Below, in pieces: positions 1 through 64,000 of a DNA stretch of 64,000 nt. The notes under the pieces were generated by a model. That model saw nothing but the letters and a program-made list of their open reading frames with translations, had not been told where the DNA came from and did no database searches. This stretch comes from Prorocentrum cordatum. Lineage: Eukaryota. A program made the position numbers and the translations under genes. The DNA is taken from the NCBI GenBank assembly GCA_963575745.1, contig CAUYUJ010000114.1:1116001-1180000 (forward strand), in the 5' to 3' direction. The first letter of the stretch is position 1. Each line of letters begins with the position of its first letter.

Positions 1-1914
1 CCGCAGCTGCTCCGCGAGGCCAAGCGGTGCGGCTTCGCGGACCGCCAGATTGCGCCCCTGCTGCACTTCCAGGACGGCGTGGGCGCGCACGGCAAGTGGG
101 AGTACCACGGCGGCCCGGTGCACGACTACCACGTCCGCGCCCTGCGGAAGAGTGCGGGCATCGTTCCCGTCGTGAAGCAGATCGACACACTCGCGGCCGA
201 GTTTCCAGCGCACACCAACTACCTCTACCTCACGTACAGCGGCATCGAGAACGACGTGAACCTCGCCAGCCTCGGCTCTCAGGAGGAGGACACAAGCCAG
301 CCGGAGGCTCCTATCATGGTCATCGGCTGCGGCCCGTACCGCATTGGCAGCAGTGTCGAGTTTGATTGGTGCTCCGTGTCCTGCGTCAAGACGCTGCGAG
401 GGCTCGGCAAGCGCGCAATCATCATCAATTGCAACCCAGAGACAGTGTCGACAGACTACGACGAATCGGACCGTCTTTACTTCGACGAGCTCAGCCACGA
501 AACCGTGCTCGACGTCGCCGAGATGGAGCAGTGCGCCGGCATGATCGTGTCTGTCGGCGGGCAGATACCCAACAACTTAGCCATGCGGCTGCATCAGGTC
601 GGCGTCAAGATCTTGGGCACATCGGTTGATTCAATCGATGCCTGCGAGAACAGGTTCAAGTTCAGTCAGCTCTGTGACGCTCTCCGCATAGACCAGCCAG
701 AGTGGTCCGAGTTCACGACCGTGGAGGAGGCCTTCTTTTTTTGCAATCGCGTCAGCTTTCCCGTGCTGGTGCGTCCATCTTACGTGCTCAGCGGAGCCGC
801 CATGCGAGTGGTGAACTCGGCGGGCGAATTGGAGAGGTTTCTTCGGGCCGCGGCCGTTGTGAGCCGCGAGTACCCCGTGGTGGTGTCGAAGTACATCGCG
901 GGGGCCAAGGAGGTCGAGCTCGACGCCGTGGCTCAGAACGGAGTGATGTTGAACTATGCCATCGCGGAGCACGTCGAGAACGCTGGCGTGCATAGTGGGG
1001 ACGCTTCTCTGCTCCTTCCAGCACAGAAACTATTCGTGGAGACACAGCGCCGTGTTAAGCAGATCGGGCAAAAACTTTGCAGGGAGTTGAACATCTCGGG
1101 TCCGTTCAACATCCAGTTCATCTGCAAAGAGAATGATGTCAAGGTGATCGAGTGCAACCTGCGCGCTTCCCGGTCTATGCCTTTCATTTCCAAGACCTAC
1201 AACATTAATTTCATCGAGCTCGCGACTCGGGTGTTCCTTGGCATGCCTGTGCACCCCAAGCCAGTGCAGCCGATGGACATGGAGTACGTTGCGTGCAAGG
1301 CGCCCGTGTTCTCGTTCGGGCGGCTGAAGAACTCCGACCCGAGGCTTGGAGTGGAGATGCAGTCTACTGGCGAGGTGGCGTGCTTCGGGGTGAACAAGTA
1401 CGAAGCCTTCCTGAAGGCGATGATCGCCACCGGTTTCAAGCTTCCGGCCAAGAACATTTTGGTATCCATCGGCCCGAGGTCGCAAAAGCATGAGTTTTTG
1501 GAGGTCGCCGACTTGTTCGTGGCCATGGGGTTCCAGTTGTATGCAACAAAGGGCACTCACGAGGCTCTCAAGAACCACGGCATCGAGTCCTGCGTCTTCA
1601 CGTTCAAGGCGCGCGTGAAGAGGGAGCCGAATGTGCTGACCTTGCTGCAGGGCGGCGCGCTCGACCTCGTCATCAACGTGCCCGACGGCATGGACTCGCA
1701 GGCGCTCACGGACGGCTTCGACATCCGGCGGGCGGCCATCGACAGCGGCACCTCCCTGATCACCGACATGAAGACGGCGGTGCTCACCGGCATGGCGCTG
1801 CACCGGAAGTGGGTGCGGGAGACGTCCGGGAGGGCGTTCTGGTCCTACGGCTCCTGGCAGGAGTACACCGAGCCGGGCGACGTGCTGTCGGCGCACGGGG
1901 CCGCGCCACCGTGA
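1..1914 (+). CDS. Carbamoyl-phosphate synthetase large-chain region, C-terminal part (second ATP-grasp plus MGS-like domain); 5' truncated by the window edge
   Basis: Frame is open from base 1 (PQLLREAKRCGFADRQIA). Diagnostic CPSase motifs: KQIDTLAAEFPA.TNYLY.TY, GPYRIGSSVEFDW, NCNPETVSTDYD, VRPSYVLSGAAM, EHVENAGVHSGDA, IECNLRASRS, EMQSTGEVACFG, YATKGT. Stops at 1912-1914 with no fused DHO/ATCase. Confidence 0.97.
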   Translation, partial: PQLLREAKRCGFADRQIAPLLHFQDGVGAHGKWEYHGGPVHDYHVRALRKSAGIVPVVKQIDTLAAEFPAHTNYLYLTYSGIENDVNLASLGSQEEDTSQPEAPIMVIGCGPYRIGSSVEFDWCSVSCVKTLRGLGKRAIIINCNPETVSTDYDESDRLYFDELSHETVLDVAEMEQCAGMIVSVGGQIPNNLAMRLHQVGVKILGTSVDSIDACENRFKFSQLCDALRIDQPEWSEFTTVEEAFFFCNRVSFPVLVRPSYVLSGAAMRVVNSAGELERFLRAAAVVSREYPVVVSKYIAGAKEVELDAVAQNGVMLNYAIAEHVENAGVHSGDASLLLPAQKLFVETQRRVKQIGQKLCRELNISGPFNIQFICKENDVKVIECNLRASRSMPFISKTYNINFIELATRVFLGMPVHPKPVQPMDMEYVACKAPVFSFGRLKNSDPRLGVEMQSTGEVACFGVNKYEAFLKAMIATGFKLPAKNILVSIGPRSQKHEFLEVADLFVAMGFQLYATKGTHEALKNHGIESCVFTFKARVKREPNVLTLLQGGALDLVINVPDGMDSQALTDGFDIRRAAIDSGTSLITDMKTAVLTGMALHRKWVRETSGRAFWSYGSWQEYTEPGDVLSAHGAAPP

Positions 1915-2534
1915 GGTCCCCGGGGGCGAGGTCCTCTCCAGCCCGGCGGCCTGGGGGTCGCGGGCCCCGCTGGGCTGGCGGGGCCGTCGTGGGCGGCCGG
2001 CTCCAGGCCGCGGCGGTTGCGCAGCCGGGTCCGCGCTACGTTTCATGTCTTGAGCGCACCTGGAGGGTCACCAGGCTCGCTCGCGGGCACTTTTTTGGGG
2101 CACCCTCCCTCCCCGTCTCCCTCCAGCCGCCCTCCCAGTCGTCCTCCTCGTCCTCCTCGTTAGGCCCTCCTGGCGTTGCTGCCAGGCTCCGCGGGGAGAG
2201 ATGCGCTTGATTTGCCCACGTGGTGGCTAGGATTCGTTGCCTATTGGTGGGGCCAATGCCAAGGCAGCTGCCAGCCCTGCTGCTGGAACCAGCGCAAATC
2301 TCGGGTCTTGTCCTTTCTGCGCATGGCGAGGGTGTGTACTGTACATACAGTGTATTCCATTCAGGTGCAACGTGATGGTTTACACGCAGGAGGCGGCCAT
2401 GCTCTGGGTATAAAAAGAGCGGGGTGAGGGCTAGTTGTGCAGGTGGATGTCATGGCCGGGGCCATGGAAACTCCGAGGTGTCATGTCGTTGTTTGATCCT
2501 TATGATTGCTATAAATGCTCCCATCATTTCGTGC

Positions 2535-3279
2535 TATTGAATCGCTTCGCTCATTCCGCCGGCCCATTTCGCATGACTGAGCCTCTTGGGGCCGCTGGGG
2601 GGCCTCTTCAGCGTCGCTTGGGGGCCTCCTGAGGGCCTCTTGGGGGCTTTTGGGGCCTCTCAGGGGCCTCCTGGGGGCTTCTTAAGGCCGAGGGCTCGAA
2701 GTTTGTTTTGTGTTCCCCCTTTGGGGCATCGCTTGGGGCCCTCTTGGGCCCCTCTTGGGCCGTCTTGGATGCCTCTGGGGCCGTCTTGGAGCCCTCTTGG
2801 GCCATCTTGGGGCCTTCTTGGGAGCTTCTTGGGCCCTCTTGGGGCGATCTTGGGGGCCTCTTGGGCCGTCTTGGGGCGTCGGGAAGCCGAAAAGATGGAC
2901 ACGCCAAAATCTGCCCAAAACCTAAGGAAAAGTAATGAATTTTGCCTCTTGGGGCCCTCTGGGGAGTGCTCTTGGAGGCCTCTTGGGGCGTCTGGGGGCC
3001 ATCTTGGGCGTCTTGGAACGATCGTGTGGCATCTCGGAGCACTCTTGAACCATCTTGGAGGGCTCTTGGCGGCCTCGTGGCCCTTCTTGGGGCTCTCTGG
3101 AGGGCCACGGGGGCGGCGCCCAGGAGGAAAAGCATCTCTGATCCGACCCTGCCGGGGATCGCCCAGGGTACTTTTCGTCCGGGGACCCCCAGGGGCCGCC
3201 CCGCGCGCGCGAAGTAGAAGTATTATTTAGCAGTTACCAGAGATCTTAGCACGCCTCTGGCCCGTTGGGCCGGCGAATT
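2535..3279. mobile_element. Second Helentron/DINE-like family with a GGGGCCTCTT-rich body
   Basis: Left gcttcgc plus attccgccggccca (2544-2566); right tgggccggcgaat (3266-3278) is the inverted partner. Same layout as 31573-32225. Confidence 0.6.
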
Positions 3280-3769
3280 GTCGAAGACGCCTACGGTGAA
3301 TCACCGCCGTCCCTGCTTTTTCAGGATACGCCTATGTGGCCAAACGTTTTGGGGCAAAGTTTGGCCAAGCAATTTGACCATGTGTTCCTCCAGCCGTTGT
3401 GGGAACCCTTCGGGAAAGAAGTGGGGGAAGAAAGAGGATGAGGGGAGGGAGGAACAAGGAGGAGAGGACGAGGATGAGGAGAGGGAGGATGAGGAGAGGG
3501 AGGAAAGAAGGAGAGAAAGATGAGAAAGAAGAAAGAGGATGAGGAGAGGGAGGAACAAGGAGGAGGAGAAGGCGGAGGAGGCCTCTTCGGAGCCGCGTGG
3601 GGCACTCTTGGGGCCCCCATGGGAGCTCCCTGGGGGCCTCTTATAGAGGCTTCTTGAGGGCCTCCTTGGGGAGCCTCGTTGGCCGTCTTAGGGCGCTCCT
3701 GGCCCCCGAGGCGCCGTCGGAAGGCGCCTTGGTGGCGAGGAGGAGGAGGAGGAGGAGGAGGAGGAGGAG

Positions 3770-3803
<34 letters not shown>

Positions 3804-5749
3804 AGGAGGAGGAGGAGGAGGAGGAGGAGGAGGAGGAGGAGGAGGAGGAGCTCTCTGAACCAACTTGGGGCCCTCTTGGGGAGTTTCAGGGCCGCCTCGG
3901 AGGCCCTCGTGGGCGTCTTTGAGGCCGCTGCGGCCGCCTTCGGGGTCCTCGTGGGGCGGTCTCGGAGGCCTCTTGGGCGACCTCAGGGCGCTTCCCGGGA
4001 GCCTGCTCTGCCGTCTTCGGGCCCCCAAGACGCCGTCGGACGGCGTCTTGGCGGCCTCTCTGTGGACCAACTTAGGGGCCCTCTTGGGGTGCCTCGGGGC
4101 CGCCTCGGCGGCCACGGCGGCTGACGCGCCTGGGCTGGCCCCCCGCCGCGCCCTCCCCGAGAGCCACCCCGCAGCTGGCCCCGCCCAGGTGGCCCCGCAG
4201 GCCGCCGCCGCGCGCCGGCGCCCGCGCGGCGCCCGCGCAGGCGCACGCCGCGGCCAGCCCTGCCGCGGCGGCCCCCCCGGCCCGCGCCGCGGCGCCGCCG
4301 CACGCGCCGGCGCCCGCGCAGCAGGCGCCCGCGCAGGCGCTCGCCGCGGGGGCCCCGCCGGCCGCCGCTGGGCGCCGCTGCCCGCCCCGGCGGTGCGGGC
4401 GGGGCCCTCCTCCTCCTCCTCTTCCTCCTCTCCTCTCCTCCTCCTCCTCCTCCTCCTCTTCCCTCCTCCTCCTCCTCCTCCTCTTCCTCCTCCTTTGTTC
4501 AAGCAGCGGCGAAGCGTCCTGACCTGCCCAGGGGCCCACCAGGTAGTGTTCGAAGAACCGTTCTTTGATTTGCACGACTTGTTCGCGGAAGATCTCTGGT
4601 TGATGCAGTCGTGTTTGAACGCAGCGGTGTTATGTTCGAAGGATTTTGTTTTAGCCTCGAATCTAGACCCTTCGCGTAACCCCCCCAGTCCATCCAGAAA
4701 CGATGTCAGGTATGTGGATGCGCATGCAGTGGAAGAAAGGTTTGGGTCAGACGTCAGACCCCAAGGGATAAAGGAGGAAACGGAGGAGGAGGAGAACGAG
4801 GGAGACGGGGAGGGGGAGGAGGGGAGGAGGGAAGAGGAGGAGGAGGAGGAGGAGGAGGAGAAGGAGGAGGAGGAGGGGGAGGAGGGGGAGGACTAGGAGC
4901 AGGAGGAGGAGGAGGGAGGCCAGAGGCCTCTTCGATGCTTCTCGGAGTCTCTTCGGATGTCTCTTGGCAGCTTCTTGTAGGCCTCGTGGGGCGTCGTGGG
5001 GGCCTCTTTGCGGTCCCGGGGGCCTCTTGAGGCTTCTTGGGTGCCTCGGGTGAGCCTCTTGGGCTCCTTGGGTGCCTCGGGGGAGCCTCTTGGGCACCAC
5101 TTGGGGGCCTCTTGGGTCCTCCTGAGTGCTTCTTGGGTCCCTCTTGGGGCATTCTTGGGAGCGTTGGGGGTCATCTTGGGGTCACCTTGGAGGGGGTCGA
5201 CCAAACAAGCGGGGTACTATATTTGGCCCCCCCACAGGAGGTCGAAATGGGCCCAACACGCAAGCCATATCAGGGAGTTGTGCCTTCGCGCCGAGGCCAC
5301 CTTGGACAAGGGCTCCCACGAAGGCGCGAAGCTGTTCGCGCTTCGCGGTCCTCGTTCCTTCTCCCCCTCCTCCTCCTCGTCTTCCTTTTCCCCCTTTGGG
5401 GGTGGCGGCGCGAGAGCGCGAAGTCATTCGCGCTCTCGCGCCTCGCGGAGCGCGAGAGCGCGAAGTTGGGAGCCCTCGTTGGATGCTCCCATCGGTCACG
5501 GGGCGCCCCGTCCAGACCGAAGGGGGAGGGGGAGGGGTCAAGGCACTCCTCCTCCTCCTCCTCCTCCTCCTCCTGTACTCTGTGGCGTCCTCCTCTCCTT
5601 CCGCCTCCCCCTCCTCCTCCTCCTCCTCCTCCTCCTCCTCCTCCTCCTCCTCCTCCTCCTTTTCTTTCTCTCACCCCTCCTCGCCCCAAACAAAAAAAAC
5701 GGACCAGTTTTTCTGTTCTCGGGGGTGGGGTCGGCGGCGAAGAAAAAGG

Positions 5750-8170
5750 AATGCGACGTGGCCTCATCTGCCCTCCCCCCTACAAGGATTTCTATTGACC
5801 GCCCCCACAAGACGGATTCATAGTGAAATCCTCTACAGAAGGATTCCTATCGAAACCCTCCACTTAATGATTCCTACTGAAATCCTCCACAGATGGATTC
5901 CTATTGAAATCAGCCGCAGAAGGATTGATATTGAGACGCTTCCAAAGAAAGAATCCCCCGTTGGCATTGCATGGGCATTGGTTTGGTAATGGGTTGGCAT
6001 CGCAGTGGCATCGCGTTGGCATTGCGCTTGGCAGTGCGTTGCCAGTGTGCTTGCATTTCGCAAGCATTGCGCCTCCTCCTCCTACTCCTTTTTTGTTCGC
6101 TCGCCCCCCTCCCCCAAAAAATACGGACCATATTGTTTTGTTATTCTTTTCTTTTCCCGGGGGGGGGGGGTCGGCGGCAAAAAAAAGAAATGCGACGTGG
6201 CCTCATCTGCCTTCTCCCGTAGAAGGATTTCTATTGAACGCCCCCACAAGGAGGATTCATAGTGCAATCCTCTATAAAAGGATTCCTATCGAAACCCTCC
6301 ACTGAATGATTCCTATTGAAATCCTCCACAGATGGATTCCTATTGAAATCACCCGCAGAAAGATTGATATTGAGATGCTTCGAATGAAAGAACCCCCCGT
6401 TGGCATTGCATTGGCAGTGGTTTGGCAATTGTTTGGCATCGCATTGGCATTGCGTTGGCATTGCGCTTGGCAATGCGTTGCCAGCGTGCTTGCATTTCGC
6501 AAGCATTGCGCTGGCGAGTCCTAGTGGAAACCTCCACATAAGGGCTCCGATCGAAACCTCCTACAAGAAGGATTCCCCTTGAAACCCTCCACAAAACGGT
6601 CCATAATGACCAGAGGCATTCCATGCGAAACCTTCCACAGAAGGATTCCTATTGAAATCTACCACACAGGAGTTCCCCCATTGGCAGTGCATTGGCATTG
6701 GGTTGGGATCGCTTTGGCATTGGTGTGGCGTTGCGTTGGCACTGCGTTGGCATTGCGCTGGGCGCTGGCAAGTTCCAACACCTCCCTTCGCAGAATGATT
6801 CCTGTTGAACCCCCCACAAGAAGGAGTCCGATTGAAGCCTCCCACAAGAAGGGTTCACATTGATCTCCCTCACGAAAGGATTTTGAAGCCCTCCATAGAA
6901 GGATTATTCTTGAATCCGGCCACAAAAGATTTCCCCCATTGGCATTGCATTGGCATTGAATTGGGATCGCTTTGGCATTGGTTTGGCATTTCGTTGGTAT
7001 TGCGTTGGCATTGCGCTGGCGAGGTCTAATGACTCCCCCCACAGAAGGATTCCTATGAAAGCCTCGCACCCCCACATGAAGGATTCAAAGTGAAACCCCC
7101 ACAGAAAGATTCCAATCGAAACCCTCCACGGGAGGATTCCTATCGAAATCTTCGAAGAAGGATTCGTAACCAAATCATCCACATAAGGATTCCTCGTGAA
7201 ATCTGTTGGAAGACAGGAATCCCGCCATCGGCATTGCATTGGCATTGGTTTGGCAACGGTTTGGCATCGCATTGGCATTGCGTTGGCATTGCGATGGCAG
7301 TGTGTTAGCAGTGCGGCGGCATTGCGTTGACATTGCGCTGGCGAGTCCTACTCAAACACTTCACAGAAGGATTCCTATTGAACACCCCCACAAAAAGGAT
7401 GTATTGAATCCCCCCACAAGAAGAGTTCAAATTGAAATCCTCAACAGAAGGGTTCCATGCGAAGCCCTCCATAGACGGTTTCCTATTGAAATCACCCGAA
7501 GAAGGGTTCTTAGAAGGATTGCTATAGAAATCTACCACAAACAATTCCCCCCATTGGCATTGCATTGGCATTGGTTTGGCATTGCGTTGGCACTGCTTCG
7601 GCATTGCGCTGGCGAGTTCGAATGGCTCCCACCACAGAAGGACTCCTTACCTTCCACAAGAAGGGATCCTTTCGAAAGCCCCCCACGTAGAAGATTCATA
7701 CTGAAACCCCTCACGGAAGGATTCCAATCGAAATTTTCCACATATAGGATTCCTTTTGGAATCTACCACAAGGGATACCCCCCATTGGCATTGCATTGGC
7801 ATTGAATTGGGATCGCCTTGGCATTGGTTTGGCATTGCGATGGCAAAGCTTTGGCATTGCGTTGGCATTGTGCTGGCGAGTCCTAATGGCTCCCTCCCCA
7901 GACGGACTCCTACTGAAACCCTCCACAAGAACGATTCCGATTGAATCCTCCCACATGAAGGATTCCGAGTGAAACCCTCCACATGAGGATCCCGATCGAA
8001 ATTTTACACGTAAGCATTGCTATGGAAATCCTCCGAATAAGGATTTGTAATGACATCATCCACAAAGTATTTTTATTGAAATCCACCGAACGAAAGGATT
8101 CCCCCATTGGCATTGCATTGGCATTGGTGTTGATTGGGAATGAGTGTGTATCGCATCGGCATGCATTGGC
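5750..8170. repeat. Compound tandem array: ~23-bp AAGGATTCCTATTGAAATCCTCCAC units alternating with TTGGCATTGC blocks (~300-430-bp higher-order unit)
   Basis: About seven cycles, each with a cccc(a/g)ttggcattgcattggca block. Confidence 0.9.
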
Positions 8171-9689
8171 CTGGTGCAGGAGATAGACAAAGAGAGAGAG
8201 AGAGACAAAGAGAGAGAGAGAGAGAGCACTAGAGAACGATACAACGAGAAAATATTAGTATGGCGGGATCACGGCGAAAAGACAAATTACAAAAAAACAA
8301 TCAAAGTTTAAGGGTGAAAGAGCGTTTCACTTTTTAAAAACCGTATGAAAACGACCAGGGGCTCCACAATCCCCCGGCCTCTCCTCCTCCTCCTCCTCCT
8401 CCTCCTCCTCCTATTCCTCCTCCTCCTTCTCCTCCTACTCCTCGTCCTCCTCCTCCTCCTCCTCCTCCCCGCCTGCAAGCTGTCTCGCTCCCTCCCACCC
8501 GCCATCCTAGCACATACGTAGCGGCCAGGCCTCAGCATGCTCAGCGGTCGTCTGTGGATGGGCGGCTATTGGGATCCAATGCAGACCCCTTGTGCGCGAT
8601 GGGGCGAGGTGCACCACGTGTGCAAGGCACTCCGCGCCGGGCACCCCTGGGGCCCAAGCGTGCCAGGCACGCCTCGCGCGCCAGATGCGCCACTTGCACC
8701 ATGTGTGCCGCAAGGTCCAGCCGCGCCAGGTGCGCCACGTTTGGGACACGCGCAGAGCGTGCCAGATGCGCCCGCGCACGTGGCAGCATACATCGGGAAA
8801 CACGTCGGTCCCCACCACCCTTGTCGAAAAACAATGCACAATCGCGGCGGGGGCGCTATCATGGTGTCTGGTGGGCCTGAACGCAGCAGGCAATCTACCA
8901 GCACCTCCGCAGCCCTTGTCAAGCACCAATGGACGGTAATCGCGGGGTGGCCGCGCATGATCCAGATTTAGCCGCGAAGGGCATGTTGTATTGTTTTTGT
9001 GACAGGGGTGGTGGCCTTGCGCGCAGCAGGCAATATGTGGGCACCCCCGCCGCCCCAGTCAAAACACAATACAAAGTGCTCGTGGGGCCCACGAGCACGG
9101 CCCAAGATGCTGCCCCAAAGTGTGCTTCGTATTGCTTTTTGACAGGGATGGGAGGAGATAGGCATTGGTCCTGGTTGGCTGTGGGTCGCTTGGGGGAGGG
9201 GGGAGGGAACAGTGAGAAACCCCTCCCCGAAGAGGAAACGCTCCGAACCACTCACGCCCAGAAGGCTGATGGGATTAGAACATTACTTCATTAAAAATAT
9301 CGTATCAGGACTACAGGAATGCGAGGACGGCCGGTTCCTGCTCAAGTGATCGGGCATCGGCAACCTTGAGATCTCGGTGTCGCAAGTTTTCTCCACTGGC
9401 GATTTCTTCACATTTCGGGCCCCGGGACCATCGCAGATCGATCCGGCTCGAAAAAATGCAACAGACAGATTGAGTCTAGAACTCTAGTCGCAATCCTTCG
9501 TGATGTTGTTCCCAACCATCCTGTGGTTTTGGGTCCTCGTTTTGAAGAAACAGCACCCTGCGTTCTCCCTCATCATCCCCTCCTCCTCCTCCAACCCCTC
9601 CTCCTCCTCCCCCTCCTCCTCCTCCTCCTCCTCCTCCTCCTCCCCTTCCTCCTCCGATCTCTGCCTCTGCCCTCCAAACCAGTCAACCA

Positions 9690-11095
9690 TTTTGGCACAC
9701 CCCTCACACGTTTCGTGGCTCCATAGGGAGCCCCACCGAAGGCCCAAATGCCAGCGGTCGCATGCGGCCACCGCACCCATTTTGGCACACCCCTCACACG
9801 TCTCGTGGCCCCACAGAGAGCCCCACTGAAGGCCCAACTGCTAGCGTTCGCATGCGGCGGCCGCACCCATGTTGCACACCTCTCTCACCGAAGGCCCAAA
9901 TGCCAGCGTTCGAATGCGGCCACCGCCACCAATTTTGGCACACCCCTCACACGTCTCGGCTCCATAGGGAGCCCCACCGAAGGCCCAAATGCTAGCGTTC
10001 GCATGCGGCCACCGCACCCATTTTGGCACACCCCTCACACCTTTCGTGGCTCCATAGGGAACCCCACCGAAGGCCCCAATGCCAGCGCTCGCATGCGGCG
10101 GCCGCACCCATGTTGCACACCCCTTACACGTTTCGTGGCTCCATGGGAAACCCCACCGAATGCCCAAATGCCAGCGTTCGAATGCGGCCACCGCGCCCAT
10201 GTTGGCACACCCCTCGCACGTCTCGTGGCTCCATAGGGAGCCCCACCGAAGGCCCAAATGCCAGCGTTCGCAGGCGGCCACCGCACCCGCTTTGGCACAC
10301 CTCTTACACGCTTCGCGGCTCCATAGGGGGCCCCACCGAAGACCCATTTGTCACCGTTCGCATGCGGCCACCGCACCCATGTTGGCACACCCCTCACACC
10401 TTTCGTTGCTCCATAGGGAACACCACCGAAGGCCCCAATGCCAGCGCTCGCATGCGGCGGCCGCACCCATGTTGCACACCCCTTACACGTTTCGTGGCTC
10501 CATGGGAAACCCCACCGAATGCCCAAATGCCAGCGTTCGAATGCGGCCACCGCGCCCATGTTGGCACACCCCTCACACGTCTCGTGGCTCCATAGGGAGC
10601 CTCACCGAAGGCCCAAATGCCAGCGTTCGCAGTCGGCCACCGCACCCGCTTTGGCACACCTCTTACACGCTTCGCGGCTCCATAGGGGGCCCCACCGAAG
10701 ACCCAACTGTCACCGTTCGCATGCGGCCACCGCACCCATGTTGGCATACCCCTCACACCTTTTGTGGCTCCAGAGGGAATACCACCGAAGGCCCCAATGC
10801 CAGCGCTCGCATGCGGCGGCCGCACCCATGTTGCACACGTGGCTCCATGGGAAACCCCACCGAATGCCCAAATGCCAGCGTTCGAATGCGGCCACCGCGC
10901 CCATGTTGGCACACCCCTCGCACGTCTCGTGGCTCCATAGGGAGCCCCACCGAAGGCCCAAATGCCAGCGTTCGCAGGCGGCCACCGCGCCCATGTTGGC
11001 ACACCCCTCGCACGTCTCGTGGCTCCATAGGGGGCCCCACCGAAGGCTCAAATGCCAGCGTTCGCAGTCGGCCACCGCACCCCTCACACGTTTGG
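9690..11095. repeat. ~90-bp minisatellite (~15 units, ~359-bp 4-mer higher-order repeat)
   Basis: ttggcacacccctcacacg..ggctccatagggagccccaccgaaggcccaaatgccagcgttcgcatgcggccaccgcacccat repeated. A diverged inverted copy lies near 52380-52630. Confidence 0.92.
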
Positions 11096-12252
11096 TAGTC
11101 CCATGGGGAGCTCCTCTGAACGCGGTGCACACAACGACGGCATTCACAACTGCATGTGGTTGGGCCTTTCGCCGGGCTACTTTTTTGGGTCGCATCGACG
11201 GATCTCCGGGTCGGAGTGTCTCCAGCTCCTCCCCGAAATTGGGTCCCGAGGTCGAGGGAGGGCCGGGGAGCGACGAAGCCCTGGGCGGCTTCGGGCCTGC
11301 CGTCAGCGGGCAGCGGCAAGGGGGGGGGGGAATCACCGGCACCTCCCTCGTTGGGCTCCTTTGGGGGTCCTCGGGGGCCCCAGGAGGCCCCGGGAGGCCA
11401 GCATATCCTGGAGGAGCTGGCGACGCCTAGTGGTGCCCCCACTGTTTTTTTCGTTCCTTGGGGAGAATGATACCATGGCAGCGATGCGCTCCAAGATGTT
11501 CCGATCGTGCTTGGGCTCGGGCTCGGGGTTCTGTGTCACCGCCGTTCCGCGCGGACTCCAGGGACGGACGCCGATTGAGAATTGCCCCGGAGATCCTGGT
11601 TGGAGGCTTCGAAATTGGCACCAGCACCATAACAGGGGGGCGCGCCCACCGGGGGAAGAGGATCATAGATTTCGGTGTTGGTGGCAATCTTTCGGCCGCC
11701 TAGGAAGCCAGAGTATTACCACCATCACCGAGATCGGGATCACCTCTCCTCGGTTGAGGCACGCCGCCAACTTTGGTGTTGGTGTCAACCTCTGGGCCTG
11801 CCACCTGGAGCGCATCCTGAGCTGACCGCGTCAGCCTCAGCGATGGCCGCCATGCCGTCGAGGCTGGGGCCTGCCGCGCACCAGATCTCCGGCGGCAAGA
11901 TCTGTTCGATCGTGTTGGCGTTGGGTGTCCCCCGCCCGATTCCGGCATCGAGGGTGGTTTTTGTGCTCCACGTTCCCCTCGTTCCTCCTTCCTCTTCCCC
12001 CTAATCTCGCCCCCCTGCTCGAAGAGGACGGGCTGCATTGTCATGCTGTTCGTGTTGGGCTTAGTCCCCACTCCCGATGATCGACGAGCAAGCGAAGCGT
12101 GGCATCCTAGTCTTCTGACTCATCCCCGGCCTTGTCTGTCACCGCTGCCATTGCAGCAGCAGCCATCGTACAAAGCCACGCCGGCTCGAGCACTTTACGA
12201 CTCGCATCCAGGAGTCTGTTTGGCCCTGGTTGCGTTGCGTCGGGGCTCGTCG

Positions 12253-14728
12253 ATGACCGACAATGGCAAGGGCGAGTCGTTGCTCGTTCCTGTCAGTATG
12301 GTTTTCGGGGGATGTATGTGTGCGCTCGTCGCGATGGAGTACGTTCTGAAAGGGGACCCAAAGGCAGGAAATCTGCTGAGCCTGTGCGAGGTCGTGTTTG
12401 CGCTGCTCCCCGCCATCCCCGAGAGGTTTGCGGGCTTTCGGTATCAGCCTCTCGCGGCACCTCTGGCGAGCCACGTCCAGTTCGCGGTGCTGTGGGGCTC
12501 CATGGCGTTTCTTGCCAATTACGCGTTCGCGTATAAGATCAGCGTGACGATATTCACCATGGTCCGATCCTGCAACCTCATCTCGGGCCGGACGAAAGGG
12601 GGGGATTGGGAAAGGGGGGGTTACGAAATCTGCTGCATGCAGCTGGTTTCGGCCCCGCCGCCGGGTCCATTCCTCGATACATGGGCGCCTTCCGGCGCCG
12701 GGAGGCACCTGGAAAATCAGCTACGTGAGCTGATTCTCAAACCCTCCCTTTGCTATCCCCCCCTTTCGCCCGACCCGATCATCGGGAACGTCCTCCTGGG
12801 GAGGCTGCTCCTCGGCTGCCGCTACGGCCGGCTGCAGCTCCTCTGCGTGTGTTCCGTGTCCGTCGGCATCCCTGGGTTTCCGCCCTCTGCCGCCAGCGGC
12901 CTTCGCCACGCAGGCCGGCCCGGCGGCGAGCGAGGGGGGGAATTGAGAAGGAGAAGGCCTTCTCAGAAGGCGGCGGGACTTCTCAGAGGCCCTCGCGCCT
13001 TCTGAGAAGTGTTTTCTGTCTTTGGGGCAGGTTTGGGAAACTTCTCAGAAGGCTTGGAGACTTCCGAGCCTTCCGAGAAGGCCCGCCCCTTCTCATTTCC
13101 CCCCTCGCTCGCCGCCTACAATTACACGTAAGAGTAACCCTTCGCGGGAGTGGCCTCCGGTGCGGGCCCGTTGGGGTCCCCCGATCGCCGAACGCGGTGC
13201 GGCAGTAGCGTCTTGCGCGCTTGTGTTTGGTCCCCCCGCGGCCCCGCAGAAGCCCCGCAGCAAATGTCGCTCTTGCCCAGGGCCCAGGGTCACTCTTGCG
13301 TGTAGTCGATCCGCTCCCCAGAAGGAGGAGGAGGAGGAGGAGGAGGAGGAGGAGGAGGAGGAAGAGGAGGGGGAGGGGGAGGAGGAGGCGGGGAGGGGGA
13401 GGGCGAGGGGCAGGAGGAGGAGGAGGAGGAGGAGGAGGAGAAAAGGTACCCATACCGCTAGCCTTCGCCCGTTCTCTCCATTTCGGGCCTCCTCGGAGGG
13501 GTCTCTGGGTCTCCCCATCATACTGCCAGCCCTTGGCACGGGGAGACCGTGGCAGGCCGCCTCCCCCCCCCCCTCCTTACCCCCCCTCTACGGAGCCCGG
13601 GTCGGTTGCTCAGCCGGCCCGAGCCGATTCGATTCCGAGTTTCTGGAGGGGGGAGGGGTCCAGGGGGTGGGTCCGTTGCCTCGAGGAGTTGGCGCTCCCC
13701 CTCCTCCTCCTCCTCCTCTCCTCCTCCTCCTCCTCCTCCTCCTCCTCCTCCTCCTCCTCCTCCTCCTCCTCCCTCCCTCCTCCTCCTCCTCCTCCTCCTC
13801 CTCCTCCTCCTCCTCCTCCTCCTCCTCCTCCTCCTCCTCCTCTACCCTCGTGCTCATGCTTGTTCAGGCGTCGATCTGCACACGTCGCCCCAGGAAGTCA
13901 GCACTGCGAGCGCGGTGGTCACTGCCAGCGACCGTACAGTGACGTGCTTCGGCCTGCTGGGCACGCTGCACCCCACCCCCAGAGGGCACTGAGAGCTCTG
14001 GCTCCGCAGCTGGTTCACCCCAGAGGTTTGCGAGAATGTGCGTTTCCGAATTTGGGAGTTGGGGTGATGTGACGCGTTGGACCTCAATCGAAGCAGCACG
14101 AAACCTCCCGCTGGGCAGGGTTCTGCCATTGGAATGCGGCCTGGGCAAAACAGCTTCAGGTGACGAGCATCCCACACATTGAGTTGGCACGGTGCTCAAG
14201 TGCATTTCCTGGTATAGTTTTGAAGCCTCGTTTGGGTCATATTCTCCTGTCCCGTCTGGTCGTGCCTTTTCGATGCTTCTCGGCTCAGCCAGAGACGTTC
14301 GAGCGTCTGCCTGGCTAATTTAGGAGCCCTAGGACCATGTATGGCCTCAGGGTGGTTTGAGGATATGTTGGGGTCATGGTGGAGCTGCCGTGTGGTCACA
14401 TAAATTAGGCAGTTGTGCAGTGGTTCTCTTTTGCGTTCGTTTGAGTATGTTGAAGCTGTTCGGATTAATATTGAGGCCCTAGTAGGGGTTCCCAGGGCCC
14501 CCAAGGGTCAATTCGGGAACGTTTTGAAACATGACCGATACTGCGTGGATAAGAGTGGTCCGAAGGAATTGCAGAACACAGCTGGTCAAGACGAGTCAAT
14601 GAAAGCCAATGAATTTGGTGTCTTGTGCGCGCTTTGGGGAGCTCACCTCTATTGGAGCTTTGAGTGCACCTTAGTGGCCACGTGGACGTTCCTGCGTGAA
14701 CTTCGGAATATGTTTGGCACCTCTGCGG

Positions 14729-14769
<41 letters not shown>

Positions 14770-15776
14770 CATTCATGCAGTTTCGAGGCCATCTTGGAGC
14801 TTGCAAGCCCTGTTGCAGCTAGCTCCTTGGGACATGCGTGGACGCGCCTTAATCATTCGGGACATGTTTAGGCAACTTGTGCACAAGACTATCTTCGGGC
14901 CTCGTGGGCCTGATTATGCATCTTGAGGACAGTAGCTGGTTTCTTGGGGCTTGCAAGACTCCTGAGTAACAGCTCCTGCCAGTTTGGAACTGCATGAAGG
15001 CCCTCTGCTTTGGGGTCTGACCTTCTCGGGTAGCAACTCCACAGCCTGGCGGCCACTGTGAGGACGGCCAGCATATATTTTTGGCTTCGATGGGAGAAGC
15101 AAAGACTGTCAGCTCTCTTTCGGCCAGCTGCACAGATTGTTCAGACATTCCTCCGGCGCAGTCGAGGACGGATGCCGAGGATTCTGGAGATTCCCTCGGC
15201 ATTTGGATGATCGGAATCTCCATGCTCGCGGTTGTCCAGCTGCTGAACGCTCTCTTGGGCCACCTCCAGTCTCGGTTCTACAAGGATTACGCACACCTGG
15301 CATCCAAGAACCAGCTCTCCGATGAGTACATGTTCACATCCCAGGTTGTCGCCCTCGTCCCATTGATGTTCATCTGGGATGACCTTGGCGCAGCTATTTC
15401 AGCTGCTGTGCAGTCGCCGCCTATGCCTATAATTCCTATTCCATCCAGGATCATGTGGCTCATTCTGAATTGCATGGCGGACTACGTCTGCCTGACGGGC
15501 GTGTTCCGGACGAGCTCTATCGTGCCCCCCTTGACGTTGACAATGATATTGTCCGTGAGGAAGTTTCTTTCCACAGTTGTGTCTGTTTTGTGGTTCAAGA
15601 ACGCGTGGACAGGTTTGCACAGCTTGGCAGTTCCGCTTATATTTGGTGGTGCGCTGATTTATCCATGTGCGCTGCCGCGCGAATCCGCTATCGCGTTCTC
15701 TCTCTCTCTCTCTCTCTCTCATGGCCGGGTGCCTGGAGGAGGGGGGTGGGCGTCAGGGGAACAGAGAGCGCAATAA
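12253..15776 (+). CDS. Nucleotide-sugar transporter (UAA family, SLC35B4/YEA4-like), interrupted; possibly pseudogenised
   Basis: Segment 12253-~12870: MTDNGKG..VFGGCMC..GNLLSL..NYAFAYKISVTIFTMVRSCNLI/GNVLLGRLLLG..Y..QLLCV. Segment ~15075-15670: IGISMLAVVQLLNALLGHLQ..E YMF..LTLTMILSVRKFLS..SVLWFKN..FGGALIY. A 201-bp in-frame MITE insertion lies at 12583-12783. The join across 12870-15075 and the true 3' end could not be resolved. Confidence 0.8.
12583..12778. mobile_element. 196-bp MITE, 5-bp TSD TCATC
   Basis: TIR tcgggccggacgaaagggggggat / atccccccctttcgcccgacccga; TCATC at 12578-82 and 12779-83; near-identical copy at 63325-63520. Confidence 0.92.
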
Positions 15777-16208
15777 TGGCGGTCTCCTTCTTTAAATTTT
15801 GAGTCCGAAAAAACATAAGTATATGATGAACAGGTGCTCCCATGATGGCTTCCACTGATCGGGCGGCCTGCCCCACTGTTTCGCACGAAGCCAAAGCAGC
15901 CAACAAATGCTCGCCGTGCCAGCAGAAGACATAGAGAACAAAGAGAGCACTACGTACACATACATGTACACATATATGTACATAGATATATATATATATA
16001 GAGAGAGAACAAAAAAGATATCAAAGAGAGCATTATATTGTATTGTGCGTACGGGGCGCCGTACGGGAGCCCGTACGGGAGACCGTACGGGATATTCGAC
16101 GGGAGACCATACGGGGCTGCACAGGCGATCGGACGGAAGGCTGCCACGAGAGATCAGACGGGAGACCGCGCGGGAGACCGCGCGGGAGACTGTACAGGAG
16201 ACTAAACC

Positions 16209-16337
16209 TGGCATCGCTCGGACGTGTGCAGTTTTCCTTCGGCGAGGACCATCGAGGAGCATCCTTGATCATTTGGCGAAAAAACCACGCACGAAACCAA
16301 AAAAAACACAGGGAATGGACGTCCGAGCGATGGCCAG
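16209..16337. mobile_element. ~128-bp MITE family (TIR ..CATCGCTCGGACGT); copies at 26484-26610, 43445-43568, 43712-43999, 52926-53056
   Basis: tggcatcgctcggacgt..ggcgaggaccatcgaggagc..acgtccgagcgatggcca recurs at least five times; no TSD could be resolved. Confidence 0.8.
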
Positions 16338-18052
16338 CTATATGGGATGTTCATGCCAGCGATGCGGGAGACCGCGCGGGACTTCACACAGGAGGCCCTA
16401 CGGCAGACCACACGGGCCACCAGCCACAGGTTCTCCGTCCGCAGGAGTTCGCACACACGCTGTCGAAACCACGCGCAGATCCTGTATATACCGGCGAGTT
16501 GTTCAGGGAGCGGAGCCCCACCCCCATCCAGACACAGGCACCCACACGCACGCACACACACACACACAAAGATCTACTGTACCGATGGAGAGCGCACGAA
16601 TCGAGCACGCACGTTGCGAGCAGAATCCCGCGAAGACAGACTCAGTAAGATGGGACGAGCAGTGAGATGGGGCAAAAACGAGCACACATGCACACGCACA
16701 CGCACACACACACACACACCTTCACAAGAGTCGTTGCAGGCGCGGCGGCGGACTCTCAGGCTCCACAGGTCGCGCAGGTGCAGGGCGAGGAGGAGGAATC
16801 CAAAAAGTCGGACTGATCTCGAGCTGCAGCGCGGGCGCCGGGCAGCAGACGCTGCCTGGCCGCCGGTGTCGCTAGCGTTGCTCTCATGACGACAACGTGC
16901 ACGGGTCCTCTGTTGCTGTGAGGACGCTCGACTGCAAGCTGTCGGTCGAAGAGCCAAGGAGGCACAGGCATAAGTTGTCCGAGGTCCGCGCGGTTGTTTT
17001 GGGGTCGGCGTTGGACCCGCCGCCCTTGGCGCGCTTCTCGCGCCGGGAGAGGGGCGTACAGCGCCGACCCAGAACACCCTCGCGGACCTCCGAAGTTTTA
17101 TGTTCGTGCCTTTTTGCTGCTCCTCCACGAAGTCAAGCTGTCAACGAAGAGCGGCCTTGGTTAGAAGATGGAAGGTATGAACCGAAGCGCTTGTTGATCG
17201 GGTGGGCTGCCAGGATCGTCGAACAAAAACCGAGGGGGTCAGGTCAGGACGAGGGGCGTCTCCTTGGTGTCTCTTGGGGGCCTCTCGGGGCTTCAGGGCT
17301 GATCTGTTAAGGATACCTCGAGGGAGCGGCTATTCCGACTGCCACCAGGGGAATTTACACCGGCAATTCCTGCAAATGTGGGGCCAGGGCCCTAAACGAT
17401 TCTCGAAGCCATGAATATCCTACAGTTGCATGGGCCTTGGGACACTCCACTTCGTGTTGAAGGCACGATGACGGATTGGGAGGAGGAGGAGGAGGAGGAG
17501 GAGGAGGAGGAGGAGGAGGAGGAGGAGATGGAGGAGGAGAGGAGGAGGAGGAGGAGGAGGAGGAGGAGGAGGAGGAGGAGGAGGAGGAGGAGGAGGAGGA
17601 GGAGGGGAGGGGAAGTGAGGCGACGGGAAAAGGGCGGTGGAAGAGGAGCAGCAGCAGGTGAAGAGGGGAGGTGGGCCCCCCTCCTCCTGATTCCTCCTCG
17701 TCCTCGTCCTCCCCGGTTTTTTCCTCCTCGTCCGTGTGTTTGTCTTCATCCTCGTTTCCTCGTGCCTCCCCTCGCTGCCCTTCCTTTCCTCCACGCTGTC
17801 ACATCCGCCTCCTTGGGTCACTCTCTGCACTCCTCGCGCTCGTCCTCCGCTGTTTCTCTGTCCTCGCTGTCCTTTTTTCTCCCCTGGCCGTTTCGCTCGA
17901 GACGTCCTCCGAGCATCGACTTCCACGGGGGCTCTGAGCGAACGTCGCCCTGGGCTCGCCCCTTGCGAGCAGGCGGGCGTCGAAAAAGGTGATGACGGAA
18001 CGGGGGGGTGCCGCCCGCCGCCGCCGCCCGAGGAGGAGGACCAGTGCATACA

Positions 18053-18215
18053 TCAAGAGGGAAAAAACACACAGACACAATGAATCGTCGATTCCCAGGA
18101 AAATATGGGAAAATATGGGAAGTGGGGGGAAGACGAAAACCCAGAACATATGGGAAAATATGGGGATCATTCTTATTTCTGTGTATGTCTTTGTGTGTGT
18201 CCTGGGGCCCCTCTA
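18053..18215. mobile_element. MITE homologous to kinase intron 46966-47133, 5-bp TSD ATACA
   Basis: Shares cacagacacaat..cgattcccag.aaaatat.ggaaaatatgggaagtggggggaagac with the intron; ATACA at 18048-52 and 18216-20. Confidence 0.85.
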
Positions 18216-18399
18216 ATACACTTCCCTTCCAAGATCCCTCTTCATAGGCCCTGGGTCATTTCCCCTGCGGGGAGTGCTCGGTTGGGGGACAACCGCATGA
18301 ACATCTTGCAGCGCCCTGACAATCCTGAATCGACCCAACACACCATCTCTTGGTAATTACGTTATCCATGCGAATCCGTGAAATTCGTGCAACTATTTA

Positions 18400-18870
18400 A
18401 AGCGAATGTGCGCGGCGCCAGCGCTAGAGCCACATTTTGAAAACGGCCCGCCGCCAACCCGTGAAGCTATTGCAAATGCGTAAAGCAAGCTTACGCGGCG
18501 CCAAGGCGAGAGCCACATAAAAAAACGAGCCGCCCTCAATCCTTGAAACGCTTGCCGTTTTTGAAAAAAAAACGAATGCGCGCGGCGCTGAGGCGAGAGC
18601 CACATTTCGAAAACCACCCGCCCTCAATCCGCGAAGCTCTTGCAAATTGTCAAAACGAATGTGCGCGGCGCTATGGCCAGCGCCACATTCAAAAAACGAA
18701 TCGCCCTCAATCCGCGAAGCGCTTGCCATTTTTTGGAACGAAGGCGCGCGGCGCTGAAGCAAGAGCCTCAGTTTGAAAACCACCCGCCCTCAATCTGTGA
18801 AGATCATGCTAATGTGTAATACGAATGTGCGCGGCGCTACAGCGAGAGCCACATGTTTAAAACGAATTGG
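18400..18870. repeat. ~83-bp minisatellite; related arrays at 19450-19590 and 51215-51545
   Basis: gaatgtgcgcggcgct..ggcgagagccacatt..aaaa..cgccctcaatcc repeated. Confidence 0.8.
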
Positions 18871-19973
18871 TACAGCGCGGCTTCGGCCCGGTCCTGAGCG
18901 CTCGCCCCTGCAGGACCGGATCCGCTCCATCTCCTGCTCCAGTGCACCAGCACCCCGTCGGTCGTCACAGGCGGCATGTTCTCGGCGTGTCCTGATTGCC
19001 GCGCCTCAAGTCTCTGCGGCTCCTGTACCTTGGACCTGTGGCACCATGGATTACCACGGCCCTGAGGCACTCGCTCCTGCTACCTGTACGATGGCACAAC
19101 GTTGCACTTCGTCTCAGCGTCGCTCTCCTCGCTCTCACTGATCCCTGACGCAGCTTGGTTGCAAGGCGCGTCACCTCTCGCCGCCAACTCGAGGCTGGTG
19201 TAAATGATGACCCGTTGACAGCAGCACCAACCACAGCATTTTGCTTCAACCGGTACTCCGCCACCGGGTTCATGGAAAAGGCGCTCCTTTGCAAGTACGT
19301 CGGCTACGGCACCGCCTGATTCCGAGGCTTTGCCTCCTCCCGGCCTCGTTCTGAGGCTGCGCCCCCTCTTTTCTTCCCCCATCTCTGGTTCATTCAAGCT
19401 TCGCGCGGCCCGCTTAGCTTCGACGGAAGAGGCGCGCTCTCGACCCGCGAATCAAAACAACATGTTTTAAACGCATCACCTTCAATCAGTGAAACTCGTG
19501 CGAATTTTGTAACGACTGTGCGCGGCGTTAAGGCGAGAGCCACTTTTTGAAAACCACCCGCTGTCCGTTTGTGAATCGGATGCCAAGTTTTCAGCATCAC
19601 AGTCATAAGATGTGAGGATGTCTCAGGCGAAACGCCCGGGCCCGCCCCTTCGACCTGCCTCGGGGCGCGACAGGGAGGAGTTATCTAGAAGGAAAACAAA
19701 GGAGGGGAGGACAAGTAGGAGGGCGAGGGCCGCGGAGAAGTTTGGGCAGGGGAAGGGGCGGTCATGATGCGGGGGCAAAGGGGGAGAGGCTGTTGGGGAC
19801 AGAGGGCGGAGTGGCGAGCGCGGGCTCGGGAGAGAGGGTCGCGTTGCAGGGGGTCCTGGTGGGTCGGCGCGCAGAGGGAAAAGGGCAGGGACGAGGCGGT
19901 TCTGGATTGCGACTCTGACGAGGCTCGCGGTTTGTCCGAGGAGGGCGGCGCGCGGCCACCTGGCAGCAGCACG

Positions 19974-20008
<35 letters not shown>

Positions 20009-20012
20009 ACGC

Positions 20013-20050
<38 letters not shown>

Positions 20051-20868
20051 TCAGCCATCGGTCAGGCCGGGCGCCGAGGTCTTGTGAGAAACCGAGCCCC
20101 CCCCCCGCCACAATCCCCAAGCTCCACCCCCTCCCCCTCGTCCTGTGGCGCGCGTGGCCGCACACGGCGCCTCCAGCAGCGTACTTGCCGGGCAGGGTGG
20201 GAGAAGGGGAGGGAGGGAGGAGGAGGTGGCCAGCACGGGCACGAAAAATGGACCCAGCGGGCTGAATTCTGAGCTGCAGCAGCAGCATGGCAGCAGCAAG
20301 CATAGCAGCATCGATGCGCAAGGACGGTGCGTACAGTGCAAGCGAGGCGGGGAGATCCTTGAAAGGTGAACGGTCTCTCCCTGGCGGCGCGATCGGCTGT
20401 GCAAACAGAAACGACAATCGCTGAGCCCAGCATGGCTGGTCCAGCCTTCGTTACTGAAAGGGAGCTGAATATCTTCGCGCCCTGCACGCGGAACGAGAGG
20501 CGGGACGGCGAAGGACCACCGCGCACGATTATCTCTCAGCCTTGCCAGAAGGGCTGGCCCATCTCGCCGAGCGCGTTCCACGGCTCGCGAAGTGCCTACT
20601 CGCAAGCGTCCGAAAAGCACCTGTCTGCTTTGACGTAATTTATCGTAGATCCCTGGGGGGGGATCCAGGCCATTTGCGAGCACTGTGGGGGCGCGTGCCA
20701 AGAAACCAGTTGGATTTTGCCAGGGTGCCCTGGGTTTCTTGTATTCTGATGGTCTCCCAATCAGATCCTGACGATTTTCGATCGGCACATGTGGATTTTC
20801 ACTGAACCAATCGCGTATTTCAGGGTTGGGTTTCTTGCGGAGGTCTCTTGTGGCCGAGCCCCCACTGT

Positions 20869-21580
20869 ACAGTCGGGGCCCTGAAGAAGGAACCCCTTTG
20901 GTTGGGGAGGGGCTCCGCGTTCCTTAAGTGTTTCACAGCTTGCCTCAGGTGTTCCTTATGTTTTCGATCGGAAATCGAAGTTTCACTTATGGAAAAAGGG
21001 GCCTCGTTCCTTATTTGGGTTCCTTAGGTCAACGCCCCGACTGTTATTCTGCGAGTGGTGGAACGCGCTCGTCGACCATCGCTTCCCTACCCCGGAGCGC
21101 ACGGCCCCCTGGAGCGCGCGGCCCTCGTGGGCGCAGGCTCCCGCAGGGCTCCCTGGAGCGACCTCCCCTCGGGAGCGGCGGGCGGCTCGCCGCGCAGGGG
21201 ACTCGAGCGCCTCCTCCTCACCTCCTCCTCCTCCACCTCCTCCTCCGCCTCCTCCTCCTCCTCCTCCTCCTCCTCCGCCCCCGCCTCCTCCTCCTCCTCC
21301 CCTTACACCTACTTGATGAGCGACCACACCTTGGAAGGACTGGTTCGGATCTTTGCCCTCCTGGAGCTGGGGTCTGGGGCTCGCTGGCTCTGCTCGCGGC
21401 GGGGGCCGGGCTCTGCCCCGCCAGCGGCCCCGCAGGCGGCAGCGGGCAGCACGCGTGGCACCGGCGGTGCTGCACGCTGTTGTACCCCTCTCCCCATCCC
21501 CTTTATAGCCAGGACCCCAGGTAAGGAGACCCGGTTAGTAGTAGGGCCATGGAGCCCCTGAAATGACCAGAGTCACTAAA
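20869..21580. repeat. Interspersed composite repeat; paralogue at 22966-23625
   Basis: acagtcggggccctgaagaaggaaccc..cttaggtcaacgcccc and atagccaggacc..gacccggttagt occur in the same order at both loci with different fillers. Confidence 0.7.
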
Positions 21581-22036
21581 CCAGGACGCTCAATGGAGAG
21601 GAAGCATGTCGCCAAATAATTCCCAGATGTCTAAAACATGTGCTGTACATGTCTTAAACGTGTACAAACATGTTCAAAGCATGTTTCCGACATGTTAAAC
21701 ACATCTTGAGTTCAATGATAGGACTGTTAGGGTGTCCATTGTCGTGGCATCCACAACCCTACCCGGCACACGATCCGCGGGCGGAGGGACGTGGTGTGTG
21801 CATGTCTCCCTCGGCGAGGACCATGGAGGAGCCCCCTGGAGGACTCAGCGACAGGAGCACGCGCGAACTCGAAGAGTACACGAGGCATGGGCGTCCGAGC
21901 GGTGGCAAAAGGGTGCCTTGGCTGCCGGGGGGGGCGGCGGCGGTGGGCGCGCGGGGCCCCGCGCGTGCCCCCGGCGCAGCGGGTGCCGAGCTGCCCCCCC
22001 GGGGCTGGGGGCCACGTGGGGCCCGGACGCCGCCAC

Positions 22037-22192
22037 TAGGGGGCCACATGCGAACCCGACCCCTGCCCCCCACGATTTCGGAGGGGGAGGGTGGGGTTCC
22101 TTTTCGCTCGGGAGCTCCCGAACGAAGTGAACCCCACCCTCCACCTCAGAAGTCGTGGGGGGGCAGGGGTAGGGTTCGCATGTGGCCCCCTA
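22037..22192. mobile_element. Fold-back palindromic MITE, 5-bp TSD GCCAC; second copy 43739-43891 nested in another MITE
   Basis: tagggggccacatgcgaaccc..gggagctccc..gggttcgcatgtggcccccta; GCCAC on both sides. The copy at 43739 has TTTGT/TTTTT flanks. Confidence 0.88.
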
Positions 22193-22639
22193 GCCACGGC
22201 TGGGCGCGCCCTGGCCGAAGCTGGCCAAGGAAGACTCAAAAATAGCCCCAAAAAATCGCATGGGGGCGATGTTTTGAACATTCTTGGCCATGTTTGATGA
22301 TTTGTTTGAGTATTTTTTCATTTTTCGTGCAAGATCCCCCTGTAGGGGGACAGGGCCTACTTCAAACTGGTCACGGTGGCATGCTCGGCGCCCGTCCAAG
22401 CCGTGCGTGCAAGGGACGAGGGGGGAGGGAGCGGGGTCAGGCGCAGACGGGGCCGCTGACCGTGGTGCTCCCTGCGCACGCGCCGGCGATGGCGCCCGCG
22501 CGCCCGGCGTACGCTGCTCCGCCCCAGGCGCAGGACGGGCCGACCTGGAGGTAGCCGAAGAGGAACAAACGGCATGAGCACAAATTGTCGGAAGTCCGCG
22601 CGGATCTCCTGCATCGGCCATGGACCCCTCTCTCTGGCG

Positions 22640-22830
22640 TTAAGTCGGGCGTGTCCCCCTACAGGGGGATCTTCGACGAAAAACAAAAAATACACCAAGC
22701 ATAGTCCAAAAAGGTCAAAAATGCTCAAAAAATAATCCCCAAGCTATTTTTGCATTATTGTTTGATTATGTTTGGGGTATTTTTTATTTTTCGTCGAATA
22801 TCCCCCTGTAGGGGGACATGCCCGACTTAA
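22640..22830. mobile_element. MITE family with TIR TTAAGTCGGGC(C/G)TGTCCCCCTACAGGGGGA and 8-bp TSD; other short copies at 27205-27440, 42785-42971, 45641-45801
   Basis: TSDs: CTCTGGCG (22632/22831), GAGTAACG/GAGTAGCG (27197/27441), CGCGAGCC (42777/42972), CCATATCG/GCCTATCG (45633/45802). An orphan right end lies near 22335-22363. Confidence 0.92.
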
Positions 22831-24697
22831 CTCTGGCGCGCGGAGCGCACCGAGAGCGGCGCCAGAGGCGCCGCCAGGGGGGGTCCAGCGCCGAGGCCCC
22901 GAAGGCCAGGCGGACCGCCGAGAGCTCCTGGTTGTGCAGTTTGTTTCGGGTGTGGACAGACCTCCTACAGTCGGGGCCCTGAAGAAGGAACCCTTTTCGT
23001 TGGAGAGGGGCTCGGCGTTCCTTGATTGTATTGCAGTTTGCTTTCAGTTTTCCTGAGGTTTGGGAAATCGAAGTTTAACCTATGGAAAATAGGGGCCCCG
23101 TTCCTTATTTAGGGTTTCTTAGGTCAACGCCCCTTCTGCACCCCGACACGTCGATCAAGGAATTGGCCGTTTTCGGTTCGCGAGAGGGCGCCGCGGCCGT
23201 CATTTTTGTTGCGGGTCCAGGTCCGTCGCTTTCGGTCCCGGGCCGTTTTCGCTGAAGGGGAGGACGAAAGGGAGGTGTGTCCGCCGCCGAGAAGGGGCTC
23301 TTTGAGCAGAAGCCGCCAGGTCCTTCCGAGAGAGCCCTCCGCCTTCTCAGCAGGCCGACCCCTTCGCCCCACTTTGGGGGGAGGGCGCGAGCGGAGCGAT
23401 CTTTCTGGCGAGTTCGTTGGCCGTTGTCGTGTTGACTTCCTTCTGCAGCAAAGGCGGGGCGAAAGCCGAACGTGAAAAAAACAAGAAACAAAAAAAAACT
23501 GCACGAACACGGAAAACGTGGTTTAGCTAGGGCCTTGCTCCGGGTATAGCCAGGACCTTGGGTAAGGGGACCCGGTTAGTGGTAGGGCCCTGGGGCCCCT
23601 CAATTGGCCAGATTCACTCAACCAGGTTTCCCGTAGCTGGTGTTTTTCGGGTGACGGCAGTTCCGGTTAGTGGAAATGGGACGGGGGGGCGCCCCCGGTA
23701 CAAATCACTAAACAAGGTTCCAGTAAACCCCGTTCTGCCAACGCCCGATTGCTGCGCGGCGCAGCACCGCCGTCCAGCGCGGCCGCGTCGCCTGCGTGGC
23801 CGTCGCGGTGCCTCTTGGAGGGGGGGGTTCTCGGGGTTCCTCAGGCCAGTCTTGGGGGTCCCAGGCGCAGTCCTGGGGGGGTTCTCATCCTCGTCCTTCT
23901 CCTTCTCCTTGTCTTCGTCCTCCTCCTTCTCCTCGCCCTCGTCCGCCTCGTCCTCCTCATCTTCGGCCTCCTCCTTCTCCTCGCCCTCGTCCTCCGCGTC
24001 CTCGTCCTCCTCCTCCTCGTCCTCGTCGTCGTCCTTCTCCTCCTCAAGAACGCTGAGTCTTGGGCCAGCCTTTCGGCTGCTCGTGAGAGCGACCCTTCGA
24101 CGGAGTGACCCTCGGTGCGCGCCCACGGTAGCCCCCCGAGCACGGGCCTGCGCGCTTGGAACCGGGCCCCCCGCGGCCTCCTGCAGCTGCGCACCAACGG
24201 TCACTCTTTCCTGCCGGGGGCCACTCCTGCGTGGAGCCGAGTCCTCGGCTTTCTCAGGGGCCCATGGCCTGGATGTGAGGAGGAGGAGGAGGAGGAGGAG
24301 GAGGAGGAGGAGGAGGAGGAGGAGGAGGAGGAGGAGGGAGGAGGAGGAGGAGGAGGAGGAGGAGGAGGAGGAGAGTAGGAGGAGGAGGAGGGGGAGGATG
24401 AGGAGGAGGAGGGGAGGAGGAGGAGGAGGAGGAGGAGGAGGAGGAGGAGGAGGAGGAGGGGAGCTCTGTGCGTCTTGGAGGCCTTCTTGCTGGAGGGTCG
24501 CCTGCGTGGCCGGCGGGGGCTCTCGGGGCCGTCTTGGGGGTCCCAGGGGCCGTTTTTGGGAGGTGTCTCGAGCCAGTTTTCGGCCTTCTCGGAGAAAGAG
24601 GAAGAGGAGGAGGAGGAGGAGGAGGAGGAGGAGGAGGAGGAGGAGGAGGAGGAGGGGCAGGAGGACGAGGAGGAGCGAACTTGCGGAGGTCCGCTCG

Positions 24698-25520
24698 GAT
24701 GACGGGAAGCGCGCTTAGACTCAGAGTGTCGCGCGATAAACGTCGATTACCCAAAGGGATCTGTTATCAACTGGGGACGTCCAGGAGGGGGAACACGCGG
24801 GGTGAGCGCGCGAGGTGCACTGGAGGTTCGTTGCGATCGGATTCCTAGAAAGGGCGTTTCGAATGAGACATCCTCGCCAAATCGCGATCTGGGGGTCGTA
24901 TCTTAAGACGCTGTATGCTAAACATGAGCGTTTCGCCCGAGACATTCTCGGACAATGGGGATGCTGAAATGGCTGTCCTCCCTGGACATCAATTTCAGCA
25001 TCCGCTGAAACAGCCTCGGAAACATGGGATGCGCCAAGAGCTGGTTTAAGGCATCTTTTTAGAGCGATCTCGGATGACCTCCAAGGTGACCAAGAAGCAG
25101 AATACGTTGGTATCGACCCGGGAGGGTCAAGTAAGGGAATCATATTTTCGATTGAGGGGTGCAGGGAGGGGAAGGGCTCGGGATAACGGGAAGCGCGCTC
25201 AGACTCGAAGTGACGCGCGATGGACGTTGCTATCGACCCGGAGGGTATAGTAAAATAATCATATTTTCAATTGGGGAGGGTGCAAGGGGGGAAGGGCTCG
25301 GGATACACTCGTCATCAAGGCCCAGCGGATGACGGGAAGCGCGCTCAGACTCGAAGAGTCGCGCGATGGACGTTGTTTACCCCGGCCCGGAGGGAAAATA
25401 CTTATCAAATGGAGGGGTTCAGGGGAGGAGTGATGGCGGGGTCGGGCTTGGGCCCTGAGGTAGCGGATGACGGGAAGCGCGCTTAGGCTCGAAGAGTCGC
25501 GCGATGGACGTTGTTTACTT
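24698..25520. repeat. Four spaced copies of gatgacgggaagcgcgct.agactcgaagagtcgcgcgatggacgttg
   Basis: Copies near 24698, 25183, 25328 and 25466. Confidence 0.75.
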
Positions 25521-26980
25521 GCCTGGAGGGGAAGCATTTATCAAGTGTGCGGGTCCAGGGGGGGAGGGGGGAGTGGTGGCAAGGCTCGACTTCTCAGTTC
25601 GTGTTCCTACTCTCGGGCCGTTCTTGGGGCCGTCTTGGGACCCTCTTGGGCAGTCTTAGGCGCCTCTTGGGCCGTCTTTGAGCCCTTTTGGGGTCTTCTT
25701 AAGCCGTCTCGGGGGGGTATTGGAAGCCTCTTGGGCAGTCTTGGAGCGTCGGAAGCTCGAAAAGGCGAGAACCCACAAAAAATTAAAAAGCTGCCTCTCG
25801 GAGCCTTCTGGGGGGCCTCTTTTGGTCCCTTGGGGGCTCCTGAGCTCCTGAGCCTTCTTGGAGCGGAAGGCTCGAATTTTTAGTTCGTGTTCACCCTCTT
25901 GGGGCCGTGTCGGGGCCCTCTGTACTCTTGGGTGCCTCTAGGGCCGTCTTGGAACCATCTTGAGCAGTCTTTGGGCCCTCTTGGGGGCCTCTGGGGCCGT
26001 CTTGGGGCAGCCCTGGTGGCCTCTTGGGTCGTCTTGGAGCGTGGGAAGCTTGAAAAGGCGAGAACCTGGAAAACACTGAAAGACCTTAGGAATATCAATG
26101 ATGTGTGCTTCTCGGGGCCATCCTGGGAAGGCTCCTGGGGCTCTCTTGGGACGCCTCGACGGCCTCGTGGACTGTCATGTAGCCATCGTGGGCTGTCTTG
26201 AGGCCAAGTTGTCGCGTCTTGGAGTGGCAATGGGCAGTCTTGGAGGCACCCGGGCCTCCGGAGCATGGGTCTGTCGCATTTTGCCAGGGGCACTCCAGCT
26301 CACCTCAACTCGTCGGCATCATTGTTTGCCCGATAACTGTCCTCGCGTCGTTACGCCAGTCAGTTTTGCCGACCAGTTGCTGGTGGTTTCGTGGAATCTG
26401 TACTGGACCATTAAAAAGTGCCGCAATAAAAAAAGCTCACCTTAACGTGCCTGGGGGCACGGTGGCGGATGTATATATCGTCTTGGTGTCGCTCGGACGT
26501 GTGCACTTTTTCTCGGCGGGGATTCTTAAGGAGCATCCTGGATCATCCTAGGAAAAAACCACGCGCGAAGCCGAGAGAAGCACAGGGAATGGACGTCCGA
26601 GCGATGGTCAGTCGTTGTTACGTCTTCTAGTATCGAGCCAGTCTTCGGCTTCATTGCGGGGGATGCAGAAGCCTAGTCAGGCCGAGCTGGCCCGCATGGT
26701 TCCCTGTCTTTGTTTGTCCAGCACAGATTTTTGTCCGTGTGGACGCTGAGCGTCCGCAGACGCGCCGCCAGGTCCGCGGACGGCTTGGCTTTCGGAAAAG
26801 ACGTTCCAGCCATACCTCATGGATCACAGGTACACAGCGTTCATGTCTAATGATTCGAAAGTTCTTTGATTTTGGGGGTGCCAAGATCCCTTCATTTCTA
26901 ATTGTTCCATCCTGGGCCTCTTCCTGGCCACCAGGGGGCCAGGAACAATTAGAAACGAGCACATGTAGAAATGAGCACGA

Positions 26981-27170
26981 TTAGAGATGAACGACGTGTA
27001 GGTTATCCTGTGAGGTGGCCTTGGAGAGCATGACGTGCAGGTGCAACCAGACTCCGTGCATGTCGTCGGTGTACTTGCAGCCGGCGCCGACGACAGTCTC
27101 GTGGCGGCCGGGCACAGTTGACAACATTGGCGACAGCTGCGGAGCTGGATGGGTGTGCGGAGGACGTCGC
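26981..27170 (-). CDS. Possible terminal exon of an unidentified protein
   Basis: ..LSTVPGRHETVVGAGCKYTDDMHGVWLHLHVMLSK..stop with strong GC3 bias; no family recognised. Confidence 0.25.
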
Positions 27171-30100
27171 TCCTGCGGACCCCCGGGAGCGTCCATGAGT
27201 AACGTTAAGTCGGGCCTGTCCCTCTGCAGGAGGAGTATGCAAGAATAGTCCAAAAATAGTATGGGCACGATCTCTTGCATATTTTTTGCTAGCTTTGAGT
27301 ATCTTTGACTATTTTTAGATTTTTCCTCGAAGATCAATTTTTACAAATTTTGAATGTTGTATGACCATTCTTGTATCTTGTTTGACTATGTTAAAATTTG
27401 TCCTCGAAGATCCCCCTGTAGGGGGACAGGCCCGATTTAAGAGTAGCGGCGCTCTCGCGTTCGGCAGCGGCCCAGCGGGCCGAGGCCCCGGTCGGGTCCC
27501 CATAGGCCCGCGCCCCGGGGGACTTTTCGGGCAGGTTGCGGGTTCTCGGCGACAGTGGCGCAGGGAGCACCACCTCCTCCTCCTCCTCCTCCTCCTCCTC
27601 CTTCTCCTTCTCCTCCTCCTCATCCCCCTCCTCCTCCTCTTCCTCCTCCTCCTTCTCCTCCTTCTTCTTCTCCTCCTCCTCGGATTCTCGGCGACGGTGG
27701 CGGATTCTCGGCGACAGTGGCGCAGTGGGAAGCTCACGAAGTGGCGACGGTTGCGTTGCTGGCAGCCCGGGTGCATGCTGAGGGTGAGGATTCGAAGAGC
27801 ACAGGAGGAGGAGGCCGAGAGGAAGCAGGGGGAGGGAAGATCGAGGCAGCAGCGCTCTGCTCAGCGCGAGGACCCAACACAGAAGGGATGCGACACGAAT
27901 GGAAGCCACGGCCTCGCGCACCCTCGGGGGGGAAACAGAACAGTCATTCAACACACACTGCCGGAAATATGATTCAACCATCGACGCGGCGGCGCCGAGG
28001 ACCCTTCGTACAGCAGGGGGTACATGGACGCCCTGGCCGCCATGGGCCGCGCGCCGCTGGCGGCGCTGCCGCCGCCCAGCCCCGTGCCGTCCACCTCGGC
28101 GACGCTGCCGCACCCGCCCACGCCGGGGCCAGCGCCGCCGGGGCCCGCTCCGCGCCGCCCCGCGCCCACCGCCGCCGCCGCCCGCCCGCCGCCGCCGAGG
28201 GACCACAGGCAGGCCCAGGATGAGGACGGACCCTTCCAGAGCGTCACGCCCGATGCAGCCGCCAAGCTCGCTGGTTCTCGGGTGTTCCCGTCTCGTCTTC
28301 CTCCGAGCGCGTCCTCACCCGACATATTCGTCGCAGGGGTCCACGCGGACGAGAACGCAGGACGGGCGCCAGCACGAGCAGGAACTCCTCTGCAGGCACA
28401 GCCTGGGGCGCTTGAGCTCCTCGTCGAACTTTCTGTTGGCGCGTGCGATGCTGCGATGCTGGCGGGTATGCGCTCGGAGCCAAATAATTTCGTATGAAAC
28501 TCAGGGTGTCCTCACTCGGTAAAGCGAGAGCGCGCGGGCGCGAGCCCCTCAGCCCGCAGCCAGCCACGACCGGCGATTCGTCGGAGAAGCACCAAGAAAG
28601 CCTCTGGCCAGGGCCACCTCGGGCAGCCCCCGGACGCTCCCCCCGCGCCCCCCGCCTTTGCGTCTCGCAGAAAGAGAATCAGGAGCGAAAGAAGGACGTA
28701 CATGTACATGAATCCACGCTGGTTTCGAGAGTTCGCATTGCGCGAATGTTCGTATCGCGCGGCAGGTCTCGCGGGTCAAGGGGCCGTGTTCATGTACATA
28801 GCTGGGCGCGTACGTCCTTTGTGGGCTCCCTGGCCGGGCTGATCTCGGTGTCCGGGCCGAATATGCGGCTCGGCCGAGGTCGGCCTGTGGCCGAGGCCAG
28901 CCGGCCGAGACCAGCTGGCCGAGTTCAGCCTGACCGAGTTCGGCCTGGCCGAGTCTCTCGCCCATTTACGGAACGGCAAGGTTTCTATAGGTTCCAGGTT
29001 TCTGGAGCCCGGCACGTGCAAGAGCGGCGTGCCGAGGAAACGGCCACATTAGGACATATACGGCTCTTGGGGGTAGGATTCAACATCGGCGCCGGTAGAT
29101 CAGTGGTCGGAAACGGGCCTCATTGGGCACGCTCCCGCTTTCCGCCTCAGCCTGTCGAGTCCAGCTTAATCCGGGGCTCGCATGCAGCTCAATCTGGCGG
29201 CTAGGTGGCTCCTCTTCCCAATCCGGCTCGAGAGGTTGTCATCGTTATTGCGACGACCTCCCAGGATTCGTTACCCGAAACTCACCACCCACCAAACCAC
29301 CCCAACCCGACCCGAAGGCCTCAATTTGCCCTCCATTTCCAGTTGGGGGGGGTCGTGGAACACTGACAAAAAACATATGGAACCCGTACCCCTCCAACCC
29401 GAAATTGGGGTCTTCGGGTTGGGTTGGGGTGGTCTGGTAGGTAGTCAGAAACAGCAGGAGCCCTCGGCCCCGTCTTCTAAGGCCGCGCGTCTCGGGCCAG
29501 ACCAGATCCCTGAGGCCCCTGGGGCCCGAGGCCGGGCGAAACAACGTGCGGAGCGAGAGAGTGCACCGCCCAGCTCCTCGGGACGTCCCGAGACTGGCGC
29601 CGCGCATTATCGCAGCACGTCGGAAAATCGCACCCGCGCGCGCTTGGCAGCACCCGCACGATCCGAGGAGACACGGAGACCATCGCCACGGGGGGGACCC
29701 GCCCCCAGCCGGCGGCACGCCTGAGCGTCGTCCGGCGCCTGGTGACTCGTGCGTGCCACCCACCGCCAAAGCAGGGCCGCCTATAAAACAGGGCTAGGAT
29801 CGGGATAAATCGCTCCAGAGCGCTCTCAGAGCGTTCCGGAACGCTCTGGAGCGGCCGCGGCGCCCAATGCATCCTCCCAACCCGCCGATTCTCGGAGATT
29901 TCGAGTTATCCCGATCCGATTTTGTCCCGATCTTCGTGTCGTGTTAGCCTACGATCCGAGCAGGACCGCCTAAGCGATCCGCTTCGGTGCAATTTGATTC
30001 GACCTGGTCCAGTTCACCATCAGCGGCCGGGCCAGCCGGAGCCACGCGCGGCGCCCCGCTTCTCGGTGCGGCTGGGGACGAGTCGCTGGCGATCCGATCC

Positions 30101-30300
30101 GTTTCCGATCCGATCTGAGTTCGCGATTCGGTTCAGCGTGGGCCTGCCAGTGGTGGGCTGAAGTCGGGCCTGTCCCCCTACAGGGGGATCTTCGAGGAAA
30201 AATCGAAAATAGACAAAACATATGCAAGAATGGTAATAATACGAATAATAAGAATAAGAAGAATAATAGTAATAGTAGTACAATTAATAATACTACTACG

Positions 30301-30368
<68 letters not shown>

Positions 30369-30396
30369 GACTACTACGACTACTACGACTACTACG

Positions 30397-30437
<41 letters not shown>

Positions 30438-30829
30438 GAATGATAATAATAGTAATACCAGTAATAATAATAACAATAATAACCTCATGAAGCGATGAAG
30501 GATCCCCCCGGGGTTATCATTAGCACCGCCCCGTAATCAAATAATTATTCTGGGGGGTTTTCGCCGAACGATATAATTAGCACCGCGCACTTGAAAGGAA
30601 AGTAAATAATTCCTGCGTCCCGCCTCGGATGGCATCCCAATTGGAATTGTAATCAGAATAAGAATGCGAATGAAAATACGAATAAGAACAATAATAAGAA
30701 TAAGGCGAGTGTCACAGGTACTGCAGACACCGTAACTGTTACTGCTACCGTGATGACGATGAAACCTGATGGCGTGATGCTACTGTTACTGCTACCGTGA
30801 TGCTACTGTTACCGTGATGCTAGGCGATT

Positions 30830-33800
30830 TGTGAGGGTGCTCAGGCGATTTGGACAATTCTGTTAAGCAATGTGAGGATGTCTCAAGCGATTTGGCTAAT
30901 TCTAAGAAGAAATGTGAGGATGTATCAGGCGATTTGTGCCATTTTACTAAGATGTGTGAGGATGTTTCAAGCGATTTCTTCTTCTTCCTTCTCTACTCTT
31001 TGTTCTGATCCGCTTGTTTTTTCCGATGAGGTTTCTATTGAAAATCCTTTAGAGAAATACGTTTTTTTCGGCCGTCGTAGGGGGTGGTCCACCCGAGGGT
31101 ATCGCCCCCACCCCGCACCGTGGCGCTATCTTAGCACCCGGCCCAAAAAAAATCCGTATGACAGCCAGATCGTGCTCGTCGTCGCCGAAGATACGAAGAT
31201 ACGAACGAAGATAAGAAGAATAAGAAGCAGAAAAGAACGAATAACACAACTAATGAGAAGCAGAATACGACTGATTGTAAGAATACGGATAATAAACATC
31301 GTTTTCCTCATGATCCTCATGGAATCGAGGTACTCCGAACAAAGCAGCGACCCTCGCAGACTACGAATGAGGATACGACTAAAACGAACGAAGATACGAA
31401 CGAAGACTAAGAAGAAATGTGAGGATGTCTCAGGGGATTTGGCCAATTCGATTAAGACATGTGAGGATGTCTCCAGCGATTTGGCCAACTCTGATAAGAA
31501 ATGTGAGGGTGCTCAGGCGATTTGGACAATTCTGTTAAGCAGTGTGAGGATGTCTCAAACGATTTGGCTAATTCTAGACGCTTCGCGTATCCCCACCAGC
31601 CCGTCCAGAAACGACGCCCAGGCGAGTAGAGGGTCGTCCTGAGGGGCTTTCCGGTGTCTTGGGTGCCTCGGGGGGGCCTCTTTGGGCCGTTTGGGATCCT
31701 CTTGGGGGCCTCCTGGGGGCCTCTTGGGGCCATCTTGGGGCCATCTTGGGGCCTCTTGGTGCCTCCTGGGCGCTTCTTGGGGCCATCTTGGAGGAAATCG
31801 ATCAAAGAAGAGGGGAGCTTCAATTAGCGCTGCCCCCTCAGAAGGCCAAAATGGGGCCAAAACCTTAGTAAAATCAATGATTCTGGCTTCAAAGAAGAGG
31901 GGAGCTTTAATTAGCGCTGCCCCCTCAGAAGGCCAAAATGGGGCCAACACCTTAGTAACATCAATGATTTTGGCTTCAAAGAAGAGAGGAGCTGTAATTA
32001 GCCCTGCCCCCTCAGAAGGCCAAAATGGGGCCAAAACCATAGTAAAATCAATGATTTTGGCTTCCTCGCCGAGGCCGTTTTGGACGCTCTGACCGCTCCC
32101 CGCCCCTCCTGCCCAGGTCAGTGGGGAGGGGGTAGGGGGAGGGGTAAACCCTTCCCCGAAGGGGAAGAGGGAGGGGTGGAAGAGGAAACGCTCTAAACCA
32201 CCGACGCCCAGAGGGCTGGTGGGATTCTAAGAAGAAATGCGAGGATGTCTCAGGCGATTTGTGCCATTTTACTAAGATGTGTGAGGATGTTTCAAGCGAT
32301 TTCCTCCTCTTCCTTCTCTACTCTTTGTTCTGATCCGCTTGTTTTTCCGATGAGGTTTCTATTGAACATTTTTTAGAGAAATGCGTTGTTTTCGGCCGTC
32401 GTAGGGGGTGGTCCACCCGAGGGTATCGCCCCCACCCCGCACCGTGGCGTTATCTTAGCACCCGGCCAAAAAATATCCGTGCGACAGCCAGGTCGTGCTC
32501 GTCGTCGCCGTAATCGTCGGAAGACACCAATGGTAGATAGTTACTCCTGACAACCATGACATGGCTGAGAGGCCCGAGGAACAAATGATGTTTCAGGCGA
32601 TTTGGCAAATGTTACTAAGAAATGCGAGGATGTCTCAGGCGAGTTTGCCAATTCTACTAACAAATGCGAGGATGTCTTAGGCGACGTGGCCAATTCTACA
32701 AAACATATGAGGCGCCACTGCTTCTTTCTGAGTACCTGGACTCCTGCCAGTACCTGGACTACTGCCTCCGAAGGCCTCTGAGAATAAGAGCTCCCTGGGC
32801 CCTGAGAGGCCCTGGACCCCGATGGGGGAGGAGGTCAGGCGGATCGGCAGAAGGCCTCTGAGAATAAGAGCTCCCTGGGCCCTGAGAGGCCCTGGCCACT
32901 GAGGGAAGGCGAGGGGCCATTGGCTGAAGGCATCTCCAGGGCCCTGCTATGAGAACCCCTTGCGATACGTCTTGGACCGTCTTGGATTATTCTGGAACCT
33001 CTCGGCCATCTTGGATTCTTGGATTATTCTGAGTCTCCCAGGGCCGCGCAGGAATCGTGAGGCTCCCTTAGTAGAAGTAAGAGTTGGAGTAGGAGTAGGA
33101 GGAGAGGGAGGAGGAGTTGGAGTAGGAGTAGGAGTATAGGAGTAGGAGTAGGAGTAGGAGTAGGAATACGAATAGGAGTACGAGTACGAGTACACGAGTA
33201 GGCCAATTGTCTTAAGAATTGCGAGGATGTCTCAGGCGATTTGGCAAATTCTTATAAAACTGCGAGGATGTCTCAGGCGATGTGGCCAATGCTATTATGA
33301 CATGTGAGGATGTCTGAAGCGAGTTGGCCAATTCTATTAAGAAATGTGAGGATGTCTCAGGCGATTTGGCTAGTTATTTCTATTAAGAAATGTAAGGATG
33401 TCTCAGGCGATGTGGCCAATTCTACAAAGAAATGTGAGGATGGCTCAGACGAGTTGGCCAATTCTATTTAGAAATATGAGGATGTCTCATGCCAGTTGGC
33501 TAATTCGGCTAAGACATGTGAGGATGTCCCAGGCGATTTGGCAAAATCTACACAGAAATATGAGAATGCCTGATGTTAGCTTGCCAACGTTATTAAGAAA
33601 TGTAAGGATGCCTCAGGCGAGTTGGCCAAGTCTGTTAAGACATGTGAGGATGTCTCAGGCGATTTGGCAAATGCTGATAAGAATTGCGAGGATGTCTCAG
33701 GCGATGTGGCCAATTCTAATTAAAAAATGTAAGGATGTCTCTGGCGAATTGGCCAAGTCTGTTAAGACATGTGAGGATGTCTCAGGCGATTTGGCAAATG

Positions 33801-34700
33801 CTGATAAGAATTGCGAGGATGTCTCAGGCTATTTGGCAAGTTCTAATTGGAAATGTGAGGACGTCTCTAGCGATTTGGCCAATCCTATCTGAAAACTGAA
33901 CGCTTGAGCTCTGAAAGGGCGGCAGGCACAGGCATGAACTTTCCTGAGCACTGAAAGGTTGCCCTAATATTGCCAGGATTGTGAAAAGGCGAGCTGGGGG
34001 GGAAGGAGGGAGAGGGGGAAGGAGGAGGAGAAGGATTAAGCAATGTGAGGATGTCTCAAGCGATGTGGCAAATTCTGCTAAGAAATGTGAGGATGTCTCA
34101 GGCGATTTAATTTTTTCTACTAAGAAATGTAAGGATGTCTCAGGCGATTTGGCCAATTCTAATAAGAAATGGGAGGATGCCTCAAGCGATTTTGACAATT
34201 CTATTTAGAAATATGAGGATGTCTCAGGGAATTTAGCCAATTCTTTTTTTAAGAAATGTGAGGATGTCTGAGGCGATTTAGCAATTTCTATTAAGACATG
34301 TGCGGACGTCTCAGGCGATTTGGCCAATTCTATAAAGAAATGTGAGGGCGTCGCAAGCAATTTGGCAAGTTCTATTTGGAAATGCGACGACGTCTCAAGC
34401 GATTTGGCCACTCCTATTAAGAAATGCGTTGATGTCTCAGGCGATTTTGGCAATTGCATTAAGATATGTGAGGATTTCTCAAGCGATTTGGCCAACTTTC
34501 GTAAGACATGTGAGGATGTCTCAAGCTATTTGGCCAATTCTCGTACGAAATGCGAGGATGTCTCAGGCGATTTGGCAAATTCTGCTAAGAAATATGAGGA
34601 TGTCTTAGGCGATTTGGCCAAGTCTATTAAGACATGTGAGGATGTCTCAGGCGATTTGGCCAATTTTATTAAGAAATGCGAGGATGTCTCAGGCGATGTG
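30830..34700. repeat. Interrupted ~42-bp minisatellite TGTGAGGATGTCTCAGGCGATTTGGCCAATTCTATTAAGAAA
   Basis: Dozens of contiguous diverged units, densest at 33200-33890 and 34040-34700. Confidence 0.92.
31573..32225. mobile_element. Helentron/DINE-1-like non-autonomous element; a 4.6-kb copy with the same ends spans 4662-9275
   Basis: Left end tctagacgcttcgcgt (mini-hairpin) plus atccccaccagccc; right end gggctggtgggat (inverted partner). No TSD; inserted in T/T. The empty site is visible in the paralogous segment at 30892-30910. Confidence 0.7.
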
Positions 34701-35531
34701 CTTCCTCCTCCTCCTCCTCCTCCTAGCCGCAGGTGTCGGAGTAACGCTTCCAGGTGCGGGGGGATATCGTTTCGCCGGAGGGGAGGGGACGGGGGGGGGG
34801 GTTCTTGATTGCTTCCTCGGGCTAATCAGAAGCATAATACCAATAATAGTTATAGTTATAATAATAATAATAATAATATTAATAATAATGATAATAATAA
34901 AGTTTGAAATCATTATCTTAATCATACTAATAATGAGAATAATAATATCGATGTTAATAATAAAAAGCAAAAATCGTCCACAAACCATTTGTTTACTATT
35001 CCCCTGTAGAGGGACAGGCCCGACTTAATGGTGGGCCCCTCCCGCTGGGTTCTCGGTGGCGTTGGTCTCCGTTTCCCTCCCAGAAGGCCCGAGAGCGCGC
35101 CACGCCGCCCCCGCGCATGGCCCCCCGCCGGGCCCCCCCAGGAGCGCAGCTCCTTGCGCAGGCCCAGGGTGACTTGGAGCGACGAGCTCGCCGCTCTTCT
35201 CCGGCCGCCTCCTCGCCGAAGCCTCCGCCTCCTCCGTGTCCTCGTCCTCCAGCGCCGCCTCCTCCCCATCGTCCTGCCCCGGTATCTCTGGCGCGGCGGA
35301 AAGGCGCAACATCACCGAAGAGCACGAGACGCAGGCTCCAGACCCCATTGTTCGGCGGAATTTCTTCGAGCTGGATCGACGTGTAACGGTCGCGAGGCCC
35401 GAAACCAGGCGAAAGCGCCCAGCGTGACAAAATTGCAGCGCCCGGATCTCGGTGTCATCCAGGGCGCGAGCAAAACGGCGGGGGATGGCCCCGTGTTCGA
35501 TATATATATATATATATATATGGTCCCGTGT

Positions 35532-35575
<44 letters not shown>

Positions 35576-35783
35576 CATATATGTGTATATATACATATAC
35601 ATATATATACATATAGATACACACAAAAACATACTGGTGTTCCAAACAGGTGGTGTACCAAACAAGTGCGACGTCTTGCTCGCGCCCTGGGGGCACCCTC
35701 CTCGCCTCCTTGACCGCCCCCGCTTCCCCCCTCCGAGGGCGCGGCCGCGGCCCCGTGCGCGGCCGCGCCCGCGGGCCGATGCC

Positions 35784-38700
35784 ATGGGCAACTGCCGCTC
35801 CGGCGCCCCGGCGGACCCGCGGCGGCAGGGCGGCCGCAGGACGCCGAGCGCCGCGGGCGGGGCCGTGAGCCTGCAGGAGTTTCTCCCTCTGGGCCTCTTA
35901 AGTCGGGCCTGGCCTCTTAAGTCTGCACGCTACCGCGCACGTCCACGGGCTGCCCGCAGCCTACGACTCCGACCGACCGACCGACCGACCGTCCCTCTGT
36001 AGGCGGACTGCTCATGAATGTGTAGCCCAAAAATAGTCGGGGGACGCTTTTTTAAGCGCTTCTTAACCATTTTGGGGTATTTTGTGTTTTTTGTTTTTGA
36101 GCCCAAAATCATCCCGGCAAAGCAACCTAACAGCGATGTGTAGGAGCATATCTGGAAGCATTCCCCTTAAGATTCAGATGAGAACCCAGTTGTAGAATTC
36201 TGCTGTTCTCGCAGTCGTAGTCGCATTCGCGATGACAGTCGCAGCGGCAACGGCAGTCGCAGTCACAGCCTCAGCCTCAGCCTGCCTCAGCCTCAGCCTC
36301 AGCCTGCCTCAGCCTCAGCCTGCCTCAGCCTCAGCCTCAGCCTGCTTCAGCCTCAGCCTCAGTCTGCCTTCAGCCTCGGCCTCAGCCTCAGCCTGCCTCA
36401 GCCTCAGCCTGCATCAGCCTCAGCCTCAGCCTCAGCCTGCCTCAGCATCAGCCTGCCTCAGCCTCAGCCTCAGCCTCAGCCTCAGCCTCAGCCTGCTTCA
36501 GCCTCAGCCTCAGTCTGCCTTCAGCCTCGGCCTCAGCCTCAGCCTGCCTCAGCCTCAGCCTGCATCAGCCTCAGCCTCAGCCTGCCTCAGCATCAGCCTG
36601 CCTCAGCCTCAGCCTCAGCCTGCCTCAGCCTCAGCCTCCTCAGCCTCAGCCTCAGCCTCAGCCTCAGCCTCAGCCTGCCTCAGCCTCAGCCTCAGCCTCC
36701 TCAGCCTCAGCCTCAGCCTCAGCCTCAGCCTGCCTCAGCCTCAGCCTCAGCCTCAGCCTCAGCCTCAGCCTCAGCCTCAGCCTCAGCCTGCAGCCTCAGC
36801 CTCAGCCTCCTGCCTCAGCATCAGCCTCAGCCTCAGCCTCAGCCTGCCTCAGCCTCAGCCTCAGCCTGCTTCAGCCTCAGCTCAGCCTCAGCCTCAGCCT
36901 GCCTCAGCCTCAGCTCAGCCTCAGCCTCAGCCTCAGCCTCAGGCCTCAGCCTCAGCCTCAGCCTCAGCCTCAGCCTCAGCCTCAGCCTGCCTCAGCATCA
37001 GCCTGCCTCAGCCTCAGCCTCAGCCTGCCTCAGCCTCAGCCTCAGCCTGCTTCAGCCTCAGCCTCAGTCTGCCTTCAGCCTCGGCCTCAGCCTCAGCCTG
37101 CCTCAGCCTCAGCCTGCATCAGCCTCAGCCTCAGCCTCAGCCTGCCTCAGCATCAGCCTGCCTCAGCCTCAGCCTCAGCCTGCCTCAGCCTCAGCCTCAG
37201 CCTGCTTCAGCCTCAGCCTCAGTCTGCCTTCAGCCTCGGCCTAGCCTCAGCCTGCCTCAGCCTCAGCCTGCATCAGCCTCAGCCTCAGCCTCAGCCTGCC
37301 TCCTCAGCCTCAGCCTCAGCCTGCTTCAGCCTCAGCCTCAGTCTGCCTCAGCCTCAGCCTCAGCCTCAGCCTGCCTCAGCCTGCCTCTCAGCCTCAGCCT
37401 GCCTCAGCATCAGCCTCAGCCTCAGCTCAGCCTGCCTCAGCCTCAGCCTCAGCCTGCTCCTGCATCAGCCTCAGTCTGCCTTGCAGCCTCGGCCTCAGCC
37501 TCAGCCTGCCTCAGCCTGAGCCTGCCTCAGCCTCAGCCTCAGCCTCAGCCTCAGCCTCAGCCTCAGCCTGCCTCAGCATCAGCCTGCCTCAGCCTCAGCC
37601 TCAGCCTGCCTCAGCCTCAGCCTCAGCCTGCTTCAGCCTCAGCCTCAGAATGCCTTCAGCCTCAGCCTCAGCCTCCGCCTGCCTCAGCCTCAACATGGGA
37701 TCAGCGTACCCACGACTGGGCCACCATCAAGCGCTGGGTCCAGCACCTGCGCTCGGAGCGGTCTCGACTTGATCGCTATGCCCTGCGGCTCCAGGCGATG
37801 GAGGACTTGGGCATGGCGCAGGTTCCCCACTACCAGAAGGTGGCGCAGGCCAGGCTGCAGGTGGAGCAGTTCTGCCGTCAGATCCTTAAGCATGACACGA
37901 TCATTGATCGACTTGACCCCAGCCAGCTGGCCTTCTTCCGCGAGGGCGTGGATGGCTTTGGCTCCGACCACTTCGATGACATGGCGGACGCTATTGAAGG
38001 ACATGCCCAGGTCATCCTGTTGCAGGCCCAGTCCCAGGTCCGCTGCGTCTGGCTCCAGTGGGCACGCGACGCCTTTCTTGGAGGAGCGAGCATGGCACAC
38101 GCTACCTCCAAGGTACGGGCTGCCCAGGTGGTCTTAGAGCATCGTGCTGACGTTCAGCCACATGCGCTTGCCAACCAGGTCCTCGACGGCTGGATTGACA
38201 TCTGGGAGCGACATGGGTCGAAGGAGCTTCAAAAGCCCCACGACGCGGGTACTTGGGATAGTCTGCGGGTTGCCGCGATTGGTCCAATCATACGGCCCAG
38301 AGCCTTGGTGGACGATGTCGGCCTTCGGATGGTCAGCTCCGATCCAATGGACTTGCTCACCCTGGGCAGCGCTGCCTCCTCGTTTGCCGCTTGGGCGTTG
38401 GAACGTGGCCTCATTCTGAACACCAAGAAGTCGGCGGTGGCCGTGGGATCGGTTCGGACCCGACTCGAGCTGGACCGCCTCCTGCGGCGCAAGAGTGGGG
38501 GCGTATTGTGGGCACGATCCACGGACGCAGTCAGGAGTTTCCCTCGTGCCAGCCATATGCGCAACTTAGGGCATGAGCTGCATGGGCCCAAGGTTCGTCG
38601 TACTGTGGCCAAGGCGCGCATGGCCAAGCTACGTGGACGACGTCACCGTTTCCGTGTCCTACAACGCGCGGTGGGTAGGCGCACTACTACTCTGTGGCGC

Positions 38701-41700
38701 ACTGGTGCTATGCTTGCCTCGGCCCACGGGGCTGGAGTTTCAGGGGTTACCGATGATTGCCTTCGCGAGATGCGTAGGTTCGCGGCTATTCTCAACGGGG
38801 CCCCTGGCACAGCTACCTGATGACTCGCTGGGCTGAGCAGTGCGACCCTATCTTCGGTGCGACTGTCGACCTTGTGATGCGGTACGCAGGCTGGGTTTGG
38901 GATGCTCGAATCTCTCTGGGCCGACTCTGTCGTGCCTGGCAAGCGTTGCAGCACCTCGGTCCCACCAGATGGGATCAGGTGCGGGGCCCCCTCGGCGCTA
39001 CTCTTCTTGCTCTACGGCGCATTGGATGGGACATGGTCTCTTCCCAGACTCTCCGCGATGATCTGGGACGCCACTACGATCTTCTTCATGTGTGCCCCGC
39101 CGACCTCAAGCCTTACCTGCTTGAAGGCATCCAGCGCTGGCAGCATCAGCGGCTTCAGCGACACTGGTACACCAGCACGGGTGCGCAGTTGTGGCACAAT
39201 GGCATGCGCTATGCCATCAAGGGCATTCGCCACCCTCGTCGGCTTGGAGCCCTACAGGCCCATTGGGCCGACATCGTTCCCACCCCGATACGTCGCGACA
39301 TGAAGCTTAACCAGCCCATGAGGCCGTGTCGCGCATGTGGCGCTCAGTTGGATAGGCACGCGTGTTGGGGCCATGTCTTCTACGACTGTCCTGGCCTCTT
39401 GGCCGAATGCGATGGGGTGTCAGACACCGCCATGCCATCAGTGGACACAGCCATGCCGCGACACGGACAGACGCCATTGGCAGGCGATGGGACGTCAATC
39501 GTACCCACGCATTCAGGCAACACCAGTCAGGTCTGTGATGAAGGAGTCCCTGAAGCTCCCCATCGTGCTGTTCACTCTCTGCCGGCTGGTGGCGGTACCA
39601 GCTCAGGCGCGGCGCGCAGCCTGACGCCATGGAGGAGGAGCCGTTCTTCCCTGCGGTTGGTGATGCACCCGATGACGCCATGGATGACGAGCCTCCCCAG
39701 GAACCTGGCGACGATGTGAGCATGCAGGATTTTGGGCTGGACTCTGCAACTGCGACTGGCACCACGAGTGTCGGCGCCACGATTCGCTCGAAGGGCCATG
39801 CTTTTCTTGCCATCCCTCCGCGATTGCTGGACGCGCGTGAACATATCCGCGCAGCAGGGCTGGGCAGTGGAACTCCCAACTACGAGCAGACGTGCCTCGT
39901 TTACGGGGCACCCGAACCCCCTGCTTACTTGCCGTCCATGGGCACCGTTGGCAACGAGGTTCTTCACTGGGGCGATACTCAAGGTACTTGGGGACCCACC
40001 TCCTACACGGATGGCTCTGGCTATGACTCGAACATGCCAGAAATTCGTCGGTGTGGTCAAGCCGTTGTCCAGCTGGATCCTTATAGTTGGATGCCCATTC
40101 GGGCCGCGTGCGGCCCTCTCCCGTACATCGTTCAGACGGTGGGGCGTGCTGAACGGTTTGCCATTAAGATGGGACTCGACATTCACCCCGAACATCGAGA
40201 GTTCGTCACGGACCTCAAGAGTTTGGTTAAGGAGGCCGACCAGTGGGGAGCGCAATTGGCCTGCAGCAGGTCCAAGCATGCGCGCGCATGGCGGGATATC
40301 CTCACTGCAGCTCGGGAGCGTTCCTCAGTGGACGCCCCGACGTTCCGATGGACCCCTGCACACCGCTCGGCCGCTGACCTGTTGGAGGCGGCCCCGCTGG
40401 ACATCTGTGACTGGATTGGCAATGCTTGGGCGGGCTACTTTGCGAGGTTGGGCGCTCTTCAGCACGCCATGCCCCGCTCCTTGTCGGACTCGCTCAAGGC
40501 AGCCATGAAGCAGCACAGGACGGTGCTCCAGTTTGTCTCTCAAGCCTGCCTGAGGGTTATCCGTTGCCAGCGGTTTGGGCGAGACGACGTCCCAGTGACG
40601 CCGCTCAGACAGCAGATGGTCCCTGTGGTCTTTGGTCGTCCTGAGGATCATGACCTCTGGTTCTGTGCCCAGCGAGGCCAATGCCGATGTCGCGGGTGTA
40701 ATGCTACAGCCTCTACCGCGGCGTCCTTGGCGGCTCTACGCTCAGGTTCGCTCAGGAAGTGCACTCCCGCGCGGATCACACGAGCAATGGCGAAGGTGTT
40801 CTTCGAGACGACTCGCCTCTCCTGGACTCTGCTAGCCGATGGGCGAGTTCAGGTGGCCGTCCGCTGCGCTGACCTACAACGCGAAGCACAAGAGCCTGGT
40901 GTTCACCAGCCTGGTGTTCCACAGCCTGGTGGTGAACACCGCTCTGGCGACCGTGATAGTGGTAGCCCGTCTGCCGACGCTGACAGTGATCCAATGCAGC
41001 AGGCTTTTCGTGAGCTTGGGCATGGCACTTTCCTGGCCTACGGCGTCTACTGCTGCAGCAAGTGTGCAGGCATTTGCATACAAGCACGGCCGCACGCTGC
41101 GCGGAAGTTGCGAAAGTTGTGCGAGGGCTTCTCGGTGAACCCCACGACGAAGCAGGCTCAGACTACCGTCGTTGATCGTGTTCGTCGTGGCCTTCCTCCT
41201 CGACAACGGGGCGGAGCAGCTTCTGCAACAGGGTGCGCCGACGCCCTGGGCGACGGAGACGCCAGTCTCCCAGCCCAAAGGCGCAACCAGGTACCAGACG
41301 CCTAGTGCGCCGTCGGATTGCGCCCCTGGCCTACGCTAACGACTGGAGAAAGATGTACTGGGTCGACGGGGTTGGCTCCCACGACCTGCCCTGCCTGGTG
41401 CTTTGAGCGGGCAGCCTGCCTGCTCTTTTCTCCTCGTCGACGCGGCTGGACGCTTCTGAGCTTTTGCCCGCTTGGCTCGTCGCCACCGCTGGATCCAGCT
41501 CCTCCTGTTGTTTGCGGCATAGCCGTCGGCCACTTGCTTCTCTCCCTCCCCTCGGCGGGCGGGCGGCCGCGGCCGCCGCTGACCGCGCTGGGAGGCGCTG
41601 CAAAGCAGCCTCAGCATCAGCCTCAGCCTGCCTCAGCATCAGCCTGCCTCAGCCTCAGCCTTAGCCTTAGCCTCAGCCTCAGCTTCAGCCTCAGCCTCAG

Positions 41701-44700
41701 CCTGCTTCAGCCTCAGCCTCAGTCTGCCTTCAGCCTCGGCCTCAGCCTCAGCCTGCCTCAGCCTCAGTCTGCATGCAGCCTCGGCCTCAGCCTCAGCCTG
41801 CCTCAGCCTGAGCCTGCCTCAGCCTCAGCCTCAGCCTCAGCCTCAGCCTGCCTCAGCCTCAGCCTGCCTCAGCCTCAGCCTCAGCCTGCCTCAGCCTCAG
41901 CCTCAGCCTGCTTCAGCCTCAGCCTCAGTATGCCTGCAGCCTCAGCCTCAGCCTCAGCTGGCCTCAGCCTCAGTCTGCCTGCAGCCTCAGCATCAGCCTC
42001 AGCCTGCCTCAGCTTGAGCCTGCTTCAGCCTCAGCCTCAGCCTGCCTCAGCCTCAGCCTCAGCCTGCTTCAGCCTCAGCCTCAGTATGCCTTCAGCCTCA
42101 GCCTCTGCCTCAGCCTGCCTCAGCCTCAGCCTGCCTCAGCCTCAGCATCAGCCTGCCTCAGCATTCAAAATGTGGCCCGGGAGTGGAGTTTTGGGGATTT
42201 CGAAGAATACGAAGTGGCCTACAGTTGGCTCCGGGCTTTCAAAATCATGCCCGGGAATGGAGTTCTGGGAGCTCGAAGAGCACGAAGGGGCCTACAGTTG
42301 GCTCCGGGCATTCAGAATGTGGCCCGGGAGTAGAGTTCTGGGACCTCGAAGACCACGAAGTGGCCTACAGTTGGCTCCGGGTTTTCAAAATCATGCCCGG
42401 GAATGGAGTTCTGGGAGCTCGAAGAGCACGAAGGGGCCTACAGTTGGCTCCGGGCATTCAGAATGTGGCCCGGGAATGGAGTTCTGGGACCTCGAAGACC
42501 ACGAATGTGTAACTGTTTGTTTAAAGCGACTTCCGCGGATTCTCCCCGGATCCTGCCCGGACCCCTCCTTGGGGAAACCTATTAGTCTTCGCTGCTTGGT
42601 AAAAACAATCGTCGCGAATCCCCCTGTAGGGGGACAGGCCCGACTTAACTCTGGGCCTCCCGGGCGGGGTCCGAGCGGCGTCCGCAGGGTCGCCCCGCCT
42701 CGGCGGTGCGGCTCGACCGCGGGGGCGCGCGGTGTTCCACGCTGGCGGCGCCGAGGCAGCGCCGACGGCGACGCGGCGCGAGCCTTATGTCGGGCGTGTC
42801 CCCCATACACGGGGATTTTCGACGAAAAAAAAAAACAAAAATGCTCCAAAAAGGTGAGCAAATACTTACAAAATAGTCCCCAGACTATTGTTTGATCATT
42901 TTAAAAACTATTTGGGGGTATTTTTTATTTTTCGTCGAACATCCCCCTGTAGGGGGACAGGCCCGACTTAACGCGAGCCTCCGGCCCCCTGCTGTCTGCT
43001 CGGACTCTGAGGGGTCCGAATTTATAGGGGTCGGAGGCTTGGGCCGCATCCGCGATGTCGGCAGTGTCTCGGCGACGCCGGCACCGGAAAAAGGAGGCTC
43101 TGGTCGGTGCCCTGGGGGCGGGCACAGGTGGACACTGGGGCGAGAATCGGTGATCCTCAGAGTCCAGGCGACCCCCCTCTGCTCGGACCCCCTCTTGGGG
43201 GGCCTGCGAGGAAGTCGTTGTGCTGCTGAACCGCACGAGGCTCGGGGGGCAGCAACTCGCAGAAGAAAAAGAAGAAGCAGCTGCATCTCAGCTGCAAAAC
43301 CAAGTCATACCACGCGCCTCCTCGTCAAGCGGCCTGACCAGTACAGGCCGCAGTGTGGCATCGCTTGGTATCTCTTGGAAGCGAGGGTGGTCAAACGCGA
43401 GGTGGGTTTGTTTTCCCCCTAGCATCTGCGCGAGGGAAAGGACTTGGGATCGCTCGGACGTGTGCATTTTTCCTCCGGCGAGGACCATCGAGGAGCGTCC
43501 TTGACCATTTGGCGAAAAAGCCTCACACGAAGCCGAACAAAAAACACAGGAAATGGACGTCTGAGCGAGGGAGAGGAGCGGGGTCGACCGCGCGGACACT
43601 CGCTCGTGAGCTTCCCCCGCTAGGGTGGCGCGCCGGCGCCCTCCAAGACCAGCACGGCTGCCGGCATCCTCGCCCGCACCGCGCGGGCCGCCGCTGCTGG
43701 CCTCGTGTCCTTGGCATTGCTCGGACGTGTGCATTTGTTAGGGGGCCACATGCGAACCCTACCCCTGCCCCTCACGATTTCTGAGGGGGAGGGTGGGGTT
43801 CACTTCGCTCGGGAGCTCCCGAACGAAGTGACCCCCCCCTCCGCCTCAGAAATCGTGGGGGGTAGGGGTGGGGTTCACATGTGGCCTCCTATTTTTCCTT
43901 CGGCGAAGACCATCGAGGAGCAGCCTTGATCATTTGGCCAAAAACAAAACACGCACGGAACCGAAAAAAACACGGGGAATGGACGTCCGAGCGATGGCCT
44001 CGTGTCAGCACAGCGCGTATCATCGATCTCGGGATCTTCACCAGCATAGCGTAGCTCCCCGGCGCCGGCATCCTAGTCGGCACACCCAGGAGCACCGACG
44101 CCAGCATCCTCGCCGGCGCAACGCGGATCACCGACACCAGCATCGACCCGCCCACGCTCACGCCGACGCCAACGCTCACACGCAAGCCCACTCCCACACC
44201 CGCGCCCACGCCCACACCCACGCCCACGCCCAAGCCCACGCCCACGACCACGCCCACGCCCACGCCAACGCTCACACGCAAGCCCACACCCGCGCCCACC
44301 CACACCCACACCCAAGCCGACGCCCACACCCGCGCCCACGCCCACGACCACGCCCACGCTGAAGGCCCCCTTGCGCACCACCTCTGGAGTCGAGGGAGTG
44401 CCACGGCTGCCGCGCCCAAGGGGCCTGAGACGGATAGGGGAACCACCCCCACGCGCCCCCTCTGGTGTCGAGGGAGTGCCACGTCTGCCACGCCTTGGGA
44501 TCCTGAACTGAAAAAATGTGAGGTCCGTGCGGATTTCTCTGGTCGGCTCAGGAAGGAGGATGGCGGTTCGAAGTTCGAGGTTGTCGGACTTGCTCGTCGG
44601 TTCTCCGCGGCTTTCCAGCCTCGGGGTGCGTTTCCGCAGTTGCGCCTCACCGAGAGGCGTCCTGGGGCGCCCGGATCGCCCTGAACGGCGGCCAAGGACC

Positions 44701-47700
44701 CGAGCTGGGACCCGAAAGCCAGACGACGAGGATCACTTGTGGGACTGGCTCAGGAGCAGCGGCTCGAAGAATCACAAACATCAGAGGTACTCGCGGGTTT
44801 CTTGGGGCGGCGCTTCGGCGCCGATCCAAGTTTATGTTTTGCGCCGTTCATTCCTGTTGCGACACGGGGGGCAGAGGATTGGGATACGAGGGTGGAGGAT
44901 CGACGTTCGCTTTGTAGACGTCTTTGTTGATCGTCCTGGGGCGCCCTCGCGGCCGCGGCTGGATTCGCATCGAAATTCTGGTCAGGACGCGTCCCAGGAG
45001 AGGTCTCGAGGCGTCGATTGCTGACTTCTGATAAGGGGAAGTGACTGGGGGGGGACTGGCTCAGGGGTCTGCACGGACGAGATGGGCACGGAAAGATTGG
45101 GTACGATGTCCAACAGCAGTTCCTGTTCATTTTGAACAGGACTCGTTGTCCGCGCCGCCGCGGCCTGTGCCCAGTCGAGACAGAAGGCCGCCCGCCCAAC
45201 AGCGGCCGCGGTATGTTTGGGACAACATTTGTCGTTGGGCAATGTACCCATTCTTTCCGCGCGTATTTCGGGTGTCCAAAATTAACGGGCGAAGAACGGT
45301 ACAAAATAAACTTTTTCGCTGTCGCGGGCGCCTGTCCCAGGGCGGCTGGAAAGTTTATACCCTTACGGTGGCACCGTAGGGGTATAAACTTTCCAGCCGC
45401 CCAGGGACAGGCGCACCCGACAGCGAAAAAGTTTATGTTATACCGTTCTTCGCCCGTTAACAAAAGGGGGGGCAGCATCGAGCCCCCACCGCACGATCAT
45501 CGCCGATGCGGGGCCCGATAGCCCACCCCGCCCAGGAGCCCGCGGCTTCGCCGGGGGCCTTGTCGCCGGTCTGTCGGCGAGGCGTCGCTGGTTCGGGCTC
45601 GAGGGTCCCCCCGCCCCACGAGCCCGTCCCTCCCATATCGTGAAGTCGGGCCTGTGCCCCCACAGGAGGGATGTTCAGAAATAGTCAAATAATGCTCTGG
45701 GGATGATTTTTAAACAGTTTTTGACAATTTTTTCGTATTTTGTGGGTATTTGTTTCGCTTTCGTCCAAAATCCGATTGTAGGGGGGACACGCCCGACCTA
45801 AGCCTATCGTCTCCCCCCAGAGGCTCTTCAGACACCTGCCCCAGAACCAGAAGAGCCACGTGGACCTGGCGAAGGCGTGCCAGCACGAGAGGTTTAAGGC
45901 CGGGGACGTGATCGTGAGGCATCGCAGGAGAGACAACTGCATTGGCTTCTCGAGGGTTCGCGCAGGTGTCATGGATCTGTGCTTTCTCCCCTCTGCGGCG
46001 CCGCCCCTGGCGCGCTCTTCGCGGCAGGCGGGAGGGTCGAGTGCTGGTCCAAGACATCCGCGCGGGCCCTAAAACAATCGTGCTCTTGCCGCTTGGCACT
46101 CTTCTGAGGCAGGGAGACGCCGGCAATTTCTTTCTCGCGATCTTGGAGGGGAAGGTCTGTCTGGGGTCCGAAAAGGGGGGATTATCCCAATCTGTGCTTA
46201 GGGTGCGAACCTAGATGGATGCTCACATCTCCTTCTTCCAATGGAGCGATACTCCTCTAACCTCACCCCTGCCCCCTTCCCCAACTTGACGTCGCCCCGA
46301 GAAGGTGAGCGTAACAGTGGACGGCAAGAAGGTTGCGACTTGGCGCGACGGGGCGGACTTCGGGGAGCAGTCCCTCCTGCACGATGAGCCGCGGCAGGCG
46401 ACGCTGCAGGCCGTCACTGACGTCTCTGCCGTCAAGATCACCCGGGAAAGGTTTTGGAAGCTGGGGCTGAACCGCAAGTTGCAGTTCAAGGGCCGCAAGG
46501 CGATCAGGGCTGCGGCAGCGACCACACGTGACAGGTGGAAGGCAGAAATTCAACGGTCATGACCGAGAGTTCTCGTCGATGCCGATCGCGGTCATGGTCC
46601 ATGCCGGCCGTCGCCGATTCGTGAGGATGATCCACGCATCACCTGCGACCAAGATGGATGATTTCTTGCCCTCCAACAGGGAACCCACTCCAGGAGGAGG
46701 AGGAGGAGGAGGAGAGGAGGAGGAGGAGGAGGAGGAGGAGGGAGGAGGGAGGAGGAGGGAGGAGGAGGGAGGAGGAGGGAGGAGGAGGGAGGAGGAGGAG
46801 GAGGGAGGAGGAGGGAGAAGGCAGGAGGAGGGATTAATTACCAAGATCGACGTTGTCTTGCCCTCCAACAGGGAGCCCACGCCGAAGACCCCGAGAGAGC
46901 GGCACCTCATCGCCGAGGCGCTGCTGGCGAACGAGAACCTGCAGATGCTGGTGACCCTGGACAAGGTCAGGGGGGGAAAAAGCACAGACACAATTCATCG
47001 GCGATTCCCAGAAAATATAGGAAAATATGGGAAGTGGGGGGGAAGACAAAAAAAACCAGAAAATATGGGAAAATGTGGGGAACTATTTTTATTTGTGTGT
47101 ATTTATTTGTGTGTCCCAGTTCCCCTTCATAAGGAGCGTGTGCAGAAGATGGTGGACGTAGCCTGGAAGGAGGTGGTCGAGCAGGGCGTCGACGTGATGG
47201 TGGAGGGTGACCTCGCCGACTGCATGTACGTTGTGCAGGCGGGCGCCTTCCGGATGGAGAGCACGAGGAAGGACGACTTCGGTGCCCACACCATCGTGCG
47301 CGAGCGCTCGGAGGCCCCCAACCAAGACCCCCACCGCGAGCACTCGAAGGCCTCCTCCGACCTCGTACGCGAGCATTCTGTGGCCTCGGCGGAGTCCGCG
47401 GACACCGGTCCACCACCAGGACACACATCACATGCGCGTCGCACCGATTTCACGCCAAAGTCTAGGGGCTCGTCTGCCTCAGGCCGCATGCCGCGCTACG
47501 ACGAGGTCATCGCCGCTGGCGGGAGCTTCGGGGAGCTCGCGCTGCTCTACAGCACCCCACGGTTTGCCACAGCACGCGCTATAGAGGCTTCTGTACTGTG
47601 GGGAATAAACCGGAAGCACTTCAGGGACATACTTATGGGAGTCCATGAGGAAAAGCTCCAGAGTCATGTGGCGTACCTCAGGCAAGTTGGGTCCCTCAGC

Positions 47701-50700
47701 ACTCTGCAGGAAGAGGAGCTCAAAGAGCTCGCGAAGGCTTTGAACGTCAACACGTTCCAGAAGGGCGAGTTGATCGTTCAGCAAGGCCTTCCGTCTACCA
47801 GTTTGCACATCGTCTACGAGGGGCAGGTGGCGGTGATCATTGATGGCAAGGAGACGTGCCGCCTGCGAGCTCATCCCAGGCGGCGAGTGTGGCTTCCAGT
47901 CTCTGCGAGCTGGTGCTGTGCCGGCGCTGGGTGCGCGCCTCCACCGCAGACTTCTCACGTCGTGGAGGAGCAGGCGCTCCTCGGCGGCTACCCGTGCCGC
48001 ACGGACGTCAGGGTGGTGTCGTCATCGGCCCGGACCCTCTCGCTTCTTCGCGACAGCTTCGAGATGCTGGTGGGTACCCTGGACGATCTGGAAAACGCCA
48101 GGGCGGTGCGGCGGAACCACCGCACCTCGATCCGCACTGCCGTGCACCGCGCCAAGACGGCCAGACTGCTCAACTCCGCACCCGAGAGGCAGGCGTACCG
48201 CGAGAAGGTCACCCACATGCGCGACCTCACCAAGGTCAGGCCCCTCGGCAGCGGGCAGTTCGGGAATGTGGAGCTCTGGCAGCACAGGGACGGCAGGAGG
48301 TTCGCGATGAAGATCCTGAGCAAGAGCCACATACGCAGGCTGGGCGCGGAGCAGAGCATCATCAATGAGAAGAATTTGATGCTCATGACGAGCTCGCCGT
48401 TCCTAGTGCGGCTCTTTGAGGCGTACAGCACGCCGAACGCCCTCTACCTGCTCCTGGAGTTCGCCGCCGGGGGGGAGCTGCACACGGTCTACAACCGCAG
48501 GCAAGGGGCAACGCTGTCAGAGGGGATAAGCCCAGGGGGGGTTGCAGCGACCCCCAATGGCCCGATGGGGGCCGGATAGCCCACCCCGCCCAGGAGTTTG
48601 CGGGCTTGCTATCGGGGGGGCCTCTCGCCGGTCAAGCGGCGGTGTATCGCCGATTCCAGGTCGACGGTGTCCCCCAATATGAGCCAGTCCCCCCCCTAGC
48701 AGCTAGGCGCACCAAGTCGGAAATCTGCTTGCCGGCAGGTGCCCCACGGAAATTCCCTCTCCCCCGACGGTCCCAGGCCCCCACGGAGGCCCCGGGGCAC
48801 TCTCTAAGACCCTCAAAGATCGACGAAGAACGCGCCCAAATATTCCTTCGATGGCAGAATTTCTTGTGGCAGTGCGGCCCAACGGTTCAGAAACAATCTG
48901 GGAGGGGTCGCAGCGGACCATTGGGAAGTGGACGATGAAAAACACAATCCGGGTTCGTCGTCGTCGCCGTCGAGGCCGCCAGACCGTTGCCAGCGAGCTG
49001 GACGTGGAGTCGGAGGTTGGGGGTGAGATCACAGTGAAACGGAGAGCCCCCCACCGGGAAATCGGTTTCGCTTTCGTGTTCGTGTCGTGCGTGCGGGCTA
49101 TGCGAAGCTGCGCAGGCTGGCCAGGGGGGGACTGTCCCGCCAGTCGTCGCTCGGCTTCGGCTTCCTTCGCCTTGCTTGCCCTGGCTCGGCTTTGGCTCGC
49201 TTTCCCTCGCTGGGGCGCGGGTGTCCCGGGTGTCCCACCGTGGTACCTGGTGGTGTCCAGTGGTGTCTTTGGTGTCTCGTAGTGAGATGGCGTGCGAGAC
49301 CGATAGTGAGATCGAGTGAGATCGATCGTTGGATCGGTAGATGGATCGATAGATAGAAAGTGAGATCAATAGATAAATCGATCGTGAGATCGATTGTGGG
49401 ATCGATTGACTGACGGAAAGCGATAGTGGGATCGATCGTGAGATCAAACGATCGTGAGATCGATAGTGAGATCGATGGATAGTGAGATCGATCGTGAGAT
49501 GGGTCGTGGGATCGATGGTGAGATCAAACGATCGTGAGATCGATAGTGAGATCGATGGATAGTGAGATCGATCGTGAGATGGGTCGTGGGATCGATGGTG
49601 AGATCGAATGTTCCTCTGATGGAAAGAGCGCGCGGGCAAATAAGTGCTACCTGGTTCCGTTGGTTGCCCCGATCCTTTGGTGTCTCGTAGTGACATCGAT
49701 AGTGAGATCGATAGTGCAATCGAATATGATATCGATCGTGATATCGAATGTGTTTCTTAACGGAAGGGCGTGCGGGTAAAGACATGCCACCTGGTTTCAT
49801 TGGTTGCCCCGATCCTGTGGTACCGGATGTTCTTCGAAGGGAAAGAGCGCGCGAGCAAATGAATACCACATGGTTCAGCTGGTTGCCCCGATCATTTGGT
49901 GTCTCGTAGTGACATCGAATGTGAGATCGATACTGGAATTGAGTGAGAGGTCATCGTGAAATCGAATGTTCCTCTAAGGGACAGCGCGCGCGGGCAAACT
50001 CGTGCCAACTAGTTTCGCTGGCTGCCCCGATCCTTTTGATGTTTCGTATCCATAGTTGGACTGGTAGTGGTATCGTATCGATAGTGAGAGCGATTGTCAG
50101 ACCATATGCTCTTCTAAACCAAACAGCGCGCGGCGGACCTTGTGAATGCTACCTGTTTCCGTTGGTTCTCTCAATGAGTGTTGATGGATGCCCCGGTAGA
50201 TAAATGGAGTAACATATTGTCCAGCACGTTCGTAGTATACCAAAATCAATGACACATGCCTGCTGCGTTGCTCCCCTCAGCAGGGGCTTCTACGGCAGCG
50301 AGAAGCACGCAAAGTTCTACGCCGCGGGGGTGGTGCTTGCCTTCGAGCACCTGCACGACCTCCACATCATCCACCGCGATTTGAAGCCCGAGAACGTGTT
50401 GCTGGACTCGGAGGGGCGGCCCAAACTCGCCGACCTGGGCCTCGCCAAGGTCACCAGCGGCACGGCCCAGACGTTCTGCGGCACGCCGACGTACCTGGCG
50501 CCAGAGGTCAGAGGAGGACAAGTTGAGACAACGATGGTTGACCCCCCCCGTCGCCGCGGCTGGACAGAGCTCGGACAGTTTACGCATGTGGACAGTGGAA
50601 GAGGCCCGGGGATCGATTTTGAGCCGCCGTTATCTCAATTCGCCCTGCTCCGAAGAGGTCATCCGGGGCACTGGTTACACGCACTCTGCCGACTGGTGGT

Positions 50701-51968
50701 CCCTCGGGGTGCTGATCTACGAGCTCCTCTGCGGCACGACCCCGTTCGAGGCCGTCAGCGAGCTGAAGATCTGGAGGAAGGTCGTCGCCGGCGTGGAGGG
50801 CACGAACTTCCCCGAGCCCTGCCAGGGCGACCCTGGGGACTTGATCAGGGCGCTCTTGTGCCTGGAGCCCTCCCAGAGGATGCCCGTGCTGCCCGCCGGC
50901 CTGGAGGACCTGCAGCGCCACCGGTGGTATCGGGGCTTCGACTGGGAGCCCTTCCGCGACCGGGCTCTGAGGGCGCCGTACCGGCCGAAGGAGATCAGGC
51001 AGGCCTGTTGCTGAAGATGAGCCGATCCAGAGAGATCGCCGCCACGAAAGAGCAGGGTCCTGAGGTGAGCAAAAACAACATGAACACAAATTTTCGGAGG
51101 TCCGCGCGGACCACCGAGAGTAAACGTTCCTGCAGTTGTCTGCTCCTCCAGATTTGGACCATCCTTCGCCATGGGGGCCGGGTCCTGAGGTGATGCTCTT
51201 GCATTTGTTTCAGGTGAATGCGCGCAGCGCCAAGGCGAGAACCACATTCTTAGAACGGCCCGCCCTCCATCCGTGAAGCTGTTGCGAACTTTGCGACGAG
51301 AGTGCGCGGCGCTGGGGCGAGAGGCACATTTTGAAAACGGCACGCCCCCTATCCGTTAAACTCTCGTAGAATTCGGGACGGATGTTCGCGGCGCTGCGGC
51401 GGGAGGTCACATGTTGAAAAGAAACCGCCCTCCGCCCGTGAACCTCTGGCAACAGTTGTATGACGAATGTGCGCGGCGCTACGGCGGGAGGCCACATGTT
51501 GGAAAGGATCTGCCCGCCCGTCCGTGAAGCTATTCCAATTTGTGGGTTCCAGAATCAGAATTGAGGAAGAGGTCTCAGCCCGGCTCGCCCTCACGACACG
51601 TCTCGAGATGTGGCAGGGAGAAGTTATTGATATAAGGAACAGGAATGGAGGAGGAGGAGGAGGAGGAGGAGGGGGAGGAGGAGGAGGAGGCGGAGGAGGA
51701 GGAGGAGGTGGAGGACGAGGAGGTCGCCCCGCCGCCGCCTCAGGAGAGGGACTTCGACTCGGGGTTCAACAGCGCGGAGCGGGCGGCACCCTCGGCCGAC
51801 GAGCCCTACAGGGACGACGGCTCGGCGTGGGACAGGAGCTTCGCCACCGTGGTGGACGACGGGGCGTGCGCGGGCGCCGGCTCGCTCCACGGGGACGGCT
51901 CCCCCGGGCTGCCGCAGCTCTTCCGCCGCGGCTCCCGGCGGAGCGGCAGCTTCCTCGCGCGGCCGTAG
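35784..51968 (+). CDS. Cyclic-nucleotide-dependent Ser/Thr kinase with PKG architecture (3 CNB domains plus AGC kinase domain). Predicted exons: 35784-~35876 (tentative), 45821-45918, 46109-46154, 46305-46534, 46872-46965, 47134-47886, 47950-48500, 50284-50506, 50658-51002, 51744-51968
   Basis: Splicing keeps the frame: [94 protein letters not shown], and an AGC tail [12 protein letters not shown]. The first exon MGNC.. (acylation-type N-terminus) is linked only by inference. The 63-nt intron at 47887-47949 is uncertain. Confidence 0.9.
36266..37692. repeat. (CTCAGC)n hexamer satellite with CCTG interruptions; continues at 41606-42162
   Basis: Read directly from the sequence; split by the retroelement. 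Confidence 0.97.
37693..41605 (+). mobile_element. 5'-truncated, internally deleted non-LTR retroelement (RT C-terminal part, CCHC, RNase H, C-terminal Cys motifs) inside a (CTCAGC)n array
   Basis: RALVDDVGL (RT domain 5-like) and [35 protein letters not shown]; RNase H motifs YTDGSG..GPLP..QTVGRAE..TDLK..WTPAH..GNAWA; CRCRGC and YCCSKC. Three different frames (ORFs ending 38820, 39719, 41305) indicate decay. Confidence 0.8.
42165..42510. repeat. ~73-bp tandem repeat (alternating A/B units)
   Basis: cccggga.tggagttctggga.ctcgaaga.cacgaag.ggcctacagttggctccggg about 4.5 times. Confidence 0.85.
45282..45460. mobile_element. Near-perfect 179-bp hairpin MITE, 5-bp TSD CAAAA
   Basis: ttaacgggcgaagaacggta..tacggtg g caccgta..taccgttcttcgcccgttaa; CAAAA at 45277-81 and 45461-65. 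Confidence 0.9.
49290..49760. repeat. GATC-rich GTGAGATCGAT(A/C) tandem tract inside a kinase intron
   Basis: ~12-bp units, plus an internal ~87-bp duplication near 49434-49607. Confidence 0.85.
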
Positions 51969-53149
51969 GAGCAGCGCGGCGCCGAGTTGCGGCGGCCGCG
52001 CCCTGCGCAGGGTGCCGGCGGAGAGCGCGCGGGCGCGCTCTTGCCTCGGAGGCTCACCCGTCGCGGAGCTGCGCTCGGCGGTGGGAGGTGCAGCAGGGGC
52101 GTCCTGGTGCCCAAAGGCTGCGTGGTCCAGGCCGGGCGAAGAGAGCGGAAGCTGTGCCATCATGGAAGCGCGTTTCGATGATGGTGGCCCCGTTCACTCG
52201 CTCTCCGCAGAGTCCGAGGGAAAAAGTCGGGTTGCCCGTGTCCCTCGTTCACAGCAGTGTCTCTTCCCGACGGGTTGGGATGGCTACTTCCCTCCGCAGG
52301 GGGAGTGACGCTCGGCAAAAATCATCGTGGCGAAGGACCTAACCTTATGCAGTTGTGAGTACCGCCCTGTTGTATCGCCTTCAGTGGAGCTCTCTGGGCC
52401 ACGAAACGTGTGAGAGGTGTGCAGAATGGGCCTGGGGGCGCATGCGGGCCCTGCCACTGGGGCATTCGGTGGAGCTCCCTTCGAGGCCACGACTGTGAGG
52501 AGTGTCCCGAATTAGGCCCGGGGGCACACAAAAGCTGTGCCACTGGGGCCTAAGGTGGGTCTCCCAATTGGGCCACAAAAGGTGAGGGGTGAGCCGAAAC
52601 GGACTGGGGACTTGGAGCCGCATGCGATCCAACTCTCCCCTTGAGAGCTTCGGTGCAGCTCCCGCCGCGCACGCGAACGAGTGCGGCCAGGAACTTTGGC
52701 TCAGCGTGTCGCGCCGCCGATTCTGGCCCACCACGCTTTGGCGCGACACGCCATTCACGTCCCAGTCCCCAAGCGTCAACGTCTCGAGCTTTTCTCAGCC
52801 TTGCGCCCCGCGAAGCGGAGCGACACGCCATCCGCTTGCAGGGCACAGCATGTCGCTTGGGCCGCTGCCGCGAAGCGCTGAGAACAAGTTCCTGGCCGTA
52901 ACATGTAAGCATCCTGACCTTCTCCTGGCATCGTTCGGTCGTGTGCTTTGTTTTCTCGGCGAGAACCATCGAGGACCATCCTGGACCATCGAGCAACAAA
53001 AAAAACACGCACGACACCGAACAACGCACGGGAAATGGACGTCCGAGCGACGGCAAGTGCCTTCTGATTTGGAATATCAGGCGGGCTGGCTTTCCGCACG
53101 AGGGGGGTGGAAAGCTTGTTTCTTTTCCATCGATTCCCCAGACTTCTCC

Positions 53150-53520
53150 GGATTCGTCGAGCGAGCGCACTGGTTTGCAACGTACTGTGCCATGTCAGCG
53201 AGATGTGGAGCTTGGGTTTCTTCGTACTGTGAGCCCGTCCAACAAGAAATACGATAAGTCCACTGTGAATGGGGTGCAGTTCTGCTTCAGTGAGAACCAC
53301 TATCGCTTCCGCATCGCTATCTAGAGCAAGCTGACAGTGGTGGTGGCTCCGCCAGACGGCGAGGATCGGGCCGATGGCCTGGAGCAGCCCTCGCGCGTGG
53401 TGCAGCTCGCACCCCCCCCTGAGGCCCGAGGGGCAGTGCTGGACCAGCAACACCAGCGCGCCCGTGCCCCTCAGCTCACGAGCGGCGAACGTATCCATAT
53501 CCACGCCCTCGCGGTCTGGA
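53150..53520 (-). CDS. Possible exon of an unidentified protein
   Basis: Non-repetitive open frame MDTFAARELRGTGALVLLVQHCPSG..LLQAIGPILAVW..AIVVLTEAELHP with coding-like third-position G/C bias; no family recognised. Confidence 0.3.
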
Positions 53521-54513
53521 TCCCGGGGCGCGGATGCGCGGGTCGCACGGAGACGTTCCGCGCAGGGGGCACCCACGAAGAAAAAACGCTCCGCATCCGC
53601 GAGGCCGCGGCCCAAGGGCCCGACGGTCCGGCCCGCGAGGCCGCGGACACGCCATGGGTTTTTCGCCCGCGAGCAGCGCCTCTTCGCCAGCAGGCGCCCT
53701 CGAGCAACATGGGCGCCGCCGCGGCAGCGGCGGTGGCCGGCACCAGCTGGGCCCCGCCGCAGCTCATTGGCTGGGCGGTCCTCTTTCTCCTCGTCCTCCT
53801 CCTCCTTGTCCTCCTCCTCCTCCTCCTCCTCCTCCTCCTCCTCCTCCTCCTCCTCCTCCTGTCCCTCCTGTCCCTCCTGTCCCTCCTCCTCCTCCTCCTC
53901 CTCCTCCTCCTCCTCCTCCTCCTCCTCCTCCTCCTCCTCCTCCTGGCACCAGCTGAGCCCCGCCGCAGCTCACTGGCTGGGCGGTTGGCTCGAGACCGCG
54001 CTGTTGGCTCGAGGCTTCCGCTGGTGGCGGGCAGCGCCTGACAGCCCTTGAGCCCAGCAGCGCCCTGGGGGTGGGTGGGGGGGGCAGCGCCCGTAGGCAC
54101 TGGAGCGAGCGGCGGCGGCGAGCAGCACGCTGGGCGCGAGCACCGCGGGGGCAGCGGTCAGGAGCAACGTCAGGGGGGGATAGGCTCCAGGGAGGACTCG
54201 TCGACTCCCAGGGGAGGGCCCCATAACCTGGCCACACGCCCAGGAACGTGCGAATTTGCTATCGGGGCACCATCGCCGATCTATAGGCGATGCGTCGCCG
54301 ATTCCAGCCTGATGCTTCCCCCCCTGGAACCGGTGCCCCTCTGGGGGCTTCTCGTCGCTCTTTTCCTTCTCCTCCTCCTGCTCCTCCTCCTCCTTTTCCT
54401 TTTCCTCCTCCTCCTCCTCCTCCTCCTCCTCCTCCTCCTCCCCCTCCTCTTCCCCCCCTCCTCCTCCTCCCCCTCCTCCTCCTTCTGCCCCTCCTCCTCC
54501 TTCTCCTCCTCCT

Positions 54514-57500
54514 GCTCAAGCACATATCGGCCCGAGCGCTTTCATTTTGTCAGCGGACTCGGTCCGAGGCTTCTCATTTTCCCGCAGTGCTTGAGGAACA
54601 ACAGGCGCCATACCCTTGCTGTTAGGACTTCCTGTGGTAGGATTTCCTGTTGACCAAGAGAAGTTCACAGTCATGTCTCCTGGTTGGCTCTGGAGCACGT
54701 GCAAGAAGTGCGGTACGCACGATTACAACGATGTGCTCACCCAAGCCGATTGCAAGTGCAGGAAATGCTCGAGCAAGGTACGAGTGCACAAGAGCAAGCC
54801 AGACAAGAGTTCTCCAGCGGCTCTTGAGGGGGCCTTGGCGGCACCGCAGCTAGTCGAGGACCTGTTGGCCCAGGCGATCAAGCTCTCATCCGACACTGAG
54901 GTGCGGAAGAACCTTCAGGAGCAGGCGCAGCGCGTGGTCGCCACGCCGTCGCCAGCTCCTGTGACGGGGCTGCCGCCTGCCGAGGCGGTCCGCCGCGCCG
55001 AAGGCGCTTGGAAGGATGCGAAGCTCAAGTTCGATCAAGCGTCCGCTCAGATTCGCCGTTGTCGCGAGAACCCCGAGCGGGTGACCAAGGAAGAGGAGAC
55101 CTTGCGGCAGCTGGCGGTGGCGGAGCTCACCACAAAGGCAGCCGCGGCGGCGCTGGCCAAGGAGGTGGGCATCACCACTCAGGCCGGCGCCAGTGCTGAG
55201 TCCCAGTACCCCGCGAAGATTGGGTTCACCTGGGATGGGGTTTTCTTCGAGTCCCTGGACAGCGTGGAGCGCGAGGAGCACGAGCGCACTGCGTTGAGGC
55301 AGTTTGAGAAGGATCTGAAGGCTACACGCGAGACGTTGGCAGCCAAGTCGTCCGACATCGCGCAATGGAGCCAGCGCGTCAGCGAACTCAAGAAGCAGAT
55401 CGAGGAGCGCACGGCCAAGAAGCGCAAGACGGCTGCGGATGGTGCCGAGGGCTAGGCGGCCCAGGGCAAGGGGACAGGAGCTCCCGATGCCGAGGCCCAG
55501 GCGGCGTCGGCTCCAGCGGCAGCGGAGAAGCCCGTCGCGGCGTCGCAGGCGCAGGCTGCGTCGGCCGTGCCGTCGCCCACGCCCTCGGACCCAGAGGTTC
55601 TGAAAGAGACGGGGCGCATCAAGCAGGCCAGGCAGGCGGCTGAGGCAGCTGCCAGCCAGGCCGTGGGCGCGTCGTCGACTGGTGCCGCTGCGGGCGCTGC
55701 CCCTGAGGCGCGCCTCGCGTCGAGGGTCCACCGACGCCCTCGGCGTTCGCGAGCAACCACCCGGCGGCGCCGGCTCAGGCGTAGGGGCCTGGCGGCGCCG
55801 CGGCTCAGGAGGGCGGCGACGACGACGAGTGCCGCATGTTCTTCGCTAACATCACGGCGCTGGGCAACTCGCCCTGGAAGTATATGTTGAGCAAAGAGCA
55901 CCTGGCTCGATGTCAGTTCATGGGGTTAGTCGAGACGCGCGCCACGGCGAAGGGCACCACTCGAGACGTGTGGGCGCGCAAGGCACAGCAGTTGCACTGG
56001 CGCTTTGTGGACAACGGGGCACGTCCGACAGGCAGGGCCACAACTTCAGCAGGTCAAGTTCGAGCGCGTGAAGGAGGCGTGCTTTTTCTTGCACGTAACT
56101 ATCGGCACGTTCATAGGTTTGCTGACAAACCTCGAGATCTACCTAGTTTCTGTTGTCCTGGTGGCGTTGACTTCGACGGCTTCATGGCGGTCGCCATGCA
56201 CCGGCGGGGCTTCGCTTTCACCCTCATCATCAACTGCGGGCGTTGCAGCGTTGGCTTCGGCGGGGACAACGTCGCGCGCATGGCGAGGCTGGGAGCCTCT
56301 GCTCGGCGCCTACAACTTCCGCGGCGCATCGCGGGCGACTGGGACATTGACGTTGGTTTAATGTTCAAGTCGAGGCGCCCGCAGAAGATCGGGGGCGCGC
56401 GGCGAGGGCTAGCGTCGCTCGCGCGCGCGTGAGTAGCGAAGGACAGCCCCGCATCGATTACCCGCAACGGCTTCGCCCAACGCCGCCGGCCCCCTGTCTC
56501 GGATAGTGGGAGACGCACAAGCTGCGTCGCGAGGTCTGGGCGCCGCCGCGAAGCAGCGTCGGGGCCTGTTTGTTCTTCGACCCTGACCCTGCGGATCTGC
56601 GTCACGGCTGCCACCGAATTGCAAAAATGTGGCAAATCCTTTTTGTTTTTGGACCCTGACCTTGCCGATCTGCGTGAGGGGCGCCACCGAATTTCAGAAA
56701 CGTAGCAAATCCTTTATATTTGTTGACCCTGACCCTGCGGATCTGAGCGAGGGGCGCTGCCGAATTTTAGAAATGCGGCATATCGCCGTTGTGCTTTTGG
56801 GCCCTGACCCTGCCGATCTGCGCGCGGGGTGCCACCGAATTTTAGGAGCGCGGCAACTCCCTTGCTTTTGGGCCCTGGCCCTGCCGATCTGCTTGAGGGG
56901 CGCCACCGAATACGAGAAATGCTGCAAACCCATTATTGTTTTGAACCCTGGCCCCGCCGATCTGCGCGAGGTTTGCCACCGACCGTCGAAAATGCGGCGA
57001 ATCCCCCCTTGGTTTTTTGACCCTGGCCCCGCCGATCCGCGCGTGAGGTGCCACCGAATGTCAAACATGCGACGAATCCTTTTGCGTTTTTGGGCCCTGG
57101 CCCCGCCGATCTGCTTGGGGGGCGCCACCGAATCTCAGAAATGCGGCCAATCCCTTGCTTTTGGACCCTGGCCCCGCCGACCTGCGTGAGGGGCGTCCAT
57201 TTTATCCGCCCCGGCAATTCAGCGCGCGTTCAGGGCGCGGTGAGAATGCCCGCCTGCCCCCCGCCCCCCTCCCTCGCGCGGCCCACCAATGAGGAACAGC
57301 GAGCAGTAAGAAGCAGAACTGCAACAGCAAGCAGCAAGAAGCAGAACTGCAACAGCGCAAACTGGAAGCTGCAACTGGCACAGGAAACTGCGAACCTCAG
57401 GCCTACAGCCTGGCGGCCCCGCAAGGGGGCCGGCGGATATAGTTGCCGGCCCAGCGTGTCTGCCATATATAAAATCAGTGGAGGCGGTCGAGACCGCCCC

Positions 57501-60500
57501 TTGGAAGCCCCGCTGCGGGCTTTCGGTTTGTTTCCGGCAACCAGGTTTGCAATTGATGGCTCGTTCCCTTTTCCCGGCGCGCCGTCGTCCGCAGTCGGGC
57601 AGGCCTCTCACGGGGCCCACTGCAGGCGCCAAATCCAGTCGCGCTAAGCAGGAGCAGCTTGTTCGTCGGGGGGTGGCGCGGGGGCAGACTAAGGCGGCGT
57701 GCGCTGAATTGTTTTCTGGCCCCCTTCAGCCCGAGCCCTCGGCCCCGGCCCCCGGGGGCAGCGAAGATCCGTCGGGGGGAGGTTCGGGGGCCCAGGGCCT
57801 CGATCCGCGCCAGGCGGCGAGGGGGAATTCTGGGCCCTGGGATATGTTTTTTTACACAAAAAAGTTTTCAGTTCGAGGAGGAAGAGGGCCCTTGGGCCGA
57901 TGAGCCGAGTTTCGTTCCTGTCGCGCCTCCTCGCTCGCATTCTCGGGCTTCTGGTCGCCCGCCCCAGGCGTCTGAAGGTGGGCTCGAGAGCGCGCAGGCC
58001 GACGCAATTAACTCCAACCGGGCATCCGTCAGCAGCAGCAATGTCTCACAGGGGGGCCGCGAGGTTCCAGCCGGCGGACGTTCCCAGGGGCCCCGCGTCG
58101 ACGGAGTCGGCGAGAGCCTTCTGAGCTCCACTGCTGGCGTTGCTGCTGGTCCTTCTTGCTCCATCTCGGCTGCTACGTGGTCCGTGGTTCTGGCTCAAAC
58201 CCGTTGGTAGCCCCGCGTTTTCCAGCATGTCTGGCCAGCGATTAGCGGTTCTCTTGCGTTTGCTACTGGGCGTGAGTACATGTTACATGCCAGTTCTCGG
58301 CATGCCACGCGGGCGCGGTCTGTTGACGGCGCGGTCGCTGCGCGTCGCGTGCAGGAGGCCGCCGGTACATCACGCGCGCAGGGCTTACACTTGCAGGCGG
58401 CCCCCGCCGAGCAGGCCGCCCGCGTTCGGGGCCAACCGGTGGCCGATCGAGCGGCGACCTGGCGGGGGAGTTTCCACGCCGTCGCTCAGAACGTGCTCTG
58501 TCATCGGTCTCGCGGCAACGGCGCAGTGCAGATCGAGCACTTGCGCGAAGCGCTTCGGAGGTGGCTCCTGACGACGTCGCCCAGTTCACCTCCAGCGCGG
58601 GCTCGCGGCCCTCTGTCGAGAGGGAGCTCATGAACCTGCGCGGCGCCTCGCTGGACAGGCTGAAGGCGCCGGGGGAGCGGGCGTTCAAGGGGGCCGACCG
58701 GTCCTTGGCTCGGGCGGCGTCTTCCTCACTACGTGATTTTCAGGAGTGGATTGTTTCCGCTGATTCGATAGGCGCCACACACAAGAGCATCAATGAGCAC
58801 ATGCCCGCGGTTGAAGAGTTGCACTGTCAGGTGGACGGACGCTCAGAGGTTCTTGTTCATCCAGTCGATGCGATTGATCACAAAGTTTCGAAGTGGAGGG
58901 ATCTTTTGGCTCAGAGTCGCTTTCTTTTCCAAAAATCATGGACGCATGTGGAACCATTCGAGAGCATGCGCGAGTCGAGCAGCTGGCGCCGCTAACAGTT
59001 GCAGATTTGCGCCAGGCAGCGGCGGCCACGAGGCTCAAAACGGGGCTCGGCATCGATCAGATGTCGCCGCTGGGCTTCGACAGGCTGCCAGGCTGCGCAG
59101 TGGCAGAGCATGTGAGTTATACCGGTTAGTTGAAGGAGGTTGATCGTGGCCGTGGCAAGTACTTACTGTCATCGGTCGCCTCCTGGGTAAGAAATCAGGA
59201 GGCGATCGGGACATCGGCCTCATCGCGACGCCCCGTCGGTTGCGGAGCATGGCGCGAGAAGGGCAGGTTCGGCAGTGGGTTTTGGACGACGAGCCGATGT
59301 GGGACGCGGCAGTGACACGGAACAGCGCCCTTCGTGAGGCGTATGTCCGTGCCTTCGAGGAGGAGTTGCACATGCGTCTTCTGGTTCCTCATGGGCGTGG
59401 GCTCGTTGATGCGCAGGCCTTAACGATAGTATTGAATGGCTTCAGTTAGCGCGCGCTGCATTACGCATGAAGTTCCCTCCGACAATTGTGTTCCTGGAAT
59501 TGTAAGTATGCTCCAGTCCTCGGTGATTGCGCAGTTACCGGCATATTCGCTGCCTTTTCAGCCGGCGAGGTCTGTGGTACAAGGCTTCCGGAGCGGGACT
59601 TGTCTTGCGCGATGCATGAGCCAGTGGGTTATTCATCGGCTTGCACGGCCCATCCTACCTTATCTCAGAGATTATGGATCGATGACTGGCCCATGCGAAC
59701 GGCGGGCCCCCGTAAGCACGCGCGCGCGCAGCTTGTCAAGGGCATCGCTAGTGTCTCGAAGTTTCTGAAGATGCAGGGCCCAGCCATGTCACCGAAGTCG
59801 GCGGTCTCATGTGCTCACCACGCTGACGCCAAGGTCGTCGTGCAGCAGTTGAAGCGCGAGGGCATTCAGATCCAGGGGAGTTTGCAGCATGCCTACTCGG
59901 GCGTGGGCCCGGAGGCAGGCTTCCGCCAAGCTCGAGACGCAGCCAGGAAGCGGGTCGTGAAGTCCAAGGGGCAGCGTGGCAAGCTTCGGCGGCACGCTCG
60001 AGCATCATGTCGGTACGCAACGACGGCAAAGATACAAAGAGCTGGCCCTCAGGCCGCGGCTGTGCACGGCCACCAGATCAACGGGTGCTTTGGGTCGGCC
60101 ATGGTTTTGCAGAGGCGCAGGTTGGCTGCGGCGGCGAGCTCGGCGAGGAGGGGGAGACGCACGACTGCCCTTCTCGCTCGGCGCCTGCCCGGGCCTGATC
60201 CCGGTCCCGTGCTGGTGTTGCCGCGGCAGGCGATGGCTCAGCGGTTGCAGGTTTGGCGAACTGAGCCGCGCCTCCAGGCAGGCATCGAGCGGGTCTGGGC
60301 CAGCACGGTCTAGACGCCGGCAGCTCTGCCAGAGGCTCATCGATCCCGTTATATCCGAGGTCCGACTTCGACCACCATCGCGCATTTGCTGCAAGCAGGT
60401 TGGCTTCCGACCTCAGCTGCCGAGTGGGGCGCGACTCATGATTGCGCTTGTGACCGACCGCTTGGACATGTTCTTCAGCGGCCATCACAGGCCATGACCA

Positions 60501-62170
60501 AGTCTTGCCCCTCTTGGACGAGTTCGAGGAGGCGCTGTCGGCACGGCAATGGCGCGAAGCAGCTGGTCATATGGCGGGAGGCGTGGACCTTCAGAGTTAT
60601 CGGCAATGCTTGGCGCCCCTCTCTCACGCGCACAAGGGTCGGCAGCTGGTGGAGCTCACGATTTTCATCGCAGCAGGCGGCTCATGGACACAAGCACGCA
60701 AGTTTGAAGCAGGTATTGCAGGTGTTGAGTCGGACCTCTGCCCACGGTGCCGTGAGACGGCGGAGACTGCTTTCCATCGCACGCGGGCTTGTTCTTGCAA
60801 CGACAATGGCAAGGCTTTCGCCGATACAGAGTGCATTATTTCACGGGCTTGGGCGGAGCGGGATAGTGCCACATGTTTCTGGACTCGTGGTCGTACCCCG
60901 TCGAGCTGGACACAGGTGCCCGAGCCCGTCAGCGAGCCACAGTGGGAAGTTGGGAACATGTCAGCACCTCTTGCGCCAGGCTGCCTGGGCTCTGGCCCGC
61001 GAGAGGCTCCGCTGGTGGTTGTCGGAGACGCCTCGGGAGGAGCTGGTTCACGTGACGGACGGCTCCGACGAGTTGGGCCTGGAATCGCCACGATGATCGA
61101 TTTCTCACCGGTGCAGGTGGGCCTTTATATGTTTGGGCCGCTCTGGGGATCTCAGAGCCAGCAGACGGTCCCGCGGGGCGAGCTGCAGTGCCTGTTGTGG
61201 GCGATTGAGTATTCACATGGAGTTTTGATACATGTGACAGATAATGATGAAGTTTGTCGAGGCTGGTGGCATAGTTTGTTCTCGCGGCCCGCGGGCCACA
61301 ATGCAGACCCCTGGAGACCCATCCAGAACACCTTAGTTCAGCAGTCTCGGTCAGAAGCTAATGCTATCGCGTTGCAGGTCTCCTCGCACTTTACCCCAGT
61401 TGAGTACTTAGCGCGAGGAGTTGCGAGCTGGCGTGTTCAAGGCAATGAGGTGGTTGATGAGCTGGCGGCGGCAGCGGCGACCAGGTGCAGGCTCCCAGAG
61501 GTACACCGTGCCCGAGTCGCCGAGGTCGAGAGGATGCGCACCTTGTTCGGAGGCGCATCCTCCGCGCCGCCCTGTTTGTGATTCGCCACGAGACCGAGCA
61601 GAAGCGAGAAGCCAAGAGAGTAGGCTTCTGACAGGGGCTCCTGAGGCCCCTCCTCCTCCTCCTCCTCCTCCTCCTCCTCCTCCTCCTCCTCTTCCTCCTC
61701 CTCCTGCTCCTCCTCCTCCTCCTCCTCCTCTCCCACGCCCTGTACCTATAGCTGTTGCACGCTTTGCGATTGTACACACTTTAGGGGACGACGGGAAACG
61801 TGTACTGTGTGTAGGGGTAGTGCGTCTGCCGCGTGTGTTCGAAGCTGGCTAAAAACGGAGTGCTCGCCTATGGAAAACGTGAGTTGTAGAATTTCCTGAT
61901 TCCCCCGAGGGAAAAGCATCCATATAGCTGGCGGTTGGGCTCGCCCCTCTCATAGTATGGTTTATCACGTGACGTCAGGGAAATGGTATTGCGCATTGTG
62001 TGGCTTCTTCAATCAATCCCAAATTCGTCGTCTTGGAAAGCCCTGCAAGCCGATGTCTGTGACGAAAGCTCGCCGGGAATATCTCGACTAAATCTCACGT
62101 GTTTTACTCCCCAAAGTTTAACTGGGGAGTGGCGGTGGTATTGGCATCTGTCAAGGCGGTAATCCTGGAA
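54514..62170 (+). mobile_element. Near full-length decayed non-LTR retroelement (ORF1; ORF2 with APE-like endonuclease, RT and RNase H) flanked by (CCT)n
   Basis: ORF1 from 54673 has CKKC..CRKC and an Ala/Glu/Lys-rich helical region. ORF2 from 55836 has FFANIT..LVETR..IAGDW (APE-like). RT remnants at ~59000-59800: TGLGIDQ, KKSGGDRDIGL, VVQGFRSG, LWIDDW, SPKSAV. RNase H at 60505-61581: GDASGG..GPL..QTVPRGEL..TDN..VSSH..GNEVVDELA. C-terminal WYCALCG. Many stops and frameshifts. Confidence 0.8.
56565..57195. repeat. ~73-bp minisatellite (~9 units) interrupting the retroelement ORF2
   Basis: ccctg.ccc.gccgatctgc..gaggg.gccaccgaat..gaaatgcggc repeated. Confidence 0.88.
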
Positions 62171-63324
62171 ATCCTTCTCCTCCTCCTCCTGCTCCTCCTC
62201 CTCCTGCTTGCTACTCCTCCTCCTCCTGCTCCTCCTCCTCCTCCTCCTGCTTGCTCCTCCTCCTCCTGCTCCTCATCCTCCTCCTCCGGAACCGGTGCCC
62301 CCCTCATGTTCTCCCTCATGCGGCCAGAGCAGCGGCGGCCACAGCAGCGAGGGTGCGAGAGGCGGGGACCAGCAGAGACAACGGCGGCCTTCCCCTGGCG
62401 TTTCGCCGTCCTTTTTGGCCTTCCTGGGGGTTTCTCGTCGCCCTCCTCGTCCTCCTAGTCCTCCTCCTCTTCCTCCTGCTCCGCCTCCTCCTCCCCCTCC
62501 GCCGCCTCCTCCTCCGCCTCCTCCTCCTTCTCATCCTCCTTCTGCTTCTTCTCCTTCTCCTCCTCCTCCTCCTGCTTCTCCTGCTTTTCCTCCTCCTCCT
62601 CCTCCTCCTCCTCCTCCTCCCTGGGAGAGGTCCAGGGACCGATTTTGAGCGGATTTGGGCCGAGCGAGCAAGCCGCCACCGTTGTCTCAACTGGTCTTCC
62701 GAGTTGATCGCGTGCTCAGAGAGGGCGAGATGACCGAAGGGTCAGTGTTGTTGCCATGGTGCTCTGACTTGCAGTCGGTTGTTCATTTCCTGGTTTTGTT
62801 GAAGAAGGATCTGCATAGACATAAAGTTCCAACGGTCCGCACGGATTTCTGGGATCTTCGTTGTAACCATTGGCGCGCTCGCGCTCGCCAGGGAGGGTGC
62901 ATATGCCTTGTTTCTCTGGCGGCGCCTCCAATACTGCCCCTGGCGCGCCCCGCAGGCCAGGGCGGGGGTGCACGTTTTTGTTCATCCCGCCGCGCTTTGT
63001 CCATTTCGCGAGCGGGGTCGACCCCCCGACCCTCCCCTGCGCCCGCCCTGGCAGGTTCCCCCAGCCGCGCCCCAGCCGAGACGACGAGCACCCCCGGGAG
63101 CGCGCCCACGAGCCCCGGCCCGTCGGGCCACGATCCGTTTCGGCCCACGACGCGAGCCCAGAGAGATCCGATGCGTTGCAAAAAAACATAAAAAAACACG
63201 TTTTTTTTTGTTTTTGTTGTTGCAATCCTTCGTTTTATTGCAATCCTTCTGACTTTCAGAACGAGCCCCGCAGAAGTCCTGACCCTTTTCCTCGGGGCTG
63301 ACTCTGCATCCCGAGTCGCCCTTC

Positions 63325-64000: not shown

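Follow-up and report, generated by a model that had tools for sequence, protein, structure and literature searches.

The window, i.e., the whole 64,000-nt stretch of Prorocentrum cordatum DNA that was analysed, contains on its + strand the 3' part of a gene encoding three cNMP-binding domains and an AGC protein kinase (43211-51968). It matches P0001, a partial P. cordatum protein at NCBI (880 aa; Pfam PF00027 and PF00069), with 100% identity. The exons on the + strand are 43211-43239, 45823-45918, 46109-46154, 46305-46534, 46872-46965, 47134-48500, 50284-50506, 50658-50990, and 51744-51968 (stop codon included), and the introns between them are numbered 0-7; an earlier note on this DNA covered introns 1-7 only. 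The gene is best read as encoding a protein kinase of the cGMP/cAMP-dependent type in this dinoflagellate. Removal of seven G[T/C]...AG intervals, which the earlier note had said would restore the exons exactly, leaves a single open frame, and the spliced translation equals P0001 across introns 1-6. P0001 was itself predicted by a pipeline designed to allow GT/GC/GA-AG introns, so this agreement is not fully independent. Homologues derived from transcript contigs are colinear with the kinase gene at every junction, and the best RNA runs, poly-A included, contain 0.40-0.43 of the sampled words of the stretch, compared with 0.40 expected from exons only. Together, the gene model, homologue colinearity, and exon-sized share in RNA assemblies give indirect support to the predicted splice junctions used below.

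Direct repeats at the boundaries are common to all introns of this gene. All eight introns of the model are flanked by direct repeats of 4-8 bp with AGG inside. The seven pairs of the earlier note all lie where it had placed them: five are exact 5-bp pairs (TGAGG, GAAGG, ACAGG, GCAGG, and AGAGG), and two match at four of five positions (CAAGG/TAAGG and GCAGG/TCAGG). Several repeats run rightward beyond AGG (TGAGGCA, 7 bp; GAAGGT, 6 bp; AGAGGTCA, 8 bp). To the left, position -4 is matched in 7/8 introns versus a cross-pair rate of 0.25, position -5 in 5/8 versus 0.18, and position -6 in 2/8 versus 0.30, a sharp stop at -5; in none of the eight introns does the repeat extend contiguously past -5. 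One explanation is that the repeats reflect the dinoflagellate AG/G...AG/G consensus plus chance, and that the inverted repeats described below are also due to chance. AGG is indeed common to all junctions, and it occurs at 79.7% of P. cordatum acceptors (PMC10666404, Table 2). However, when junctions were cross-paired, the total extension of the eight annotated introns beyond AGG was equalled by 0/14,833 derangements, and that of the seven introns in the earlier note's form by 0/1,854. The boundary repeats far exceed the expectation from the AG/G splice consensus, and the matching at -5 and -4 that the earlier note had made decisive is borne out. The end-anchored inverted repeat of intron 6 and the second copies with their own duplication, both given below, also speak against consensus plus chance, which is extremely improbable.

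Introns 3, 4, 5, and 6 carry the hallmarks of transposons. In each of them, the element spans the entire intron between two 5-bp copies of NNAGG; this 5-nt target-site duplication (TSD) is exact in introns 3, 5, and 6 and matches at 4/5 positions in intron 4. Terminal inverted repeats (TIRs), scored against a null of 6,000 random pairs, lie immediately inside the NNAGG repeat in introns 3, 5, and 6, so that TIRs of significant or borderline score are present in 3/8 introns of the gene; for a further one, intron 4, the TSD is based on its copy. Intron 6 (50507-50657, + strand; GT-AG, 151 bp) holds a 146-bp MITE (50508-50653) with the TSD AGAGG at 50503-07 and 50654-58 and an end-anchored TIR of 26 nt, 20/26 complementary (score 22, null frequency ~0.0003). 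A second, 5'-truncated copy of this element (62622-62702, + strand) is defined by two colinear matches (E 1.6e-4 and 0.002) and ends in ...TCCGA; a (CTC)n run has taken the place of its left part, which leaves its TSD unreadable. In intron 4 (46966-47133, + strand; GT-AG, 168 bp), CAAGG and TAAGG enclose a 163-bp element (46967-47129), whose TIR is weak (score 12) and not significant against the random-pair null. The second full copy of this element (18053-18215, 163 bp; 18048-18220 including the TSD, + strand) is ~85% identical, and the homology stops exactly at ATACA/ATACA, an exact 5-bp TSD without AGG.

Intron 3 and intron 5 have more complicated structures. Intron 3 (46535-46871, + strand; GT-AG, 337 bp) contains a 140-bp MITE (46536-46675), whose TSD ACAGG lies at 46531-35 and 46676-80. 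It also contains a (GGA)n block and a 41-bp duplicate (46840-46880) of the element end, the TSD, and 10 nt of exon, within which the annotated acceptor sits. Its TIR pairs TGGAAGGC-AGAAAT with TGGAGGGCAAGAAAT (score 16, null frequency ~0.0013). The right arm that the earlier note had quoted for this intron maps to an internal position, 46661-46675, and it is the 41-bp duplicate of it that the annotated 3' end carries. Intron 5 (48501-50283, + strand; GC-AG, 1783 bp) is a 1.8-kb composite with the TSD GCAGG and an element that begins with C and ends with A (48502-50279); its gapped TIR of ~13 nt is borderline (score 15, null frequency ~0.0065). The interior consists of satellite arrays and a repeat also present in intron 0, and its four ORFs ≥140 aa gave no Pfam match, in line with the non-coding nature of the intron elements. 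As to the multi-copy families anticipated by the earlier note, the window contains a second copy for intron 4 (full) and for intron 6 (truncated), and a search of the 64-kb window found no second copy for introns 3 and 5. Two metagenome scans with the intron-4 and intron-6 elements detected no related copies.

At least four of the eight known introns (3, 4, 5, and 6) probably arose when small, non-autonomous transposons with TIRs (MITEs, "introners") inserted into the gene. The TSD, the TIR, and the coincidence of element and intron are visible in the sequence, and from this anatomy we infer the insertion event and a transposase for introns 3-6. In the proposed mechanism, the transposase would cut its target with a 5-bp stagger, and a sense-strand NNAGG target, once duplicated, would become ...NNAG/G-element-NNAG/G.... 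The donor would then arise where the final G of the left copy meets the element's first base, as GT with a T-initial element (introns 3, 4, and 6) and as GC with a C-initial one (intron 5), and the acceptor would be the AG of the right target copy. Splicing would take out the element and exactly one target copy and thereby restore the original coding sequence. Elements with T...A ends read T...A on both strands and would therefore provide a GT donor in either orientation.

MITEs with a 5-bp TSD are also present elsewhere in the window. In all, nine such families occur in the 64 kb, eight of them T...A-ended, and 12/13 of their copies start with T and 13/13 finish with A. Besides the kinase-intron elements, there are five 5-bp-duplicating, T...A-ended families, F1 and F2 (2 copies each), F3, F4, and F5. 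The F2 copies lie at 22032-22197 (+ strand; element 22037-22192, TAGGGGGCC..., TSD GCCAC) and at 43739-43891 in intron 0 (flanks TTTGT/TTTTT). F3 (20559-21080, + strand; element 20564-21075, 512 bp, TCGCCG...CGTCGA) has the TSD CCATC, and F4 (45277-45465, + strand; element 45282-45460, TSD CAAAA), within intron 0, is a near-perfect 179-bp palindrome, TTAACGGG...CCCGTTAA. F5 (16973-17098, + strand; element 16978-17093, TCCGAGGTCCGCG...) is flanked by AGTTG/AGTTT. The two aligned copies of F1 are at 12578-12783 (+ strand; element 12583-12778, 196 bp, TIR ~45 nt, T...A, TSD TCATC) and 63320-63525 (+ strand; element 63325-63520, TSD CCTTC). The first F1 copy sits within a coding exon of a gene for a UAA-type nucleotide-sugar transporter, and when all G[TCA]...AG intervals were considered, none could remove it precisely; this same-class MITE, at an exonic target that lacks AGG, is a natural negative control. 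The earlier note had expected NNAGG on the sense strand only for copies in exons; in the window, 0/8 copies not bounding introns have NNAGG on the + strand and one TSD, CCTTC, reads GAAGG on the - strand.

A second class of elements in the window duplicates 8 bp. This family has three copies with T...A ends, one at 42777-42979 (+ strand; element 42785-42971, TTAAGTCGGGC termini, TSD CGCGAGCC) and two further copies at 27205-27440 (GAGTAACG/GAGTAGCG) and 22640-22830 (CTCTGGCG). The long TIR-sharing element with a transposase envisaged by the earlier note was not recovered: a Pfam scan of 96/165 ORFs ≥140 aa in the window revealed no transposase or autonomous partner, and apart from three sub-threshold matches, the hits were confined to the UAA transporter family and CPSase-type domains.

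Introns 0, 1, 2, and 7 have the boundary repeat and no significant TIR against the random-pair null, and no whole-element second copy of introns 1, 2, or 7 was found in the window. The inverted repeats that the earlier note had reported in several introns are upheld in introns 6, 3, and, as a borderline case, 5, but are not significant in introns 1, 2, 4, and 7; its reading of the introns as TSD-flanked insertions is supported for introns 3, 4, 5, and 6, while introns 1, 2, and 7 have the repeat only. Intron 0 (43240-45822, + strand; GC-AG, 2583 bp), upstream of the others and absent from that note, is a composite with the direct repeat GAGGCTC at 43237-43243 and 45820-45826 and with the MITEs at 43739-43891 and 45282-45460 nested in it. 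Intron 1 (45919-46108, + strand; 190 bp, GC-AG) is bounded by the 7-bp direct repeat TGAGGCA and has an internal palindrome (~45955-46068) related to F5, and intron 2 (46155-46304, + strand; GT-AG, 150 bp) has the 6-bp direct repeat GAAGGT. Intron 7 in its annotated form (50991-51743, + strand; GA-AG) has AGGAGA at 50989-94 and 51742-47, carries a tandem repeat seen also at 18.4-18.9 kb, and, like intron 1, contains F5 fragments. The earlier note had placed its donor at 51003 (GC-AG, GCAGG/TCAGG, a 4-bp match); this donor would add the residues IRQ, which are found in no homologue, and intron 7 probably uses the annotated GA donor at 50991.

The origin of these four introns may be an older or differently framed insertion, or another process. 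The notion that introns are old and that MITEs landed in pre-existing introns is clearly true of the nested elements in intron 0 (the second F2 copy and F4) and probably of the F5-like palindrome in intron 1. As a general explanation it is improbable, because introns 4 and 6, as well as intron 3 in its original 140-bp form, are made up entirely of the element and one copy of the TSD, with no remnant of an older intron. For introns 0, 1, 2, and 7, staggered double-strand break repair with filler DNA, or decayed elements of another TSD length or frame, is conceivable though rather unlikely. It would accord with the lack of TIRs and of second whole-intron copies in the window, and with repeats that run 1-3 bases to the right of AGG, unlike those of introns 3-5; in Polarella, TSDs of 3, 4, 5, and 8 nt and multiple splice frames per class are reported (bioRxiv 10.1101/2020.10.14.339549). 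On the other hand, the sizes of 150-190 bp are like those of MITEs, F5 fragments occur within introns 1 and 7, and the -5/-4 repeat edge is identical to that of the TIR-bearing introns.

Whether all seven or eight introns stem from a single transposase that duplicates 5 bp and mobilises many unrelated MITE families with T...A ends, as the earlier note proposed, is doubtful. The nine families with a 5-bp TSD within one 64-kb window, their nearly uniform termini (12/13 T-initial and 13/13 A-final copies), and a left repeat edge that is not contiguous past -5 in 8/8 introns are all in its favor. Against it, introns 0, 1, 2, and 7 have no TIR and have repeats of 7, 7, 6, and 6 bp, the likely donor of intron 7 shifts its repeat frame to AGGAGA, and the window holds no autonomous element among the 96/165 ORFs ≥140 aa scanned. 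In the earlier note's frame, 4/7 elements have T...A ends, but intron 5 is C...A and introns 1 and 7 are C...C. Unrelated MITE families that share the 5-bp TSD and T...A ends do fit the window (8/9 families), but an 8-bp-TSD, T...A-ended family is present as well, so one chemistry for all seven introns is not established. More narrowly, one putative transposase system that duplicates 5 bp could tentatively be credited with mobilising many unrelated MITE families with T...A on both strands, whose NNAGG insertions, in either orientation, would yield GT-AG introns. If true, one chemistry would explain a large share of the GT introns of P. cordatum as well as the repeated intron boundary, and the system would be equivalent to class 12 of Polarella, but with elements that begin with T instead of C.

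The phenomenon is real, has already been described in dinoflagellates, and offers nothing new in principle. The earlier note had left open whether its rule was described; it is, in the preprint of Roy, Gozashti et al., where class 12 introner-like elements of Polarella glacialis have a 5-nt TSD, NNAGG or NAGGH (bioRxiv 10.1101/2020.10.14.339549). In their anatomy, the elements of introns 3-6 work like class 12: both have a 5-nt TSD as NNAGG, and both genomes hold many classes. Class 12 is C-initial with mostly GC donors, whereas three of the four P. cordatum elements (introns 3, 4, and 6) are T-initial with GT donors and that of intron 5 is C-initial; the hosts also differ, Polarella belonging to Suessiales and the present elements to Prorocentrum. 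The Results and Discussion of the preprint do not name the transposon superfamily, and the responsible transposase class could emerge from a genome-wide tabulation. The locus extends the findings in Polarella and Symbiodinium to Prorocentrum and is a small, clean example of intron birth by transposition within one gene of a bloom-forming dinoflagellate; its value lies in the intact insertion scars, the sister copy with a non-AGG duplication, and the coding-exon MITE as negative control.

Introner elements have been reported in P. cordatum itself (Dougan et al. 2023, PMC10666404), as the same concept of non-autonomous DNA transposons serving as introns. The relevant passages of that paper give the criteria as 8-20 nt inverted repeats and 3-5 nt direct repeats lying no more than 30 nt from the ends, and 2.4% of P. 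cordatum introns genome-wide as introners; these passages name neither families nor termini and state no TSD rule or derivation of the splice sites. Set beside them, our locus suggests that such a strict pattern search undercounts transposon-derived introns. The introners of Amoebophrya, as described in passages of Farhat et al. (2021, PMC7789003), are similar in their 3-5 nt direct repeats overlapping the exon/intron boundary and in inverted repeats forming a hairpin that brings the intron ends together, but the introns there are largely non-canonical with highly variable boundaries, compared with GT/GC/GA-AG in the kinase gene. The boundary repeats also correspond to the identically repeated intron boundary (IRIB) of dinoflagellate introns, for which passages of Mendez et al. 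(2015, PMC5032977) describe 2-9 bp at the 3' splice site that repeat bases of the 5' site, with GG inside, usually AGG, and a remainder unique to each intron; those passages treat IRIB as a splice-site feature and offer no transposon explanation. All eight kinase introns conform to this pattern (2-9 bp, GG/AGG inside, once in the mRNA), with repeats of 4-8 bp. The repeats of introns 0, 1, 2, 7, and 6 (7, 7, 6, and 6-8 bp) are longer than a 5-bp TSD would give on average, which speaks against the transposon reading.

A transposon origin is the best reading, and a well-supported one, of four of the eight introns (introns 3–6) in the 3' part of the cNMP-binding/AGC-kinase gene (43211–51968, + strand). 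Three indirect lines agree that the intervals are introns: the gene model, homologue colinearity and the share of sampled words in sequencing runs. The NCBI protein for the locus, P0001 (880 aa, "unnamed protein product, partial [Prorocentrum cordatum]"), carries Pfam cNMP-binding and protein-kinase domains, is 100% identical to the largest exon (47134–48498) and equals the spliced translation across introns 1–6. The P. cordatum genome paper describes gene models based on mapped transcripts, GT, GC and GA donors being allowed (PMC10666404). Homologues on transcript-sized contigs (P0025, P0026 and P0002–P0004) align colinearly across every junction. None of the 20 listed sequencing runs with part of 45700–52100 holds at least half of the sampled words, and the best runs, poly-A RNA among them, hold 0.40–0.43, compared to 0.40 expected of an exon-only transcript. 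Cutting out the seven intervals proposed in the earlier note (introns 1–7) leaves a single open reading frame. The junctions in that note agree with the P0001 model for introns 1–6 but are probably wrong for intron 7, where the model uses a GA donor at 50991 instead of GC at 51003; the extra residues IRQ implied by the latter are absent from all six aligned homologues. The upstream exon of the model ends at 43239, and there is therefore an eighth, GC-AG intron (intron 0, 43240–45822) missing from the earlier list. An LNRT pseudo-exon at ~45132 resembles the real upstream exon at the peptide level only and was taken as chance. The third cNMP-binding domain (47860–47960) has a Cys/Pro/Arg-rich insertion of ~35 residues. 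An insertion at this position also occurs in the 66%-identical P0025 and is absent from the more distant P0002–P0004; it is lineage-specific coding sequence and no missed intron.

The direct repeats at the intron boundaries are real and non-random. All seven pairs described for introns 1–7 were found in place, and the annotated introns carry GAGGCTC (intron 0, 7 nt), TGAGGCA (intron 1, 7 nt), GAAGGT (intron 2, 6 nt), ACAGG (intron 3, 5 nt), AAGG (intron 4, 4 nt, or 5 with one mismatch), GCAGG (intron 5, 5 nt), AGAGGTCA (intron 6, 8 nt) and AGGAGA (intron 7 in its annotated form, 6 nt). The dinoflagellate consensus accounts for the AGG core but not for the extension beyond it. As a null, the 5' junction of every intron was matched with a 3' junction taken from a different intron (derangements). 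Mean extension beyond AGG was 3.0 bases for the eight annotated introns versus 0.6 in cross-paired junctions, and the observed total was reached by none of 1,854 derangements of the seven introns and by none of 14,833 derangements of all eight, so that positions −5/−4 match better than the AG|G splice consensus alone provides. By position, the repeats match at −4 in 7/8, at −5 in 5/8 and at −6 in 2/8 introns, and the left edge is thus sharp at five bases; the rightward run-on is 0–3 bases.

Terminal inverted repeats (TIRs) were scored by aligning the 30 nt that follow the left repeat with the reverse-complemented 30 nt that precede the right one; 6,000 pairs drawn at random from the window served as the null. 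The highest score belongs to intron 6 (22; 20/26, anchored at the first base; null frequency ~0.0003), followed by the 140-bp core of intron 3 (16; ~0.0013) and by intron 5 (15, with a 2-nt offset; ~0.0065). Introns 0, 1, 2, 4 and 7 gave no significant score against this 6,000-pair null. The right arm proposed for intron 3 was misplaced in the earlier note, since it lies inside the intron at 46661–46675 and not at the annotated end. Within this intron, a 41-bp piece made up of the end of the element, ACAGG and 10 exonic nt has a duplicate at 46840–46880, past a (GGA)n block. As a result there are candidate acceptors at both 46679 and 46871, of which the annotation uses the distal one, 46871, in the second copy. 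In this region (46648–46880), the two copies flank ~150 bp of (GGA)n microsatellite. In the predicted RNA folds of introns 3 and 6, a terminal TIR helix pairs both intron ends, and fold stability showed no significant excess over shuffles (z-scores −1.16 and −0.86).

Two of the four intron elements have relatives elsewhere in the window. The intron 4 element (46967–47129) has a full copy at 18053–18215 that is ~85% identical, and the similarity begins and ends exactly at the element ends. Its flanks are an exact ATACA/ATACA, a 5-bp duplication lacking AGG of the kind that the earlier note predicted for copies outside genes. The intron 6 element has a 5'-truncated copy with the same ...TCCGA end at 62622–62702, supported by two matches in colinear order (E 1.6e-4 and 0.002). 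No second copy of the intron 3 or intron 5 element was found within the 64-kb window. In metagenome scans, a 20-nt block shared by both intron 4 copies gave no match, and a two-arm pattern from the intron 6 TIR gave 11 loci without likeness to the element beyond the pattern, about the number estimated for chance.

For introns 3–6, a non-autonomous TIR element would insert at NNAGG through a 5-bp staggered cut. Duplication of the target would leave AG on the exon side and supply the donor G as well as the entire acceptor. The element's opening base would then make the donor GT or GC, and splicing would restore the exon exactly. The transposon reading, which the earlier note extended to all seven of its introns, is retained for introns 3–6, and introns 1, 2 and 7 show the repeat only. 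Together with intron 0, the latter could represent decayed insertions, differently framed insertions or another process.

An unbiased long-inverted-repeat search of the window, checked by eye, revealed further MITEs in five families with 5-bp target-site duplications (TSDs): F1 at 12583–12778 (F1a, TCATC) and 63325–63520 (F1b, CCTTC), F2 at 22037–22192 (GCCAC) and 43739–43891 (TTTGT/TTTTT), F3 at 20564–21075 (CCATC), F4 at 45282–45460 (CAAAA) and F5 at 16978–17093 (AGTTG/AGTTT). Intron 2 was considered as a decayed F1 member and rejected on an unconvincing alignment; F5-related fragments are present within introns 1 and 7. Across F1–F5, the four intron elements and the intron 4 copy, 12/13 copies begin with T and 13/13 end with A. 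As T...A is its own reverse complement, an element in NNAGG gives G|T whichever way it faces. An NNAGG duplication on the + strand is missing from all eight copies that bound no intron; on the − strand, the CCTTC of F1b reads GAAGG, a potential introner configuration. F1b as a minus-strand intron (63320–63525) was rejected, its flanks lacking a convincing reading frame. F4 is a near-perfect 179-bp palindrome inside intron 0, with arms of ~89 nt, TTAA termini and CAAAA on both sides, and a TTAA (piggyBac-like) duplication is indistinguishable there from a 5-bp one. Duplications of 8 bp flank the three copies of a separate MITE family with TTAAGTCGGGC... termini, at 42785–42971 (CGCGAGCC), 27205–27440 (GAGTAACG/GAGTAGCG) and 22640–22830 (CTCTGGCG); therefore, more than one insertion chemistry is present in the window. 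The single 5-bp chemistry of the earlier note agrees with the many T...A families and has to coexist with this 8-bp family, and the claim is plausible but unproven. An end fragment of the 8-bp family lies at ~45759–45805, 19 nt upstream of the intron 0 acceptor. Raw pairs of a 5-bp repeat plus TIR numbered 85 versus 9–15 in shuffles, an excess set aside because a tandem repeat at 36–37.5 kb inflates the count. A scan restricted to NNAGG recovers introns 3 and 6, but satellites at 31–35 kb and 36–42 kb swamp the result.

The 196-bp F1a serves as a natural control. It lies within an exon coding for a nucleotide-sugar transporter of the UAA type (Pfam; gene at 12253–16813, + strand). Together with one TSD the element spans 201 nt, which keeps the frame and introduces no stop. 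The 94%-identical homologue P0028 (1,247-nt contig) reads ...RSCNLIGNVLLGR... uninterrupted across the insertion point. With TCATC as the TSD, no G[TCA]...AG interval removes the element precisely, as the NNAGG rule would have it for an insertion at any other target. Two further interruptions (~12871–15077 and 15663–16753) have no GY-AG ends under homologue-based mapping, and this gene copy may therefore be disrupted or retro-copied.

A phenomenon of this kind is already in the literature. The kinase boundary repeats correspond to the "identically repeated intron boundary" described in a passage of Mendez et al. 2015 (PMC5032977), and Roy, Gozashti et al. (bioRxiv 10.1101/2020.10.14.339549) already give the transposon explanation and report 15 classes in Polarella with TSDs of 3, 4, 5 and 8 nt. 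Parts of the P. cordatum genome paper place introner elements in 2.4% of introns, the pattern searched being 8–20 nt inverted plus 3–5 nt direct repeats (PMC10666404). Judged on titles and abstracts, we found no publication tabulating Prorocentrum TSD rules or families. Gozashti et al. 2025 (PMC12130899) do not use the word Prorocentrum in their main text; the datasets of that paper and the bioRxiv supplements may bear on the point. The locus is thus a modest contribution, a tidy example and a lead to a 5-bp, T...A transposase class in Prorocentrum.

The window (G+C ~60%) also contains large satellite arrays at 30800–34700 and 36200–37600/41640–42140, both of which swamp naive repeat statistics; in one, a unit of ~126–170 bp carries the palindromic motif ...TAAGACATG TGAGG ATGTCTCA..., and the other consists of a short tandem repeat of the GCCTCAGCCTG type. 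A Pfam search of an ORF at 55785–56429 (+ strand) gave no match at E ≤ 0.001; the ORF contains ...FFANITALGNSPWKYMLSKEHLARCQFMGLVETR..., which we take to resemble the start of a non-LTR retrotransposon AP-endonuclease domain. A long open exon for pre-ATP-grasp, ATP-binding and MGS-like domains of the carbamoyl-phosphate synthase large chain occupies 1–1911 (+ strand) and continues past the window start.

Follow-up and report, generated by a model that had tools for sequence, protein, structure and literature searches.

A 163-nt element that probably acts as an Introner in Prorocentrum cordatum, found as a kinase intron and as a copy without splice sites in the same window

A 163-nt sequence that forms an intron in a cGMP-dependent protein kinase gene of the red-tide dinoflagellate Prorocentrum cordatum (copy A) recurs within the 64,000-nt stretch analysed here (the window) as a second full-length copy, B, which has its own target duplication. 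We read this sequence as a non-autonomous, multi-copy transposon acting as an Introner in P. cordatum, most likely a miniature DNA transposon, and give that reading a probability of roughly 80%. At copy A, the GT donor is made of the last G of the left target duplication and the first T of the element, while the acceptor AG is supplied by the right duplication. Judging from a public gene model and from homologs, removal of the element along with one duplication restores the reading frame exactly. Coordinates are collected in Table 1.

Table 1. Element copies, their target duplications, and the host kinase gene with its sibling introns (positions within the window)
Feature	Coordinates	Strand	Description
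Host gene, partial cGMP-dependent protein kinase	43211..51965	+	Span mapped from public model P0001 in 9 blocks of exact match, with 8 introns
Kinase exon upstream of the intron	46872..46965	+	Ends Leu-Asp-Lys
Intron (A plus one duplication)	46966..47133	+	168 nt, phase-0 GT-AG, 3n, open in the kinase frame
Large downstream kinase exon	47134..48500	+	Encodes the cyclic-nucleotide-binding domains; the kinase domain begins here
Element copy A	46967..47129	+	163 nt, 40% GC; ends TC...CA; direct repeats inside, terminal inverted repeat weak
Left target duplication of A	46962..46966	+	CAAGG, NNAGG type; its final G opens the GT donor
Right target duplication of A	47130..47134	+	TAAGG, 4/5 match; source of the AG acceptor and of the exon G after it
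Element copy B	18053..18215	+	163 nt, TC...TA ends; neither strand offers a canonical exact excision
Left target duplication of B	18048..18052	+	ATACA
Right target duplication of B	18216..18220	+	ATACA
Sibling intron	50507..50657	+	T...A element of 146 nt, different from A; AGAGG duplicated perfectly (5 bp, NNAGG); clear inverted repeat, 15/20
Sibling intron	46535..46871	+	T...A element of 332 nt; ACAGG duplicated perfectly (5 bp, NNAGG); inverted repeat 12/20
Sibling GA-AG intron	50991..51743	+	Readable as a TC...CA element with GGAGA duplication (GGHNN type); register not unique
Sibling GC-AG intron	43240..45822	+	Can be read as a TC...CA element flanked by a GAGGC duplication (NAGGH type), though other registers fit

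The two copies are homologous over their full and equal length of 163 nt. A similarity search in the window returned 84.7% identity over 150 nt (E 3e-39) and, aligned end to end, 136 of 167 columns are identical (81%). The local alignment scores 176, whereas 1000 shuffles reached 30 at most, which rules out a resemblance of low-complexity sequence only. Both copies start with T and end with A, and B is framed by its own 5-bp ATACA duplication, all as described in the first-pass annotation, whose coordinates (intron 46966-47133, sister copy 18053-18215) were also right. The duplications differ between the copies, being perfect in B (5/5, ATACA/ATACA) and imperfect in A (4/5, CAAGG/TAAGG); taken alone, that of A is also readable as a 4-bp AAGG. 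The 5-bp register is fixed by the length of B and by transcript contigs that cease to match B at 18052-18053, as is seen in five of the listed contig pieces. No third copy of the element was found within the 64,000-nt window, and among 24 local alignments of A or B with other intron elements of the kinase gene one was unequalled in 200 shuffles (0/200), at a low score. The pair had previously been presented as direct evidence of mobility. This is overstated: the intron does derive from a mobile element, but two copies 15-19% apart point to past spread of the family, not to present activity or to direct copying of one from the other.

The reading frame of the host gene contains cyclic-nucleotide-binding and kinase domains, and its best database match is P0001, a P. 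cordatum gene model that equals the window exons letter for letter and omits precisely the 56 intron codons. These codons are stop-free in the kinase frame, and the intron, GT...AG followed by G, is the sole 168-nt G[TCA]...AG excision at A. Among a further 119 homologs, 45 match the local segment and 44 span the junction; two of the latter have a one-residue insertion there and none has more than one residue. At the intron site, paralog P0002 carries Thr where the host kinase has Lys. Word shares agree with these comparisons: for 46846-48498, 14 of the 24 listed runs contain 0.86 of 171 sampled words and four more contain 0.81, all counted in assembled contigs, which drop rare forms, and leaving out runs X20-X24 (shares of 0.15 or 0.00). 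The predicted share is 0.864 with both intronic parts absent and 0.985 with the 168 nt retained. The 14 runs at 0.86 belong to five studies and hold about 100 million letters each, a size that suggests transcriptomes; among the 24, no run is recorded as DNA. Taken together, word shares, gene model and homologs lead us to infer that the 168 nt are removed exactly from the mRNA, and the word shares speak against a kinase transcript that mostly retains them.

That the intron is 3n and stop-free, so that retention would keep the frame, had been put forward earlier and is true (168 nt, 56 open codons), but it carries little weight. Both copies add up to 163 + 5 = 168 nt, and the 3n length is hence a family property. 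Only 4% of shuffled introns are stop-free; with four of six plus-strand frames open in the two real copies together, the stop-free state says little about selection on A.

Elsewhere along the gene, paralog P0002 matches 35778-35891 and 43166-43243, which suggests that the partial model lacks further kinase exons upstream. About 17 nt from the 3′ end of the 337-nt intron, AG/G included, stand on either side of a GAG tract (46664-46683 and 46857-46875), and 46664-46683 might serve as an alternative acceptor some 190 nt upstream.

In the mechanism that we propose, the element would be moved by an enzyme acting in trans with a 5-bp staggered cut. Carrying neither splice site whole, it would borrow both from the target duplication. 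On insertion into an exon at NNAGG, the G of the duplication and the T of the element would form the GT donor and the AG of the second duplication would serve as acceptor; at a site that lacks such bases, such as ATACA at B, the element would stay an ordinary insertion. The first-pass annotation had confined the formation of splice sites to NNAGG, which is too narrow, as NAGGH, AGGHN and GGHNN also fit by geometry. At any of these four targets, a T...A element with a 5-bp duplication would be expected to give a GH donor and an AG/G acceptor with exact removal. NNAGG occurs at 74 of about 2600 positions of the kinase coding sequence (2.8%) and all four types at 14.3%; NNAGG thus makes up about a fifth of the intron-permitting sites. 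For the A/B family itself, the intron in hand is the NNAGG copy A, the other targets following from geometry; NAGGH targets are already used by class 12 in Polarella glacialis, according to the account of Roy et al. (10.1101/2020.10.14.339549). As both strands of the element begin with T, the reverse orientation should, by the same geometry, also give introns.

Copy B offers no 168-nt G[TCA]...AG excision on either strand. The statement that it lies outside any recognised gene holds so far, with no Pfam match at the curated cut-off for the 98 ORFs (at least 35 aa) from 15700-21300. Under a codon model derived from the kinase, every one of the six frames in either flank of B falls below zero; the test is blunt, given that one true transporter exon also scores below zero. 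A rival reading makes B an intron in its own right, spliced from an unrecognised gene without canonical signals: taking out 168 nt leaves the frame intact, the minus strand is open on both sides of B, and the empty site reads on that strand as a single open frame. However, a 3n insertion gives such frame continuity automatically, the flanks have neither coding scores on the kinase model nor Pfam matches, and no longer homolog was found for the 90-aa plus-strand ORF that runs through B. The protein matches at B point the same way, four of the five being the element's own translation and the fifth a tandem repeat that matches the flank. We hold an intronic identity of B to be very improbable. 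B may, as distinct from this, sit inside a long intron of an unrecognised gene. Contigs from four assemblies placed on 17700-18369 leave 17769-18044 and 18183-18369 uncovered and show no joint across B, and the uncovered flanks are not evidence for B being intergenic.

Several features surround B. A UAA-family nucleotide-sugar transporter gene (12240-15700, + strand) ends about 2.3 kb before it. A candidate exon at 18247-18355 was rejected on a negative codon score and the lack of a homolog. Tandem repeats of approximately 83-nt units are found at 18370-18865, 19456-19728 and 51197-51543, dispersed to at least three places, and the last of these copies sits inside a 753-nt intron. Part of the 190-nt kinase intron 45919-46108 (45999-46068) has a diverged partial relative (72%) at 17018-17088, about 1 kb upstream of B.

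That relic, a GAG tract and B stand in kinase-gene order, and five of 120 kinase homologs match 15800-24000 weakly (tblastn, E 0.007-0.01), four of them about 2.2 kb from B. Both observations would suit an origin of A and B by local segmental or gene duplication instead of transposition. GAG tracts, however, occur 32 times in the window, and the kinase-like match that was inspected is 24% identical, has neither the catalytic-loop motif nor a Pfam match, and was taken as chance. The exons flanking A are unrelated to the flanks of B in 4/4 comparisons (p 0.28-0.88), the target duplications of the two copies differ, and nine further flanks of the element are unrelated as well. The possibility that B is an intron of a paralogous kinase is ruled out by the same dissimilarity between the flanks of B and the exons around A. 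Local duplication thus appears largely refuted by the unrelated flanks, and we consider it extremely improbable.

Transposition of a multi-copy family is further indicated by transcript contigs. Of 22 contigs placed on 17700-18369, 21 fall on the element, mostly on its left end. Twelve listed loose-end rows lie upstream of the element; with two mixed-consensus rows and one duplicate dropped, nine distinct single-contig flanks remain, eight of them with a readable target, and a further five loose ends and two pieces are outside the listed flanks. None of the nine listed flanks matches a flank of A or B. Adding A and B to these nine, the family is multi-copy, with at least 11 insertion sites. 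Splice-permissive targets are present in two of the eight readable flanks (one NAGGH; one NNAGG, reverse strand), about chance level. Assuming uniform density, one extra copy per 64 kb translates into about 1,900-410,000 copies, a range too wide for use. Exact-pattern scans for the element gave no match in metagenome contigs or viral contigs. Element copies are also seen inside deeply covered transcript contigs (X4 records 14 and 18; depth 80 and 241, respectively), and such depths indicate that some copies are probably in mature or abundant RNAs, for example in untranslated regions.

The kinase gene holds other introns of similar architecture. Perfect junction repeats of 5-8 nt are found at seven of the eight introns of P0001 (rough p 4e-5 given the shared AGG), and most junction-repeat introns (43240-51743) are readable as T...A elements of unrelated families with 5-bp duplications and purine-rich ends. 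The terminal inverted repeats of the 146-nt and 332-nt elements, taken at the 5-bp NNAGG register, score 15/20 (0/2000 shuffles) and 12/20 (p 0.002). All 13 aligned termini start with T followed by a purine-rich run, in an alignment that leaves out two T-starting termini of the 150-nt intron, one C-starting terminus and the 190-nt intron. Under the GGHNN reading of the GA-AG intron, the acceptor is formed by the A of the element and the G of the target. Most introns of the host gene look like products of related elements with 5-bp duplications. Dispersed palindromes some 155-195 nt long, hairpin MITE-like families, were also noted at 22036-22193, 43739-43891, 22639-22831 and 42782-42972, some nested in introns.

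With respect to its nature, the element has MITE-like traits: it is short (163 nt), non-coding and flanked by a fixed 5-bp duplication. Neither copy has more than a weak, non-significant inverted repeat (A 10/20, p about 0.06-0.12; B 6/20; overall p 0.05-0.6), and the longest perfect terminal inverted repeat in A and B spans 6-7 nt. Compared with shuffles, A folds no better (z 0.24) and B marginally so (z -1.65). Rfam returned no credible match for the element, with one below-threshold chance match, and no transposase for the 163-nt element was found. We nevertheless favour a miniature DNA transposon because real inverted repeats are present in siblings that share its duplication length and have T-purine ends much like its own.

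An origin as the solo LTR of a small Copia- or TRIM-like retrotransposon with non-canonical ends would keep the intron-making role and would account for the weak inverted repeats. As described for non-TGCA LTRs such as Tos17 (10.1101/137141), these elements likewise have a 5-bp duplication and TC...CA / TG...GA ends and are short, with a mean of 272 bp; the TC...CA of A, which is TG...GA on the other strand, falls among those non-canonical motifs. Solo-LTR introners are, moreover, known from switchgrass, as reported in PMC12130899. The A/B family differs from the LTRs of that description in having no visible paired repeat, primer-binding site or polypurine tract, and the nine distinct left flanks, examined by eye, have no common polypurine tract or primer-binding site either. 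B, in addition, ends in TA, and the siblings that share the duplication length and T-purine ends, while unrelated, carry real inverted repeats. We therefore rate the solo-LTR origin as unlikely and retain the miniature DNA transposon as the preferred reading.

The minus-strand translation of B, compared with 1.84 billion proteins, gave five matches, of which four (P0121, P0122, P0125 and P0123) are predicted proteins that translate the element. Three of these are labelled Pyramimonas sp. CCMP1952; the Pyramimonas-labelled proteins show 56-78% amino-acid identity in their best blocks, and two reach the right end of the element. One could speculate that a dinoflagellate and a prasinophyte green alga share the element through horizontal transfer, and that a group of undescribed T...A elements with 5-bp duplications, four target types and both orientations built most introns of the kinase gene. 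We find this combined scenario rather improbable, and the Pyramimonas matches are more likely to stem from mislabelling or contamination of that data set. To test whether the Pyramimonas-labelled set is Prorocentrum, short near-identical kinase pieces were sought, and none scored among 1299 candidates.

The intron-making mechanism itself is already in print, and the A/B family is a further instance of it. Class 12 of Polarella glacialis, as described in 10.1101/2020.10.14.339549, similarly has a 5-nt target duplication and takes its acceptor from the duplication; at NNAGG its donor, too, joins the terminal G of the duplication to the first base of the element. In that description class 12 starts with C and has mostly GC donors, whereas the A/B family starts with T and has a GT donor; the two belong to different genera and are compared here by the description of their geometry, not by sequence. 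Fam9 of Symbiodinium natans, another species, is likewise listed with a 5-bp duplication, both splice sites co-opted and a mobilising enzyme that is not known (PMC12130899 Dataset S2); in 12 of the 14 supplement files of that study, "Prorocentrum" has 0 occurrences. Co-option of both splice sites is described in Florenciella by Gozashti et al. 2022 (PMC9860276), by whose account intergenic copies of intron-making families are expected and systematically recovered. Their survey is genome-wide, whereas ours concerns two full copies and nine partial flanks. A description of the A/B element family was not found in the open literature.

For P. cordatum itself, Dougan et al. (10.1101/2022.07.25.501386 / PMC10666404) report introner elements as 2.4% of introns, counted by a pattern of 8-20 nt inverted and 3-5 nt direct repeats (PMC10666404). 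Theirs is a pattern count in the same species, and we found no description of families there (PMC10666404). The longest perfect terminal inverted repeat of the intron at A is 6 nt, so an exact match to the pattern given there would probably miss it.

A and B thus offer a paired example, an intron copy and a non-intron copy, of transposons that borrow splice sites from their insertion scar. With such repeats at seven of eight introns in the kinase gene against the 2.4% reported, the present data suggest that the published pattern search under-counts, and that elements with weak hairpins and 5-bp duplications made many of the introns of P. cordatum.
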